64,000 bases of DNA from Dehalococcoidia bacterium (GTDB taxonomy: Bacteria; Chloroflexota; Dehalococcoidia; Plut-88900), in NCBI GenBank assembly GCA_965197645.1, contig OZ240219.1:2432001-2496000 (forward strand). The letters are read 5' to 3'. Shown here piece by piece: positions 1 through 64,000 of this stretch (position 1 is the stretch's first letter; each line of letters begins with the position of its first letter). A model generated the notes under the pieces. It was not told where the DNA came from, did no database searches, and saw only the letters and a program-made list of their open reading frames with translations. Made by a program: the position numbers and the translations under genes.

Positions 1-812
1 CAAGAGAGCCAGCCGATGCCCGATTCCACCAGCACGAACTTCAGCCCCGGATGCCGTTGCAAAGCCCCTGAGCCTATCAGCTGTACCATGGGATACATCG
101 CCTCGGTCATGCCCAGCACCTGGCCTTCCAGGTCATTGGGGAACTGGTCTTCATACGGATCGTCGGATGGTGGAGTTGCCGCCGGTCCCGATGTAAACAC
201 GTGAAAGGCCAGCGGTACGCCCAGGTCTTCCATTGTGGCCCAGAACGGCTCGTATTCGGGGGAGTTGTAGGACCGGGCGGGCATGGTGACGGGCAGCGAC
301 ATCGATCGATACCCCATCTTCGCCGTCCGTTGCGCCTCCGCAATTCCGTCATTGATATCGACTATCGGAATCTGCGCCGACACGACGAACCGGTCCGGGT
401 GTCCTCCGAAGATCTCGTGGTGCCAGTCGTTGTACAGGTTGGCCAGCGCCTTCTGATAGCCCGGGTCCGGCGAGGAGAACTGCTTGAACACAGCCTGGGG
501 GTAGATCACCTCGGCGCTGACCCCGTCCTTCTCCAGGTCCGCCAGCCGCAGGGGAACGTCGACGCCGCCTTCTCGATGTTGCTGCCGGCCCAGCGCCTCT
601 CCGTCACGCCAGTACCTCTGCATGTCGTCCTCGTTGAGAGGGTTGGGCGCCTCGATGGCGGTGGGAGGCTGACCCTCGAAGATCAGGTATCTCTTGCCGT
701 TCCGGGTCTCTTCATGAGGGGCCCGCTCCCGGTACTCGGCCGGAAGTCTTTCGTAGATATCCTGCGGTTCGTTGCTGTGCGAATCCGCCGAGATCACCTT
801 GTAGTCGGCCAT
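1..812 (-). CDS. amidohydrolase family protein (Amidohydro_2-like), runs off the left window edge
   Basis: Not in the ORF track. Manual translation from ATG at 812 (RBS GGAGAGG) gives MADYKVISADSHSNEP...GVSAEVIYPQAVFK...LKFVLVESGIGWL, clearly paralogous to 28997..30133 and 30161..31288. Confidence 0.9.
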   Translation of the reverse strand, partial: MADYKVISADSHSNEPQDIYERLPAEYRERAPHEETRNGKRYLIFEGQPPTAIEAPNPLNEDDMQRYWRDGEALGRQQHREGGVDVPLRLADLEKDGVSAEVIYPQAVFKQFSSPDPGYQKALANLYNDWHHEIFGGHPDRFVVSAQIPIVDINDGIAEAQRTAKMGYRSMSLPVTMPARSYNSPEYEPFWATMEDLGVPLAFHVFTSGPAATPPSDDPYEDQFPNDLEGQVLGMTEAMYPMVQLIGSGALQRHPGLKFVLVESGIGWLS

Positions 813-908
813 AGCAGGTCCTCTCCGAAAGTCCTAGTCAACCGGTGGCGCTGGCCCTTAGGAGTCATGGCAGGAATTCACCATCCTGATGAAAACCGAC
901 CCCATCAG

Positions 909-2090
909 CTAGTTCACCCTCTGGAACACGGAAGCCACTCCCTGGCCACCGCCCACGCACATCGTCACCAGGCCCAACTCGCCACCTGTCCGCTCGAGCT
1001 CGTCCATCAGCTTCACCGTCATTATGGCGCCGGTGGCCCCCACCGGATGTCCTATCGAGATGCCGCTGCCGTTGACGTTGGTCTTGTCCATGTCCAGGTC
1101 CAGCTCCCGGATGCAGTACAGCGCCTGGGCGGCGAAGGCCTCGTTCAGCTCGATCAGATCGATGTCGCTCAACTCCATGCCGGTCTTGTCCAGCAGCTTG
1201 CGGACCGCGGGCACCGGGCCGGTGCCCATCAGCGCCGGGTCCACCCCGGCCACCGCTCGCGCCTTCCACTCGGCCCGCGGGGTAAGGCCCAGCTCTTTAG
1301 CCTTTTCCTCCGACATCAGCACCACGGCCGCGGCGCCATCGTTGATGCCCGATGAGTTCCCCGCCGTCACCGAGCCGTCTTCTTTGAACACTGGACGTAG
1401 GGTGGACAGCCTCTCCAGGGTCGCGTCCGCCCGGGGCTGCTCGTCATTCTCGACCACGATCGGATCGGCCTTGCGCTGGGGCACCGATACCGGCACGTTG
1501 CTGGTGAACCGGCCCTCCTCGATGGCTCGAACCGCTCGCTTGTGGCTCTCCAACGCCAGCTCGTCCTGGTCTTTCCGGCTGACCTCGAATTTGGCGGCCA
1601 CGTTCTCCGCTGTCACACCCATATGGTAGTGATGCACCGGACAGCTGAGCCCGTCCACCAGCAGGTCTTCCACCACGGCGTTGCCCATGCGGAACCCGTC
1701 CCACCGGGATTTGCGCATGGCGTAGGGCGTCTGGCTCATGTTCTCCGTACCGCCGGCCACGACGATGTCCGCCTCGCCGGCGCGTATGAACTGGGCGCCT
1801 ACGTTGATGGCCTCCAGGCCGGAGGAGCACTGCCGGTTGATGGCGATGGCCGGCACCTCTTCGGGCACGCCCGCTCGAAGGGATGATAGGCGGGCGGCGT
1901 ATCCGTTGTCCGCGGTCTGCAGCGCGTTGCCCATGACCACGTCGTCGACATCCTCCGGCTCGATGCCCGCCTTGTCCAGGGCGCCCTTGATCGCTACTGC
2001 GCCCAGGTCAGGCGCTGAAAACGTCTTGAACGATCCCCCAAACCTGCCAACGGGTGTTCTCGCTGCGCTTACGACTACTGCCTTGGTCAT
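909..2090 (-). CDS. acetyl-CoA C-acyltransferase (thiolase)
   Basis: SAARTPVG, NRQCSSG (catalytic Cys), NEAF, GHPVGATG and MCVGGGQG motifs. Confidence 0.95.
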   Translation of the reverse strand: MTKAVVVSAARTPVGRFGGSFKTFSAPDLGAVAIKGALDKAGIEPEDVDDVVMGNALQTADNGYAARLSSLRAGVPEEVPAIAINRQCSSGLEAINVGAQFIRAGEADIVVAGGTENMSQTPYAMRKSRWDGFRMGNAVVEDLLVDGLSCPVHHYHMGVTAENVAAKFEVSRKDQDELALESHKRAVRAIEEGRFTSNVPVSVPQRKADPIVVENDEQPRADATLERLSTLRPVFKEDGSVTAGNSSGINDGAAAVVLMSEEKAKELGLTPRAEWKARAVAGVDPALMGTGPVPAVRKLLDKTGMELSDIDLIELNEAFAAQALYCIRELDLDMDKTNVNGSGISIGHPVGATGAIMTVKLMDELERTGGELGLVTMCVGGGQGVASVFQRVN

Positions 2091-2194
2091 GATCTCTCCT
2101 ATCTCCCCCGACGCGGGTCCCTCAGGCCTATTGTGTGTGCTTTAGCGTCATTGTCGGAGCTTGAGTTTGCCCTGTCAAGCAGACGACCCACGAC

Positions 2195-2207
2195 TGCTAT
2201 AATGCCC
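2195..2207 (+). promoter_or_regulatory. extended -10 promoter element of MFS 1
   Basis: TGCTATAATGCCC; an identical string lies before MFS 2 at 3504-3516. Confidence 0.55.
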
Positions 2208-2246
2208 ATCTTTCCTTGGGACCGGTGAAGCGAAAGCTGGAGCTGC

Positions 2247-3497
2247 GTGCAACACAGGACCACAATCCCCAAATACCGATGGGTGGTCATCGGCATCCTC
2301 ACTGCCACCGAATCAGTGAACGATTCCGTGATAATGCTCCTTGGGCTTCTTCTCCCGGATATCTCCCGAGACCTGGACCTGTCCCCCGCCGAACAGGGGA
2401 TTCTGGGATCATCGCCCCTCTTTGTCGCCCTGGTGCTCTCAATCCCGGTCAACAACCTCGTATCCAGGTTCAGGCCCTGGCGAGTTGTCAGCATCTCCTT
2501 CGTCGCCTTCGCAGGGTTTACCGTTCTCCAGGGCCTTTCTCCCGATTTCTGGACGATGATCATGGGTCGGACCGGAATGGGACTCTCCTTCATCATCTTC
2601 GCCGGGCCGTGCGCCATGTTGGTCCAGCAGTGGTCCGTTCGCGGCCGACAGGGTGTTACCAACGGGGTCCGGTTCCTGGGCTCAGACCTGGTCCTGAGCG
2701 GCGTCTTCTTCATCACCCCGTTCATGCTCTCCTGGATGGACAGCTGGCGCGGCGTGCTGTACTTGTGGAGTGGCATCAGCCTGGCCCTGAGCATCTTCTG
2801 GATCGTCTTTGGACGCGAGAACATCACCGACGTCTACGAAGAGGAGATGGCATCTCAAGAGGAGACCCCGCTTCGAAGCATACTGAAGTACAGGGCGCTA
2901 TGGATAATCGGCTTCGGCCTGGCGGCCGGCTTCCTGGTGGAGATAGCCTTCGGTGTGTTCTGGCCCACCTTCGCCCAGGAGGTGCGTGGGATATCTACGG
3001 TGGTTATCGGCATAACCCTGGGCCTCACCTTCCTCGCCGCTGCCCCGTGTGAGCTGGCCGCGACCACCGTACCCCTCTTCGTGCGACATAAGTACTGGGT
3101 CATCGCCGTCTGCGGTCTCGGGTCATGCGCCGTCCATCTAGCCCTCCTCTACACCGGCTCCACGCCTTTGCTGTTGGGGCTTGCCGCCGGCAGGGGAGTG
3201 AGCTTCTCCTTCGCGCCGATACTCTACACTATGGTGTTCCAGCTCCCCGGCATAAGGCCGCGTGAGATCGCTGTGGCCACGGCCTTTGTCGAGACCCTGA
3301 GTTTGCTGGGTGATGTTATCGGCCCCCTGCTGGTCGGCTTCCTTCAAGAGGCCACAGGGGACCTCAAGCTCTCTCTATTCGTCATCACCTTCGCTCCACT
3401 GGTCCTCATCCCCGCCGGTTTGTTGCTGTGGGGCCTCGGTAACAGTGATCAAGACACCCTTGAACCGCGCTCCTCTCAATCCCCTGAGGCAGGCTAG
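2247..3497 (+). CDS. MFS transporter
   Basis: 416 aa with about 12 hydrophobic segments and a YRWVV N-terminus; paralog of the next two genes. Confidence 0.85.
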   Translation: MQHRTTIPKYRWVVIGILTATESVNDSVIMLLGLLLPDISRDLDLSPAEQGILGSSPLFVALVLSIPVNNLVSRFRPWRVVSISFVAFAGFTVLQGLSPDFWTMIMGRTGMGLSFIIFAGPCAMLVQQWSVRGRQGVTNGVRFLGSDLVLSGVFFITPFMLSWMDSWRGVLYLWSGISLALSIFWIVFGRENITDVYEEEMASQEETPLRSILKYRALWIIGFGLAAGFLVEIAFGVFWPTFAQEVRGISTVVIGITLGLTFLAAAPCELAATTVPLFVRHKYWVIAVCGLGSCAVHLALLYTGSTPLLLGLAAGRGVSFSFAPILYTMVFQLPGIRPREIAVATAFVETLSLLGDVIGPLLVGFLQEATGDLKLSLFVITFAPLVLIPAGLLLWGLGNSDQDTLEPRSSQSPEAG

Positions 3498-3503
3498 GCT
3501 GCT

Positions 3504-3516
3504 TGCTATAATGCCC
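3504..3516 (+). promoter_or_regulatory. extended -10 promoter element of MFS 2
   Basis: TGCTATAATGCCC, identical to 2195-2207. Confidence 0.55.
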
Positions 3517-3548
3517 CTGGTTCCCTGAGAAGCGTGAACCGGAGCGAT

Positions 3549-4793
3549 ATGCAGCAGACGACCACAATTCCCAACTACCGATGGGTGGTGATGTCCATCC
3601 TCACCAGCGCCCAGGGAATCAACTTCTCGGCTATTATGCTTCTGGGCATCTTTCTCCCTGAAATCGTCGATGAGATGGACCTCTCTCCCTCGCAACAGGG
3701 CTGGCTCGGCTCATCGTCCATCATAGTAGCCCTTGTCCTGTCGATCCCTTCCAACAACTTCGTCTCTCGCTTCAAACCGAAGCGTGTGACCACTCTCGCC
3801 CTTTTGGGCGCCGCCGGGTTCATGTACGTACAGGCCTGGGCGCCTAGCTTCGCTATACTCTTCCTCGGCCGGATCGGAATAGGCATCTCTTCGATGGTCA
3901 TCCGGGCCCCCAGGGCGATGCTCATCCAGCAGTGGTCCGTTCGGGGTCGCCAGGGTGTAACCAACGGGGCGCTGTTCTTCGGGACGGATATGGTCATGGG
4001 CGCCTCCTTCTTCATAGTGCCTTTCATTTTGGAGTGGACCGGCTCCTGGAGGGACACCGCCTATATCTGGGCCACCGTGAGTCTCGCCTTCGCCCTGGCC
4101 TGGATCATCTTCGGCCGGGAGCGGGTCACCCCGGTATATAGCAACGAGCTGAAGGCCCAGACGGGAAGCCCCTTGCGCAGCATCCTGAAATACAAGGAGC
4201 TATGGATTATAGGAATTGGAATGGGCGGTGGAGTAGTGGCAGAGGTGGCCTTCAGCGTGTTCTGGCCCAAATTTGCGCAGGAGACCCTTGCGGTACCGGC
4301 AGTGATTACCGGGATGATGTTTGGGGTTGCCTTCTTCGCCGCCGCCCCATTCGAGCTGGGGGCCGTGCTTATTCCTTACTTCGTCGATAGAAAGTACTGG
4401 GTGGTAATCGCATCGGCGCTGGCCGCCTTCGGTACCCACGCAGCCCTGCTGTATGTTGGCTCGACGCCCGGGGTCATGGGCCTGGCCGTATCTAAAGGCG
4501 CCTCCCTCGCCTACTGGCCCGTAATGGAGACCATAGTGTTCCAGCTTCCGGGGATCAAGCCCAGGGAGCTGGCCGCCGGCATGGCCTTGGTCGAGACTAT
4601 GATCCTACTGGGCGACGTGATCGGCCCGCTGATGGTCGGGTTCATACAACAGGCCACTGAAGACCTGAGATTCGCCCTGATGGTCACTACTTTCGCTCCG
4701 CTACTTCTGGTGTTGTCCGCTGTCCTGCTGTGGGCAGGGGGCGCGAAGAGCGAGCCGCCCGTAGAAGCGGTACAAACCTCAGGCCGCCCCTAA
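3549..4793 (+). CDS. MFS transporter
   Basis: ATG 3549 after GGAG (ORF track starts at 3534); shares PLRSILKY..LW and FQLPGI(R/K)PRE motifs with its paralogs. Confidence 0.85.
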   Translation: MQQTTTIPNYRWVVMSILTSAQGINFSAIMLLGIFLPEIVDEMDLSPSQQGWLGSSSIIVALVLSIPSNNFVSRFKPKRVTTLALLGAAGFMYVQAWAPSFAILFLGRIGIGISSMVIRAPRAMLIQQWSVRGRQGVTNGALFFGTDMVMGASFFIVPFILEWTGSWRDTAYIWATVSLAFALAWIIFGRERVTPVYSNELKAQTGSPLRSILKYKELWIIGIGMGGGVVAEVAFSVFWPKFAQETLAVPAVITGMMFGVAFFAAAPFELGAVLIPYFVDRKYWVVIASALAAFGTHAALLYVGSTPGVMGLAVSKGASLAYWPVMETIVFQLPGIKPRELAAGMALVETMILLGDVIGPLMVGFIQQATEDLRFALMVTTFAPLLLVLSAVLLWAGGAKSEPPVEAVQTSGRP

Positions 4794-6004
4794 GCGGTCG
4801 AAGCGGCGCGCCGGTCCCAGTGTCGGGGCAGAAGCAGGGCTCCGGCACTCAGAGCCATAGATCCTAAACTGGTAAGCAGCAGCGCCAGCCGCAGGTCATC
4901 GGAGCCCTCTTGAATAGCTCCCGCCAGCGCGGGACCTATGGCCGCTCCGATCCAGATGGCCGTCTGAATGAACGAGTTGGCGACGGCGATCTCTCGAGGC
5001 TTGATCCCCGGCAGCTCGAAGGGTAGGGTCATTACTATGGGAAAGAACCCCCAGGCCAGTCCCCGGGCCATCGATAGCAGCACCAGGTAGGCATAGTTGC
5101 CCGTGAACAACACACCGATTGATGAGACCGTCAAGACGATCCCGCACAACCAGAGGACCAGCTTCCGCTTTCCCGTTCTGTTCACGAACATCCCGAACAG
5201 TACGCCCGCTATCGCAGTTATCACCACGCCTATGGCGGCCAGCACTGCGGTTCCGGTGAGAGACACGCCGTAGGCGTCCAGCATGAAGCTGGGCCAGAAG
5301 ACCCCCGAGGCGGAGAAGTTCACCCCAATGCCGACCATCCCTATGCCCAGAATCCACAGCTCCCTGTAGCGGAGAATGCTCCTCAGCGGGTTCCCTTCCT
5401 GGGCCTCCATCTCGCTTGAGTATTCCGCGCTCTTCCGCTCTCTGCCCAGGACCATCCACTGGAGCGCCATGAAGACGCTGACCCCTCCGAATACGTAGAC
5501 CGTGTATCTCCAGTTATCGTCGAATGCGGCCAGGATGATGGGCGTGATTACGAGACCGGCGCCTATCAGGCCGAAGATCGCCGCGCCCGCTGCGTTGACT
5601 ACTACGATCTCCGACGGCCGGATCCACTGCCTCACCAGCAGCGGTCGAGCAGGCTCCCGGGTTACAACGGTCATGCTAAAGAGCATCCGTCCGATGATCA
5701 GTATGAGATAGGTAGGAGCCCAGCCCTGGAGGAACGTCAGGACCGCGGCGGCTATCAGCGTGACCGTGGTCAGCGGCTTGGGGTTGAACCTAGATAGCAG
5801 CCAGCCCGAGGGAATAGCCAGGATGAGGTTGCCGAATCTAGAGGAGGAGCCAAGCCACCCCTCCTGCACCGGCGTCAGGCCCATGTCCGCTCTCATACTG
5901 GGCAGCAGAAAGCCCAAACTCTCCAGAACTATGAACGTCCAGACATGAGCTATCATCCAGGTGGTCATCACCACCGAGCGATAGGAGGAGGCTTTACTTT
6001 CCAA
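4790..6004 (-). CDS. MFS transporter
   Basis: 404 aa, hydrophobic; PLRSILRYRELW and FELPGIKPREIA; convergent with MFS 2 with a 4-bp overlap. Confidence 0.85.
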   Translation of the reverse strand: MESKASSYRSVVMTTWMIAHVWTFIVLESLGFLLPSMRADMGLTPVQEGWLGSSSRFGNLILAIPSGWLLSRFNPKPLTTVTLIAAAVLTFLQGWAPTYLILIIGRMLFSMTVVTREPARPLLVRQWIRPSEIVVVNAAGAAIFGLIGAGLVITPIILAAFDDNWRYTVYVFGGVSVFMALQWMVLGRERKSAEYSSEMEAQEGNPLRSILRYRELWILGIGMVGIGVNFSASGVFWPSFMLDAYGVSLTGTAVLAAIGVVITAIAGVLFGMFVNRTGKRKLVLWLCGIVLTVSSIGVLFTGNYAYLVLLSMARGLAWGFFPIVMTLPFELPGIKPREIAVANSFIQTAIWIGAAIGPALAGAIQEGSDDLRLALLLTSLGSMALSAGALLLPRHWDRRAASTA

Positions 6005-6111
6005 CTAAATGAATACCCGGCGCGCCTTTCGGCTTCGATGATACAACACCCCGCCTCTTGACTGGCGGCGATTTCCAGTCAAAATGGATGGTCGATGTGG
6101 AGAACAGGCTG

Positions 6112-7590
6112 ATGGGCTGGAAAGAACACTACAAGAAGAACGCCGTCTCCGCCGAAGAGGCGGTCCGGCTGGTCAAGTCCGGCGACGTCGTGCGCCTCGG
6201 TGGTCTGGGTTGGCCTCAGCCCAAAGTGCTGATAGACGCACTAGCCGCTCGGAGAGAGCAACTGCAGAACGTAGAAGTCCGGGGCTACGCTCCCACTCAC
6301 GACCCCGGATGGCTGCAAGAGGGATGGGAATCCTCCATCCGCCTCCGGACCGAGACCTTCCTGGGGTCCAGCGCCAGACCGGCCCTTGATGAAGGGATCA
6401 TTGACTACTCACCGGTGCTGTTCTCCCAGACTCTCAGGGGCGATGGACAGGCCGATGACGCCAGGTTCGCTGCGGACGTTATGATGGTGGTAGCATCGCC
6501 GCCCAACGAGAACGGGTTCTGCAGCTTCGGGTCCTCCTTGTGGGAAAAGCGGGTCCAGTCCGAGGCCGCCGGAGCGGTCGTGGCCCAGGTCGACGAGAAC
6601 CAGGTCAGGACCTACGGCAGCAACTACATCCACGTATCCAAGATTGATAAGTTCGTTCATCACACCCCTCCCATCCTCTCTCTGGAGGAATCGCAGGCCC
6701 TGGTCCAGGCTGTGGAAGACCCGGAGGCCCGGGAGCTTCTCACCGGCATGGTGCCCCTGATACCCCACTGGGACCGGGCCGAGCTCCTGCCCATGTTCCT
6801 CGAGTCGGACGTCGACAAGCTCCTACGCTACTCCCGGATGCAGGCCTGGTCCGATCCGCCCGATGAAACCAGGAAGATCGTCGGTTACGTTTCGGAGCTG
6901 ATGAGGGACGGAGATACCTTGCAGATAGGCACCGGCACCACCAGCGCTTATCTCGCCGTGCTGGGGGCGTTCGACGGCAGAAAGGACCTGGGCTGGCACT
7001 CCGAGATCGGCGCCCGGGGCATCATCAACCTTATCGAGAAGGGCGTGGTGACCGGCGCTCGCAAGACCGTGAACCCGGGCAGAGCCCTTTTCACGTCCCT
7101 TCACCCCCTGGGGCCCGAGGAACTCTCCTTCGCCATAGATAACCCCATCATCGAGCTGAGAGACGTATCCTACGTCAATGACATCCGGACCATCGCCGCC
7201 CACGACAGCATGGTCTCCATCAACAACGCTATGTCCGTAGACCTGTCGGGCCAGATAAACTCCGAATCGATCGGACACCGAATCTACAACGGCACCGGCG
7301 GCCAGCCCGAGTTCCACATCGGCGCCGTCCTGTCGGAGGGAGGCCGGGCCATCACCCTACTGTACTCCACCGCGCAGGACGGAAAAACATCGAGGATCGT
7401 ACCCGCTCTGGCAGAGGGCTCCGGGGTCACCGTACCCCGCACTTTCGCAGACATTGTCGTCACCGAATATGGAATCGCCAGGCTGCGTGGAAAGTCGTTC
7501 CGGGAACGCGCGCAAGAGCTCATCAGCGTGGCCCACCCGGACTTTCGTCCCGAGCTTAAGCGGGCAGCAAACCAACTCTACTACCACTGA
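6112..7590 (+). CDS. acetyl-CoA hydrolase/transferase family (4-hydroxybutyrate CoA-transferase-like)
   Basis: SAEEAVRLVKSGD, GDTLQIG, HSE (catalytic Glu), GTGGQ and VVTEYG motifs; ATG 6112 after GGAGAA. Confidence 0.9.
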   Translation: MGWKEHYKKNAVSAEEAVRLVKSGDVVRLGGLGWPQPKVLIDALAARREQLQNVEVRGYAPTHDPGWLQEGWESSIRLRTETFLGSSARPALDEGIIDYSPVLFSQTLRGDGQADDARFAADVMMVVASPPNENGFCSFGSSLWEKRVQSEAAGAVVAQVDENQVRTYGSNYIHVSKIDKFVHHTPPILSLEESQALVQAVEDPEARELLTGMVPLIPHWDRAELLPMFLESDVDKLLRYSRMQAWSDPPDETRKIVGYVSELMRDGDTLQIGTGTTSAYLAVLGAFDGRKDLGWHSEIGARGIINLIEKGVVTGARKTVNPGRALFTSLHPLGPEELSFAIDNPIIELRDVSYVNDIRTIAAHDSMVSINNAMSVDLSGQINSESIGHRIYNGTGGQPEFHIGAVLSEGGRAITLLYSTAQDGKTSRIVPALAEGSGVTVPRTFADIVVTEYGIARLRGKSFRERAQELISVAHPDFRPELKRAANQLYYH

Positions 7591-7628
7591 TAATTATGTT
7601 TCTCACGAGCCACTGCACGAGAAAGAAT

Positions 7629-7728
7629 CCCCCGGACTCTCCCAAATGGGAGCTCGGGGGCTGAGGGTTGGGGGATGTCGCCCAGTAGTAATTCGTGCTC
7701 CTTCCCGGTTGGGAAGGGGGTAAGGGGA
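7629..7728. repeat. GC-rich multi-hairpin palindromic intergenic element
   Basis: CCCCCG..CTCCCAAATGGGAG..CGGGGG and CCTTCCCGGTTGGGAAGG stems; GGGGGATGTCGCCCAG resembles the GAGGGTGTCCCTCAG hairpin at 48225-48239. Confidence 0.45.
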
Positions 7729-7738
7729 AAGTTGGGAA

Positions 7739-8950
7739 ATGGTATCGAACACTCATTCCTATGACATCGTGACTGTTGGCGGCGGCCTTGCCGGATCGGC
7801 TATTGCCAAGGCCATGGCCGACCGGGGCGCCGACGTGCTGGTCCTGGAGCGCGAGACCCGCATGCGGGACCGGGTCCGCGGCGAGCACATGTGGCCCTGG
7901 GGAGTCGCCGAGGCCATCGATCTCGGGATATATGACGCTCTGTTGGAATGCGGGGGCCACAAGACTCCATACATAAACATGTACCGTGGCGCAACACCGA
8001 CCGGTCGGCGCAACTTAGAGGAGACGTCCCCGCAGAAATTGCCCTCCATGGCCTTCTACCATCCCCAGATGCAGGAATCTTTGTTAGAAGCGGCCGCCTC
8101 TGCGGCCGCGGAAGTACACCGCGGCGTCAGGGTGAGCCGGGTGACGCCGGGCCCGGCTCCCGCGGTAGAGTACGTACAGGATGGGCGCGAGGTAGAGGTG
8201 AGATCCCGGTTGGTGGTCGGCGCTGACGGGAGGACATCATCCGTGCGGAAATGGGGACGATTCAGGTCGCAGAAGGACCCGGACCAGAACTACATCTCCG
8301 GTCTGCTATTCGATGACATGCCCGTCCTCGAAGATACCGCCCACCTGCACCCCTTCCCCAAGTTCGGTCTGCTGGCCGTCTTCTTCCCTCAGGGTCAGGG
8401 TAGGGCCAGGAGCTACTTCTGCTACCCCGCCGCTGAAGGGCACAGACTGGGCGGAGGCAAGGACATCCAGAGATTTGTCGAGGGCGTCCTGAAGGTCGGG
8501 TTGCCGGCCGAGTACTTCGAAGCGGCGAAGGTGGCCGGACCCCTCGCCACCTTCTCGGGCGCTCACACCTGGGTCGATCACCCATACAAGGACGGAGTGG
8601 CCTTAATGGGCGATGCCGCCGCCACAAGCGATCCCACCCACGGCCAGGGGCTGTCCAAGACCCTGCGAGACGCCCGGGTCCTGCGGGACAAGCTCACGGC
8701 AAATGAAAACTGGGACGAGGCCGGACATGCCTATGCCGAGGAGCACGACCGCTACTACGAGATCAATCACACCTTCGAGAACTGGATCTCCAAGCTCCTG
8801 CTCGAGACCGGCCCTGACGCCGACGCCCTCCGGGCCAAGGCCCTACCCACCTGGCCCAGGGACATCACCGGGCCGATAGATCCCCTCTTCTGCGGCCCCA
8901 ACGCCCCCTTGGGCGAGGTCGACCGGATGCAGTTCTTCGGGGAAGAGTAG
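7739..8950 (+). CDS. FAD-dependent monooxygenase/oxidoreductase
   Basis: DIVTVGGGLAG Rossmann motif, VVGADG and LMGDAA..DPTHGQGLS. Confidence 0.9.
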   Translation: MVSNTHSYDIVTVGGGLAGSAIAKAMADRGADVLVLERETRMRDRVRGEHMWPWGVAEAIDLGIYDALLECGGHKTPYINMYRGATPTGRRNLEETSPQKLPSMAFYHPQMQESLLEAAASAAAEVHRGVRVSRVTPGPAPAVEYVQDGREVEVRSRLVVGADGRTSSVRKWGRFRSQKDPDQNYISGLLFDDMPVLEDTAHLHPFPKFGLLAVFFPQGQGRARSYFCYPAAEGHRLGGGKDIQRFVEGVLKVGLPAEYFEAAKVAGPLATFSGAHTWVDHPYKDGVALMGDAAATSDPTHGQGLSKTLRDARVLRDKLTANENWDEAGHAYAEEHDRYYEINHTFENWISKLLLETGPDADALRAKALPTWPRDITGPIDPLFCGPNAPLGEVDRMQFFGEE

Positions 8951-8953
8951 CCC

Positions 8954-11900
8954 CTAGGTCACGTAACCGTTCTTGCGGTCCCAGTCCCTTTCGGATTGAG
9001 GCCGGCCCTCAGGATCGCCGAAACCACCCCCGCCGGCCGACAGGGTGAATATCCGGTCGCCGGGCCGTACCGGCACCCCCAGCTCCTTGGACCACAACAT
9101 CCGTTCCACTCCTTCCGATTCAATTCGGTACTCGTGGGCCTTGCCCGGTTCACCTTCGAACAGCCCGTAAGGCGGGTTCACGATACCGTCGCCGGCCGTG
9201 TTGAGCCTGGCACCATCGGTCCCTTCGTAGATCATCTCGAACGCGGTGCCGAGACCACCCCTCCACCTACCATCCCCCGCGGAGTCCGGGCGCAGCTGGT
9301 AGTACTTGATGAAGAAGGGGAACCGCTCCTCGGTGACCTCGACGCTGGGGCTGCGCAGGCCCCCGGCCACGTTTATCTCACCCACGTTTGACCAGCCGTC
9401 GTTGCCTTGGGACGCACCGCCGCCGCCCCGGCCATGGAAGAAGTGCCAGATGAATCCCCGGTCGGAACGGGGGTCTACGCCCGTGATCGCGAACCTCAGC
9501 CTCCGTGAGAACCCCGACGATATGGCGTCCGGCACGGCGGGGGCCAGCGCCTTGAACACCGCCTCGATGATCTCCTCGCCGCAGTGGTTGGTGCTCATGG
9601 TTACCGGCGCGGGCGGGTGCGGGTTCACGATCAGCCCCTTGGGAGCGATGATTGTTATGGGACGCATCGAACCGTCGTTTTTCGCCACGTCAAAGGAGGC
9701 CATGTACATGATCGCCACGTGGGCCAGGGACCGGGTGTTGGGAAAGCCGCTGTTGATGAACCCGGTGACCTGGGGGCTCGACTCGCTCAGGTCGATGGTC
9801 ATCGAGTCACCCTCGATGGTAACGGTAGCTCGAATCGGCACCATCTTGCTGTCGAACCCGTCGTCGTCCAGGAAAGACTCGCCCTTGTAGACGCCGTCTG
9901 GCCAGGACGAGATCATCGCCCGCACCTGGATCTCGGTAGCGGACAGGATGCTATCGATGGTGCGGGTCAGGCTATCGGCGCCGTGGCGCTCCAGGATGGC
10001 GCTGATGCGCCGGGCGGCCATGTTCACCGAACCGATCTGGGCGTTCAGGTCTCCCAGGAAGTTCTCCGAATGGCGCACGTTGGCCGCCAGCATCCGGAAC
10101 AGGTCTCGTCGGGGCACACCCTTGTCGTGGAGTTTCAGCGGCGGCAGGCGCAACCCTTCGTGGTATATCTCGCTGGCGCCCGGGTTGTAGCCTCCCCACG
10201 TCGCTCCCCCTACGTCGCTGTGATGAGCCCGGTTCACCGTGAAGAACATCAGCCTGCCTTCGTGGAAGACGGGGTTGATTACCGTGATGTCGGGCAGATG
10301 GCTGCCCCCGTAGTAGGGGTCGTTCAAGGTGTAGAGATCGCCTTCGCATATCTCGTCGCCGAAGTAGTCCACCACCGCCTGCCCGGCCAGGGACAGAGCG
10401 CTGACGTGGACCGGTATCCCCTCGCCCTGGGCGACGAGCTGGCACTTGGCATCGAGAATACAGGTCGAGAAGTCCCGGCTGGAGTTGAGTATCTGGGACA
10501 TCGAAGTCCGGAGCATTATCTCCATCATCTCCAACGCCACCGATTCCAACCGGTTCTGGACCACGGCCAGGGTGATCGGATCGCTCTCCTCCTTCCGCTG
10601 CTCGGTGGCCGCTTCCTCGGCGACCCTTAGCTCCATACCCCCGAACCGGTCTCCTCGAACCGCGTCTCCCTCCTCGATCAGCACGGTGGTGAAGTCCGAT
10701 TCCAATACTGCAGGGCCCTGGATATCCGAGTCCGGCGACAGCGCCCCCCAACCGTAGACCGGCACATCCTGCCACTTACCCAGGTACATTTGCCGGTAGC
10801 CTTTGCACGCCTTTCCTGATTCCATTGCCGCGTTCGGCTCCGCCGGCGGCGTTTTTTCCAGCCTCCCCAACACCGAGACCCGGAGAGTGATCAGCCTGAT
10901 CTCCTGCTCCGACTGGTGATAGGAATAGAGCTCCTGGTACCGGTTGTGGAAGTTCTCGGCCCAATTGGATAGCAGCGTGGCGTCCGGCTCGGACAGGTCC
11001 GGCAACGGAATAGTAACCTCGTAGACCTGGTCCAGGTACCGCATGTCCGCCGAGTACCGAACGTCGATCCGGTCCTCGGGTACGTTCTGGGCCCGCAGCT
11101 TCTCTCGGCCCTCGGCTTCCAGCTCCTTCAATATCGATTTGGCTTGCCCCAGGTCGATCCTGTCCAAGCTGACAGGATGGGACCGGGAGAAGTCGTAGCG
11201 GAGGTCGGTGGACAACATGCCGTAGGCCGAAAGGACCGGCGCGGCCGAGGGTAAGTAGACCTTGTTTATCTTCAGCTCTCGGGCCACCCGGCTTACGTGG
11301 ATCCCCGCTGCCCCACCGAAGGCCAGCAATGCGAAGTCTCTGGGGTCTGTACCTCGTCGAACGGATTGCAGCCGGATGCCCTCGGCCATGTTGGTCGAGA
11401 CCACCTTGTGAACGCCGTGGGCGGCCTCGACAGTCGATAGGGATAGGGGACTGGAGAGATGCCGGTCTATAGCGTCTTCCGCCAGCCCCTTGTGCAGCTT
11501 CGCCTTGCCACCGAGGAAGTTGTCCGCATCCAGGTAGCCCAGCACCAGGTTGGCATCGGTGACGGTGGGTTGGTCGCCCCCTCGGTCATAGCAGGCGGGA
11601 CCCGGATCGGCCCCGGCGCTCTCCGGCCCGACGCGCAGGATTCCGCCCGAGTCCATCCTCGCCACGCTGCCTCCCCCGGCGCCCAACGTATGTATGTCGA
11701 TCATCGGAACGGCTATCTTCCACCCGCCTTCGAACTTCTCGCCCGTTACGTGGGGCGCCCCGTCCTCTATCAGGGAGATATCGGTGCTGGTGCCTCCCAT
11801 ATCGAACCCTATGATCTTCGACTCACCGATCAATTGAGCATAGTAGGTCGCGCCGCTCACACCGCCGGCCGGCCCCGATAGAATCGAGCGAACCGCCTGC

Positions 11901-12667
11901 TTCTGCGAGTCCTCGATGGCCGCCACCCCGCCGTTGGACTGCATTACCAGTATGTCCTGGGCTTTTCTCAGCTGGACCAGACGCTTTTGCAGGCGCATCA
12001 GGTACTCGCCGAACCGGGGTCCGACGTAAGAGTTGACCACCGTGGTGCTGAGCCGGTCGAACTCCTTGATCTGGGGCAGTATCTCGTGGGATAGGGAGGT
12101 GTACAGATTGGGAAACCGCTGCTTGATCCGATCGGCTACGGCCTGTTCATGGTCGGGGTTCAGGTAGGAAAAGAGAAAGCAGACCGCCAGCGCTTCGACT
12201 TGGTCGGCCTCAAGCCGGTCCAACGCTTGGTCCAGCGCCTCCATATCCAGCTCCGTCGATACTTCGCCGTTGGAGCGCACCCGTTCCGGAACATCCATAC
12301 GGAGGTACCGAGGCACCAATGGCTCCACCTGCTTCATCCGAAGGTTGTACCGGTCCTCCTTCATCCCCTCCCGCATCTCCAGCAGGTCCCGGAAGCCCTG
12401 GGTGGTGAGCAGGCCGACCTTGGCCCCCTTGCGCTCTATCAGGGTGTTCGTCGCTACGGTGGTACCGTGGATGATCAGATCGGTCTCCTCCAGCAAGGTT
12501 TCGAGCGGGAGATCTTGGGCCGCGGCCACGTCCTGCAGGCCGGTCAGGACACCCTCCGACGGGTCGTGCGGTGTGGAGGGAGTCTTGAAGTGTCTCGGAC
12601 CTTCCCCGTTCTTCGCCACCACGAAGTCCGTAAACGTCCCGCCTACGTCGATGCCGATCTTGAACAT
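8954..12667 (-). CDS. fused hydantoinase A/B (5-oxoprolinase-like ATP-dependent amidohydrolase)
   Basis: IGIDVGGTFTD, HGTTVATN, SGPAGG and DMGGTSTD (A half); NDPYYGGSHLPD, HHSDVGG and AGGGGFGDP (B half); ATG 12667 after AAAGGAG. Confidence 0.92.
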   Translation of the reverse strand: MFKIGIDVGGTFTDFVVAKNGEGPRHFKTPSTPHDPSEGVLTGLQDVAAAQDLPLETLLEETDLIIHGTTVATNTLIERKGAKVGLLTTQGFRDLLEMREGMKEDRYNLRMKQVEPLVPRYLRMDVPERVRSNGEVSTELDMEALDQALDRLEADQVEALAVCFLFSYLNPDHEQAVADRIKQRFPNLYTSLSHEILPQIKEFDRLSTTVVNSYVGPRFGEYLMRLQKRLVQLRKAQDILVMQSNGGVAAIEDSQKQAVRSILSGPAGGVSGATYYAQLIGESKIIGFDMGGTSTDISLIEDGAPHVTGEKFEGGWKIAVPMIDIHTLGAGGGSVARMDSGGILRVGPESAGADPGPACYDRGGDQPTVTDANLVLGYLDADNFLGGKAKLHKGLAEDAIDRHLSSPLSLSTVEAAHGVHKVVSTNMAEGIRLQSVRRGTDPRDFALLAFGGAAGIHVSRVARELKINKVYLPSAAPVLSAYGMLSTDLRYDFSRSHPVSLDRIDLGQAKSILKELEAEGREKLRAQNVPEDRIDVRYSADMRYLDQVYEVTIPLPDLSEPDATLLSNWAENFHNRYQELYSYHQSEQEIRLITLRVSVLGRLEKTPPAEPNAAMESGKACKGYRQMYLGKWQDVPVYGWGALSPDSDIQGPAVLESDFTTVLIEEGDAVRGDRFGGMELRVAEEAATEQRKEESDPITLAVVQNRLESVALEMMEIMLRTSMSQILNSSRDFSTCILDAKCQLVAQGEGIPVHVSALSLAGQAVVDYFGDEICEGDLYTLNDPYYGGSHLPDITVINPVFHEGRLMFFTVNRAHHSDVGGATWGGYNPGASEIYHEGLRLPPLKLHDKGVPRRDLFRMLAANVRHSENFLGDLNAQIGSVNMAARRISAILERHGADSLTRTIDSILSATEIQVRAMISSWPDGVYKGESFLDDDGFDSKMVPIRATVTIEGDSMTIDLSESSPQVTGFINSGFPNTRSLAHVAIMYMASFDVAKNDGSMRPITIIAPKGLIVNPHPPAPVTMSTNHCGEEIIEAVFKALAPAVPDAISSGFSRRLRFAITGVDPRSDRGFIWHFFHGRGGGGASQGNDGWSNVGEINVAGGLRSPSVEVTEERFPFFIKYYQLRPDSAGDGRWRGGLGTAFEMIYEGTDGARLNTAGDGIVNPPYGLFEGEPGKAHEYRIESEGVERMLWSKELGVPVRPGDRIFTLSAGGGGFGDPEGRPQSERDWDRKNGYVT

Positions 12668-12722
12668 GGGCGCTCCTTTGTCGTGAGCCTGCCAACCTTT
12701 ACACAAGTCAAGTGAAATTAGG

Positions 12723-13799
12723 CTACGCCGGCGGCACGAGCTCCAGCTGAAACGAGGTCTGGAAGTTGGTCACGCCGGCCCCGAACAGCCGGAACTTTCG
12801 CCTGGGCGATAGCTCTCGCTCGGTCAGCTCCCATACCGTGCGAAAGATAGTCTTCTCGTCATCGGTAGGTATGGCGAGGGTGGTCTGCCGGGTGAAGGTG
12901 GTGAAATCGGCCAGGCGCAGCTTGATGAATACCGTCTTCCCCTTCAATCCCTCCACCTGCAGCCGCTTCCCCACCGATCTGCACCGGTCCGTCATCTCCT
13001 CCCTGATCAACGACGGGTCTCCGATGTCCTCCGCCGTCGTCCCCTCGGCGCTGACCGACTTGGTCTCATGGTCCGTGGTAACCGGACTGTCGTCGATGCC
13101 GTATGCCCGCTCCTTCAGCTCCGGCCCCCGTTTGCCGAAGGTCCTTTGCAGCCATCCGGCATCCACGTTGGCCAGGTCTCCTATTGTCTTGATATCGTGC
13201 TCTTTCAGGACCGCTCCGGACTTGGGACCGATCCCCCATAGCATCTCTACGTCCAGCGGGGCCAGAAACTCGGACTCCTCGCCCGGCTTCACCAGACGTA
13301 TTCCGTCCGGTTTGGCAACCTGAGAAGCGATCTTAGCCACCACCTTGGAGGTCCCGCCCCCAACGGTAATCGTCAGACCCGTCTGCCGCCACACGGTCCC
13401 CTTGAGCTGCTCCGCCACGCCGTCCACCGTTTCGGGCCGGGCTTGTTCGCTCACGTCCAGGAACGCCTCGTCCATCGAGATCGGCTCCACAAGGGGGGTC
13501 AGGTCATGGAAAACACCCATCACCTCTTCGGACTTCTGATGGTACCGATCGAAACGGGGCGGTATCTGGACCAGCTCCGGACACATCCGGAAGGCCGTGC
13601 GCATTGGCATGGCCGATTTCACACCGAACTGCCGTGCTTCGTAGGAGGCGGATGCTACCACTCCACGGCCGGATACCGATCCCCCTACCGCCACCGGTTT
13701 CGCCTCCAGCCCAGGATCGTCCAGCCGTTCCACCGAGGCGTAGAACGCGTCCAGGTCGGCGTGAAAGATGTAGAGATAAACGGGACGCTCCGACATCAC
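12723..13799 (-). CDS. dinB: DNA polymerase IV
   Basis: HADLDAFYASVE, SYEARQFGV, SMDEAFLD, AKIASQVAKPDG and LWGIGPK. Confidence 0.95.
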   Translation of the reverse strand: MMSERPVYLYIFHADLDAFYASVERLDDPGLEAKPVAVGGSVSGRGVVASASYEARQFGVKSAMPMRTAFRMCPELVQIPPRFDRYHQKSEEVMGVFHDLTPLVEPISMDEAFLDVSEQARPETVDGVAEQLKGTVWRQTGLTITVGGGTSKVVAKIASQVAKPDGIRLVKPGEESEFLAPLDVEMLWGIGPKSGAVLKEHDIKTIGDLANVDAGWLQRTFGKRGPELKERAYGIDDSPVTTDHETKSVSAEGTTAEDIGDPSLIREEMTDRCRSVGKRLQVEGLKGKTVFIKLRLADFTTFTRQTTLAIPTDDEKTIFRTVWELTERELSPRRKFRLFGAGVTNFQTSFQLELVPPA

Positions 13800-13834
13800 A
13801 CCGCGATCAGGCCAGAATGATGCAACCGGCGGGC

Positions 13835-14974
13835 CTAGTTGAAGTTGGGGATCACCTTCTCCGCAAAGAGCTCCAGACTACGCCTGACCTTCTTGAAGGG
13901 TATGCCGGGGAAGTTGAGGAACAGGGCCAGGTGGTTGCAGCCTGTCTCCGCCCTCAGCCTCTCGATCTGCTCCGTCACGTACTCCGGAGAGCCGACCAGC
14001 ACCATGTCGTGGCTGTACTGGAAATCGAAGATATCCATGGAGGGGTCGTCGTTGGCCAACTCCTCCTCGGTGAGGATGGCCTGGCGCATCTTGGCGGGGT
14101 TGCCGCCCTGCCACCTGGACAGCTGGTTGGCGCCCCAGCGGGCGTACTCTATCGCCTCCTCGGTGGTGTCTGCCACGAAGGCCGGCCTCATTACGCTGAC
14201 GCCCTCGCCATAGGGAAACTCTTTGCCCTCCTTGGCTGACCGGGCTTCCTGGTAGGCCAGCCATGACTCGGTGAGTTTGCCGTGGGAGGGAGAGAAGCCC
14301 ATCGCGTTGATGCCTTTGGATCCAGCGAAGGCGTGAGACCGCACCGAGTCGGCCATCTGATAGATAGGCGGATGAGGTTTCTGCACAGGCCGGGGCTCGA
14401 CCCCCAGCCCGATCAGCTCCCCCTCCTCGTTGTGGTACCTTCGATCTGCTCGGCTCAAATCGCTGGCTTCGAAGTAGCCCGGCTCCGGGAATGTGAAGAA
14501 CTCGCCCTTGTGTACCAGGGCATCCTCGGTCCAGGCCCTCATCACGATATCCAGTGTCTCGGCGAATAGGGCGTAGTTGCGCTCCTTCTCTTTCCTATCC
14601 GCGTCTCGGTTGAACTGGACCGAAGACCGGCTGGGGATTCCTCTGCCTATCCCGAACTCGGCCCTACCCTTGGAGATCTGGTCCAGCATCGCCAGGTCCT
14701 CGGCCAACCGGATCGGATGCCAGTCCGGAATAATCGTGCCGCACTGGCCTAGGCGAAGCTTGGTAGTGTGCGCCGCCATGTCGGCGCCCAGCAGTATCGG
14801 GTTGGGGGCGGCCCGGTACCAGCCGTCCCAGTGGAAGTGGTGCTCCGCTAGCCAGACTGCTCCAAAGCCACCTTCTTCCAGGAGCTTCACCGTTTCGCGA
14901 TACTCGTCTATCAGGGTCTCCCATTGGTAGCTGGCATCGCCTACGTGGTAGTAAAGGGTGCTGTCAAATCGCAT
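13835..14974 (-). CDS. LLM-class (luciferase-like) flavin-dependent oxidoreductase
   Basis: VWLAEHHF, WHPIRLAEDLAMLDQISKGR, PRPVQKPHPPI and LELFAEKVIP. Confidence 0.9.
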   Translation of the reverse strand: MRFDSTLYYHVGDASYQWETLIDEYRETVKLLEEGGFGAVWLAEHHFHWDGWYRAAPNPILLGADMAAHTTKLRLGQCGTIIPDWHPIRLAEDLAMLDQISKGRAEFGIGRGIPSRSSVQFNRDADRKEKERNYALFAETLDIVMRAWTEDALVHKGEFFTFPEPGYFEASDLSRADRRYHNEEGELIGLGVEPRPVQKPHPPIYQMADSVRSHAFAGSKGINAMGFSPSHGKLTESWLAYQEARSAKEGKEFPYGEGVSVMRPAFVADTTEEAIEYARWGANQLSRWQGGNPAKMRQAILTEEELANDDPSMDIFDFQYSHDMVLVGSPEYVTEQIERLRAETGCNHLALFLNFPGIPFKKVRRSLELFAEKVIPNFN

Positions 14975-15089
14975 TTGTCACTCCCCGTCGATGTCTGTGA
15001 GTCCCTATCATAAGTTATCTTCTTCCATCGACTCAAATCACCGGGTCGAGGGTAATTGTACACTCATTGAAACAATTAGTCAGCAGAGT

Positions 15090-15118
15090 TTGACATGCGG
15101 TAGGACTGAATACATACT
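15090..15118 (+). promoter_or_regulatory. sigma70-type promoter of the coxS-coxL cluster
   Basis: TTGACA-N17-CATACT, overlapped by the inverted repeat GCGGTAG-N13-CTACCGC. Confidence 0.6.
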
Positions 15119-15137
15119 ACCGCCCAGGAGAGGACAT

Positions 15138-15620
15138 ATGGCAGATCGAAGCGCTATCGGGATGAAGGTCAACGGGCGGAATTATGAGGGTTACGTAGAG
15201 CCCCGCCTAACGCTGGCCGACTTTCTCCGGGCCGAGCTGGGTTTCACCGGCGTACACCTGGGCTGCGAACACGGCGTCTGTGGCGCCTGCACCATCATCT
15301 TCAACGGCGAGGCAGTCAGAAGCTGTCTTATGCTGGCGGTCCAGGGAGACGGCGCCGAGATCGAAACCGTCGAGGGGTTGGCCACCGGCGGTCAGCTTCA
15401 TCCGATCCAGGAGGCCTTCTGGGAGAACCACGGGCTCCAGTGTGGGTTCTGCACTCCCGGATTTCTGATGACCACTTACGCCTTTTTGCAGGAGAACCCG
15501 AACCCGACCGATGATGAGATTCGCGAGGCCCTGTCCGGCAACCTGTGCCGGTGCACCGGCTATCACAGCATCGTGGCCTCGGTGCGCACCGCAGTCGAGA
15601 AACTGAACGCCCGAAGCTAA
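15138..15620 (+). CDS. (2Fe-2S)-binding small subunit, CoxS/XdhC-like
   Basis: GCEHGVCGACT..C, QCGFCTPG and NLCRCTGY; ATG 15138 after AGGAGAGG. Confidence 0.93.
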   Translation: MADRSAIGMKVNGRNYEGYVEPRLTLADFLRAELGFTGVHLGCEHGVCGACTIIFNGEAVRSCLMLAVQGDGAEIETVEGLATGGQLHPIQEAFWENHGLQCGFCTPGFLMTTYAFLQENPNPTDDEIREALSGNLCRCTGYHSIVASVRTAVEKLNARS

Positions 15621-15630
15621 AGGAACCGGG

Positions 15631-18012
15631 ATGATTGAGTCCACGGCCGCCAGGAACGTCGGGGCGCGGATCAAGCCGGTAGAGGACCGGAAGCTGATAT
15701 CCGGCCGCGGCAGCTACCTGGACGATATCCAACTCCCAGCCATGGGCCATGCCGCATTCGCCCGGAGCCCCCACGCCCACGCACGGGTCAAGGGCATAGA
15801 CGTCTCTCAGGCCCTGGAGCTCCCTGGCGTACTGGCCGTCAGGACCGGCCCCGAGCTCAACTCCGCCGTGCCCCCTCTGCGTTTGGGCGCCGATTTCCCT
15901 CACGTCGTTCCCGTTGACATAACACCCCTGGCTTCGGACAGGGTGAGATACGTAGGGGAAGCCGTCGCCATCGTCGTGGCTACCGACCGATACGTGGCGG
16001 AGGACGCCGTCGACCTCATCAAAGTGGACTACGAGCCGCTGCCTCCAGTCCTCGACCCCATCGCAGGAGCGCAAGGGGCGGGAACGCCTCTCTACGACGG
16101 TATGGACAGCAACATCGTTGCCCGTAAGCAAGGCTGGGTGGGAGATACGGAATCAGCGTTGCGCCAGGCCCATCTGGTGGTCAAAGATACCTTCCGGCAG
16201 CAGCGGTACACCCACATACCCATGGAGTGCCGGGGCATCCTGGCCGATTGGAACCCCGGCTCCGAGAGCCTGACCCTGCGGGGCTCCTTCCAGATGGCTC
16301 ACGCGCTCCGAGCCCTGTTCGCCGAGGCCCTTGGACTGGCCGAAAACAAGGTGCGCATCGTCGTGCCCGATGTTGGCGGCGCCTTCGGACAGAAGAGCCA
16401 GGTCTACGGTATCGACTTGGCCGTTTGCCTTGCATCCATGGAGCTGGGGATTCCCGTGAAGTGGACCGAGGACAGGCAGGAGAATCTCCTCGCCTCTGGC
16501 CACGCTAGGGAGCACATCATCGAGCTGGAGGTGGCAGTGGAGAGTGATGGGACGATACTGGGAGTCCGCGCCCACCTCATCGATGACATCGGCGCAAGCC
16601 CCTTGCATCCCTGGCCTGCAGATTCCTGGGTCTCTCACGCCGTAAGCCACCTGCCCAATCACTACAAATTCCCAGCATACAGCTGGGAGACGGTGACCGT
16701 TTTGACCAACAAGTCCCCCGAAGCGCCCTACCGAGGGCCGGGCTCCGCCGCTTCGTCCTGGGCCATGGAAGGCACAATAGACATCATCGCCCGAGAGCTG
16801 GGCCTCGATCCGGTGGAGATCAGGATGAGGAACATGGTCCTGGCCCAGGACCAGCCCTACGTGTCACCGGGAGGAAACCTGCTGGAGAACCTCTCATCGG
16901 TGGAGACCTTCGAGCAGGCCCTTGAGATGGTGGGCTACCCCAACCTTCTCCGGGAGCAGCAGGAGGCCCGCAAGAAGGGACGTTACTTGGGGATCGGCAT
17001 CGGCAGCTTCTCCAGCGGCGCCGCCGCGGATGAGGCGATGAACCCCGTCAATTTGGGCCTCAAAGGCTCCGGCCAGGAGGTGGCGACGGTCCGGATGCTG
17101 CCGACGGGCAGGGTCCAGGCATTCACTTCCGTATCTCCCCATGGCCAGGGACTGGAGACCACCCTCGCTCAGATCCTGTCCGACGAGCTGGGCGTCCCTA
17201 TGGATACCGTCGAGATACTCCACGGCGATAGCGACATGCCCGCCGAGGGCGGCGGCACCTGGGGAGACCGCAGCGCTATCCTGGGCGGCGGCGCTATCAT
17301 AGTGGCGTCACGAGACCTGAAGGGCAAGCTGGTCCGGGCGGCCTCCCGGATGCTGGAAGCACGAGAGCAGGACCTGGATCTTCGAGACGGCTACATAGTT
17401 TCGACCAATGGGCCACAGGAGAAACTACCCGTCGCCGACCTTGCCAGCGCCATCTTTCAGGGCACGGGAATCTTCTCCCAGGACATGGTCGAGGGGACGC
17501 TGACCAGCACCCGGCGGTACGAGTACCCCAAGCGGGGTGGCGCCTCCAACGGCGCCCACGTGGCGGTGGTGGAGGTCGATGGGGAGACCGGTGCGATAGA
17601 GATAGTGCGTTACGTCGGCGTTGAAGACGTCGGTCAGGCCATCAATCCCATCGTAGTAGAGGGTCAGATCAGGGGCTGCGTCGCGCAGGGCCTGGGTGGA
17701 GTCCTCCTCGAAGAGCTCACCTACGACGGTTCGGGCCAGCTCCTGACCACCACCTTTATGGACTATCTCATACCCGAAGCTACGGACCTGCCCGATATAG
17801 AAATACAGCTCTATCACAACCCCACTCCCGACACCCTTGGCGGCTTCAAATCGGCGGGCGAGGGAGGAATATGTGGCGCCATATGCGCCCTGTCCAACGC
17901 CGTCGCCGACGCACTCTCGCCCTTCGGCGTCCGCATAAACGAGCTCCCCCTCAAGCCCCACCGCATCCTGGAGCTAATGGGGAAAGTCCCCAAGACCTCC
18001 CATGAGAGTTGA
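15631..18012 (+). CDS. xanthine dehydrogenase family molybdopterin-binding large subunit (CoxL-like)
   Basis: RSPHAHA, PDVGGAFGQK, APYRGPG, PHGQG, INPIVVEGQIRG and KSAGEGG. Confidence 0.92.
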   Translation: MIESTAARNVGARIKPVEDRKLISGRGSYLDDIQLPAMGHAAFARSPHAHARVKGIDVSQALELPGVLAVRTGPELNSAVPPLRLGADFPHVVPVDITPLASDRVRYVGEAVAIVVATDRYVAEDAVDLIKVDYEPLPPVLDPIAGAQGAGTPLYDGMDSNIVARKQGWVGDTESALRQAHLVVKDTFRQQRYTHIPMECRGILADWNPGSESLTLRGSFQMAHALRALFAEALGLAENKVRIVVPDVGGAFGQKSQVYGIDLAVCLASMELGIPVKWTEDRQENLLASGHAREHIIELEVAVESDGTILGVRAHLIDDIGASPLHPWPADSWVSHAVSHLPNHYKFPAYSWETVTVLTNKSPEAPYRGPGSAASSWAMEGTIDIIARELGLDPVEIRMRNMVLAQDQPYVSPGGNLLENLSSVETFEQALEMVGYPNLLREQQEARKKGRYLGIGIGSFSSGAAADEAMNPVNLGLKGSGQEVATVRMLPTGRVQAFTSVSPHGQGLETTLAQILSDELGVPMDTVEILHGDSDMPAEGGGTWGDRSAILGGGAIIVASRDLKGKLVRAASRMLEAREQDLDLRDGYIVSTNGPQEKLPVADLASAIFQGTGIFSQDMVEGTLTSTRRYEYPKRGGASNGAHVAVVEVDGETGAIEIVRYVGVEDVGQAINPIVVEGQIRGCVAQGLGGVLLEELTYDGSGQLLTTTFMDYLIPEATDLPDIEIQLYHNPTPDTLGGFKSAGEGGICGAICALSNAVADALSPFGVRINELPLKPHRILELMGKVPKTSHES

Positions 18013-18063
18013 GGGGGCTATGGAATGGGCCCCTCCCGGACCGGTGTTTGAAAGGCGGCTGCC

Positions 18064-19143
18064 ATGAAGTTCGGAGCGATAGTCGCAACCAAGATCGACG
18101 ACTGGCAGCTCCTCCGCCATGCCGAGGACCTGGGCTATGATCACGGCTGGGTGCCCGACTCCCAGATGATATGGTCAGACTGCTACGCCACCCTGGCCCT
18201 CGCCGCCGAGCACACCTCCCGGATCAAGCTGGGTACCGGCGTATCCATAGCTCCCACCCGCATCGCGCCGGTGACCGCTCACTCCATTGCCTCCATTAAT
18301 CGCATTGCCCCGGGGAGGGTGTTTCTCGGCATCGGCACCGGCTACACGGCCATGAACGTCATGGGCATGAAGCCCATGTCCGGTCGAGACTTCGGCGAAT
18401 ACGTCCGGGTGGTGCGGGCACTTCTCCACGGCGAAGAGGTGGAGTACACCCTTGGCGAGGAGACGCGAGATATCCGGTTCTTGCATACAGACCTCGGATT
18501 CCTGGACCTCGAACACACCGTTCCCATCTACGTCGCCGCCGATGGGCCGCTGGCACTCGCTGCCGCCGGCGCTTACGGAGACGGCCGTATCTCCTCCGGC
18601 GAGTCCAACCAGCGGCTGGAACGCAGCCTTGCCATCATCCAGGAAGGGGCGCAGACCGCCGGACGGGACCTTCCCGAAGACTTTCACACCGCCGAGCTCA
18701 CCTTCGCTTGCGTCCTGGAGCCCGGAGAGGACCTCACCTCCGATCGGGTGATAGACGAGGTCGGGTCCCAGGTCGCCATGTACCTCCACGGCTGCTACGA
18801 GGTGTATATGAAGCGGGGCAACGATGAGTTCGTTCGCCCCGAGGCCATGGACGACTGGAGGGCCTATCGAGACTACGTCGAGCATACCAACGTGGAAAGG
18901 CACAAAATACACCAGCGACTCCACGAGGGACACTGCACCTACCTGGTGCCGGAGGAGCGGAGATTCATCACGCCCAACACAATCCGCGCCGCCAGGGGCC
19001 TGGTAGGTGAGCCCGACGAGATCATCGAGATGCTGCGAGAAAAAGAGAAGCACGGTCTGAAGGAGGTCACCCTGCTCCCTCCCATGGAGCACGCTCGAGA
19101 CAACTTCTCCTCCTTCGCAAAGCACGTCATGGCCCGCTACTGA
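18064..19143 (+). CDS. LLM-class flavin/F420-dependent oxidoreductase
   Basis: LGYDHGWVPDSQ, TSRIKLGTGV, APGRVFLGIGTG and PIYVAA motifs. Confidence 0.88.
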   Translation: MKFGAIVATKIDDWQLLRHAEDLGYDHGWVPDSQMIWSDCYATLALAAEHTSRIKLGTGVSIAPTRIAPVTAHSIASINRIAPGRVFLGIGTGYTAMNVMGMKPMSGRDFGEYVRVVRALLHGEEVEYTLGEETRDIRFLHTDLGFLDLEHTVPIYVAADGPLALAAAGAYGDGRISSGESNQRLERSLAIIQEGAQTAGRDLPEDFHTAELTFACVLEPGEDLTSDRVIDEVGSQVAMYLHGCYEVYMKRGNDEFVRPEAMDDWRAYRDYVEHTNVERHKIHQRLHEGHCTYLVPEERRFITPNTIRAARGLVGEPDEIIEMLREKEKHGLKEVTLLPPMEHARDNFSSFAKHVMARY

Positions 19144-19189
19144 CCGGCCGGCAACTATATGCTCACCGAATCACCTAGAGGAAAACAGT

Positions 19190-21547
19190 ATGGCTGATAC
19201 CACAACAAGCGTCGGCTCCCGGGTGCAACCCGTCGAGGACCGGAAGCTGATCTCCGGCGCAGGCGCATACATCGATGACATTCAGCTTCCCCGCATGGTG
19301 CACGCCGCCTTCCTCCGAAGTCCCCACGCCCACGCCCGCATAGTAAGCATCGATACCAGCAAGGCCGAAGAGCTCCCTGGAGTCCTGTTGGTCCGGACCG
19401 GGCGCGATCTCAAGCCCAGGCTCATGGCCCTAGAGGTTGGGGTGGGCATGGACGATGTCGAGACCATCGAAGTCACCCCGCTGGCCCTGGACAAGGTCCG
19501 CATGGTCGGTTCATCCGTCGCCATCGTAGTCGCCACGGACCGCTACATCGCCGAGGACGCCCTGGAGCTGATAGAAGTTGATTACGAGCCTCTCGAACCG
19601 GTCGTCGATCCCCAGGCCTCCGCCAGCGGCGAAGGTACCCCCCTCTACGACCACATGTCCAATAACATCGTCTCCATCAACCGGGACGAGGTTGGCGACA
19701 TGGCGGCGGCCATGGCCGCCGCCGACCGGGTCATCAGGGAGACCTACACCCAGCAGCGCTATACTCACGTCCCCATGGAGTGCCGCGGCATCATCGCTCA
19801 CTGGAACCCAGGCTCCCAGGAGATGGTCATCCGGGCCTCCATCCAGTTCGCCCATGCGGCCCGGTCCATGCTCGCCGAGATCCTGGGGCTCCCCGAGAAC
19901 AAGGTGCGGGTCATCGTTCCCGACGTGGGAGGGGCCTTCGGACAGAAGGGCGGCTTCTACCCAGAGGACATGGCCGTCTACCTGACGGCGCTGGAGTTGG
20001 GGGTGCCGGTCAAATGGATAGAGGACCGGCGGGAGAACCTGTCCGCATCCGCCCATGCTCGCCAGCACTCCATCGAGATGGAGATGCCCGTAAAGAACGA
20101 TGGCACGATCCTGGGCATGAAGGTCCGCATGGTGGACGACGTAGGCTGCGGACCTCTGTATCCAATCGTACCGAACAACTGGGTGTTTAACGCCCTCCAG
20201 CACCTGCCCAGCCATTACAGGGTGCCCGCCTACAGCTGGGAGGCCCTATGCGTGTTGACCAACAAGTCACCCGAAGGTCCCTACCGGGGCCCCGGCGCCG
20301 CCATAGCCTCCTGGACCATGGAGAGCACCCTGGACACCGTCGCTCGGGAGCTGGGCCTGGACCCCGCCGACGTGAGGCGCAAGAACATCGTCCGCAGCGA
20401 TGAGCTGCCCTACGATTCGGTGGGTCGCTTCACCCTTGCCAACGTCTCCTCCCTGGAGACCATGGAGAAAGCCCTGGAGCTCATCGACTACGAGGGTTTC
20501 CGCAAGGAGCAGGAACAGGCACGCAAAGAGGGCCGCAGGCTGGGAATAGGTATCGGCAGCTTCACCAACGGCAACGCGGCCAACGTGAACCCAGCCACCT
20601 TCGGGTTCAAGGGCGCCGGCAAGGAAACGGCCACCGCTCGTGTGCAATCCACGGGCTCGGTGCAGCTCTTCACCGCCCTATCACCCCATGGCCAGGGCTC
20701 GGCAACCACCATGGGACAGGTGCTGGCCGACGAGCTGGGCATTCCCTTCGATACTATCGAAGTCCTTCACGGGGACAGTGACATGCCCGCGGACGGCGCT
20801 GGCACGTGGGGCGACCGCAGCACCATCATGGGCGGCGGCGCCGTCATATCGGCTGGTCGGGGGCTGAAGAAGAAGCTGATCCATGCTGGCTCGCTCCTCC
20901 TGGAGGCCCAGGAAGAGGATCTGGACGTCCAGGATGGGTACGTGTTCTCCAAGAGCAACGCGAATGTGCGCATGTCGGTGGCCGACGTCGCCGAGGCCGT
21001 CTACTCCGGCGCCGACGAGCTAATCGGCAAGTTCGAGGGGGTCTTGGCCAGCACCAACCACTACGAGATTCCCGAGAAGAAGGTTGCGGCCAACGGTTGC
21101 CACGTCGCTATCGTTGAGGTCGATCCGAGCACCGGCACAATTGACATAAAGCGTTACGTTGGAGTGGAGGACGTGGGCCGGGTCATCAACCCCATCGTCG
21201 TAGAAGGTCAGATCAGGGGGTGCGTCGCCCAGGGGCTGGGCGGCGCCCTTTTCGAGCAGATCGTTTACGATGATTCAGGCCAGCTTCTCACCAACAGCTT
21301 CATGGACTACCTCCTACCCGAGGCCACGGACGTGCCCGATATCGAAGTCCACCTTTTCAACAACCCGACCCCCGACACCTTGGGCGGATTCAAGAACGCC
21401 GGAGAGGGAGGCATCCCCGGTTCCCTCTGCTCCGTAACCAACGCCATCGCCGATGCACTGGCGCCCCAGGAAGTCCGCATCAACCGGCTGCCCCTCAAAC
21501 CGGACCGCATCCTGGAGCTGTTGGGCAACGTGTCCCGGGCTTCCTAG
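19190..21547 (+). CDS. xanthine dehydrogenase family molybdopterin-binding large subunit (CoxL-like), paralog 2
   Basis: Same motifs as 15631..18012 (PDVGGAFGQK, GPYRGPG, GTWGDR, KNAGEGG). Confidence 0.92.
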   Translation: MADTTTSVGSRVQPVEDRKLISGAGAYIDDIQLPRMVHAAFLRSPHAHARIVSIDTSKAEELPGVLLVRTGRDLKPRLMALEVGVGMDDVETIEVTPLALDKVRMVGSSVAIVVATDRYIAEDALELIEVDYEPLEPVVDPQASASGEGTPLYDHMSNNIVSINRDEVGDMAAAMAAADRVIRETYTQQRYTHVPMECRGIIAHWNPGSQEMVIRASIQFAHAARSMLAEILGLPENKVRVIVPDVGGAFGQKGGFYPEDMAVYLTALELGVPVKWIEDRRENLSASAHARQHSIEMEMPVKNDGTILGMKVRMVDDVGCGPLYPIVPNNWVFNALQHLPSHYRVPAYSWEALCVLTNKSPEGPYRGPGAAIASWTMESTLDTVARELGLDPADVRRKNIVRSDELPYDSVGRFTLANVSSLETMEKALELIDYEGFRKEQEQARKEGRRLGIGIGSFTNGNAANVNPATFGFKGAGKETATARVQSTGSVQLFTALSPHGQGSATTMGQVLADELGIPFDTIEVLHGDSDMPADGAGTWGDRSTIMGGGAVISAGRGLKKKLIHAGSLLLEAQEEDLDVQDGYVFSKSNANVRMSVADVAEAVYSGADELIGKFEGVLASTNHYEIPEKKVAANGCHVAIVEVDPSTGTIDIKRYVGVEDVGRVINPIVVEGQIRGCVAQGLGGALFEQIVYDDSGQLLTNSFMDYLLPEATDVPDIEVHLFNNPTPDTLGGFKNAGEGGIPGSLCSVTNAIADALAPQEVRINRLPLKPDRILELLGNVSRAS

Positions 21548-21692
21548 CCGGACATGCTTCGCTCCATGATAGTTAAGACCGATCCTCGGGCGGGCAGTGC
21601 TCACTGTCTTACTGCTGTCGACTGCGTTGATCTACAGCCGCCCCGACAATTGTTGTATCATAGGCCGGCTCCGCCGCTGAGGAGCGTCCGCC

Positions 21693-22808
21693 AGCGGAAG
21701 AGTAACTACAGTAAGCTAGAGGAGAACCTATGAGCGCGCTGGATAAGTTCAACGCTCGCCTGGACGCAGGTGAAATCATCATTATGGATGGGGGCACCGG
21801 CACCGAGATACATCGCCGGGGCGCTTCCTTCGATCCGAAAACGTGGACCGGCTCGGCCATGTTGGACTATCCCGATCTAGTCAGAGAAATTCACGAAGAC
21901 TATCTCCGGGCCGGCGCCGATATCATCACTGCCAACAGCTTCAGCGCTAGCCCCACCTTTCTGAAACAGGGCGGCCTGGGCCACCGCATTGAAGAGATCA
22001 ACAAGTTGGCGGTGCAGGTTGCCAGAGAGGCGATCGTCAACGCCGCACCCGACAGGGAAGTGCTCCTGGTCGGCTCCATGGCCACTATAAATCCCATGGG
22101 GGATCCTCAGGACCCTGTCACTTACGAAGCGGCCCTCGAGGACTACCGGGAGCAGGCTGGATACCTGGCCGAGGCCGGTGCCGATGTCATCGCTGCCGAG
22201 ATGATCGTCCGCATCACAGATGCGAAAGCCGCCGTGACAGCGGCCACAGAGCTCGGCCTGCCCGCGTGGGTGGGTTTCTCCTCCGTGGTCCGCCCCGAGG
22301 ACGAGCAGATGCTGGGTTACCACGGTCGGGCTGGGGTTGACACCCTGAAAGAGGCGGTGGAGGCCGTCGAGCCCCTTGGCGTGTCGATGTTCCACACCAT
22401 GCACTCCCGGCCGGAGGATACCGCCCCAGCCTACATCGAGATCAAGGAGGTTACCAATCTGCCTGTTGGCGCCTACTCTCACACCATCAAGGACAGGACC
22501 GCAAACGAGGAATTCGATGAGGGATATACCGATCGGATCATCGAGCAGAACCCCACCACCGAAACCTTCCTAGGATTTGCCAGGGAGTGGGCCGCCCTCG
22601 GCGCACAGGTCATCGGTGGCTGCTGCGGCACCACGCCGGACTACATCAAAGCGCTGAAGGTGGGCCTGCTGCCTGGTAGCAGAAGAGTAACTACAGTAAG
22701 CTAGGGGAGAACCTATGAGCGCTCTGGATAAGTTCAACGCTCGCCTGGACGCAGGTGAAATCATCATTATGGATGGGGGAACCGGCACCGAGATACATCG
22801 CCGGGGCG
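21693..22808 (+). repeat. near-identical ~130-bp direct repeat (21693-21823 / 22678-22808)
   Basis: GAAGAGTAACTACAGTAAGCTAG(A/G)GGAGAACCTATGAGCGC...CGCCGGGGCG at both positions, 985 bp apart. Confidence 0.9.
21730..22704 (+). CDS. homocysteine S-methyltransferase family protein, copy 1 (altered C-terminus)
   Basis: MDGGTGTE, HEDYLRAGADII and IGGCCGTTP. Confidence 0.9.
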   Translation: MSALDKFNARLDAGEIIIMDGGTGTEIHRRGASFDPKTWTGSAMLDYPDLVREIHEDYLRAGADIITANSFSASPTFLKQGGLGHRIEEINKLAVQVAREAIVNAAPDREVLLVGSMATINPMGDPQDPVTYEAALEDYREQAGYLAEAGADVIAAEMIVRITDAKAAVTAATELGLPAWVGFSSVVRPEDEQMLGYHGRAGVDTLKEAVEAVEPLGVSMFHTMHSRPEDTAPAYIEIKEVTNLPVGAYSHTIKDRTANEEFDEGYTDRIIEQNPTTETFLGFAREWAALGAQVIGGCCGTTPDYIKALKVGLLPGSRRVTTVS

Positions 22809-23671
22809 TCACCGTCGACGCGAAGACCTGGTCCGGCTCGCCGATGTTGGAGCATCCGGGTCTGGTTAGAGAAATCCATGAAGACTATCTCAGAGCCGGC
22901 GCCGATATCATCATCGCCAACACCTTCAGTACCAGCCGTTCCATTCTGGAAGAGGGCGGTATGGGAGACCGCACCGAGGAAGCCAACAGGGCCGCTGTAC
23001 GGATTGCCAGAGAAGCCATTGAGAACGTCGCGCCCGATAGGGAAGTGCTATTGGTCGGCTCCATGGCTACCATCAATCCCCTGGGCGACCCCAATGTACC
23101 CGTCTCTTACGATGCGGCCCTCGATGAATACCGTGAACAGGCCGGGTACCTGGCCGATGCCGGTGTCGATGTCATCGCCGCCGAGATGATCATCAGGATC
23201 GTCGATGCAAAAGCCGCCGTGATCGGGGCCGCCGAGACCGGCCTGCCCGTGTGGATGGGTTTCTCCTCGATCGACCACGAAGGCACGCAGATGCTGGGTC
23301 TTCACAGCTGGCACCAAAACGAGAACCTGAAAGAAGCCGTGGAGACCGTCGAGCCCCTGGGGGTATCGATGTTCCACACCATGCACTCACTGCCTTCGGA
23401 CACCGCCCCGGCCCTTCGTGAGTTGAGAGAGACCACGAAGCTGCCCCTTGGCGCTTACGCCCACACCATCGGAGACGACGTCGCCGAAATGACCTTCGAT
23501 GAGGGATTTCCGGATATAGTCGACAACCAGAACCCTTCCAGCCTGGCCTACCTCCAGTTTGCCAGAAAATGGGCCGATCTGGGAGCACAGGTTATCGGTG
23601 GCTGCTGCGGCACCACCCCGGACCAGATCAAAGCTCTAAAGGAGGGCCTTCCGCAGAAGGTCCCCGCTTGA
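22715..23671 (+). CDS. homocysteine S-methyltransferase family protein, copy 2
   Basis: Same motifs as copy 1; ends ALKEGLPQKVPA. Confidence 0.9.
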   Translation: MSALDKFNARLDAGEIIIMDGGTGTEIHRRGVTVDAKTWSGSPMLEHPGLVREIHEDYLRAGADIIIANTFSTSRSILEEGGMGDRTEEANRAAVRIAREAIENVAPDREVLLVGSMATINPLGDPNVPVSYDAALDEYREQAGYLADAGVDVIAAEMIIRIVDAKAAVIGAAETGLPVWMGFSSIDHEGTQMLGLHSWHQNENLKEAVETVEPLGVSMFHTMHSLPSDTAPALRELRETTKLPLGAYAHTIGDDVAEMTFDEGFPDIVDNQNPSSLAYLQFARKWADLGAQVIGGCCGTTPDQIKALKEGLPQKVPA

Positions 23672-23686
23672 TACCGGAGACTCGCT

Positions 23687-23803
23687 ATGCCCCGACTCAC
23701 CATCCTCGGCTCCGGCGCTCCGACCCCTACCCCTGACCGATTCGGATCGTCCTTCGTCCTGCACCTGGGCGGCGAGCGAATCATGGTGGAAGTGTCGGTA
23801 TAA
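23687..23803 (+). pseudogene. truncated 5' duplicate (38 aa) of the MBL-fold hydrolase gene
   Basis: MPRLTILGSGAPTPTPDRFGSSFVLHLGGERIMVEVSV* versus MLRLTVLGSGAPTPTPDRFGSSFVLHLGDERIMVD at 24799; homology stops at about 23790. Confidence 0.9.
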
Positions 23804-23826
23804 CAACCTAGGCTAAAGGAGAAACG

Positions 23827-24783
23827 ATGAGTGCTCGGGATACTTTTTACGCTCGCCTGAACGCAGGCGAAATCATCATTATGGATGGGGGCACCGGCAC
23901 CGAGATACATCGCCGGGGCGTCACCGTTGACTCGAAAACCTGGTCCGGCTCTCCTATGCTGGAGTATCCGGATCTAGTTAGAGAAATCCACGAAGACTAT
24001 CTCCGGGCCGGCGCCGATATCATCATTGCCAACACCTTTAGCACCAGTCGTGCCGTTCTGGAAAAGGGCGGCCTGGGCGACCGCGTCGAAGAAGCCAACA
24101 AACTGGCGGTAGAGGTAGCCAGAGAGGCGATCGCAAACGCCGCACCCGATAGGGAAGTGCTCTTGGTGGGCTCCATGGCTACCGTCAATCCCCTGGGCGA
24201 TCCCAATATACCCGTCTCCTACGATGCGGCTCTCGATGACTACCGGGAGCAGGCCCGGTACCTGGCCGATGCCGGTGTCGATGTCATCGCCGCCGAGATG
24301 ATCATCAGGATCCTCGATGCAAGAGCTGCCGTGACGGCGGCCGCCGAGACGGGCCTGCCCGTTTGGGTGGGTTTCTCATCGGAGGACCGCGTGGGCAAGC
24401 AGATGCTGGGTCTTCACGGCTGGGCCGGTAACGAGAGCTTGAAAGAAGCAGTGAAGACCGTCGAGCCCATGGGGGTGTCGATGTTCTACACTATGCACTC
24501 GCTCCCGGAGAATACCGCCCCGGCCCTTCTCGAGCTGAAAGAGGTCACGAACCTGCCTCTGGGGGCTTACTCTCACACCGTCCGGGATGACGTCGCAAAG
24601 ACAGTATTAGAAGACGGAAGTCCAGAACGGGTCGTGGCGCAGAACCCTTCCAGCGAAGCTTTTCTCGGATTTGCCAGAGAGTGGGCCGGCCTCGGCGCGC
24701 GGGTCATCGGTGGCTGCTGCGGCACCACCCCGGACCACATCAGAGCGCTGAAGGAAGGCCTGCCGCAGAAAGTACCTGCTTGA
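23827..24783 (+). CDS. homocysteine S-methyltransferase family protein, copy 3
   Basis: Same motifs as copies 1 and 2; ends ALKEGLPQKVPA. Confidence 0.9.
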   Translation: MSARDTFYARLNAGEIIIMDGGTGTEIHRRGVTVDSKTWSGSPMLEYPDLVREIHEDYLRAGADIIIANTFSTSRAVLEKGGLGDRVEEANKLAVEVAREAIANAAPDREVLLVGSMATVNPLGDPNIPVSYDAALDDYREQARYLADAGVDVIAAEMIIRILDARAAVTAAAETGLPVWVGFSSEDRVGKQMLGLHGWAGNESLKEAVKTVEPMGVSMFYTMHSLPENTAPALLELKEVTNLPLGAYSHTVRDDVAKTVLEDGSPERVVAQNPSSEAFLGFAREWAGLGARVIGGCCGTTPDHIRALKEGLPQKVPA

Positions 24784-24798
24784 TACTGGAGACGCACT

Positions 24799-25638
24799 AT
24801 GCTCCGACTCACCGTCCTCGGCTCCGGCGCTCCGACCCCTACCCCTGACCGGTTCGGCTCATCCTTCGTCCTGCACCTGGGCGACGAGCGAATCATGGTG
24901 GACTGCGGGCCTGCTACTACCCACAAGTTGGTCAAAGCCGGCCTTTGGCCCACCGACATCGACTACCTGTTCTTCACCCACCATCACTTCGACCACGATA
25001 TCGATTACCCCTGTTTCCTTTTGACACGCTGGGACCAGGACATCGGGCAGGCGAACCGTCTCCAGGTCTTCGGGCCCTCTCCCACGGAGAAGCTGACCGA
25101 GGACCTCATCAGCGAGAACGGCGCCTTCGCCCACGATTGGAAGGCCCGCATAAACGCGCCCCTGAGCCACCTGGTCTACACCGCAAGGGGAGGGGCGTTG
25201 CCCCGGAAACCGCCCGACGTGGCAGTAAAAGACATAGGCCCGGGCGCCGTTTACTCGGGCGCGGACTGGAATGTCACCGCCGCTCCCGCCGAGCACGTAG
25301 AGCCGTGGCTAGACTCTCTCGCATACCGGTTTGACAGCTCCCAGGGCAGCATCGTCTTCACCGGCGATACTCAGCCCTGCGCTTCCGTGGTCGATCTGTC
25401 CCGGGACGCCGACGTCATGGTCTGCATGTGCATCGGTCTCCAGGAGATCATGGGCTGCAGCGGCCCCCAGGGCGCCGCCGAAATGGCCCGCCAGGCCGGG
25501 GTGAAGAAGTTGGTTCTGGTCCATATAGGCGAGGGGTTTTCCGGGCACGGGACCATGGAGGAGGGAATCGGGCTGGCAAAAACCGGCTTCGAAGGCCAGG
25601 TCTTCTTCACCAAGGAGCTGCAGACCCTGGACCTCTAG
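24799..25638 (+). CDS. MBL-fold metallo-hydrolase (RNase Z/AtsA-like)
   Basis: TVLGSG, VDCG, THHHFDH, FTGDT and KKLVLVH. Confidence 0.85.
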   Translation: MLRLTVLGSGAPTPTPDRFGSSFVLHLGDERIMVDCGPATTHKLVKAGLWPTDIDYLFFTHHHFDHDIDYPCFLLTRWDQDIGQANRLQVFGPSPTEKLTEDLISENGAFAHDWKARINAPLSHLVYTARGGALPRKPPDVAVKDIGPGAVYSGADWNVTAAPAEHVEPWLDSLAYRFDSSQGSIVFTGDTQPCASVVDLSRDADVMVCMCIGLQEIMGCSGPQGAAEMARQAGVKKLVLVHIGEGFSGHGTMEEGIGLAKTGFEGQVFFTKELQTLDL

Positions 25639-25676
25639 CTGCGGCCCCCGTTCCGTCGAAGGTCTATACTCCCGGA

Positions 25677-27371
25677 ATGAGGCGGCTTCAGGATACCCTC
25701 CGCCGTATCGATGGCCGGGGATACAAGGCCTACAAGGACCTGGAGGGTACCTACGCCTTTCCCGGCTTCACCCTCCACGTCGACCACGTTCAGGCCGACC
25801 CCTTCGCCGCACCCAGCCGCTTCCACGTGCGTGTACCCCAGGACGTGGCCCGATTCCCCGAAGCCACCTACTCCAACCGGTCCAGAAGCGTAGCTCTAAG
25901 AGACTATCTGGTCCGCTGCTTCCACCGTGTCCTGTCGCAGGTCTCCGCACGTCGAGGCTCAGGGGCCAGCGGTAGGATGTTCGTTGATCCGCCGGGCCAG
26001 GAGGTGTTGGAGCGCAGCGCCTGCCAGGTAGACGACCGGTTTACCGAAGCCCGTTTCTTCGTCGGTCTGCCTGCCGCCGGTCGCCGGGTCCTGGGCCGCG
26101 AGGCGGAAGGGATGCTGGTTAACGCCCTGCCTCGGGCCATCCAATCGGCGCTCCACTACTCCAATCTCAACGAAGAGCGCCTGTGGGGGCACATTCATAC
26201 GTGCGAGGACGCCGACGCCCTACGCAGCCAGCTCCCGGCCCTTGGCCTCGTAGCCTTTGTCGCTGACGGCGCCATTCTCCCGCGCAGAAGCGGAGTGGAC
26301 CAACGGCCCTTTGAGAGGGCGGTGCCATTCGAGTCGCCCGATTCCCTTCGACTAGAGGTGGGCCTGCCCAACCGGGGGAAGGTGACCGGGATGGGGATCA
26401 GGGAAGGGGTCACGCTGATCGTCGGTGGCGGATTCCACGGCAAATCTACCCTCCTCCACAGCCTCGAGCGAGGGGTATACAACCACCTACCCGGCGATGG
26501 CCGGGAGCTGGCCGTCACCAACCCGACGGCGGTCAAAGTCCGCGCCGAAGACGGCAGGAGCGTGTCCGGAGTGGACATCTCCCCCTTCATCGGTGGCCTT
26601 CCGGGAGGGATGGACACGGGTCGTTTCACCACCGCCAACGCCAGCGGGTCCACGTCCCAGGCCGCCGGCATCAGCGAGGCATTGGAAGCTGGCTCGAAGC
26701 TCCTTCTGGTGGACGAAGATACATCGGCCACCAACTTCATGATCCGGGACCGGCGCATGCAGGCCCTGGTGGAAAAACGCAACGAGCCGATAACCCCCTT
26801 TCTGGACCAGGTGCGAAACCTCCACACGGAGCACGGCGTGTCCTCGGTGCTGGTCATGGGCGGCTCTGGGGACTACTTCGACGTGACGGATACCGTCGTA
26901 TCCATGGTCGAGTACCTTCCCCACGAGGTAACCGAAGAGGCCAGGTCAATCGCCGCCCGGTTCAGTACAGGGCGGCTGCAGGAGTCCGCGGACACCTTCG
27001 GCGCTATACGAAACCGCATCCCGAAGCCCCAGAGCATCGATCCCAGCAAGGGCCGGCGAGACACCTACCTCCGGACCCGGGGCACCAGGTCCCTTCAGAT
27101 AGGGGACGACGAGATCGACCTGTCCCACGTCGAGCAGCTGGTGGACGACGGCCAGGTGAGAGCCATCGGGAACGCCATCGCCTACGCCCTGAGAAGCTAC
27201 ATAGATGGCAATACGTTCCTTGCGGACATCATCCGGCTCGTGGAGCGGGACGTCTATGAAAAGGGACTGGACGTACTGGCCGGCATACCTTATCCGGGGG
27301 ACATGGTCTACTTCAGACCTCAGGAGTTGTCCGCAGCCCTCAACCGGCTGCGGACCCTAAGAGTTGCTTGA
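25677..27371 (+). CDS. predicted ABC-class P-loop ATPase (ABC_ATPase-like family, function unknown)
   Basis: IDGRGYKAYKDL N-terminus, Walker A GGGFHGKST, ASGSTSQAA and Walker B LLLVDED; start at ATG 25677 rather than the ORF-track 25428. Confidence 0.85.
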   Translation: MRRLQDTLRRIDGRGYKAYKDLEGTYAFPGFTLHVDHVQADPFAAPSRFHVRVPQDVARFPEATYSNRSRSVALRDYLVRCFHRVLSQVSARRGSGASGRMFVDPPGQEVLERSACQVDDRFTEARFFVGLPAAGRRVLGREAEGMLVNALPRAIQSALHYSNLNEERLWGHIHTCEDADALRSQLPALGLVAFVADGAILPRRSGVDQRPFERAVPFESPDSLRLEVGLPNRGKVTGMGIREGVTLIVGGGFHGKSTLLHSLERGVYNHLPGDGRELAVTNPTAVKVRAEDGRSVSGVDISPFIGGLPGGMDTGRFTTANASGSTSQAAGISEALEAGSKLLLVDEDTSATNFMIRDRRMQALVEKRNEPITPFLDQVRNLHTEHGVSSVLVMGGSGDYFDVTDTVVSMVEYLPHEVTEEARSIAARFSTGRLQESADTFGAIRNRIPKPQSIDPSKGRRDTYLRTRGTRSLQIGDDEIDLSHVEQLVDDGQVRAIGNAIAYALRSYIDGNTFLADIIRLVERDVYEKGLDVLAGIPYPGDMVYFRPQELSAALNRLRTLRVA

Positions 27372-27445
27372 ACGGCCCTCGTCCCTTTGATAGAATTTAC
27401 GAGTTATTGACGCCCAAGGTTAGTCCGGGAACGAGTACGGTTGCC
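27362..27445 (+). promoter_or_regulatory. promoter, copy A of a diverged ~80-bp direct repeat
   Basis: TTGAAC-N17-TAGAAT; aligns with 28921-29005. Confidence 0.65.
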
Positions 27446-27482
27446 CAACCGGCGTTAACCGGATCGGTAGAGGAAAGTCTTT

Positions 27483-28874
27483 GTGAACGTAATCTGGATA
27501 GTCGCCGATACTTTCCGGTGGGACCGGATGGGGGCCTACGGTAACGATTGGATCAATACTCCTGCCCTAGACTCCCTTGCCGCCAAGTCCGTCCGGTTCG
27601 ATCGGCACTACCTCTCTTCCTTTCCCACCGTTCCGGCGCGCGCTGACCATCACACCGGCCAATGGACCATGTCGTTCATGGGGTGGGAACCCCTTCCCGC
27701 CCATTCCATAACCCTTGCCGACCTTCTCTCCCAACGAGGGCACACTACCGTTGCCGTAGTTGACACGCCCTTCTACATCAGGGACGGGATGAACTACGAC
27801 AGGGGGGTTCAGGGCTTCTTCTTCAACCCGAGCCAGGACGCATCGCTAAACCCGGGCCAATACAGGATCGAGTCCCGAGACCTTCGTGCAGCGTGGCGGT
27901 CCGAGGCGGACCACGCGGCGCCTCAGACCCTCACCTGGGCGATGCAGTGGCTCGAACGCCACTACAAGGAGGACTTCTTCCTCTACATCGATACCTGGGA
28001 CCCCCATGAGCCTTGGGACGCTCCCGCCTATTACACCGAGACGTACATGCCCGACTATGACGGCGAGATCGTCGACCCGCTTTACAGCCGGTGGCAGGAC
28101 GTGCCCGGATACACCGAGGCCAAGGTGAAGAAGGCCCACGCAGCCTACTGCGGGGAACTGACGATGGTCGATACCTGGATCGGGTACCTGCTAAGGTGCG
28201 TCTAGAACATGGGACTCATGGACAAGACGGCCATAATCTTCACCACCGACCACGGGTTTCTGTTCGGGGAACACGGAGGGCACTTCGGGAAACTGGTCTA
28301 CATGCAGGATGAGGGGCAGGAGAAATTGGAATCGTTATCGCCGAAAGGGGACGCCGGCTGGGGGCATGATCCCCTCTACGAGGAGATAGTCCACATACCC
28401 CTGCTCATGTACGTGCCCGGGATCAAACCGGGCGTCTACGACAAGCTGACGGTGGCCGTGGACGTGATGCCCACGGTGATGGATATGCTCGATCTACCGA
28501 TTCCCGACCACGTGGAGGGAAGCTCCCTGCTACCCCGCATGCACGATCTGTCGGCGCCGGGTCGCGAGTTCGTGGTCAGCGGTAGGCCCTTTGCCAATCC
28601 GGGCGCCCGGGTCAGGCACGTGGACCACTGGCTGAGATGGGCCAAGGTGCACTCCGTTTCCACCGTCACCGCCGGCGATTGGTCTCTTCTGTACGCCCCG
28701 GAGGCGGGCAAGTCGGAGCTGTACAACCTGGCGACGGACCCGCAGCAGCGGCACAACGTGGTCAACGACAGGGAAGACGTGGCGCGTGATATCCACCAGT
28801 ACCTGCGGAAGTTCATGGCCGATACCAATTTGTCCGACCAACTGAAGGGGCCCAGGCAGGAGTTTCGAGGGTAG
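27483..28874 (+). pseudogene. sulfatase-like hydrolase interrupted by an in-frame TAG (28203-28205)
   Basis: NVIWIVADTFRWD, TPALD, SFPTVPAR, DPHEPW, then TAG, then IIFTTDHG, LYEEIVHIPL and ELYNLATDP in the same frame. Confidence 0.8.
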
Positions 28875-28920
28875 GGTGCTGGCAAGAGGACCGGAATTGT
28901 TGGTGCCGTTCCAGCCCGAC

Positions 28921-29005
28921 AGTCGCTTGAACGTGCCCCGCCTTCTTCGATAGAATTAACGGGTTATCAATAGCCGAGGTTAGTTGGGGAAGCAGCATGG
29001 CTGAC
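28921..29005 (+). promoter_or_regulatory. promoter, copy B of the diverged direct repeat
   Basis: TTGAAC-N18-TAGAAT followed by the amidohydrolase RBS and start; aligns with 27362-27445. Confidence 0.65.
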
Positions 29006-30133
29006 TACAAGGTGATATCGGCCGATTCTCACGCAAACGAACCCGTCGAACTCTACGACCGCCTGCCCGAGGAGTACCGGAGTCGTGCCCCCCACGAAGT
29101 CGTCAAGGACGGGCACAGGTTTCTGAGGATCGAAGGCTCACAGGACATGCCGCTGGATGCCCCAAATCCCCTGACCGAAGAGGACATGCGCCGGTTCTTT
29201 CGAGATGCCGAGGAGGGGGAAGACCTTATCGCCAGCAACCCCAGCGATAAAGCCGGCGGCATCGACATCCCGGTCCGGCTGGCCGACCTTGAAGAGGACG
29301 GTGTCGGCGCCGAGGTGATCTATCCCCAGGGCATCTTCAAGGCCTTCGCCTCCCCGGACCCGGCCTTCCAGCAAGCACTTACATCCCTCTACAACGACTG
29401 GTACCTCGAAGTATTCGGCGAGCACACGGACAAGTTTGCCGTATCGGCCCTTGTCCCCATGATCGATATATCCTCGGCCGTAGAACAAGCGAAGAGGTTA
29501 TCTGAAATCGGTTGGCGGTCCTTCTCAGTACCCATCAGCATGCCCCAGCTGTCCTACAACTATCCGGAGTACAATCCCTTCTGGGACGTGGCCAATGAAA
29601 CGGGAGCGCCGGTGTCCTTCCACGTCTTCACTACGGGGCCCAGTGGGGACACGGGGCCCGGTGACCACAGAGCGGGGCCGGGAGATGACCTCTCCTCAGA
29701 GATCAACGACATGGCCCACGCTATGAATCCCCTTACCTTGCTGGTCGCCTCGGGGACCCTGGAGCGTTATCCGGGACTTAAATTCGTGCTGGTAGAGGGC
29801 GGCGTCGGCTGGCTGGCCTGGGTACTCCAGACCCTGGACGAGATGCAGGTCAAGCGTCACATGTGGGCCGAACCCAAACTGAGCATGAAGCCCAGCGAGT
29901 ATTTCAAGCGTCAGGGCTACGCCACTTTCGGCGACGACCGCGTAGGACTCATGACCCGGGAGATCATCGGTGTGGACTCTCTCATGTGGGGCAGCGATTA
30001 TCCTCACGACGAGGGTACCTTCCCTCACTCGCAGGACGTAATAGACCGGATCTTTAAGGACATCCCCGCCGACGAGAAGCGAAAGATAGTGCGTGACAAC
30101 GCCGCTAAGCTCTACAAATTCCCCCTGAACTAG
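28997..30133 (+). CDS. amidohydrolase family protein
   Basis: ISADSHANEP, VSFHVFT, FVLVEGGVGW, MWGSDYPHDEGT and DNAAKLY. Confidence 0.9.
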   Translation: MADYKVISADSHANEPVELYDRLPEEYRSRAPHEVVKDGHRFLRIEGSQDMPLDAPNPLTEEDMRRFFRDAEEGEDLIASNPSDKAGGIDIPVRLADLEEDGVGAEVIYPQGIFKAFASPDPAFQQALTSLYNDWYLEVFGEHTDKFAVSALVPMIDISSAVEQAKRLSEIGWRSFSVPISMPQLSYNYPEYNPFWDVANETGAPVSFHVFTTGPSGDTGPGDHRAGPGDDLSSEINDMAHAMNPLTLLVASGTLERYPGLKFVLVEGGVGWLAWVLQTLDEMQVKRHMWAEPKLSMKPSEYFKRQGYATFGDDRVGLMTREIIGVDSLMWGSDYPHDEGTFPHSQDVIDRIFKDIPADEKRKIVRDNAAKLYKFPLN

Positions 30134-30160
30134 AGGCGACCACACCATCAGGAGGCGCAT

Positions 30161-31288
30161 ATGCTGGACATTCCAATAATCTCCGCCGACTCCCACTCCA
30201 ATGAGCCCGAGTCCCTGTACGATAGGCTCCCGCCGGAGTACCGCTCTCGCGCTCCCCACGACGCTGTGGTAAACGGCCAACGATGCCTGATCTACGAGGG
30301 TCAACCTCCCGTGCCCATGGAAGCCCCCAACCCGCTCAACGAGGACGACATGAACCGATACTGGCGGGTGGAAGGCGAGGAGCTGGGCAGAGTCCAGCAC
30401 AGGGAAGGCGGCGTGGACGTGGACCTGCGCATGGCCGATCTCGACCGGGACGGCGTGTCCGCCGAGGTTATCTACCCCCAGGCCGTCTTCAAGCTGTTCT
30501 CCTCCCCCGATCCAGGTTACCAGCTGGCCCTGGCCCAGCTCTACAACAACTGGCATAACGAGATATTCGGTGCGCACCCCGACACCTTCGTCGTTTCCGC
30601 CCAGATACCCGTGATAGATATCAATGATGGCATAGCCGAGGCCAAACGGGCCGCCGATATCGGGTACCGGTCCTTGTCTCTCCCCGTCGTCATGCCGACC
30701 CTCCCTTACAACCGGCCCGAGTATGAGCCCTTCTGGGCAGCCGTCCAGGACACGGGCGTACCCCTGGCCTTTCACGTGTTCACAGGAGGACCGAGCGGTC
30801 AAGCTCCACCCAAGGAGCCCTACAAAACGGAGGCCGGAAGCGATTACCTCGGGCAGGTGTTGGGCATGACCCACGCCATGTTTCCCATGGTCCAGCTGAT
30901 CGCCTCGGGGGCATGTGCCAAATACCCGGACCTGAAGTTCGTGCTGGTCGAATCGGGCATCGGGTGGCTGGCCTGGCTGCTCTACCAGATGGACGACAAC
31001 CATCACCGCAGGCACATGTGGGAGGTGCCCAGGCTGGAAATGTTGCCAAGCGAGTACTTCAGGCGCCAGGGCTTCGCCACCTTCGGCGATGACCTGCCCG
31101 GGCTCCTGGCCCGCGATGTTACCGGCGTCGACTGCCTGATGTGGGGCAGCGACTATCCACACGACGAGGGGACATTCCCCCACTCCCGCGAGGTGATTGA
31201 GCGGATATTCAAGGATATCCCGGAGGACGAGACCCGGAAGGTCGTTTGTGAGAACGCCGCCAAGCTTTACAACTTCCCCCTCAACTGA
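30161..31288 (+). CDS. amidohydrolase family protein
   Basis: ISADSHSNEP, LAFHVFT and MWGSDYPHDEGT; tandem paralog of the previous gene. Confidence 0.9.
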   Translation: MLDIPIISADSHSNEPESLYDRLPPEYRSRAPHDAVVNGQRCLIYEGQPPVPMEAPNPLNEDDMNRYWRVEGEELGRVQHREGGVDVDLRMADLDRDGVSAEVIYPQAVFKLFSSPDPGYQLALAQLYNNWHNEIFGAHPDTFVVSAQIPVIDINDGIAEAKRAADIGYRSLSLPVVMPTLPYNRPEYEPFWAAVQDTGVPLAFHVFTGGPSGQAPPKEPYKTEAGSDYLGQVLGMTHAMFPMVQLIASGACAKYPDLKFVLVESGIGWLAWLLYQMDDNHHRRHMWEVPRLEMLPSEYFRRQGFATFGDDLPGLLARDVTGVDCLMWGSDYPHDEGTFPHSREVIERIFKDIPEDETRKVVCENAAKLYNFPLN

Positions 31289-31398
31289 CCTGTGTTGCGC
31301 CGGGCTACCTGGACCATCGGGCGCTAATGTCCCGGCGTCGCGCTCGTCTCCATCAGTCCCACGGCTTCCCTAAGAGGGCTGTCTAGGAAACCCGGGTC

Positions 31399-32874
31399 AT
31401 GGACTGGACAGAGCACTATCAACGAAACCTAGTCTCGGCCGACGAAGCCGTCCAGCTCGTCAGGTCCGGCGATACGGTAGCCGTTGCTGAGTCCTACCCC
31501 GAACCAGAGATCCTGCTCGGCGCCCTGGCAGCTCGTCGGAGGGAGCTGGAGAACGTACGGATCATGGGCATCAACCCCATGCACGATCCGGGCTGGTACC
31601 AGCCGGGGTGGTCCGACTCGTTCAACGTAGTCCTTCAGAACTACCTGGGTGAGGTGGCACGGCCCGCTTACGATGCAGGGCTTATTGACTACTATCCCGC
31701 CATCTACTCCCAGGAGTTCAAGCACTACCACGACCAGCGAGACCCTGGGCAGAAGCTGGACGTCAATATGGCCGTGGTCTCACCTCCCGACGAACACGGT
31801 TTCTGTAGCTTTGGAGAAGGGGTCTGGGACAAGCGTCGAATGGCGCAGACGGCGAACGTGGTCCTGGCACAGATCGATGAGAGTTTCATCAGGACCTACG
31901 GCACCAACTACCTCCACGTCTCCGAGATAGACAGATTTGTCGAGTACCCCACCATGGACCTGACCCGTGAGGAATGCCGGCTCCTGATCGATCAGGTGCA
32001 GAGCGCGGATGCCCGAGGGTATCTGGGCCAGATATCGGAGTCCATGTCCGACGGCATGCGCCACCGGTACCTACCCCAGCTGTGCCAGGCCGGCACGAAG
32101 GAGATTATCGGATTCGCTCAAGCTCTCGGGTTGACGGAACCGCCTGAGGAGGCGGTGAGGATGGCGGCCTACGTGGCGGAGCTGATACCCGATGGCGCCA
32201 CGCTGCAGATCGGCGCTGGAACCCCTACCGGATACCTGCCCCGGCTTGGCGCCTTCGATGACAAGAAGGACCTGGGCTGGCATTCCGAGATGTGGGCGCG
32301 GGGCGCTGTCAAGCTGGTCGAGAGGGGCGTTATCAACGGTTCCCGCAAGACCCTCAACCCGGGCATAACCGTGTCCACCTCGCTTTCGGGGTCATCGGCC
32401 GAGGAGATCGAGTATGCCGCCGACAATCCCCTGTTCGAGCTGCGGGAGGTGGACTACGTCGCCAACATCTCCACCGCTTCGGCCCACGACATGTACCACT
32501 CGATGAACAACGCCCTCGCGGTGGACTTCAGCGGTCAGATCACCTGCGAGACCGTGGGCGCCCGTCTTTACAACGGGACAGGCGGGCAGGTTGAGTTGCA
32601 CATGGGCGGTGTTCTCTCCAGGGGCGGCAGAGCGATGACCCTGATGTGGTCGACGGCGGCCAACGGCACGGTGTCGCGGATAACGCCTCATCTGCCCGAG
32701 GGTGCGGCGGTCACGATACCCCGCACCTTCGCCGATACGGTAATCACCGAGTACGGCGTAGCCCAGCTGCTGGGGAAATCCATTCGAGAACGGGCACGGG
32801 AGCTGATAGCCATAGCCCACCCCGATTTTCGTAAGGACCTCCAGAAGGCAGCCGACGCGCTCTACTACCCCTGA
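31399..32874 (+). CDS. acetyl-CoA hydrolase/transferase family protein
   Basis: SADEAVQLVRSGD, WHSEM, NGTGGQ, ITEYG and AHPDFR; paralog of 6112..7590. Confidence 0.9.
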   Translation: MDWTEHYQRNLVSADEAVQLVRSGDTVAVAESYPEPEILLGALAARRRELENVRIMGINPMHDPGWYQPGWSDSFNVVLQNYLGEVARPAYDAGLIDYYPAIYSQEFKHYHDQRDPGQKLDVNMAVVSPPDEHGFCSFGEGVWDKRRMAQTANVVLAQIDESFIRTYGTNYLHVSEIDRFVEYPTMDLTREECRLLIDQVQSADARGYLGQISESMSDGMRHRYLPQLCQAGTKEIIGFAQALGLTEPPEEAVRMAAYVAELIPDGATLQIGAGTPTGYLPRLGAFDDKKDLGWHSEMWARGAVKLVERGVINGSRKTLNPGITVSTSLSGSSAEEIEYAADNPLFELREVDYVANISTASAHDMYHSMNNALAVDFSGQITCETVGARLYNGTGGQVELHMGGVLSRGGRAMTLMWSTAANGTVSRITPHLPEGAAVTIPRTFADTVITEYGVAQLLGKSIRERARELIAIAHPDFRKDLQKAADALYYP

Positions 32875-32982
32875 TCTTACCCGGCAAGGGCCGTCGTCAA
32901 TTCGACTACAGGTATATGATAGGATAACCCCGACGAGGCTGCAGGGTCTTATCACCGCAGCAGCCAGGTCAAAGGAGGCGCC

Positions 32983-33858
32983 ATGAAACGCATGACCAGA
33001 GACCGGATATGCCGCAGCTTCAGCGCCGATAAGGAGCCGGCCATCGTCGTCCAGCTGGACGAGACCTTCGTAATGGAGACCACCGACCGGTTCCGCGGTG
33101 TAACGGAGTCGGAGTTCCCCAGTGGCGATGACTCGTTGGTCGATACGATGAATGGTCCCGCCTGCATAGAGGGCGCCAAGGCCGGTGACACTATAAAGAT
33201 CGAAATACTAGACATAACGGCGGCAGCGAAAGAGGCCTACGTCTTCGCCATCCCGGGGCTGGGGCCGTTGACCCAGGACATCTCGGAGTACCACATCGAA
33301 ACGGTCAACGTGGAAGGCGACTCAGCCGTATTCCCCAACGGGATATCCGTCCCCTTCCGGCCCATGCTGGGTCGAATAGGAATAGCGCCCAAGGAGGGGA
33401 GCGCCCCGGTAGACGCCATGGGGCCATTCGGAGGCCAGCTCAGCAATGCCGACGTAACCGTCGGCTCCTCCCTGTACCTGCCCGTGTTCCACGACGGCGC
33501 TTTCCTATCGATAGGGGACTCCCACATGGCCATGGGCGATGGGGAGGCGACCAGCTCGGCCGTGGAGGGGGCGGTAGACGCCACCATGAGGGTCTCTCTT
33601 TCCAAGGAGATACAGGTCGCAGACCCTTTGGTGATGAACGCCAACGACGTTATCACCTGCGGAATGGGCGAGACCATGGAGGAGGCATCGGATATCGCTG
33701 TTAAGGCCATGGCCGACCTCCTGACGGAACGTCTGAAGATCGATCGTATCCAGGCGGCCATGCTCATCGGGTGTGCCGGCGACGTCCGCGCCTGCCTCAC
33801 CCTCCACCCGCCCTACAGGATGAAGGTTGTGATGCCTCGCTCCGTGGCGGGAATCTAG
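32983..33858 (+). CDS. acetamidase/formamidase family protein
   Basis: NGPACIEGAKAGD, PMLGRIG, LYLPVF and GDSHMAMGDGE. Confidence 0.85.
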   Translation: MKRMTRDRICRSFSADKEPAIVVQLDETFVMETTDRFRGVTESEFPSGDDSLVDTMNGPACIEGAKAGDTIKIEILDITAAAKEAYVFAIPGLGPLTQDISEYHIETVNVEGDSAVFPNGISVPFRPMLGRIGIAPKEGSAPVDAMGPFGGQLSNADVTVGSSLYLPVFHDGAFLSIGDSHMAMGDGEATSSAVEGAVDATMRVSLSKEIQVADPLVMNANDVITCGMGETMEEASDIAVKAMADLLTERLKIDRIQAAMLIGCAGDVRACLTLHPPYRMKVVMPRSVAGI

Positions 33859-33871
33859 CCGGGAGGACACA

Positions 33872-34486
33872 ATGCCCATCGCAGAGACAGGCGACATCCA
33901 TACCTACTACGACGAAACCGGGGCAGGCACACCGATAATACTCATCCACGGCGGATGGGAGGACGTCACCGAGTGGGACCCTCAGCAAGCGGCTCTCTCT
34001 GAGGGACACAGGTTGATCCGGTACGACCGCCGCGGCTGCGGCCGCTCAGAGCCCAAGGAGGTCGTCCAGACACCGGACCTGTGGGTCGAAGACCTGCGTA
34101 ACCTGATGGACGCCCTCAACATCCACGACGCCATCGTTGGCGGTACCTCCTTTGGCGGCATGCTGACCATCGAGTTCATGCTGAGCTACCCGGAACGGGT
34201 GAAGGCGGCGATAATCGTCAGCGCCACCGCCGGCGGCTACGAAGGCGAGGCCGAGTACGCAGTTCCCTTCCCCGACCGGCTGGCAGCGCTGCGGGATGTT
34301 CGCATCCCTTCCCTGGTGGTCCACGGCACCGACGACGACGTATTTCCCGTCTCCGACGCGGAGGCCATCGCCGGCGCAATCCCCAACTCCAAGCTCGCCG
34401 TCCTCAAGGGCAGCCACTCCGTCAACGCCGACAGTCCCGACGAGTTCAACAAGACCGTCTTGGACTGGCTCGGCACATTACCCTAG
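33872..34486 (+). CDS. alpha/beta fold hydrolase
   Basis: LIHGG, YDRRGCGRS, GTSFGG nucleophile elbow, HGTDDD and a C-terminal His. Confidence 0.88.
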   Translation: MPIAETGDIHTYYDETGAGTPIILIHGGWEDVTEWDPQQAALSEGHRLIRYDRRGCGRSEPKEVVQTPDLWVEDLRNLMDALNIHDAIVGGTSFGGMLTIEFMLSYPERVKAAIIVSATAGGYEGEAEYAVPFPDRLAALRDVRIPSLVVHGTDDDVFPVSDAEAIAGAIPNSKLAVLKGSHSVNADSPDEFNKTVLDWLGTLP

Positions 34487-34731
34487 CTGCCGTATCGGAG
34501 CACCCTGGTTGGAAGGACACGAATGGTGAGGGGCAGCCCACGAATGCAATACAGGGTGGGAGGGCAGACCAACCTGGGGATGGGGCCCATCCTAATGGCG
34601 AGCCCGTAAAAGGCAGCGCCTCTGCACCTGAGTGACGGTGGCCAAATGGCACTTCCGCATGCGAAGAGACGCCCACTGGGCTATAATTGACCCCGCCTTA
34701 CACCTTTACCCCCTTCCACAGGAGGACGTAA

Positions 34732-35034
34732 ATGCGCCTTACCCCTAAAGAGATGGACCGCCTGACCATCTTCTCCGCCGCCGAGCTGGCACGCCGCCGC
34801 CGGGACAAGGGCCTCAAGCTCAACTATCCCGAAGCGGTAGCCCTCATCTGCGACGAGCTGCTGGAGGACGGTCGAGAGGGCAAGAACTACGAGGAAGTCA
34901 TGGACCACGCCGTCAGCATCCTCACTACCGATGACGTGCTCAATGGAGTCCCCGAGCTGGTCACCCCGATCCGCCTCGAAGTCACCTTCGATGACGGCAA
35001 CAAGCTTATCTACGTCGAAGACCCTATAAGATAG
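34732..35034 (+). CDS. ureA: urease gamma subunit
   Basis: MRLTPKE, GLKLNYPEAVALI and TFDDGNKL; RBS AGGAGG; TATAAT at 34682. Confidence 0.92.
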   Translation: MRLTPKEMDRLTIFSAAELARRRRDKGLKLNYPEAVALICDELLEDGREGKNYEEVMDHAVSILTTDDVLNGVPELVTPIRLEVTFDDGNKLIYVEDPIR

Positions 35035-35045
35035 GAGACCACCCC

Positions 35046-35417
35046 GTGAAACCAGGCGAAATCATACCTGCCCAGGGCAGCATCCGCATAAACGAGGGCC
35101 GCGAGTCCATTACAGTATCCGTGGAAAATACCTCCGATCACGCCGTGCAGATCACCTCCCACTACCACTTCTTCGAGGCCAACAAGCGACTCCGCTTCGA
35201 TAGAGCGGCAGCATACGGCCGCCGGTTGGACGTGCCCGCCGGCGCCGGCGTCCGATGGGAAGCCGGCGAGACGAAAGATGTCCAGCTCATCGAAATTGGC
35301 GGCAAGCGGAGGGTATTCGGGTTTCAGGGCTTCGTTAACGGCCATCTTAGCGATGAACAACAGGGCGAAGCCCTGGCAAGAGCCCACGACCGTGGGTTCA
35401 TGGACGTGGAGGAATAA
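35046..35417 (+). CDS. ureB: urease beta subunit
   Basis: KPGEI, NEGR, SHYHFFEAN, FDRAAAYGRRLDVPAG and GFQGFVNG. Confidence 0.92.
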   Translation: MKPGEIIPAQGSIRINEGRESITVSVENTSDHAVQITSHYHFFEANKRLRFDRAAAYGRRLDVPAGAGVRWEAGETKDVQLIEIGGKRRVFGFQGFVNGHLSDEQQGEALARAHDRGFMDVEE

Positions 35418-35419
35418 CC

Positions 35420-37096
35420 ATGGCCGGTGAATTGGACCGCTCTGAATACAACGCTCTCTATGGGCCCACCACCGGAGACCGGATACGGCTGGGCGATACC
35501 GACCTGATCATGGAGGTCGAGGCCGACCACACCTCGTACGGCAACGAGGTCCTGTCCGGCTGGGGCAAGACCGCTCGTACCGGCATGATGCACGCCTATC
35601 GACGACCCAGGGACAGCGAGCTCGACGCCCTCATTGCCAACGTCATAATCATGGACCCGGTCCTGGGCATCTTCAAAGGCGATATCGGGATCAAGGACGG
35701 CCTCATCGCCGGGGTCGGCCGCGCCGGCAATCCGGACATCATGGACGGGGTGGATCTGGTCATCGGCCCCAACACGGACGTGTTTCCCGTCGGCGGCCTG
35801 ATAGCTACACCGGGCGGCGTCGACAGCCACGTCCACATCTACCACAACCCCAAGCTGATGCAGACCGCCATAAGCGCCGGGCTGACCACTTTCATCGGCG
35901 CCGGGCTGAACCACAACGACTACTTTACCATCCACAAGTACTTCGAGGCCTTCGAGGAGATTCCGATAAACCTGGGCGTCCAGGGCAGGGGCGCCGCCAG
36001 TCATCCCGCCCCCATCGAGCGAAACATCGAGGCCGGGGCCTGCGGCATGAAGATCCACGAGGACGAGGGCGCATATCCCTACGTCATCGACCTCTGCCTG
36101 CAGGTCGCCGAGCAGTACGACGTGTCCGTTGCGCTTCACACCGACGGTCTTCAGGAATCGATGCAGGTCACCGATACCATAGAAGCTGTCGGTGGCCGGG
36201 CCCTTCACGCCTACCACGTTGAGGGTGTTGGCGGCGGCCATGCGCCCGATCTGCTCAAGCTGGCCGGCGTCGAAAACATCATGACCTCCTCCACCACCCC
36301 AACCGTCCCCTACACCGCCGGCACTTACCAGGAGCACTTCCCGATGACGGCCCAGATCCACGGGCTCTCCTACGAGCTGCCGTCCGACGTGGCCGCCCTC
36401 GAGGCCCGGGTGCGCCGCGAGACCATGGCCGCCGAGGACGTGCTTCACGATATGGGCGCCGTCCCCATCATCAACTCCGACTCCCAGGGAATGGGTCGCA
36501 TAGGAGAGGTGATCACCCGGGCCTGGCAGCTTGCGCACAAGATGAAGCTGGAGCGGGGCGCTTCCAACCCGGACAACGACAACGATCGCATCCTCCAGTA
36601 TCTCGCCAAGGTAACCATCAACCCCGCTATTACCCACGGCATATCCGACTACGTTGGCTCCCTAGAGAAGGGCAAAATGGCCGACATAGTGCTCTGGCAG
36701 CCTCGCTTCTTCGGTGTGAAACCCGAAACGGTCATCAAGGGCGGGTTCACCACGTGGGGAGCAAACGGCGAGGGCAACGCCTCGATAGGCCACTCCGAGC
36801 CGGTGATCTACGGCCCATCCTTCGGCGCCATGGGACACGCCGCCGGAAAGCTGAGCGCCTTCTTTGTGTCACAAGCATCCGTGGACAAGGGATTGGAGAA
36901 GCAGCTGGGCAGCCGGCGCCAGGTCCTGCCTGTCAGGAACGTCCGGTCCGCTTCCAAGCGGAAGATGAACCGCAACAGCCTCAACCCGGACATCAACATC
37001 GATCCTCAGACCTCCCGGGTGTTGGTCAACGGACAGGAAGCCACCTCCGAGGCCGTCACCGAGGTGGCCCTAAACAGGCTCTACGTGATCACCTAG
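35420..37096 (+). CDS. ureC: urease alpha subunit, divergent
   Basis: YGPTTGDRIRLGDT, DSHVH, KIHED, HTD, HVEGVGGGHAPD, SDSQGMGR and TINPAITHG. Confidence 0.9.
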   Translation: MAGELDRSEYNALYGPTTGDRIRLGDTDLIMEVEADHTSYGNEVLSGWGKTARTGMMHAYRRPRDSELDALIANVIIMDPVLGIFKGDIGIKDGLIAGVGRAGNPDIMDGVDLVIGPNTDVFPVGGLIATPGGVDSHVHIYHNPKLMQTAISAGLTTFIGAGLNHNDYFTIHKYFEAFEEIPINLGVQGRGAASHPAPIERNIEAGACGMKIHEDEGAYPYVIDLCLQVAEQYDVSVALHTDGLQESMQVTDTIEAVGGRALHAYHVEGVGGGHAPDLLKLAGVENIMTSSTTPTVPYTAGTYQEHFPMTAQIHGLSYELPSDVAALEARVRRETMAAEDVLHDMGAVPIINSDSQGMGRIGEVITRAWQLAHKMKLERGASNPDNDNDRILQYLAKVTINPAITHGISDYVGSLEKGKMADIVLWQPRFFGVKPETVIKGGFTTWGANGEGNASIGHSEPVIYGPSFGAMGHAAGKLSAFFVSQASVDKGLEKQLGSRRQVLPVRNVRSASKRKMNRNSLNPDINIDPQTSRVLVNGQEATSEAVTEVALNRLYVIT

Positions 37097-37166
37097 CATC
37101 CTGGGCCAGGGATTAGCCGCCTTGTTTGGGAGACCCCCCGATAGGCTCAGTGTGAAGGGGTCTCGC

Positions 37167-37580
37167 CTAGTCGTCGAGCCCGAGCTCACGAAGCAGTTCG
37201 ACGGTCTCCTCGTACTCTTCAGGCTTTGGAAGATCATCGAACTTTTTGAACTGTCCCGAGGCGGCTCTTAAGGCCGTCTGCAGACGCCCCTCCAGCTCGG
37301 CGCCGCGGGAGACCAGTGTAGGTATGATCTCCCTCCGTCCGTACATGATGGCGTAGTCAAGGGGCGTCGCGTTACGGTCCTGATCTTGAAGCTCGAGACT
37401 GGCTCCGCGATCAAGAAGAAGCTCGATCATTTGCAGGCGGTCTTGGAAAATCGCCCAATGGATGGGAGGGGGCGTCTCCTCCACCGAATCGACGAGTTCA
37501 GGTTGAGCTGCAAGCAAGGACTTCGCCTGGCTCAAGTCGTCCGCGTCGATTGCGTCATACAACTGGTCCAGGCTGCCCAT
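37167..37580 (-). CDS. ankyrin repeat protein
   Basis: PPIHWAI...IELLLDRGA and TPLDYAI...LVSRGA. Confidence 0.8.
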   Translation of the reverse strand: MGSLDQLYDAIDADDLSQAKSLLAAQPELVDSVEETPPPIHWAIFQDRLQMIELLLDRGASLELQDQDRNATPLDYAIMYGRREIIPTLVSRGAELEGRLQTALRAASGQFKKFDDLPKPEEYEETVELLRELGLDD

Positions 37581-37594
37581 GGCCTACGCCCTTT

Positions 37595-38398
37595 TTACCT
37601 TCTCCTCGCCCTTCCTCTCAGAGCCAACAATGCCAGCGAGAGGCTGACCATCCCTACAACTGTAATCGCCCCCAACCCACGAGCGAGGTCACCTACGTTC
37701 CAACCTTCTGTAATCAGCGAGCGCAGCGCTTCCAGCAGGTAGGTCACCGGGTTGAACTGGACTATCGTGCCCAACCAGCCCGTCATCACCTCCCGAGGCA
37801 CGAATACGGTGGTCAGAAACACGAAGGGCATGAACAGGATAAAGCTGGTGTTCACCGCCGCTGGGTTGCCAGTCTTGAGGGCTATGGCGTAGGGAAAACC
37901 GGTGAACACCAGCGACCACGCCGACGCCATGAAGACGAACACCAACACCCCAATGGGCCCCGTTTCGAACCGAACGCCCCATATGAACCCGATGGTCAAT
38001 ATTGGCACCGTCAACAGTATCACCAGTGCTACATCGGCCACCATCAGCCCCAGCAGCAGCGCCAGCCGGCGCACCGGCGTGATCACCAACCTATCGAAGT
38101 AGCCGCTCTGGATATCCGTAACCAGCGTGATAGCCCGTGAGATGCCGGTCACGGTAAAGAGTATCGCCACCGGAAGTTGGAATGCCTTGTAGTCGATGCC
38201 CGGAATCGTCTCGGCGAAGTCCTGCAGCGCTCCGATGTTAATCGTATAGAAAAATGCGCCCATCACGATCACCGGCACCACCGCTTCAGGGTCCCGGCGT
38301 GTCAGCCTGAGGGCCCTGCTCGCCACAGATATCAGGTCCTTGACGAACCCTGCTCGCCGCGCCCTGATCTCCGTTCCCGTCTGTGTGAGAGTAGTCAT
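37595..38398 (-). CDS. ABC-2 type exporter permease
   Basis: 6 hydrophobic segments, GYFDRLVITP and NPVTYLLEALR. Confidence 0.88.
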   Translation of the reverse strand: MTTLTQTGTEIRARRAGFVKDLISVASRALRLTRRDPEAVVPVIVMGAFFYTINIGALQDFAETIPGIDYKAFQLPVAILFTVTGISRAITLVTDIQSGYFDRLVITPVRRLALLLGLMVADVALVILLTVPILTIGFIWGVRFETGPIGVLVFVFMASAWSLVFTGFPYAIALKTGNPAAVNTSFILFMPFVFLTTVFVPREVMTGWLGTIVQFNPVTYLLEALRSLITEGWNVGDLARGLGAITVVGMVSLSLALLALRGRARRR

Positions 38399-39369
38399 GA
38401 CCTCGTCTCCTGCGGACCCGCATCATTCAGTAAGCGGCCGCCGGTGAAGTGCAGGAACACGTCGTCCAGCGTCGGTGTCCTGAGAGTAAGCTCCTGAACC
38501 TCGATCTTGGCCTCGTTCATAGCTACGGCTATACTGCCGATGAGGGCAGTGCCCGAATCCACTCTGATAGTCAACGTCTCTCCATGCACCCCGATGGCTT
38601 CGACACCAGGTATCTTCTCCACCACCTCAGAAGCCGTTGCTGCGTCTGCGTCTCCGGGCAACCTAGCAATAACGACGTCCGAGCCAATGGAGTGCTTCAA
38701 CTCCATTGGCGTCCCTTCAGCGGCCAGCTTTCCGTTGCTGATTATTCCTACCCGGTCGGCCAGGGCGTCGGCTTCGTCCAGGTAGTGAGTTGTGAGGAAA
38801 ATGGTCATACCAAGCTGCTGGTTGATGAGCTTCACCTCTTCCCAGACCCGAACCCGGCTTATCGGGTCCAGGCCGGTAGTCGGCTCGTCCAGAAACAGCA
38901 CCTGTGGGTTGTGTATCAGGGAGGCCGCCACGTCTAGCCGGCGTTTCATGCCTCCGGAATAGGTCCCTATCCGCCGATCGATAGCGCCGCCTATGTCCAC
39001 CATGGACATCAACTCATCGGTGCGACGAACTGCTTCCCGGCCCGTCAGCCCGTACAGCCTACCCTGGAGGTGCAGCAGCTCCCGGCCCGTCTGTTTATCG
39101 TCCAGGGCAGCTTCTTGCATCGCCGCTCCGATAGCCAATCTGACCGCTCCGGGATCGGCGACTACGTCGTGGCCTGCTATCACGGCCCTGCCTTTCGTAG
39201 GCAGTAGAAGAGTGATCAGGATGCGTACCAGCGTGGTCTTGCCCGCGCCATTGGGGCCAAGGAATCCGTACACTTCTCCCGGGGATACGGCCAGGTCCAC
39301 CCCATCGACCGCCCTCACGTCGCCGAACGTACGCACCAGTCCCTCTGTGTAGATCGCGAAGTCGTTCAT
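38395..39369 (-). CDS. ABC transporter ATP-binding protein (DrrA-like)
   Basis: GPNGAGKTT, YSGGMKRR, LFLDEPT and PTLDDVF. Confidence 0.92.
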   Translation of the reverse strand: MNDFAIYTEGLVRTFGDVRAVDGVDLAVSPGEVYGFLGPNGAGKTTLVRILITLLLPTKGRAVIAGHDVVADPGAVRLAIGAAMQEAALDDKQTGRELLHLQGRLYGLTGREAVRRTDELMSMVDIGGAIDRRIGTYSGGMKRRLDVAASLIHNPQVLFLDEPTTGLDPISRVRVWEEVKLINQQLGMTIFLTTHYLDEADALADRVGIISNGKLAAEGTPMELKHSIGSDVVIARLPGDADAATASEVVEKIPGVEAIGVHGETLTIRVDSGTALIGSIAVAMNEAKIEVQELTLRTPTLDDVFLHFTGGRLLNDAGPQETRS

Positions 39370-39379
39370 AGATTACGAA

Positions 39380-39409
39380 AGGCGGTTCCCGGAATACCGG
39401 GAACCGCCT
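39380..39409 (-). terminator. perfect 13-bp hairpin (terminator/attenuator-like)
   Basis: AGGCGGTTCCCGG-AATA-CCGGGAACCGCCT; only a short U run on the minus strand. Confidence 0.55.
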
Positions 39410-39479
39410 CCTAACGTTGTCTCCCTTTTTTTGATCCGAGGGGAGCCCTCAGCGGTCAGGATGCCTTTCGGGACCTATG

Positions 39480-40625
39480 CTAGTCGGCCCCCAGCACGAT
39501 GGTGCCGCACGAAGAAAGCGTACCGCCCGTGCCGTTCACCAGGGATAGCTTGCAGTCAGGCACCTGCCGGTCTCCACACTCACCCCTGAGCTGTCGAGCA
39601 GCCTCCAGCAGCAGGAACATTCCGTACATGCCGGTGTGGCAATAGGACAGTCCGCCGCCGTTAGTGTTCATGGGAAACTCACCGCCGGGGGCCGTCCGCT
39701 GGTTGGCCACCAGATCGGCGCCTTCGCCCGGCTTGCAGAATCCCAGGCTCTCCAAAGTTATCAGCACCGTGTAGGTGAACGAGTCGTAGATCATGGCCAG
39801 ATCGATGTCATCGTGGGTGACGCCCGCCATCTCCAGCGCTCGAGGCCCGGTCTCCCGGGCAATGGTGGAGGTGACGTCGGGCATCTGTCCCAGCCCGCCG
39901 CCGTGGTCGTGTCCTTCGGCGGTGCCCAGGACCCAGACTGGGCTCTTCTTGCAGTTTCGCGCCACGTCGGCCGACGTAATGACAACCGCGCCACCGCCAT
40001 CGGTGACCAGGCAGCAATCGAACAGATGGAAGGGCCAGGAAATCCACCTGGAATCGTGATAGTCCTGGACGCTCATATCGTCATGCATCAACGCCTTGGG
40101 ATTGAGCTGGGCCCATTTGCGGGTGGCCACGGCAATCTCCGCCATGGCGTTGCGGGCCTTCTCCTCTCCGTACCGGTGCATGTACTGGGAACAGGCCATG
40201 GCGTAAGAGTGGGGAGCAATCACAAACCCGTAAGGGTCTTCGTACTGGGCGGAAGGTATGTTGGGATTTCCGCCGCCGTAAGCCCGGCTGCTGCGCCCCG
40301 CCTCGCCATGGATGATTACGGCCGTTTCTATCAGGCCTGCACTGATGGCCGCCAGAGCGTGCTGCACGTAGATGACGAACGAGGAGCCGCCCACCTGGGT
40401 GCAGTCCGTATACTTGGGGACCATCCCCAGGTATTCCGCCATATCGTAGGTGCTGGGGCCGGCCATGAATATGGCATCCATGTCTTTCAGGGTCAGCCCT
40501 GCGTCGTCGAGAGCGTTGAACGTAGCTTCGGCGCCCAGTTGCATCATAGACTTGCCGGGAACGACTCCTATCTCATCAGATTCATCGACGCCTACTATGG
40601 CGGCTTTACGGGACAGTTCACCCAT
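39480..40625 (-). CDS. thiolase-like protein (SCP-x/Ltp2 type)
   Basis: AAIVGV, DCCLVTDGGGA, YDSFT and NTNGGGLS; lacks the classical thiolase CxSG/CxGGG catalytic motifs. Confidence 0.85.
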   Translation of the reverse strand: MGELSRKAAIVGVDESDEIGVVPGKSMMQLGAEATFNALDDAGLTLKDMDAIFMAGPSTYDMAEYLGMVPKYTDCTQVGGSSFVIYVQHALAAISAGLIETAVIIHGEAGRSSRAYGGGNPNIPSAQYEDPYGFVIAPHSYAMACSQYMHRYGEEKARNAMAEIAVATRKWAQLNPKALMHDDMSVQDYHDSRWISWPFHLFDCCLVTDGGGAVVITSADVARNCKKSPVWVLGTAEGHDHGGGLGQMPDVTSTIARETGPRALEMAGVTHDDIDLAMIYDSFTYTVLITLESLGFCKPGEGADLVANQRTAPGGEFPMNTNGGGLSYCHTGMYGMFLLLEAARQLRGECGDRQVPDCKLSLVNGTGGTLSSCGTIVLGAD

Positions 40626-40827
40626 GATCTACCTCCTAATCGAACTGGAGAATGCAGGTACGGGAATGATATTGGCTCAGACGGTCACGGTCAAGACGTA
40701 GTGGAAGATGCCCGACTCGTGGTCTTGGACCTCATCGAGCGCCTCCGCCTCTCCTACGATTGAATTTGGATATACTACAGTGCAATCGACAGTGCCCGAG
40801 ACCGTTGAAAGAGAGAGGAGCAGGTAA

Positions 40828-41772
40828 ATGACCTTTGGATGCATCCTTCCCAACAGGGGCGAGCTGGCGACGAACGATAACCTGCGGATGCTGACCGTAC
40901 TGGCCGAAAGTCTCGGCTTCGACTCGGTGTGGGTAAGCGATCACCTCCTGGTCCCGGTGGACTATGACTCCAAGTATCCGTACACCGACGACGGGGTAGC
41001 CCCCTTCTCCGGCGATCTTCCCTACTGCGAGCCCCTTACCACCCTCTCCTACCTGGCCGGAGCCACCCAGCGGATCAAGCTGGGCACCCACGTCCTGGTG
41101 CTTCCCTATCGCAACCCGGTCCACACAGCTAAGATCGTGTCCACTCTGGACTACCTCTCCAACGGTCGAGTGATACTGGGCGTTGGGGTGGGGTGGTTGG
41201 AGGAGGAGTTCCGGGCCCTCGGCGAGACCAGGTTCGCCGAACGAGGCCCTCTATCCGACGAGTACATCCGGCTCTTCCGGGAGCTCTGGACCAAGGAAGA
41301 CCCCGTCTTCGAGGGGCGTTACTATCAGATATCCGGCATGAAGTTCCAGCCCAAGCCGGTCCAGAAACCTCATGTGCCCATCTGGGTAGGGGGCCAGGTC
41401 AACGGGGCGATACGCCGCGCCGCCCGGCTCGGAGACGCATGGCTTCCCATCGGCCTGCGAGGGCCAACAGGTCTCGAACCCGATGAACTGAGAAGAAAGA
41501 TAGATTTGCTGAACAGGACCGCCGAGGACTCGGGCCGCGACCCAGGGTCGGTAGGCGTGTCCTTCAGCACCAACCTGGATTTCGAAGACGGTGGCGGGAC
41601 TCGTAAGCTGTTCACCGGCTCCCCGGACCAGATAGCCGGCGACATACGAGCCTATCAGCAGGTGGGAGTGAGCTACTTCCTGTTCGGCTTCAGAAGCGGC
41701 AGCCTTGGCGAGAACATGGAAGCGATGGAGCGGTTCGCCAGGGAGGTCATGCCCCAAGCCTCTGAATCTTAG
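40828..41772 (+). CDS. LLM-class, probably F420-dependent oxidoreductase
   Basis: GFDSVWVSDH, IKLGTHVLVLPYRNP, LGVGVGWLEEEF and PKPVQKPHVPIWVGG. Confidence 0.9.
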   Translation: MTFGCILPNRGELATNDNLRMLTVLAESLGFDSVWVSDHLLVPVDYDSKYPYTDDGVAPFSGDLPYCEPLTTLSYLAGATQRIKLGTHVLVLPYRNPVHTAKIVSTLDYLSNGRVILGVGVGWLEEEFRALGETRFAERGPLSDEYIRLFRELWTKEDPVFEGRYYQISGMKFQPKPVQKPHVPIWVGGQVNGAIRRAARLGDAWLPIGLRGPTGLEPDELRRKIDLLNRTAEDSGRDPGSVGVSFSTNLDFEDGGGTRKLFTGSPDQIAGDIRAYQQVGVSYFLFGFRSGSLGENMEAMERFAREVMPQASES

Positions 41773-41801
41773 GCTCCGGACGCTTTCAGGTTGAGAAAAC
41801 G

Positions 41802-41836
41802 AAAGGGCCCCGCCGCTGTAGCGGCGGGGCCCTTTT
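41802..41836. terminator. bidirectional rho-independent terminator
   Basis: AAAGGGCCCCGCCGC-TGTA-GCGGCGGGGCCCTTTT between the convergent LLM and dnaK genes. Confidence 0.85.
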
Positions 41837-41860
41837 CTACTTGCTGACTGTATGCCGGGG

Positions 41861-43795
41861 TCAGTTTACCTCCCGGAACTCGCCCTCCACCGTGTCCTCA
41901 TCCTTGCGTTTCGGCTGATCGGGTCCGCCTTCATCCGAAGCATCGGGGCCTTCGCCATCGGCCGGGCCTTCGGCGCCGGGAGGCGGGGCGGCCTGCTGAT
42001 AGACGGCGGCGCCGATCTTCTGTACCGTCTCCTGAAGGTCATCCGTAGCGGAGCGGATCTGGGCCACTTCGGTCCCCTGAAGGGCAGTACGTACGGCAGC
42101 CACCTTGGTAGCAACCTCGGATTTCAGCTCCTCGGATATCTTGTCGCCGTGCTCCCTCACCGTCTTCTCCGCGTTATAGGCCAGGGCCTCGGCGTTGTTC
42201 CTTACCTCGATCTCGTCCTTCTTCTGCTTATCTTCCTCGGCATGAAGCTCGGCGTCCCTCACCATGTTCTCGACTTCATCGTTGGACAGACCAGAGCTGG
42301 CCGTAATGGTGATTTTCTGTTCCTTGCCCGTACCCTGGTCCTTGGCGGACACGTTCAGGATCCCGTTGGCATCGATGTCGAACGTAACTTCTATCTGGGG
42401 CATTCCTCTGGGAGCGGGCAGTATCCCGTCCAGTAGGAACCGGCCGATGGTCTTGTTCTCGGGGGCCATCGCCCGCTCTCCTTGCAGTACGTGTACGTCG
42501 ACGCTGGGCTGATTATCCGATGCCGTCGAGAATACCTGGGACTTGGACGTGGGTATGGTGGTGTTCCGGGTGATGAGAGCCGTTGCCACACCCCCCAGCG
42601 TCTCGATGCCCAGGGTCAGCGGGGTCACGTCCAGCAGCAGTACGTCGTGCACCTCGCCCGTCAGGACTCCCGCCTGAATTGCCGCACCGACTGCAACCAC
42701 CTCGTCCGGGTTCACCCCCTTGTGAGGCTCTCTACCGAAGATCTGCTGCACCTTCTCGATCACCGCCGGCATACGGGTCTGGCCGCCGACCAGCACCACC
42801 TCATCAATCTCCGAAGCGGATAGCTCCGCGTCCTTTATCGCTTGAAGGCACGGCTGCTCGGTCTTCTCGACCAGGTCGCCCACCAGCTGCTCCAGCTTGG
42901 ACCGGCTGAGGCTGATGTTCAGGTGCTTGGGACCGCTGGCATCGGCGGTAATGAAGGGGAGGTTGATCTCCGACTGCCCGACGGTAGAAAGCTCTATCTT
43001 GGCCTTCTCTGCTCCCTCTTTGAGACGTTGCAGGGCCATGCGGTCCTGCTTCAGATCGATCCCCTGATCCTTCTTGAACTCAGCCACCAGCCAATCGATG
43101 ATCCTCTGATCGAAGTCGTCGCCGCCCAGGTGAGTGTCCCCGTTGGTGGACTTCACCTCGTAGACGCCCTCGCCGATCTGAAGGACGGAGACGTCAAAGG
43201 TCCCACCGCCCAGATCGTAGACCGCTATGGTCTGGTCACCCTGTTTCTCCAGCCCGTAAGCCAGAGAAGCGGCGGTGGGTTCGTTGATGATGCGGAGGAC
43301 GTTCAACCCCGCTATCTTGCCGGCGTCCTTTGTTGCCTGGCGCTGGCTGTCGTTGAAATAGGCGGGAGTGGTGATGACCGCCTCGGTGATGCTCTCTCCC
43401 AGCTTGGTCTCGGCGTCCTCCTTCAGCTTGCGGAGGATCATCGCCGATATCTCAGGCGGGGCGTGGGCCTTGCCGGCGACCTCCACGTGGGCATCATCGT
43501 TGGACGCCTTGACGATCTTGTAGGGCAACAGCTTGACGTCCTTTTGGACCTCGGGGTCGCCGAACTTCCGACCCATCAGCCGCTTGATGGAGTACACCGT
43601 ATTGTCCGGGTTGGTAACGGCCTGCCGCTTGGCGGTGGTGCCCGTGTACCTCTCGCTGGACTTGGGATTGATCGCCATCATGGAAGGCGTAGTTCGCCCA
43701 CCCTCTGCATTTTCGACGACCGTGGGCTCGGTGGCCTCCATGACCGCCATGCAGGAGTTCGTCGTACCCAGGTCTATTCCCAACACCTTTGCCAT
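41861..43795 (-). CDS. dnaK: molecular chaperone DnaK
   Basis: [36 protein letters not shown] and the VEGEFREV tail. Confidence 0.99.
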
Positions 43796-43888
43796 TGCTT
43801 GTTACCTCCCTAGATCGCCCAACCCGCGTCCCTCGAAATCGTGGTCGCAGTTGTCGTGTTTGTCTGGTCTGTACTTAACGTTTACCGT

Positions 43889-44356
43889 CTACTTGGCTAC
43901 CGATACCTGCGCCGGCCGAAGGAGCTTACCGTTGAATCGATACCCAGCCTGGTGCACCGTCAGGACTCTGCCCTGTGAGACGCCTTCCACTTCTTCCACT
44001 GCTATGGCCTCGTGTTCCAGCGGATCGAACTGCATGTCCTCGGCCGGCACGCGGCTGAGCCCCTCTTTTCCCAGGGTGGAGATCAGCTTGTCCTGGAGCA
44101 GCGCCATTCCCTTCACCCACTCCGAGCCGGACAGCTTCTCGGGCACCACTTCCAGGGCTCTTCCCAGGTCGTCTATTATAGGGAGCAGCTTCACCACCAG
44201 CGTCGATCCGGCCAACCGGGCCTGCTCCTGGCGTTCCGATTCGATGCGGCGTTTGTAGTTCGCGAAATCCGCCTGGACTCTCTGGAGGAGCACCCTGTAG
44301 TCCTGGGGATCCTCCTCAGGGTTCTGTTCCGACTCTCGAGGTGCATCGTCGTTCAT
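43889..44356 (-). CDS. grpE: nucleotide exchange factor GrpE
   Basis: QADFANYKRR, FDPLEHEA and GY...LLRPAQVSV. Confidence 0.95.
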   Translation of the reverse strand: MNDDAPRESEQNPEEDPQDYRVLLQRVQADFANYKRRIESERQEQARLAGSTLVVKLLPIIDDLGRALEVVPEKLSGSEWVKGMALLQDKLISTLGKEGLSRVPAEDMQFDPLEHEAIAVEEVEGVSQGRVLTVHQAGYRFNGKLLRPAQVSVAK

Positions 44357-44713
44357 TTACGGCTCCAACATCTCCCGCATCTCGGATATAGCGCTGCCCA
44401 GCCTCTGCTTGGAGGCGCTTTCGGAAGGCAACTCGGCCAGATCCTGCTCCATCTTCATCAGCTTCGAACGAATGTTGAGAGCCACCTCCACTCCCGCCAG
44501 ATTGAGTCCCACCTCGTCAACCAGATACTTTATCATCTTTAGTAGGGATATGTCTTCGTCGGAATACATCCGTAGCATGCGGCTGCGGGCAGGAGTAACC
44601 AGACCAACCCTTTCGTACTTGCGCAAGGTCTGGGGATGCATGCCCGATAGCATCGCCGCTACGCGAATCACGTACACTCCTTCACGTCGCATGTTTGCCG
44701 GACCCTTCTCCAC
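44357..44713 (-). CDS. hspR: MerR-family heat-shock repressor HspR (alternative start ATG 44692)
   Basis: YVIRVAAMLSGMHPQTLRKYERVGL, GLNLAGV; first gene of the grpE-dnaK operon. Confidence 0.85.
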   Translation of the reverse strand: MEKGPANMRREGVYVIRVAAMLSGMHPQTLRKYERVGLVTPARSRMLRMYSDEDISLLKMIKYLVDEVGLNLAGVEVALNIRSKLMKMEQDLAELPSESASKQRLGSAISEMREMLEP

Positions 44714-44739
44714 TTCCTTTGTAGGGTGTTGCGGAGCAT

Positions 44740-44769
44740 ATTATGTCACTTGATGCGCAGTGTGTCAAG
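44740..44769 (-). promoter_or_regulatory. sigma70 promoter overlapped by a HAIR-like operator
   Basis: TTGACA(44768-44763)-N17-CATAAT(44745-44740); CTTGA-N11-TCAAG at 44749-44769 has the 21-bp geometry of HAIR (CTTGAGT-N7-ACTCAAG). Confidence 0.75.
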
Positions 44770-44813
44770 ACTATTGAGACGCTGTTAACCATCTCAACTG
44801 ATCGGAGCCTATA

Positions 44814-45728
44814 TTGAAGATACGGATGCCCAGCAGACTTCAAGCCGCGGTAACGCCTATTTGGGACAGCTTCATTGTCGTGCTGATGCGCCGCACCGTT
44901 CAGGAGATGTCCGACGACGATGCCACGCATATGGCCGCCGGTGTGGCCTACTACACCCTCTTCTCCCTGTTCCCGCTAATGCTGGGACTCATAGCGGTCC
45001 TGGGGTTCGTCATGGACCCCGACGATATCCGCGATAAGTTCACCGAATGGGCTGTAGATTACTTTCCCGGCACCGGCGAGCTGGTCGTCGATAACATCGA
45101 TACGGCCCTCAGCCAGAGGGGGCCCCTCACGGCCGTCGCCGTGGTGGGTCTTATCTGGTCGGGAAGTGCGATATTCGGGGTGATAGGTCGTTCTATCAAC
45201 CGGGCCTGGGACGTTCACAAAGACCGTCCTTTCTACATCGACAAGCTACGCCAGCTGGGAATGGCACTGGGAGTGAGTGTCCTGTTCCTGCTTTCTGTCT
45301 CGATGGCCACCTTTGCCCAAATAGTGGACCGCCTCAGCGAGACCTTCGATGCGGCCGGTCTGCAAACAACGACGGGGGTTCTTGTCGCCATCGGCCTTCG
45401 AGCGGTCTCTCTGCTCCTGGTTTTCGCCATATTTCTGCTGCTCTACAAGACGATACCCAACACCAGGACCTTCTGGCGATACGTATGGCCGGGGGCCGTG
45501 GTCGCCGCCATTCTCTTCGAGGCGGCCAAGAACCTGTTTATTGTCTACATAGACCAGTTCGCCAGCTACCAGAAAGTGTACGGGTCCATCGGCACGGTGA
45601 TCGCCTTCCTGCTGTGGGCCTACATTAGCTCGATGATCCTGATCATGGGCGCCGAGCTCAGCTCCGAGTACGGCAGGATGCGGCGCGGCGCCGACCGGGG
45701 TGTTCCGATACAGGCGTCCGAAGACTAA
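44814..45728 (+). CDS. YihY/BrkB family membrane protein
   Basis: AAGVAYYTLFSLFP, NRAW, YGSIG and LIMGAEL. Confidence 0.88.
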   Translation: MKIRMPSRLQAAVTPIWDSFIVVLMRRTVQEMSDDDATHMAAGVAYYTLFSLFPLMLGLIAVLGFVMDPDDIRDKFTEWAVDYFPGTGELVVDNIDTALSQRGPLTAVAVVGLIWSGSAIFGVIGRSINRAWDVHKDRPFYIDKLRQLGMALGVSVLFLLSVSMATFAQIVDRLSETFDAAGLQTTTGVLVAIGLRAVSLLLVFAIFLLLYKTIPNTRTFWRYVWPGAVVAAILFEAAKNLFIVYIDQFASYQKVYGSIGTVIAFLLWAYISSMILIMGAELSSEYGRMRRGADRGVPIQASED

Positions 45729-45824
45729 AAAGTCAAACGTCGGCGGGTGCTGCTGTACCGCCCGTAGCGCACCAGGCGAAACTTGGGTTATCCTAGCCGG
45801 GCCCGATCACAAGAGAGGTGGACA

Positions 45825-47426
45825 ATGACCACCATAACACCGGAAAAACAGGCCACCTGGGAATGGATCGATCGTAACTATCAGCGCTTCTCCGATTTTC
45901 ACCAGGAGATTTGGAACTACGCGGAACCGGCATGGCGCGAGTATCGATCGATGAGAGCCTTTTGCGACCTCCTTCGGTCCGAGGGGTTCGAGGTAGAGGA
46001 AGGCTCCGGCGAGATGCCCACAGCCTTCATGGCCACCTGGGGCAAGGGAGGACCGGTCCTCGGCGCCTACGCCGAATACGACGCCGTTCCCGGAAACTCC
46101 CAACAGCCGGTGCCCTACCGAGCACCTCGCGAGGGCCTCCACCCCTGGGCCGCTGGGCATACCGATCCCCACTCATCGCTGGGAGTGGCCGCCCTCATGG
46201 GAATGCTGGGCACCAAAACCGTCATGGAAGAGAGGGGCCTTCCGGGTACCCTGCGCTTGTTCGGCGAGCCGGCGGAGAAGGTATGCGGCTCCAAGCCGGT
46301 CCACGCGGCCAAGGGTTACCTGGACGGCGCCGACGCCTACATCGCCTATCATCCCCATCACACCAACACCACCATCTGGGATACTCATTGCGGCTCCTAC
46401 TGGAGCATCGTCTTCACCTTCGAGTGTCTCGACCCGGAGAACTGGATCGATGCCGACCTGCTGGTAGCGCCGGGCCAATCCCATGCCACGGCCCGGTGTC
46501 CCGGCGCCATCGATGCATTGGCCCTGATGTACACTAACACCAAGTACACCAAGGAGGCGATGTATCCCCACACCGGCACCTGGACCCTCAACGAGTTTGT
46601 GATGGCTGCGGGTCAGGCCACCGCGGACAACCTGCCGCCCAGGTTCAGCCAGATACAATACTCCTGGCGCGGGCCCACCCTCGCCATACAGGAGCAGATC
46701 TACCGCGTGCTGGAGAACAACGCAAAGCACGCCGCCGCCGTCACTAGGTGCGCCGTCTCGGCTCGATGGGTCACCAAGACCAGGCCGGGCCTCGCTAACC
46801 ACGCCATGGCCCAGCTTGCGGCCGACAATCTGAGGCAGGTCGGCCCTCCCAAGATGAGCGCCGAGGCCCGACGGTTCGGCCGGAAGATCCAGGAGAACCT
46901 GGGCATCGAGCCCATGTCCGACCCCTTTACCGCCGAAGGCCAGCAGTACATTTCTCCCCAGGACTTCGAGGCTTCCGTGCGGGCTCAGCTCCCCGGATGG
47001 CAGGTAAACTACACCTCCGACGACTACTCCGACTACACCTGGCACGCTCCGACGGTGCGCCTGCTCACCTCCAGGCCGGTGCTGAAGCCGCCCGACTCCA
47101 GCTTCCAGTACCCCGCCTGGGCGGGAAATGCGCTGGGAGGCGTCAAGGAGTGCATAGAGCCCGGGATGTTCGTCGGCGGCAAGACCATCTCCGCCACCCT
47201 GATCGACCTGCTCACAAGGCCGGAGGAGCTGGAAAAGGCCAAGGCCGAGTTCGAAGAGAGGACCGGCGGAGGAATCGGCGGCTCCAAGTGGGTCGCCCCG
47301 CTGCTGCCCAGGGACTTCGCTCCGCCGGTGGACCTGCGCTGGCCGGAGTACGTCCAGACCCCGCGCGGCGAGGAGTGGTGGGCCCCGACCCTCGGCCCAG
47401 CCGGCTTCGGCGAGCGGCTGGCCTGA
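45825..47426 (+). CDS. M20 family amidohydrolase (AbgB-like)
   Basis: IWNYAEP, MPTAF, AEYDAVPG, FGEPAEK and SDD; ATG 45825 after GAGGTG. Confidence 0.8.
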   Translation: MTTITPEKQATWEWIDRNYQRFSDFHQEIWNYAEPAWREYRSMRAFCDLLRSEGFEVEEGSGEMPTAFMATWGKGGPVLGAYAEYDAVPGNSQQPVPYRAPREGLHPWAAGHTDPHSSLGVAALMGMLGTKTVMEERGLPGTLRLFGEPAEKVCGSKPVHAAKGYLDGADAYIAYHPHHTNTTIWDTHCGSYWSIVFTFECLDPENWIDADLLVAPGQSHATARCPGAIDALALMYTNTKYTKEAMYPHTGTWTLNEFVMAAGQATADNLPPRFSQIQYSWRGPTLAIQEQIYRVLENNAKHAAAVTRCAVSARWVTKTRPGLANHAMAQLAADNLRQVGPPKMSAEARRFGRKIQENLGIEPMSDPFTAEGQQYISPQDFEASVRAQLPGWQVNYTSDDYSDYTWHAPTVRLLTSRPVLKPPDSSFQYPAWAGNALGGVKECIEPGMFVGGKTISATLIDLLTRPEELEKAKAEFEERTGGGIGGSKWVAPLLPRDFAPPVDLRWPEYVQTPRGEEWWAPTLGPAGFGERLA

Positions 47427-47440
47427 CCTGACTTGCTGCC

Positions 47441-48121
47441 ATGTCTTCCCTGCAAGAGCTGAATCGGGAGATCATCTCCTGCACCCGTTGCCCTCGGCTG
47501 GTGGAGTACCGCGAGAAGGTCGCCAGGGAGAAGCGCCGGATGTACCAGGACTGGGACTACTGGGGCAAGCCGGTGCCCGGAATCGGCGATCCCTCTGCCC
47601 GGGTCTTCATCCTCGGTCTGGCCCCAGCCGCTCATGGCGCCAACAGAACGGGGCGCATGTTCACCGGCGACGGCAGCGGAGATTGGATGTGGAGGGCTTT
47701 ACATAAGTCTGGTTTCTCCAACCGTTCTTGCTCCCGAGACCCGAATGACGACCTTACCCTGACCGACGTGTACATCAGCGCCGCCCTGAGGTGTGCTCCC
47801 CCCGCAAACAAGCCCCTCAAAGAAGAGCTGTCCCAATGCCGGAGCTACCTGCTGTCCGAGCTCGAGATGATGGACCGGGTACAGGTGGTGCTGGCCTTGG
47901 GAAAGATCGCCTTCGATAGCTACTTCGCGGCCGCCAGAGAGCTCGGTTATACGCCGCCAACCCCCAAACCGCCCTTCGGTCATTGCGCCGTCTACCAGCT
48001 CGATTGGGGCATCACGTTGGTCGGTTCCTACCATCCCAGCCGACAGAACACCCAGACCGGCAAGCTGACCGAGGAGATGTTCGACCGGGCGTTCACCACC
48101 GTACGAGGACTGCTGAGGTGA
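47441..48121 (+). CDS. uracil-DNA glycosylase family 5 (UdgB-like)
   Basis: CTRCPRL Fe-S motif, GLAPAAHGANRTGRMFTGD and SYHPSRQN. Confidence 0.92.
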   Translation: MSSLQELNREIISCTRCPRLVEYREKVAREKRRMYQDWDYWGKPVPGIGDPSARVFILGLAPAAHGANRTGRMFTGDGSGDWMWRALHKSGFSNRSCSRDPNDDLTLTDVYISAALRCAPPANKPLKEELSQCRSYLLSELEMMDRVQVVLALGKIAFDSYFAAARELGYTPPTPKPPFGHCAVYQLDWGITLVGSYHPSRQNTQTGKLTEEMFDRAFTTVRGLLR

Positions 48122-48185
48122 GGGAATGGAGATGCCAATCGATTCCAACCGGTGGAAGTCACCGTCAACGACGGCCGTCGATAAC

Positions 48186-48240
48186 GGGGTGTGCAGAGGG
48201 GCGGAGCCCCTTTGCCGGGAGCCTGAGGGTGTCCCTCAGA
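48186..48240. repeat. double-hairpin REP-like element
   Basis: GCAGAGGGGC-GGA-GCCCCTTTGC and CTGAGGG-TGT-CCCTCAG. Confidence 0.55.
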
Positions 48241-48311
48241 TCACTATTCTTGCGGCCTGTTCGGAGCCGACCTTATAATGATGCGGCTTTCAACTCATTT
48301 CGAGGAGCAAT

Positions 48312-49628
48312 ATGGTTACTACGGGCAGACTCCCCATATTTCCAGTGACCTCAGGCATAAACGATGCCAACCACCTCACCATCGGCGGCTGTGACTTGAC
48401 CGCCCTCGCCGAGGAATACGGCACCCCTCTCTACGTCTTCGATGAGGAGTCTCTGAGAGGTAAGTGTCGAGAGTTCACCAGGGAGTTCTCCGACCGGTAT
48501 CCGGACGTCCTGGTGCTGTACGCCTGCAAGGCCTACGTCAATCCCGCCCTGGCCCGCATATTCAACGAAGAGGGCATGGGGCTCGACGTCGTTTCCGGCG
48601 GCGAGCTGGCGGTGGCGCAAGCCGTCGACTACCCCGCAGCGAAGGTCTACTTCCACGGCAACAACAAAGGCCCCGAAGAGCTGGAAAGCTCGGTGGGGTG
48701 GGGCATTGGGCGTGTGGTAGTGGACAACTTCCACGAGCTGGATCTGCTCAACGATATCGCAGGCAAGGCCGGTGTGCGGCAGGACATCCTGGTCCGGGTA
48801 TCGCCCGGCGTGGACCCTCACACCCACAGTCACACCACTACCGGCATCCTGGACAGCAAGTTCGGCATCCCCATCGAAGGGGGACAGGCCGAGGAGCTGG
48901 TCAGGCAGGCCATGGCTGCAGAAAACATCAATCTCGTTGGCCTGCATTTCCACCTCGGCTCCCCCATCTTCGATCTGGAACCCTATCGCACCGCGATCGA
49001 CATAACGATGGCTTTCGCCGCCGAGATGAAGGAGCGGCATGGGATGGAGCTGAGGGAGTTCAGCCCGGGTGGTGGATTCGCCGTGCAGTACACCGAGGAC
49101 GAACCGCCTCCCCAGGTAGCCGAGTACGCCTCCGTCATCGCCTCGGCCATACTGGAGAACTGCAAAGGGCCCGACATGCCGCCCCCGCAATTGCTCATCG
49201 AGCCGGGCCGGGCCATCGTAGGGCAGGCCGGTGTGGCGGTCTACACGGTAGGATCGACCAAGGACATCCCTGGCATCCGGCGCTACGTTTCGGTGGACGG
49301 CGGCATGGGGGACAACATCCGGCCCGCCATCTACGGGTCCCGCTACGAAGCCATAGTCGTCAACAAGGCCGGGGACCGGCCAGAGGGAAAAGTCACCATC
49401 GCCGGCAAGTTCTGCGAGTCCGGCGACGTCCTCATTCACGACATAGAGCTTCCAGGAATCGAAACAGGCGACCTGATCGCCATCCCGACCTCGGGAGCCT
49501 ACTGCCTCCCCATGGCCAGCAACTACAACTCCAACCCTCGCCCACCTATCGCGCTGGTGAAAGACGGGCAGTCCAAGCTCATCCGCCGCCGGGAGACGTA
49601 TCAGGACCTGATGCTGTGCGACCTGTGA
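48312..49628 (+). CDS. lysA: diaminopimelate decarboxylase
   Basis: YGTPLYV, YACKA (PLP Lys), SKFG, HLGS, EPGR, GKFCESGD and MASNYN. Confidence 0.95.
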   Translation: MVTTGRLPIFPVTSGINDANHLTIGGCDLTALAEEYGTPLYVFDEESLRGKCREFTREFSDRYPDVLVLYACKAYVNPALARIFNEEGMGLDVVSGGELAVAQAVDYPAAKVYFHGNNKGPEELESSVGWGIGRVVVDNFHELDLLNDIAGKAGVRQDILVRVSPGVDPHTHSHTTTGILDSKFGIPIEGGQAEELVRQAMAAENINLVGLHFHLGSPIFDLEPYRTAIDITMAFAAEMKERHGMELREFSPGGGFAVQYTEDEPPPQVAEYASVIASAILENCKGPDMPPPQLLIEPGRAIVGQAGVAVYTVGSTKDIPGIRRYVSVDGGMGDNIRPAIYGSRYEAIVVNKAGDRPEGKVTIAGKFCESGDVLIHDIELPGIETGDLIAIPTSGAYCLPMASNYNSNPRPPIALVKDGQSKLIRRRETYQDLMLCDL

Positions 49629-50680
49629 CCGACCAAGGAACAGTCTTCCAACCCGCCTCGATCATCGGGCACTCCGGCGCCGGCTCACTGCTCCTCAGAA
49701 GCCTGACGACGGACCACCTGTCCCACGCCTACCTGTTCGTCGGGCCCGAGCACGTGGGTAAGATGACGCTGGCCCTCTACCTGTCCCTGGCCGTCAACTG
49801 CGAGGGCCGAGACCGCAGGCCATGCGGCCAGTGTCCCCAGTGTCTTCGCATCTCCGCCGGCCAGCATGCCGATGTTCAGGTGCTGGGACTCTCGGAAGAG
49901 ACGGAGGGGCAGGGTGCGACGACCCGCATAGGCATCGAACGGGTCCGAGAGCTTCAGAAGCAGGCCAGTCTTCACCCATACGAAGGCAGATGCAGGGTCT
50001 TTATCATCGATGGCGCTCAGCTTCTCACCAACGAGGCCGCCAACAGCCTGTTGAAGACCCTGGAGGAGCCGCCTCCCAACGTGCTTCTGCTGCTCCTGAC
50101 CACCGACGAAAGCTCCCTGCTGCCGACTATTCTGTCTCGGTGCCAGCGACTAGAGCTGCGCCCCGTACCCATCGCCCTGCTGGCAGAAACCCTCGTCCGG
50201 ACCCACTCGCTGGAGGAGTCGAAAGCACAGCTCCTGGCCCGGCTTTCCGCCGGCTGCCCCGGTTGGGCCATAGCCGCCGCAAAGGATGAAGAGATACTGC
50301 AGGCCCGCATCGACACACTGGACCGCCTGGTCAGCCTCGGGCGGGAAGAGTTGGAGGATCGGTTCAAGTACGCCTCGGAGTTGGCGTCCCTCTTCTTCAA
50401 AGACCGAGGCGCCGTCCATCAGATTATGGACGTCTGGTTGACCTGGTGGAGAGACCTGTTGCTCCTAAACGGAGGCGCCGCCGAGCTGATCACCAACCGT
50501 CACCGCATCTCGGAGCTGCAGGAGCAGGCCGGTTGGTGCTCCCTGGCAGATATCCGGCGGTTCATCCACAGGCTGGAAGAGAGCCGCTCCAACCTCGAAC
50601 GCAACATCATCCCCCGGCTGGTGTTGGAGCTGTTGATGATGGACCTTCCAACCAGAACTCCCGTTGGGGCTGCACGGTAG
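49625..50680 (+). CDS. holB: DNA polymerase III delta' subunit
   Basis: HAYLFVGPEHVGK, C..C..C..C Zn site, AANSLLKTLEEPP and LPTILSRC; GTG 49625 overlaps the lysA stop. Confidence 0.9.
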   Translation: MTDQGTVFQPASIIGHSGAGSLLLRSLTTDHLSHAYLFVGPEHVGKMTLALYLSLAVNCEGRDRRPCGQCPQCLRISAGQHADVQVLGLSEETEGQGATTRIGIERVRELQKQASLHPYEGRCRVFIIDGAQLLTNEAANSLLKTLEEPPPNVLLLLLTTDESSLLPTILSRCQRLELRPVPIALLAETLVRTHSLEESKAQLLARLSAGCPGWAIAAAKDEEILQARIDTLDRLVSLGREELEDRFKYASELASLFFKDRGAVHQIMDVWLTWWRDLLLLNGGAAELITNRHRISELQEQAGWCSLADIRRFIHRLEESRSNLERNIIPRLVLELLMMDLPTRTPVGAAR

Positions 50681-50928
50681 TGAGGGCCATAGCGGGAGTC
50701 CGGTTCGAGCGAGCCGGTAGAGTGCACTACTTTGTCTCCGGCGGGCTGGACATCCGGCTCAACGACTATGTGGTGGCCAAAGAGAGGTCCGAGGAAAGGA
50801 TCGGCAGGGTCGTCTTCTCACCCGGTCAGCTGATTGTCGATCAGTTGGGAGCCCCGGTCACAGAGATTCTCAGGAAGGCCACGCCCGAAGACCTGGAGTC
50901 TGCCGAGACGAGCTGGACCAGGCCCTAA
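50680..50928 (+). CDS. short protein resembling the N-terminal domain of RicT/YaaT (PSP1 family)
   Basis: GVRFERAGRVHYF, LNDYVV and ILRKATPED; directly after holB; GTG start inferred. Confidence 0.65.
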   Translation: MRAIAGVRFERAGRVHYFVSGGLDIRLNDYVVAKERSEERIGRVVFSPGQLIVDQLGAPVTEILRKATPEDLESAETSWTRP

Positions 50929-51449
50929 GCCCCCGCCGGCACGAACTTCCGCCACTCCTCCCGCGTTTCCAGGTACGGTTGTAGATTACCGTATCTCCTC
51001 AGCGGTGGAGCCTTTGGCCGGTGGGGCAGCTTCATTCCCGCCTGCTCCGGAGTTCGCCCTGCCTTTCGCAGGTTGCAGCTGGGGCAGGCGCTGATAACGT
51101 TCTCCCACTCGTGGGCGCCGCCCAGCCTCCTGGGCATTACGTGGTCCAGCGTCAGCTCCCGGGTTTCCTTCCCGCAATACTGGCATACGTAGTGGTCTCG
51201 TATGAACACCTCGCGGCGAGACAGCTTTCGAGCCAGGAGCGGGCGTTTGATCATGTAGTCCAGCCGGATGACCGAGGGCAGGGGGATCAGGGAGCTGGGG
51301 GTACGGATCTCGCCTCGGCCATTCTCCAGGATCTCGGCCTTGCCCTTGAGGCACAGGACCACGGCGCGACGGGACGTGCAGACATTGAGCGGCTCGTAGT
51401 TTTGATTCAAAACTAGGACCGCTTCGTATGTCGAGACGCTATGCCCCAT
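50925..51449 (-). CDS. HNH endonuclease
   Basis: VLVLNQNYEPL, PSVIRL, RDHYVCQYCG, TLDHVMPR and CPSCNLRK. Confidence 0.9.
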   Translation of the reverse strand: MGHSVSTYEAVLVLNQNYEPLNVCTSRRAVVLCLKGKAEILENGRGEIRTPSSLIPLPSVIRLDYMIKRPLLARKLSRREVFIRDHYVCQYCGKETRELTLDHVMPRRLGGAHEWENVISACPSCNLRKAGRTPEQAGMKLPHRPKAPPLRRYGNLQPYLETREEWRKFVPAGA

Positions 51450-51548
51450 GTCGGACTGGTAACAGGTAGTGCAATCTCCAACCCGCCGTCGCCTGTCCCT
51501 TGGCGGAATTCTATCACAAAGCCCCAGACGGAGAAAAGACATAATGTG

Positions 51549-52238
51549 CTAGGCGGCCCTCGGCAGCAGTCTCCTCAACGAGTACCTGCTGTCGCGCCAG
51601 AGCATCGTCCCCACCACGTAGAGTCCTCCGACGACGTATCCTCCCAGGACGTCACTGAGCCAGTGGACACCCAAATACATTCGAGAGAACCCCATGGCCA
51701 GGATCATGGCGATGAACAGCACCTGGACGATTCGCAGGGCCCAGCGGGGTTTCACGTTTACAAACAGGCTGAACGCCAGCATCAACCCGTAGAAGGTCGT
51801 GGCGTAGACCACGTGGCCGCTGGGAAAGCTCTTCGAGGTCAGCTCCTCCATTATCTCCACGAGATCGGCCGTTGGCCTGGGTCGGTAGACCAGCAGCTTG
51901 ATTAGATCGTTGATGAGCGCACTAGCGATGGTGACTATCGCCACGTAGCTGGCTTCGCTCCAACGGCGGAACAGAGACAAAGCCAGCACGACGCCGGCGG
52001 TGACGACCGTGCCCCAGGTCCAGTCGCCCAGCTTGGAAAGTATCTCCATACCACGGAGAACAGCCGGACTGTCGATGGACTGAACCCTTAAGGACGCCGA
52101 ACGGTCTCCCGGGAAGGTATCGTACGCACCGGCCGAGACCGCCAGGCCAACGGCGACCACCAGCAACGCCAACCACACAAGGGCCAGCTTGCGCCGGGGG
52201 GTGTCTTTTCCCCGTGTTGAGGGCAGGTCTCCGGACAT
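51549..52238 (-). CDS. PAP2 family phosphatase
   Basis: K...RPRP, SFPSGH and SRMYLGVHWLSD. Confidence 0.9.
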   Translation of the reverse strand: MSGDLPSTRGKDTPRRKLALVWLALLVVAVGLAVSAGAYDTFPGDRSASLRVQSIDSPAVLRGMEILSKLGDWTWGTVVTAGVVLALSLFRRWSEASYVAIVTIASALINDLIKLLVYRPRPTADLVEIMEELTSKSFPSGHVVYATTFYGLMLAFSLFVNVKPRWALRIVQVLFIAMILAMGFSRMYLGVHWLSDVLGGYVVGGLYVVGTMLWRDSRYSLRRLLPRAA

Positions 52239-52281
52239 ATCGCGGGATTATGACACACGGTCGGCCCCAGCCCAACGTTTC

Positions 52282-52310
52282 TTGACCCCTGGAATGCACG
52301 ACCCTACAAT
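52282..52310 (+). promoter_or_regulatory. sigma70 promoter of ffh
   Basis: TTGACC-N17-TACAAT. Confidence 0.6.
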
Positions 52311-52327
52311 GGAATCAGGAGCTGTTC

Positions 52328-53668
52328 ATGCTTGAGATTCTGTCCGAGAAGATAACGAACGTCCTGAAGAAGCTCGAGGGACGCGGCCGGCTCACCGAGG
52401 AGGCGGTCGACGCCGCCCTTCGAGAGGTGAGACTGGCCCTCCTCGAAGCCGACGTCAATTTCAAGGTGGTCAAGCAGTTCGTTGCCAGGGTCCGTGATAG
52501 GTGCCTGGACGTCGAGGTGATGGAGCACCTGACCGCGGGCCAGCAGGTGGTGAAGATAGTCAACGAGGAGCTGACCGACATACTGGGCGGCGGCGCCCAC
52601 GAGCTGGAACCGGCGGACAGACAACCCGCCGTAATCATGCTGGCGGGGCTCCAAGGGTCTGGCAAGACGACAACCGCCGCCAAGCTGGCACTGCACCTTC
52701 GGCGGGAAAAACAGTCGGCAATGATGATAGCCGCCGACCTTCAGCGCCCCGCAGCGGTCGATCAGCTCCTGACCCTCGGCAGGCAGCTCACCATACCCGT
52801 CTACAACGAAGGGGTCGACGCCAAACCGGTGGATGTCTGCTCTCGAGGGCTGAAGGAGGCAAGGGAACAGGGCGTCGACTGGGTCATAGCCGACACCGCG
52901 GGACGCCTTCACATCGACAACGACCTTATGAAGGAGCTCTCCGCCATCAAGAAAGTCCTGTCTCCCGAAGAGGTCCTGCTGGTCGTCGACTCCATGACGG
53001 GCCAGGATGCGGTCACGGCCGCCGAGAACTTCAACCGGGAGATCGATCTAACCGGGTTGATCCTCACCAAGCTGGACGGCGATGCCAGGGGCGGAGCGGC
53101 CCTGTCCATCACCTCCGTCACCGGCGTCCCGATAAAGTTCATCGGAATCGGCGAAAAGGCCGATGCCCTGGAGCAGTTCCACCCCAACCGTCTGGCCTCT
53201 CGAATCCTGGGCATGGGTGACGTTCTCACACTTGTCGAGAAAGCCCAACACGGGGTTGACGAAGACAAGGCCAGGGAGTTGGAGCGGAAGATCAGAAACG
53301 CAACCTTCTCCTTGGAGGACTTCCTGGACCAGCTCTACCAGGTGAAACAGATGGGGCCCCTCGGCCAGCTCCTGGATATGATCCCGGGCGCCAACGCTCT
53401 CAAGGGCAAGCTCTCTGCGGATGATCTGGACGAAGGCGCTCTAATCAAATCCGAAGCCATAATCCAATCGATGACCCCGGAAGAGAGGTTGAACCCGGCC
53501 ATCATCGGCGGCAGCCGCAAGAAACGGATCTGCCGGGGCAGCGGCACCTTGCCCCAAGATGTAAACCAGCTGTTGAACCAGTTTCGTCAGATGCAGAAGA
53601 TGATGAAGATGATGGCCGGCGGCAAGATGAAAATGTCCAGCGGCCAGATGGCCAACCTGCTGCGCTGA
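52328..53668 (+). CDS. ffh: signal recognition particle protein
   Basis: LLEADV, GLQGSGKTT, DTAGR, TKLDGDARGG and a Met-rich M domain. Confidence 0.97.
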   Translation: MLEILSEKITNVLKKLEGRGRLTEEAVDAALREVRLALLEADVNFKVVKQFVARVRDRCLDVEVMEHLTAGQQVVKIVNEELTDILGGGAHELEPADRQPAVIMLAGLQGSGKTTTAAKLALHLRREKQSAMMIAADLQRPAAVDQLLTLGRQLTIPVYNEGVDAKPVDVCSRGLKEAREQGVDWVIADTAGRLHIDNDLMKELSAIKKVLSPEEVLLVVDSMTGQDAVTAAENFNREIDLTGLILTKLDGDARGGAALSITSVTGVPIKFIGIGEKADALEQFHPNRLASRILGMGDVLTLVEKAQHGVDEDKARELERKIRNATFSLEDFLDQLYQVKQMGPLGQLLDMIPGANALKGKLSADDLDEGALIKSEAIIQSMTPEERLNPAIIGGSRKKRICRGSGTLPQDVNQLLNQFRQMQKMMKMMAGGKMKMSSGQMANLLR

Positions 53669-54604
53669 TCACCCGTCCTTTGGCACCAGTTCCATCCCCT
53701 GCCTGATGGCAGCGTAGACGTAGACGATGACAGGCACCCGGTAATCGCCCCATCTCTCGGCAATGGAGTCGGCTTCCTGTGGAGTTACCGGCTGACCATC
53801 CATGTAGACCTGGGACAGCATGCGAAGTAGGGCCAGATCACCTGCCGGAAACACGTCGAACCTGCCCAGGCTGTTGCATAGCACCCACTGGGCCGTCCAC
53901 GTTCCGATACCCCTCAGCTTGACCAGCTCCTCAATGACCCTTTCGTTGCCAAGCTCCCTCAGCTCTTCCAGGCGCAGAGCGCCGGTGGCTACCAACTCCG
54001 ATAGGCCATGTATGTACTCGGCCTTCCTCCGGCTGAGCTTGTGCTGCCCCAGCTCCTTGGGGCCTGCTGCCGCCAGCCTCTCCGGCGCGGGAAACCGGTA
54101 GTAGGTGTGCCCATCTTGTACTAGCTGCTCACCATAGCTTTCGGTCAGCTCCCGCTCTATCACCACGGCCACCTTGCCCGAGATCTGCTGTCCGATGATC
54201 GCCGTAATCAACGTCTCGAAGATGTTGGGTTCGGTGGTGGGCTTGAGCCCGCGAAAAACAGTCGTCAGCCGGGACAACATCCCGTCGTCCTCCGCCATAG
54301 CGTAGAACCCGGAGAGATCGTAGTCCAGTCCCAGGACTTCGTTCGCTTCCTGCTCCGCCGCGTCCAGGTCCATCTCCGATACCGAAGCTACTGTGAGTTC
54401 CAGCCGGAGTTTGGGCTCGTCCATCGACCCGAAGTCGCTGACGGACATCAAGGCTGTACGGCCATCGAGGGAGATAACGCGGCGGTACACGCCGTCCCGG
54501 AACGACTCGCTGCCGAATCCGTCTTGGAAGCGGGTGCGATATGCGGCCGTCAGCTTGAAGTCAAAGGGAGGCGCGGCCTTGAGTTGCCTGTTGAGCGACC
54601 TCAT
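53669..54604 (-). CDS. alkA: DNA-3-methyladenine glycosylase II (AlkA-like)
   Basis: IIGQQIS, FPAPE, LRGIGTWTA HhH motif and FPAGD; start uncertain (54604 or 54619). Confidence 0.8.
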   Translation of the reverse strand: MRSLNRQLKAAPPFDFKLTAAYRTRFQDGFGSESFRDGVYRRVISLDGRTALMSVSDFGSMDEPKLRLELTVASVSEMDLDAAEQEANEVLGLDYDLSGFYAMAEDDGMLSRLTTVFRGLKPTTEPNIFETLITAIIGQQISGKVAVVIERELTESYGEQLVQDGHTYYRFPAPERLAAAGPKELGQHKLSRRKAEYIHGLSELVATGALRLEELRELGNERVIEELVKLRGIGTWTAQWVLCNSLGRFDVFPAGDLALLRMLSQVYMDGQPVTPQEADSIAERWGDYRVPVIVYVYAAIRQGMELVPKDG

Positions 54605-54673
54605 GGTCCTATTAATCAACGAGGGCCGGAAGACCTCTCTCCCGACCCTCTTTTCTTGACGGATTACCCGGTC

Positions 54674-56200
<1,527 letters not shown>

Positions 56201-56201
56201 C

Positions 56202-58043
56202 TCAGCCGCCTATTATATCCGATTCCGTCGGAGTAAGTGAGCCTCTGTGAATACTTCTCAGCTGGGTGTTGATATCCAGCCCTTTTCTCTGGATAGCCGC
56301 CGCCTCCTCGCGCTGCACCTCCTCCTGGTCTAGGAAGTACTCTTCCTGATTCTTGAGTTGCTTGAGCCTCTGTTCCCGCAGGCGCTTTTTGCACTGGCTC
56401 AAAGCGGCGCGGAGTTCCGGTATCCCGGATGGCGGCAGCTCCCGGGCCATCAGCTCGTCCAGATGGTCCAGCAGCGATTCGGGGACCGCGTTTCTCATCT
56501 CATCCGGGTTGGCGCTGGTGCAGTAAACCTGAAACAGCTGCCGGTGCTCCGTCCTGCCGAAATCGTCGGGGCTCAGGCCTTGGATGTCCGGTCTCAAATC
56601 GGGATAATGAAGGAGAAGGGCCAACGTGTACTGCTCCAGTACCGAGCCTTCATCAGCGACGGGGACCGGCTCAGGACCGCTTCCAGCCTTACTTCGGTAG
56701 GTGGCGGCCTTCCGTGTACGAGGTTGCCGCGGCCTCAACCCAATCTTTATCGTTCCTCCTTCAACCCCCAACACCTGGGACAGCTTCTGCACGTATCTAT
56801 CCTGGTCAAGGAAGTCCATGGTGACCAGCAGAGGCGAGACCCGTTCGAGGACTCCCGATCGGGCGCCCGGTGCGTCCAGGTCAACCCTAGAGGCCAGTGT
56901 CTGAATGATGTAGTCCATCAGGGGGACTGTGTTTTCCATCAGCGATATCCAGGCTTCCCGGCTCTCTCGTATAACGTCGTCCGGGTCTTGGCCTGTGGGC
57001 ATCGTTATCACGTCCACAGTATGCTGGGGCGGCCCCTCTAGAAACCGCGGTCCTCTTCGGCCGGTCTGGTGCACCCGCCGGCTGAACGCGTTCCACGAGG
57101 ACTCCAGGCTGCGAAGCGTCGCTTCCTGGCCCGCCGTGTCCGAGTCCATGGCCAGAGATATCCTCTTCGCCAGCCGTTTCAGCGTATTCACCTGATTTTC
57201 CGTCAGTGCCGTGCCCATGGACGCCACCGCGTTGCGAAAGCCGTGCTGATGGGCTGTCAGCACGTCGGTATACCCCTCCATCACAATGGCCCGGCCCTCT
57301 TGGCGAATGCCCTCCCTGGCCCGGTCCACACCGTATAGTATCGAGCTCTTATCGAACAGGTCGGTTTGAGGCGTGTTGAGATATTTGGGCATGACGTCCG
57401 TCAGCGACCGACCACCGAACCCGATGTGCCGGCCCCTATCGTTCCGGATGGGGAACATCAGACGGCCTCTAAAGAGGTCCCTGGTCGAACGATCCTCTGT
57501 TGTCGTTACTAGGCCTGCCGCCACCAACTCCTCGGATTTGATGCCTTGTCCCTTCAAGTGAATCGACAGGGTGTTCCCGCCTGCAGGGCTGAATCCCAGC
57601 TGGAACCCCTCTATGCTCTCCGAGCTCACCCCTCTTTCCTGTAGGTAGTTCCTGGCCCCTTTGGCCTCGGGGGACTCGGCAAGCTGTATGTGAAAGTAGT
57701 CCGCGGCGGCCTCGTTTATCTGGTGAAGGCTCTTCCGAGCTTCGTCCTTTCCCTTGCTCCTTTGTGTCAGCTGCACCCCGGCCCTATCGGCCAGCTCCTT
57801 AAGGGCCTCGGCGAACTCCCACCCCTCCTTTTTCATGACGAAGGAGATCACATCTCCGCCGGTACTGCAGGCCCCGAAGCAGTGCCACGACTGCCGCTCC
57901 GGCGATACGTGGAAGGAGGGAGTCTTCTCTGAATGGAACGGACACGTCGCCTTGAAGTTGCGCCCCGCCTTCTGCAACGACACGTACTGGGAGACCACGT
58001 CCACTATGTCCAGCCGGTCTTTGACCGTGTCTACATCACTCAT
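56202..58043 (-). CDS. dnaG: DNA primase
   Basis: [36 protein letters not shown] and DPD. Confidence 0.97.
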
Positions 58044-58053
58044 AGGACTTGCT

Positions 58054-59109
58054 CTAGTCCACCAGGATCAGGTCCAGCTCCTCCGCCGTTCGCAGAGCGA
58101 ACCGGTCCGTCATGCCGGATATGTAATCCACCGCTCTTCGCTCCACCGACTCACCCTTGCGATGGTACTCCCGAGGGATCTCTTCGGGATGCTCGGTAAA
58201 GTGCCGGTACAACGCCCTGACCGCCTCCCGAGCCTTGCTCGCCTCCTCGCTGGCGCCGCTGGCATGGTACACCTTTTCAAACAGAAAATTTCGCAGTAGG
58301 TTAGCCGCGTTTCGTACCGGCTCGCCCATGGTGATGACCGGCTCCTGCCCAGGTTCAAGAGATTCTTCCCCGCTGGCGGCCCACGAGTGTTCCACCACGT
58401 CGGTTACAACGGTGTTTATCCGCTCCGAGTTGGTCTGTCCCAGCACTCCGGTCACCTCCGAAGGCAGGTCTTCCTCGGTGACCAGGCCGGAGCGAAGGGC
58501 GTCGCCGGTATCGTGGTTGATGTAGGCCAGCGCATCGGCCAGCTTGCACACCTGGGCTTCCAGCGTCGGCGGCTTCTTCCAATCCGCCTCCAGAATCCCC
58601 AGGCTCGACTTGGAATGGGTAACGATACCCTGCCTCACCTCCCAGGTGAGGTTCAGCCCCTTACCGCCCTTCTCCAGGTGGTCCACCAACCGCAGACTCT
58701 GCAGGCTGTGACGGAAGCCGGGCGAGTACAGCTCGGTCAGGACGTCCTCGCCAATGTGCCCGAAGGGAGCGTGCCCCAGATCGTGGCCCAGCGCGGTCGC
58801 CTCCACCAGGTCCTCGTTCAGATTCAGGGCCCGTGCTATCGTACGGCCTATCTGGGCGACTTCGAGGGTATGAGTCAGGCGGGTGACGTAGTGGTCACCC
58901 AACGGCGCGATGAAGACCTGGGTCTTGTGCTTCAGCCGCCGGAAGGCCTTGGTGTGGACTATCCGATCCCGGTCCCGCTGGTACTCGGTGCGCAGCGGAC
59001 TCGGCTCTTCTGGGACCTGCCGGCCCCTGGAGAGACGGCTCCTGGCCGCGAAGGGAGAAAGGGCTTCCTCCCTTTCTTCTAACCGCTGCTGAACGTTGAT
59101 ACAGCTCAC
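58054..59109 (-). CDS. dgt: deoxyguanosinetriphosphate triphosphohydrolase
   Basis: RDRDRI, FRRLKHKTQV, RLTHTLEV, HDLGH and DYISGMTD. Confidence 0.92.
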   Translation of the reverse strand: MSCINVQQRLEEREEALSPFAARSRLSRGRQVPEEPSPLRTEYQRDRDRIVHTKAFRRLKHKTQVFIAPLGDHYVTRLTHTLEVAQIGRTIARALNLNEDLVEATALGHDLGHAPFGHIGEDVLTELYSPGFRHSLQSLRLVDHLEKGGKGLNLTWEVRQGIVTHSKSSLGILEADWKKPPTLEAQVCKLADALAYINHDTGDALRSGLVTEEDLPSEVTGVLGQTNSERINTVVTDVVEHSWAASGEESLEPGQEPVITMGEPVRNAANLLRNFLFEKVYHASGASEEASKAREAVRALYRHFTEHPEEIPREYHRKGESVERRAVDYISGMTDRFALRTAEELDLILVD

Positions 59110-59202
59110 TCGGAGTAGTGGGACCGGCGGAACAAGGGCCTAAGAACGAGCGTAACAGGTGTCGAAAATCGAAGGAGAACGGGGTCGAGTAACCACCCAT
59201 CA

Positions 59203-59231
59203 ATCATAGCACCGCCGGATAGGAGGGTCAA
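59203..59231 (-). promoter_or_regulatory. sigma70 promoter of dgt-dnaG-rpoD
   Basis: TTGACC-N17-TATGAT with an extended TG. Confidence 0.6.
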
Positions 59232-59272
59232 CGAAATCGGTTAAATTTGTTTTGAAATCGATATAAAGATTG

Positions 59273-59302
59273 TTGACCCGTCACCTGGTCTACCGGTATA
59301 AT
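59273..59302 (+). promoter_or_regulatory. sigma70 promoter of the pur operon
   Basis: TTGACC-N18-TATAAT after an AT-rich tract. Confidence 0.6.
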
Positions 59303-59375
59303 GCCCACGTTTCCCCGGTTTCCACTCAAGGGTTGGCACTAGCGGGAGAAAGGAACCATCTCGCACCAGACGCAG

Positions 59376-60770
59376 ATGGTCGATAAGCCCAGGGAGGCCT
59401 GCGGGCTCTTCGGTATCTTCGCACCCGGAGAGGACGTAGCCAGGCTTACCTTTTTCGGGCTCTTTGCCCTTCAACATCGCGGCCAGGAGAGCGCCGGCAT
59501 CGCCACGGCGAACGGCGAGCACCTCCGCACCCACACCTCGATGGGCCTCGTCTCCCAGGCATTCGATGAAGAGTCCCTCCAGGGTCTGACCGGTCACATA
59601 GCCATTGGCCACACCCGATACTCCACCACCGGGTCCAGCAAACTGGCCAACGCCCAGCCCGTCAGGGTCAAGAATGGCGCCACCGAGATCGCCGTGGGCC
59701 ACAACGGCAACCTCGTCAACTCGGAACAGCTCCAAGGAGAGCTGATCGACCAAGGAGTAGAGTTCGAAGGCAGCACCGACACCGAAGCAATCGCCCAGTG
59801 GCTGGTCCACGCGCCCGGTAAGACGTGGCCCGATAAGATCCGCTACTGTATGAACCGGTTCCAGGGCGCCTATTCCCTGGTCGTGCTGACACCCGACTCG
59901 CTCATCGGCATCCGGGACCCGCTGGGCGTTAGGCCTCTTGCCCTGGGCAAGCTGAACAACGGATGGGTCCTGGCATCCGAAAGCAGTGCGCTGGACCACA
60001 TCGCCGCCGACATGATACGGGAGGTGGAACCCGGCGAGGCGATTATCATAGATCAATCCGGAATGCATAGCTTCAAGCTCCAGGACCTGGAACGGCAGGC
60101 CCTCTGCATCTTCGAGCATATCTACTTCGCCAGGCCTGATAGCATCGTAGGCGGCAAACTGCTCCACCTGGCGAGGCAGCGCATGGGTGCCCAACTGGCC
60201 ACTGATCACCCGGTTGACGCCGACTTGGTGATCGGCATACCCGATTCGGCGATAGCGGCGGCCATCGGTTACGCCCGTGAGTCGGGCATACCTCTCGGCG
60301 AGGGAGTGCTCAAGAACCGGTACGTCGGCCGTACCTTCATCCAGCCCGACCAGCGCATCCGGGAACTGGGAGTGCGCCTCAAATTCAACGCCATGTCCGA
60401 GGTCCTCGAGGGCCAGAGGGTGATCGTGGTCGACGATAGTATCGTCAGAGGTACGACGACCCCCCACGTGGTCGGCCTGCTTAGAAAGGCGGGCGCCACC
60501 GAGGTACACATGCGGGTCTGCGCTCCGCCCATTCGCTATCCGTGCTTCTTCGGCGTGGACTTCGCGACCCGCAGGGAGTTGATAGCCTCTCAAAACACTG
60601 TCGATGAGATACGCAAGTTCATCGATGCCGACTCCCTGGGTTATCTCAGCGTCGAAGGTCTGATCAAGGCGGTGGGTCTGCCCGATAACAAGGTCTGCAC
60701 GGCCTGCTTTACCGGCGCCTACCCAATCCCGGTTCAGTTGGAGATGGACAAGCTTGCCCTGGAGGCCTAG
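59376..60770 (+). CDS. purF: amidophosphoribosyltransferase
   Basis: Propeptide followed by CGLFG, QHRGQESAG, GHTRYST, VVDDSIVRGTT and CTAC. Confidence 0.97.
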   Translation: MVDKPREACGLFGIFAPGEDVARLTFFGLFALQHRGQESAGIATANGEHLRTHTSMGLVSQAFDEESLQGLTGHIAIGHTRYSTTGSSKLANAQPVRVKNGATEIAVGHNGNLVNSEQLQGELIDQGVEFEGSTDTEAIAQWLVHAPGKTWPDKIRYCMNRFQGAYSLVVLTPDSLIGIRDPLGVRPLALGKLNNGWVLASESSALDHIAADMIREVEPGEAIIIDQSGMHSFKLQDLERQALCIFEHIYFARPDSIVGGKLLHLARQRMGAQLATDHPVDADLVIGIPDSAIAAAIGYARESGIPLGEGVLKNRYVGRTFIQPDQRIRELGVRLKFNAMSEVLEGQRVIVVDDSIVRGTTTPHVVGLLRKAGATEVHMRVCAPPIRYPCFFGVDFATRRELIASQNTVDEIRKFIDADSLGYLSVEGLIKAVGLPDNKVCTACFTGAYPIPVQLEMDKLALEA

Positions 60771-60818
60771 CGGCATCCCGCTGCCCTCTCGGATGTTACT
60801 AACTGCCGGGACGCCGAT

Positions 60819-61838
60819 TTGAGCACCACGGAGCACAGCTACCGCGCTGCCGGTGTGGATATAGAGTCTGCAGACCGCGCCGTCGACCTGATCAAGAGCC
60901 ATGCCCGGACCACTTTCAACGACCGCTCCCTGTCCGACATAGGCGCCTTCAGCGGCCTATATCAGCTGGGCAAGTACCGAGATCCCGTCCTGGTCTCCAG
61001 CACCGATGGCGTGGGCACCAAGGTGCGCATAGCGTCCCTCATGGACCGCTACGACACCGTGGGCATCGATCTGGTCAACCACTGCATCAACGATGCTCTC
61101 GTCTGCGGCGCACGGCCCCTCTTCTTCCTTGACTACCTTGCGATGGGCAAAGTGGAGCCTTCCAGGGCCGGTGATCTGGCCAAGGGGTTGGCCTCCGCCT
61201 GCCGCGATGCGGACTGCGTACTGATAGGCGGAGAAACGGCCGAGATGCCCGGCATCTACAGCGGCGACGACTTCGATCTGGCCGGGTTCATCGTCAGCGT
61301 TGTGGAGAGAGACGAGCTGATAGACGGCTCCTCCATCCGCTCCGGCGATACGATTGTCGGCCTCCCTTCCAACGGACTTCACACCAACGGTTTCTCCCTG
61401 GTGCGCAGGGTCTTCGGAATCGACGGTAACCCAGCGGTCCTTGATACCCACTTCCCAGATCTGGGCCGAACCCTGGGCGACGAGCTGCTGAGGCCTCACC
61501 TATCCTACCTGCCTCATCTGGAAGGTTGGTTGGGACCAGTGAAGGGGTTGGCCCACATCACCGGAGGCGGCCTGCCGGGCAACGTCCCCCGCATTCTGCC
61601 CGACGGCCTCGCCGCCCGTTTCGATGTGTCTGCCTGGGAGACTCCGGCCGTCTTCGAGCTGGTCCATGACAAGGGCGGCATCCCCATGGACGAGATGTAC
61701 AGGGTGTTCAACATGGGCATCGGGATGGTCATCGTCTGCTCTTCCACAGACGCCGATGATCTGGTGAAAGGGATTTCCGGCGCCTTGGTAATAGGTGAGA
61801 TCGTAGAGCAGCAAGAGGAGCGGCGGGTACTGCTATAG
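60819..61838 (+). CDS. purM: phosphoribosylformylglycinamidine cyclo-ligase
   Basis: YRAAGVDI, TDGVGTK, GGETAEMPG, HITGGG and FNMGIG. Confidence 0.97.
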   Translation: MSTTEHSYRAAGVDIESADRAVDLIKSHARTTFNDRSLSDIGAFSGLYQLGKYRDPVLVSSTDGVGTKVRIASLMDRYDTVGIDLVNHCINDALVCGARPLFFLDYLAMGKVEPSRAGDLAKGLASACRDADCVLIGGETAEMPGIYSGDDFDLAGFIVSVVERDELIDGSSIRSGDTIVGLPSNGLHTNGFSLVRRVFGIDGNPAVLDTHFPDLGRTLGDELLRPHLSYLPHLEGWLGPVKGLAHITGGGLPGNVPRILPDGLAARFDVSAWETPAVFELVHDKGGIPMDEMYRVFNMGIGMVIVCSSTDADDLVKGISGALVIGEIVEQQEERRVLL

Positions 61839-61845
61839 AGGTCCG

Positions 61846-63366
61846 ATGCGAGCGGTAATCAGCGTCTACGACAAGACGGGCCTCGTCCCCTTCGCCCAAT
61901 CCCTCCGCCGGCAGGGAGTCGAGATTTTCAGCACCGGCGGCACCCAGAGAGAGATGCAGGACGCCGGCGTCGAGGTCAAAAGCGTGTCCGCGCTCACCGG
62001 CTTCCCGGAGATCCTGGACGGGCGGGTTAAGACCCTACACCCCGTCCTGTATGGCGGCATACTGGCCCGCCGCGACCTGCCCGACCACATGGCCCAGCTC
62101 TACGAGCACAACATCGGGCCTATAGACATAGTGGTGTGCAACCTCTATCCCTTCGTCGAGACCGTGAGCAAGGCCGGAGTGACCCTCGAGGAGGCATTGG
62201 AGAATATCGACATAGGCGGCCCGACCATGGTCCGCGCCTCGGCCAAGAACTTTCCTCACGTAATCGTGATCGTCGACCCCGACGATTACAGCCTGGTAGC
62301 CGACAAGCTGTCCTCCGGCGGCCTGGACCTGAACGAGCGGAAACGACTTGCCCGGAAGGCCTTCCAACACGTGGCCCTGTACGACACCGCCATCTCCGGC
62401 TATCTGACCGGGGACGATGAATCCCTAGGCACCGAGTTGACCTTCGGCGGGGCCAAGCTACAGGACCTGCGCTACGGCGAGAACCCCCATCAAAGAGCGG
62501 CCTTCTACACTGACGTCCTGGGCGGCGGGACCGGTATCGCCGGCACCCGCCAGCTGTGGGGCAAGGAGCTCTCCTTCAATAACATCGTGGACGCTGACGC
62601 AGCCTGGAACGTTGCGTCCGACTTCGGTGCTCCCACCGTCGCCGTCATCAAGCACACCAACCCCTGCGGCCTCGCTTCTCACGACGACCTCACCGAGGCT
62701 TACAAACACGCCCTGGCAGGCGACCCGGTCTCCGCCTTCGGCGGCATCGTGGCCTTCAACCGGCCGTTGACTAAGGCTACCGCCGAGGAGGTATCAAAGG
62801 TCTTCTACGAGATCGTCATCGCCCCCGAGATCGAAGAGGCGGCCCTCGACATCCTGAAGAAGAGGAAAAACCTGCGTGTCCTCACCATCGGTGCACCGTC
62901 GAAAAGCCCCGCACTTGAGTATCGACGGGTCGGCGGCGGACTTCTGGTCCAGTCACGGGACACCTCGGAGGAAGACCTTTCAGGATGGGAGATTGTGACC
63001 AGACAACAGCCGACGGCTGAGCAGCTCTCCGACCTGGCCTTCGCCTGGAAGGCGGCCAAGCACGTCAAGTCCAACGCCATCGTGCTGGCCCGAGACGAGG
63101 CGCTGCTGGGCATGGGCGCAGGTCAGCCCAACCGGGTCACCAGCGTCCACCTGGCCCTGAGGGCAGCCGGAGATAAGGCCAGAGGCTCGGTGCTGGCCTC
63201 CGACGCCTTCTTTCCCTTCCCCGACAACATTGAGCTGGCTGCCGAGGGCGGGGTCGTTGCCATCATCCAGCCGGGCGGCTCCATCCGGGACCAGGAGGTA
63301 ATCGATACTGCCGACCAGGCCGGCATCGCCATGGTCTTCACCGGCGCCCGGCACTTCAAGCATTAA
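61846..63366 (+). CDS. purH: bifunctional AICAR formyltransferase/IMP cyclohydrolase
   Basis: SVYDKTG, GRVKTLHP, IDIGGP, RYGENPHQ, SDAFFPF and RHFKH. Confidence 0.97.
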   Translation: MRAVISVYDKTGLVPFAQSLRRQGVEIFSTGGTQREMQDAGVEVKSVSALTGFPEILDGRVKTLHPVLYGGILARRDLPDHMAQLYEHNIGPIDIVVCNLYPFVETVSKAGVTLEEALENIDIGGPTMVRASAKNFPHVIVIVDPDDYSLVADKLSSGGLDLNERKRLARKAFQHVALYDTAISGYLTGDDESLGTELTFGGAKLQDLRYGENPHQRAAFYTDVLGGGTGIAGTRQLWGKELSFNNIVDADAAWNVASDFGAPTVAVIKHTNPCGLASHDDLTEAYKHALAGDPVSAFGGIVAFNRPLTKATAEEVSKVFYEIVIAPEIEEAALDILKKRKNLRVLTIGAPSKSPALEYRRVGGGLLVQSRDTSEEDLSGWEIVTRQQPTAEQLSDLAFAWKAAKHVKSNAIVLARDEALLGMGAGQPNRVTSVHLALRAAGDKARGSVLASDAFFPFPDNIELAAEGGVVAIIQPGGSIRDQEVIDTADQAGIAMVFTGARHFKH

Positions 63367-63385
63367 GTCCAAGTAATCTGACTTC

Positions 63386-64000
63386 TTGAGCCAACGATTG
63401 ACCTCCGTAGACATAATACTGCCGGTCTACAACGAGGAGACTGGACTGCCCAACAGTGTTCGGGCTCTCCACTCCTTCCTCATCGAGCGCATGTCTTCGT
63501 ACGAGTGGCGCATCGTTGTCGCCGATAACGGCTCCGTGGACGGCACCCTGGACGTGGCCCGAAGCCTCTCGAAGCAGTACGCGGGCGTCGGCTATGCCCA
63601 CCTAGATCAAAAAGGGCGAGGCAGGGCGCTTCACAAGACATGGACCCAGAGCGATGCCGACGTCATCTGCTACATGGACGTCGATCTTTCCACCCGCCTC
63701 GATGGTTTCCCACCCTTGGTGAAGGCCATCGAGGACGGCTACGATGTCGCCGTTGGGTCCCGGCTGATGAGAGGCGCCAAGGTGGAGAAGCGCACCTTCA
63801 AGCGGGAGACCATCTCCCGCTGCTACAACCTTCTCATCAAAATGATGTTCCAGACCCGGTTCTCCGACGCCCAGTGCGGCTTCAAAGCGGTGAGCCAGAG
63901 GGTCTCCCGGGAGGTGATACCTCTAATCAAAGACCGTGGCTGGTTCTTCGATTCCGAGCTCCTCATCATCGCCGAGAAGAACGGGTATCGAATCAAGGAC
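63386..64000 (+). CDS. glycosyltransferase family 2 (polyprenol-phosphate glycosyltransferase-like), runs off the right edge
   Basis: Manual translation: VDIILPVYNEE, ADNGSVDGT, KGRGRAL, YMDVDLS, DAQCGFK and WFFDSELL; start uncertain (TTG 63386 or 63398). Confidence 0.88.
   Translation, partial: MSQRLTSVDIILPVYNEETGLPNSVRALHSFLIERMSSYEWRIVVADNGSVDGTLDVARSLSKQYAGVGYAHLDQKGRGRALHKTWTQSDADVICYMDVDLSTRLDGFPPLVKAIEDGYDVAVGSRLMRGAKVEKRTFKRETISRCYNLLIKMMFQTRFSDAQCGFKAVSQRVSREVIPLIKDRGWFFDSELLIIAEKNGYRIKD

Follow-up and report, generated by a model that had tools for sequence, protein, structure and literature searches.

A putative UreA-UreB-UreC urease of a short-loop 'type B' lineage, predicted to be made active without UreD, UreE, UreF and UreG

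The window (the whole stretch of 64,000 nucleotides that was analysed) contains intact ureA, ureB and ureC genes. On balance, and with moderate confidence, these are predicted to encode a functional UreA-UreB-UreC of a distinct 'type B' lineage that is made active without UreD, UreE, UreF and UreG. The source genome is a single contig of 3,211,320 bases (completeness 94.46%, contamination 6.35%), and the locus comprises the following features:

34719-34726, forward strand: ribosome-binding site AGGAGG, read from the sequence, a few bases 5' of the ureA start codon
34732-35034, forward strand: ureA, urease gamma-type small subunit, 100 aa (Pfam Urease_gamma, 126 bits)
35046-35417, forward strand: ureB, urease beta-type small subunit, 123 aa, GTG start (Pfam Urease_beta, 133 bits)
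35420-37096, forward strand: ureC-like alpha (catalytic) subunit, short-loop 'type B', 558 aa (Urease_alpha, 149 bits, and Amidohydro_1, 169 bits)

The ureA-ureB-ureC order is common to all type-B loci having enough upstream sequence. Upstream of ureA, at about 34683-34688, there is a TATAAT-like box, and a consensus promoter scan of the region upstream of ureA gave nothing significant. Both small subunits exceed the cut-offs of their NCBIfam models (UreA, PRK13241, 131 bits against 123; UreB, PRK13203, 137.9 bits against 129). The alpha subunit has the domain order of urease alpha subunits, with the N-terminal Urease_alpha domain followed by the amidohydrolase barrel, and is about 50% identical to solved ureases (range 45-50%, E 5e-169), but it barely passes the urease equivalog TIGR01792 (683.5 bits, cut-off 680). 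Type-B copies from 19 genomes score 621-692 bits with this model, mostly under the cut-off, as against 877-920 bits for canonical copies.

The alpha subunit is predicted to have the urease fold. An AF2 model built from a 134-sequence alignment reached pLDDT 92.2 and pTM 0.94 (a model from a 20-sequence alignment, at pLDDT 46, was set aside), and it superimposes on solved ureases with TM 0.94-0.97 and rmsd 1.5-2.1 Å. Over the 39 listed urease chains TM is 0.91-0.97, and the next fold class, that of allantoinase and hydantoinase, matches at a TM of about 0.5 only. Searches of the ESM Atlas returned generic 'urease subunit alpha' clusters only. The preliminary description had proposed a urease fold in which the dinuclear site is intact and the wall of the pocket rebuilt, and this proposal is supported. 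The motifs that it quoted (DSHVH, KIHED, HTD, YHVEG, SDSQ, MTAQIHGL, GAGLNHND, HEDEG, HTDGLQE, SSTTPT and SQGMG) are all present in the translation.

Residues were mapped by alignment to Helicobacter pylori UreB, and then to the Sporosarcina pasteurii (1s3t_C) and H. mustelae ureases. The parts of the active site that are retained are:

35828-35836, forward strand: His137-x-His139, metal ligands numbered identically in S. pasteurii, from the alignment to 1s3t_C; invariant in 134 UreC-type sequences
36050-36064, forward strand: K211-I-H-E-D215, from the alignment; the Lys corresponds to S. pasteurii K220, carbamylated in ureases
36137-36241, forward strand: metal ligands H240 (S. pasteurii H249) and H266 (H275), and G271 (G280), from the alignment; invariant columns
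36479-36493, forward strand: metal ligand D354 (S. pasteurii D363), G357 (A366 position) and M358, from the alignment

The set of ligands of the dinuclear metal centre is thus complete, H137, H139, K211, H240, H266 and D354 standing for S. pasteurii H137, H139, K220, H249, H275 and D363. The residues that bind urea and lock the flap are present as well. His213 corresponds to the urea oxygen-binding His222, Asp215 to the flap-lock Asp224, G271 to Gly280, whose carbonyl binds the distal urea nitrogen, the backbone of G357 to Ala366, where a backbone carbonyl binds urea nitrogen, and H314 and R330 to His323 and Arg339. D135, H137, H139, K211, H213, H240, H266, H314 and D354 are invariant among the 134 UreC-type sequences, and at least 90% of them keep D215 and R330. 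When mapped onto the S. pasteurii urease-fluoride-urea complex (PMC7433671), the window protein lacks only Ala170 among the urea contacts. The loss and the change of the flap map to:

35897-35920, forward strand: remodelled active-site loop G160-A-G-L-N-H-N-D167, from the alignment and the AF2 model, standing for canonical GGGTGPxxGTxATTxTPG
36323-36409, forward strand: mobile flap, with helix 302-313, a turn and helix 321-330, from the alignment and the AF2 model

The deletion removes ten residues, equivalent to S. pasteurii Gly167-Gly176, and a MAFFT alignment of 122 UreC sequences has a 10-column gap at the same place. The short loop is found in 118/118 aligned relatives, and in the AF2 model a turn of about five residues links strand 155-161 to helix 167-180. 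Asn166 of this new turn is Asn in 97, Thr in 20 and Lys in one of the 118 relatives. In S. pasteurii, the Ala170 carbonyl is one of two carbonyls holding the Ni(2)-bound nitrogen of urea; since the deleted segment carries it, urea could be bound less tightly or in a changed way.

The flap Cys is not known to be essential for urease catalysis. In the window protein the flap motif MLMVCHHL has become MTAQIHGL, with Ile313 at the position of the Cys (C322), while the catalytic His314 (H323) and Arg330 (R339) are retained. The Cys is conserved in ureases, according to a review. The first His of the motif, His314, is His in 118/118 relatives, and position 313 is Val in 88, Ile in 13 and Cys in 13 of them. 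The earlier statement that the Cys is lost and the first His kept is therefore right for this protein, but the loss does not serve as a hallmark of the lineage, 13/118 relatives having retained the Cys. The Trp of canonical HEDWG is replaced by Glu216, at a position that varies in the lineage (Tyr in 55/118, Glu in 32/118 and Thr in 20/118 relatives), and HTDT and SQAMG have become HTDG and SQGMG. The Gly at position 357 is found in every type B, C and D sequence, and Ala in the canonical ones.

Upstream of ureA lie two Amidohydro_2 genes, an acetyl-CoA hydrolase/transferase gene, a short FmdA/AmdA-like gene (70 bits) and a short alpha/beta hydrolase gene, so that the formamidase-like, alpha/beta hydrolase and amidohydrolase neighbours described before are real by Pfam. 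Their use as a clue to function fails, because these neighbours are not conserved with the lineage. Neighbour clustering of 49 type-B loci found no conserved partner besides ureA and ureB, no family occurring in more than six of the 49, and clustering of 19 type-B loci likewise gave nothing conserved beyond these two genes. An M20 gene-ureABC-solute-binding protein arrangement is confined to four soil loci, two of which have an amidase-signature gene upstream, and in a sister genus the UreC loci lie among arrays of Amidohydro_1 and Amidohydro_2 genes. Gene context was rejected as a clue to the substrate, and it indicates no particular alternative one.

The window genome has 16 arginase-family genes (urea-releasing ureohydrolases) and 20 Creatinase_N-type genes, and neither urea carboxylase nor any other urea-degrading system was found in it. 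The number of ureohydrolases was discarded as a correlate of the UreC-like gene, order genomes without the gene still having 10, 12 and 15. The urea transporter UrtA was over its cut-off in 0/12 genomes of the order, and no UT urea transporter was found; an AmiS/UreI-like protein is weak (30 bits) and unlinked to ureABC.

An enzyme of the same fold and chemistry might have another physiological substrate, such as an N-substituted urea, a ureide, a carbamate or a small amide, and removal of the Ala170 loop would then open or reshape the pocket side at the second metal. We regard this as rather unlikely, but several observations speak for it: the deletion takes away a urea-contacting carbonyl, the HEDWG Trp is replaced and variable, the HTDT and SQAMG motifs are altered, type-B scores lie at or below the equivalog cut-off, several loci (that of the window, those of the sister genus and the four in soil) sit among C-N hydrolases, and a urea transporter was not found. 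Against these stand the remaining urea contacts and the Asp-His-Arg flap lock, whose invariance or near-invariance argues for a urea-sized carbamoyl head group, the lack of neighbours conserved across the lineage, and a genome that makes urea by its 16 ureohydrolases and has no other means of removing it. The different substrate put forward in the preliminary description thus gained no positive support, and urea is favoured as the substrate because all of its contacts but Ala170 are kept in a cell with these ureohydrolases and no alternative degrader. The same combination of ureohydrolases and missing alternative systems favours a true urease whose maturation needs no accessory proteins.

Matches to ureG, UreD, UreF and UreE_C are absent from the whole window genome (HMM search, E <= 0.001). 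The absence of ureD, ureE, ureF and ureG first noted for the 64 kb therefore holds, and it extends to the genome, the order and the lineage across phyla. UreG, UreD and UreF were each found in 0/12 genomes of the order (the window genome and 11 kin), which have completeness estimates of 80-94% and, as kin, count as non-independent observations. Among 20 type-B genomes, accessory genes occur in only two, both of which also have a canonical UreC. In the 11 type-B genomes outside the order, ureG, UreD and UreF are likewise restricted to the two with canonical UreC (877 and 920 bits), the absences in genomes derived from loci (G312-G353) being those of genomes with unreported completeness. UreD and UreF lie on the contig of the canonical UreC in both of the genomes with two types (G314 and G317), and ureG lies on that contig in G314 and on another one in G317.

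In a sample of 301 genomes of the phylum, ureG was present in 34/34 genomes with a canonical-loop UreC, where it usually adjoins the canonical UreC, as against 0/10 genomes with non-canonical UreC only. Within this one phylum, the type of loop was a perfect predictor of whether accessory genes are present. Type C genomes also had no ureG (0/15 in one set and 0/6 in the phylum sample). Remodelled enzymes are not alone in lacking accessory genes: ureG was also found in 0/4 genomes with canonical-loop UreC, those of Priestia iocasae, two mycobacteria and one Thermodesulfobacteriota MAG. With the accessory genes missing and the pocket wall lost, the type-B enzyme may mature, and perhaps work, differently.

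It is improbable that the window encodes an ordinary nickel urease whose accessory proteins were missed, being too divergent, located in unassembled DNA or replaced by general metallochaperones. The completeness of the order genomes would leave room for such genes, and the window genome has a MeaB-type G3E GTPase and a marginal NicO-like match (28.6 bits, cut-off 27.7), but the MeaB gene sits among unrelated genes, and the 49 loci contain no conserved unknown neighbour. Moreover, the zero counts in the order come from a set in which the window genome and 8/11 kin are single contigs, and the recovery of ureG in all 34 canonical genomes of the phylum by the same searches indicates adequate sensitivity.

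The three genes are under strong purifying selection, with median dN/dS of 0.048 for ureC, 0.065 for ureA and 0.12 for ureB (against nine orthologous copies from eight kin genomes). These values, of 0.05-0.12 across the operon, speak against the remains of a urease operon that is decaying or has lost catalysis, and against a protein retained for some function other than that of an enzyme. Such a reading is very unlikely also in view of the metal ligands and catalytic residues being invariant across the lineage, of the persistence of the lineage in several phyla and of a tandem duplicate maintained in one genome (G308). Signs of decay are a truncated copy of 525 aa in a kin genome (G304) and a lone paralogue elsewhere in the window's genome, which has lost the Asp of HED. 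Three short exact-match contigs within ureA and ureC, from two libraries of one sponge-metagenome RNA study, are a weak sign of transcription, with DNA carry-over possible. The missing RNA cover of the flanking genes is uninterpretable, since this gene served to find the runs and carry-over is possible.

Short-loop UreC is a trait of a lineage present in several phyla. Its members are annotated plainly as 'urease subunit alpha' in Dehalococcoidia, Rokubacteria, Planctomycetota, Methylomirabilia and Tectomicrobia, and in the window's own order 9/12 genomes have the UreC-like gene. Two subgroups, B1 and B2, are strongly supported (99 and 100), and their union depends on the model and the columns used (support 98 in one tree, not recovered in another, AU p = 0.257). 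That divergent ureC copies would form a clade was anticipated, and they make up several non-canonical lineages (types B, C and D). Type C (with a 'TAGFEEPP' loop; support 100) and type D (with a 4-residue deletion) form separate, well-supported groups; they share with type B the catalytic residues, a remodelling of the same loop and the Gly in place of Ala366, and differ from it in the sequence and length of the loop and in the sequence of the flap. Type C proteins were considered as gamma-beta-alpha fusions, which was rejected as their long open frames contain no gamma or beta domain. To our knowledge, neither type C nor type D has been characterised. Members of types B, C and D come from soil, groundwater, marine and sponge-associated bacteria. 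A full-text search, with most subscription journals outside it, found no publication that describes a urease lineage with a short loop or without accessory genes; PMC11289388 has, judging by excerpts of it, canonical thaumarchaeal and proteobacterial ureases as its subject.

Urease is the classic example of a nickel enzyme, and that it needs the UreD, UreF and UreG chaperones is treated as a rule. The exceptions to this rule known to us are single organisms, Bacillus subtilis and the H. mustelae iron urease. Canonical UreABC (EC 3.5.1.5) of Klebsiella aerogenes, S. pasteurii and H. pylori shares with the window the ureA-ureB-ureC order, the fold, the metal ligands, the carbamylatable Lys and the equivalents of His222, Asp224, Gly280, His323, Arg339 and Asp363. 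The window enzyme differs from it by the deletion of the Gly167-Gly176 loop with Ala170, by Ile in place of the flap Cys, by HEDEG, HTDG and SQGMG, by the lack of any UreD, UreE, UreF or UreG in genome and order, and by the urea transporter that was not found. B. subtilis resembles the window in having the structural genes without accessory genes; in excerpts of PMC8600894 it is described as having ureABC without any accessory gene and low activity, and the B. subtilis control genome was over the UreC cut-off with no ureG match. Its relative Priestia iocasae (L125) has a full canonical loop and an MMMVCHHL flap and groups with canonical ureases. Judged by this relative's sequence, B. subtilis would seem to be a single case of a canonical enzyme whose accessory genes were lost, as opposed to the whole remodelled lineage found here.

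The iron urease of H. mustelae is active without nickel-specific accessory proteins. Its UreA2B2 structure (PDB 3qga, entry title 'Iron Containing Urease') is of the urease family, as is the window protein, and matches the latter at TM 0.95. In chain 3qga_C, unlike in the window protein, the loop is the canonical GGGTGPVDGTNATTITPG, HEDWG and HTDT are present and the flap reads MLMTCHHL, so that assignment of the window enzyme to the UreA2B2 iron type was rejected and 3qga provides no sequence signature from which the metal could be predicted. Alignment scores point to no special kinship with the iron urease (543.6 bits against 3qga_C, 566.6 bits against H. pylori).

In the favoured reading, that of a functional urease made active without UreD, UreE, UreF and UreG, the type-B enzyme most likely still hydrolyses urea, which would come from the cell's own 16 arginase-family ureohydrolases. 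Carbamylation of Lys211 and spontaneous binding of the metals would take place as in other carbamyl-lysine amidohydrolases, with Ni, Fe, Mn, Co or Zn as candidates for the dinuclear centre. Urea would span this centre as a bidentate ligand, as in canonical urease, and Asn166 of the five-residue turn may replace the Ala170 carbonyl as hydrogen-bond acceptor. A broader suggestion, offered tentatively and doubtful as yet, is that type B, and probably types C and D with it, make up a set of urease-family enzymes, large and spread widely over the phylogeny, that assemble the dinuclear centre without UreDEFG by using a non-nickel metal (Fe, Mn, Co or Zn).

In type B, it is an entire lineage that has no chaperones, and its urea pocket is remodelled in a specific way. 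If the enzymes are active, counting ureC in metagenomes, or requiring ureDEFG, would mis-estimate ureolytic potential, and the lineage would be a natural experiment on the need of canonical urease for chaperones and on the role of its Ala170 loop. Nickel limitation then may not restrict the use of urea in these organisms. Should the non-nickel reading prove true, nickel-independent urea hydrolysis would be common in nature and not the curiosity of one Helicobacter, and the canonical nickel urease, with its need of chaperones, would be just a single specialised branch within the urease family.

The window carries three closely packed urease-type genes, all on the forward strand, within 34732-37096.

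Urease genes of the window
34732-35034, +, ureA: 100 aa, Urease_gamma match; ribosome-binding site AGGAGG (+) a few bases 5' of the start (sequence reading)
35046-35417, +, ureB: 123 aa, Urease_beta match
35420-37096, +, ureC: 558 aa, Urease_alpha and Amidohydro_1 matches

The ureA and ureB products score over NCBIfam equivalog cut-offs, and UreC lies barely over that of TIGR01792 (683.5 bits vs 680). UreC is about 50% identical to solved ureases (E 5e-169), and its AlphaFold model (pLDDT 92.2, pTM 0.94) has the urease fold, superposing on them with TM 0.94-0.97 at an rmsd of 1.5-2.1 Å; against allantoinase and hydantoinase, the next fold class, TM is no more than about 0.5. The downstream neighbour of ureABC is a convergent ankyrin-repeat gene (37167-37580, -).

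Alignment to H. pylori UreB and to the S. pasteurii, H. mustelae and Klebsiella ureases places the UreC metal ligands at His137, His139, Lys211, His240, His266 and Asp354 (S. pasteurii H137, H139, K220, H249, H275 and D363; past the deletion, S. pasteurii numbering is that of the window plus 9). The flap reads MTAQIHGL vs MLMVCHHL, with Cys322 replaced by Ile313 and the catalytic His323 retained as His314, and keeps its helix-turn-helix in the model. HEDWG, HTDTLNE and SQAMG have become HEDEG, HTDGLQE and SQGMG. GAGLNHND stands for GGGTGPxxGTxATTxTPG, with 10 residues gone (S. pasteurii Gly167-Gly176); this gap, seen pairwise, is recovered in a MAFFT alignment of 122 sequences, and in the model about five residues link strand 155-161 to helix 167-180. 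These alignments bear out every detail of the preliminary description, which had listed a complete set of metal ligands, a flap without its Cys but with its first His, a shorter loop in place of GGGTGP..GTxATT, and the three altered motifs along with SSTTPT for SSTNPT.

According to a review of the urease mechanism, in urea-bound S. pasteurii urease His222 holds the urea O, Ala170 and Ala366 hold the Ni(2)-bound urea N through their backbone carbonyls, Gly280 and Ala366 hold the distal N, and the closed flap is locked by Asp224, His323 and Arg339 (PMC7433671). The window equivalents are H213, G357 (backbone), G271, D215, H314 and R330. Across 134 UreC-type sequences covering all loop types, no residue of the catalytic set varies except D215 and R330, which are at least 90% conserved. 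Ala170, within the deleted segment, is the sole urea contact that has no window equivalent. Loss of its carbonyl favours an enzyme that would apply unchanged chemistry to another carbamoyl or amide substrate, a possible though rather doubtful reading, against which it counts that all other urea contacts have window equivalents.

The short loop is shared by a wide set of proteins. A search of 5.8 billion proteins gave at least 120 matches, and among those listed all 118 aligned relatives (at least 500 aa) have it, as well as the flap His. They carry the source label 'urease subunit alpha' and come from Dehalococcoidia, Chloroflexota, Planctomycetota, Methylomirabilis, Tectomicrobia/Entotheonellaceae and Bathyarchaeia. 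At the flap-Cys position, 88 of these 118 have Val, 13 Ile and 13 Cys, so loss of the Cys is common and not lineage-defining; the Trp position of HEDWG varies, and residue 166 in the new turn (Asn in the window protein) is N in 97 of them and T in 20. Several loop architectures exist within the UreC family in named genomes and metagenomes (types C and D at loci L058-L128, L202-L248 and L258-L263).

Loop types of UreC
Canonical: full-length loop; many phyla
Type B (the window's): 10-residue deletion; Dehalococcoidia, Rokubacteria, Planctomycetota, others
Type C: 'TAGFEEPP', 11-residue deletion; Actinomycetota, Chloroflexia
Type D: 4-residue deletion; Thermomicrobia, some Actinomycetota
Type E: 3-residue deletion; two loci only

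Apart from the deletion, only seven positions strictly separate type B from canonical UreC, and two of them (HTD-G, SQ-G-MG) are common to B, C and D. Type B forms one split (SH-aLRT 98) in a 90-sequence tree built under LG+G4, as do type C (100) and canonical plus E (99). The unity of type B was lost in a second tree, made under a site-heterogeneous model with the loop, HEDxG and flap columns removed. There B1 (Dehalococcoidia, including both copies of the window's own genome) has support 99 and B2 (Rokubacteria, Planctomycetota, soil metagenomes) 100, and the two are no longer united; their union is not rejected by the AU test (p = 0.257). No description of the short-loop lineage was found in the full-text literature, a scope largely outside subscription journals.

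The absence of ureD/E/F/G, reported earlier for the window, extends to the whole genome (one contig, 3.21 Mb, 94.5% complete), where no ureG, UreD, UreF or UreE_C match was obtained at E <= 0.001. In the window's order (12 genomes, 9 being single contigs), a UreC-like gene is present in 9/12 (81-86% identity), and ureG, UreD and UreF each in 0/12. Among 11 type-B genomes of other groups, ureG exceeds the cut-off in two, G314 and G317, exactly those with a canonical UreC as well (877 and 920 bits); UreD and UreF share the contig of that canonical UreC in both, and ureG does so in G314 and lies on a separate contig in G317. As a positive control, a 301-genome phylum sample was searched for UreC, classed by loop, and ureG. 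ureG was found in 34/34 genomes with canonical-loop UreC and in 0/10 with non-canonical UreC only (2 type B, 2 D, 6 C), leaving out four UreC-positive genomes (three fragments and the unpublished G038), all with a ureG match. An accessory system that is present but was missed is very unlikely, given the recovery of ureG in this control. Type C genomes have ureG in 0/15 and 0/6, UreF in 0/15 and one partial UreD-like match; type D is mixed (ureG in 7/15, at least two of these through a second, canonical copy). All these counts include related, non-independent genomes, and those for genomes reached through loci come without reported completeness.

Four further canonical-loop genomes have no ureG (0/4), namely Mycobacterium sp., Mycolicibacillus trivialis, a Thermodesulfobacteriota MAG and Priestia iocasae (loci L093, L123, L116 and L125; genomes G349, G350, G351 and G348), so the canonical enzyme too can occur without accessory genes, as in B. 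subtilis, which according to a published account has ureABC, no accessory genes and very little activity (PMC8600894). Both mycobacterial copies have Cys-free flaps (MTTVTHHL and MTAVTHNL).

In 49 type-B loci drawn from genomes and metagenomes, recurrence is limited to the genes of the two small subunits, which immediately precede ureC (as a single fused gene in the L199/L200 variant); every other family is confined to six loci or fewer. Hence there is no substitute chaperone and no consistent pathway partner, which also weighs against a different substrate. Upstream of the window genes lie two Amidohydro_2 genes, a CoA-transferase, an FmdA-like gene and an alpha/beta hydrolase; the earlier suggestion that such neighbours fit another substrate fails, as they are not conserved with the type-B lineage. 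An M20-ureABC-solute-binding protein arrangement occurs in four soil loci, and in two of these an amidase-signature gene lies upstream in opposite orientation. In the sister genus, ureABC is bordered by giant cadherin-domain genes and amidohydrolase arrays; the flanking cadherin-domain proteins (L154-L161) have about 550, 1100 and 1700 aa.

Elsewhere in the window, a sulfatase gene (27483-28874, +) is cut into two same-frame ORFs by one TAG (28203-28205), which may reflect gene decay, stop-codon read-through or a sequencing error. Three tandem homocysteine S-methyltransferase paralogues (Pfam S-methyl_trans) lie at 21730-24780 (+). The stretches 8957-12706 (-) and 14958-21544 (+) hold a fused hydantoinase A/B-oxoprolinase gene (1250 aa) and two xanthine-dehydrogenase-family molybdoenzymes with a 2Fe-2S subunit; with its LLM-class oxidoreductases and MFS transporters, this region resembles a general catabolic island.

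Compared with 9 orthologous copies from 8 kin genomes, ureC, ureA and ureB have median dN/dS values of 0.048, 0.065 and 0.12, at dS of about 1-2, near saturation. Judged by these ratios, the window ureABC are functional, selectively maintained genes, and an inactive relic is scarcely plausible. One kin genome (G308:C5:611910-621520, L159) has the whole ureA-ureB-ureC set twice in tandem, the copies being about 8 kb apart and separated by cadherin-domain genes, and the ureC copy of another, G304, is truncated (525 aa). The window's genome has a second type-B ureC about 245 kb upstream of the window (C1:2221604-2223274 = L002:1495-3171, -), sister to the window clade in the tree. This paralogue (558 aa, 68% identical) has no adjoining ureA/ureB, its neighbours being genes for a class-III aminotransferase and for an enoyl-CoA hydratase; the protein retains the metal ligands, with KIHEYSG (the HED Asp lost) and a flap MMTAGPVHDL. 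Three contigs from two sponge-metagenome RNA libraries of one study are identical to ureA 34809-34987 and ureC 36017-36173 and 36740-36991. They give a weak hint of transcription only, because the runs were found via this gene and DNA carry-over is possible. Together with the ankyrin-repeat gene and the giant cadherin-domain proteins, they suggest a sponge-associated lifestyle.

The 3.2-Mb genome encodes 16 arginase-family ureohydrolases, including one array of six, and 20 Creatinase_N/M24-type genes (examples of these expansions at C1:2419650-2421468, 2522591-2525732 and 1499107-1505039), with one arginase-family pair 11 kb from the window and another at 27 kb; no urea carboxylase was found in it. 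From this gene content, urea is probably made internally from guanidino compounds, and UreABC would be the only candidate enzyme in the genome to remove it. Against the urea reading, 10-16 arginase-family genes occur in 12/12 genomes of the order, including three that have no UreC-like gene. Also against it, and in favour of a different substrate, UrtA is found in 0/12 of these genomes and no UT transporter was found. Only a weak AmiS/UreI-family membrane protein was seen (C1:2640013-2640504, L249:7014-7550; 178 aa, 30 bits vs cut-off 25), a possible amide or urea channel whose stand-alone gene adjoins a MeaB GTPase and is unlinked to ureABC.

Other carbamyl-lysine amidohydrolases take up their metals spontaneously. 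In the iron urease of H. mustelae (3qga) both loop and flap are fully canonical, unlike those of the window enzyme, which is therefore not of that kind, and the comparison gave no sequence signature predictive of the metal. On balance, the evidence leans towards an accessory-independent urease that would act on internally produced urea, whichever metal it holds. The window encodes a selectively maintained UreABC of a widespread short-loop lineage, lacking both the Ala170 loop and UreDEFG, and the finding reaches well past the window, being lineage-wide and not a single-genome oddity.
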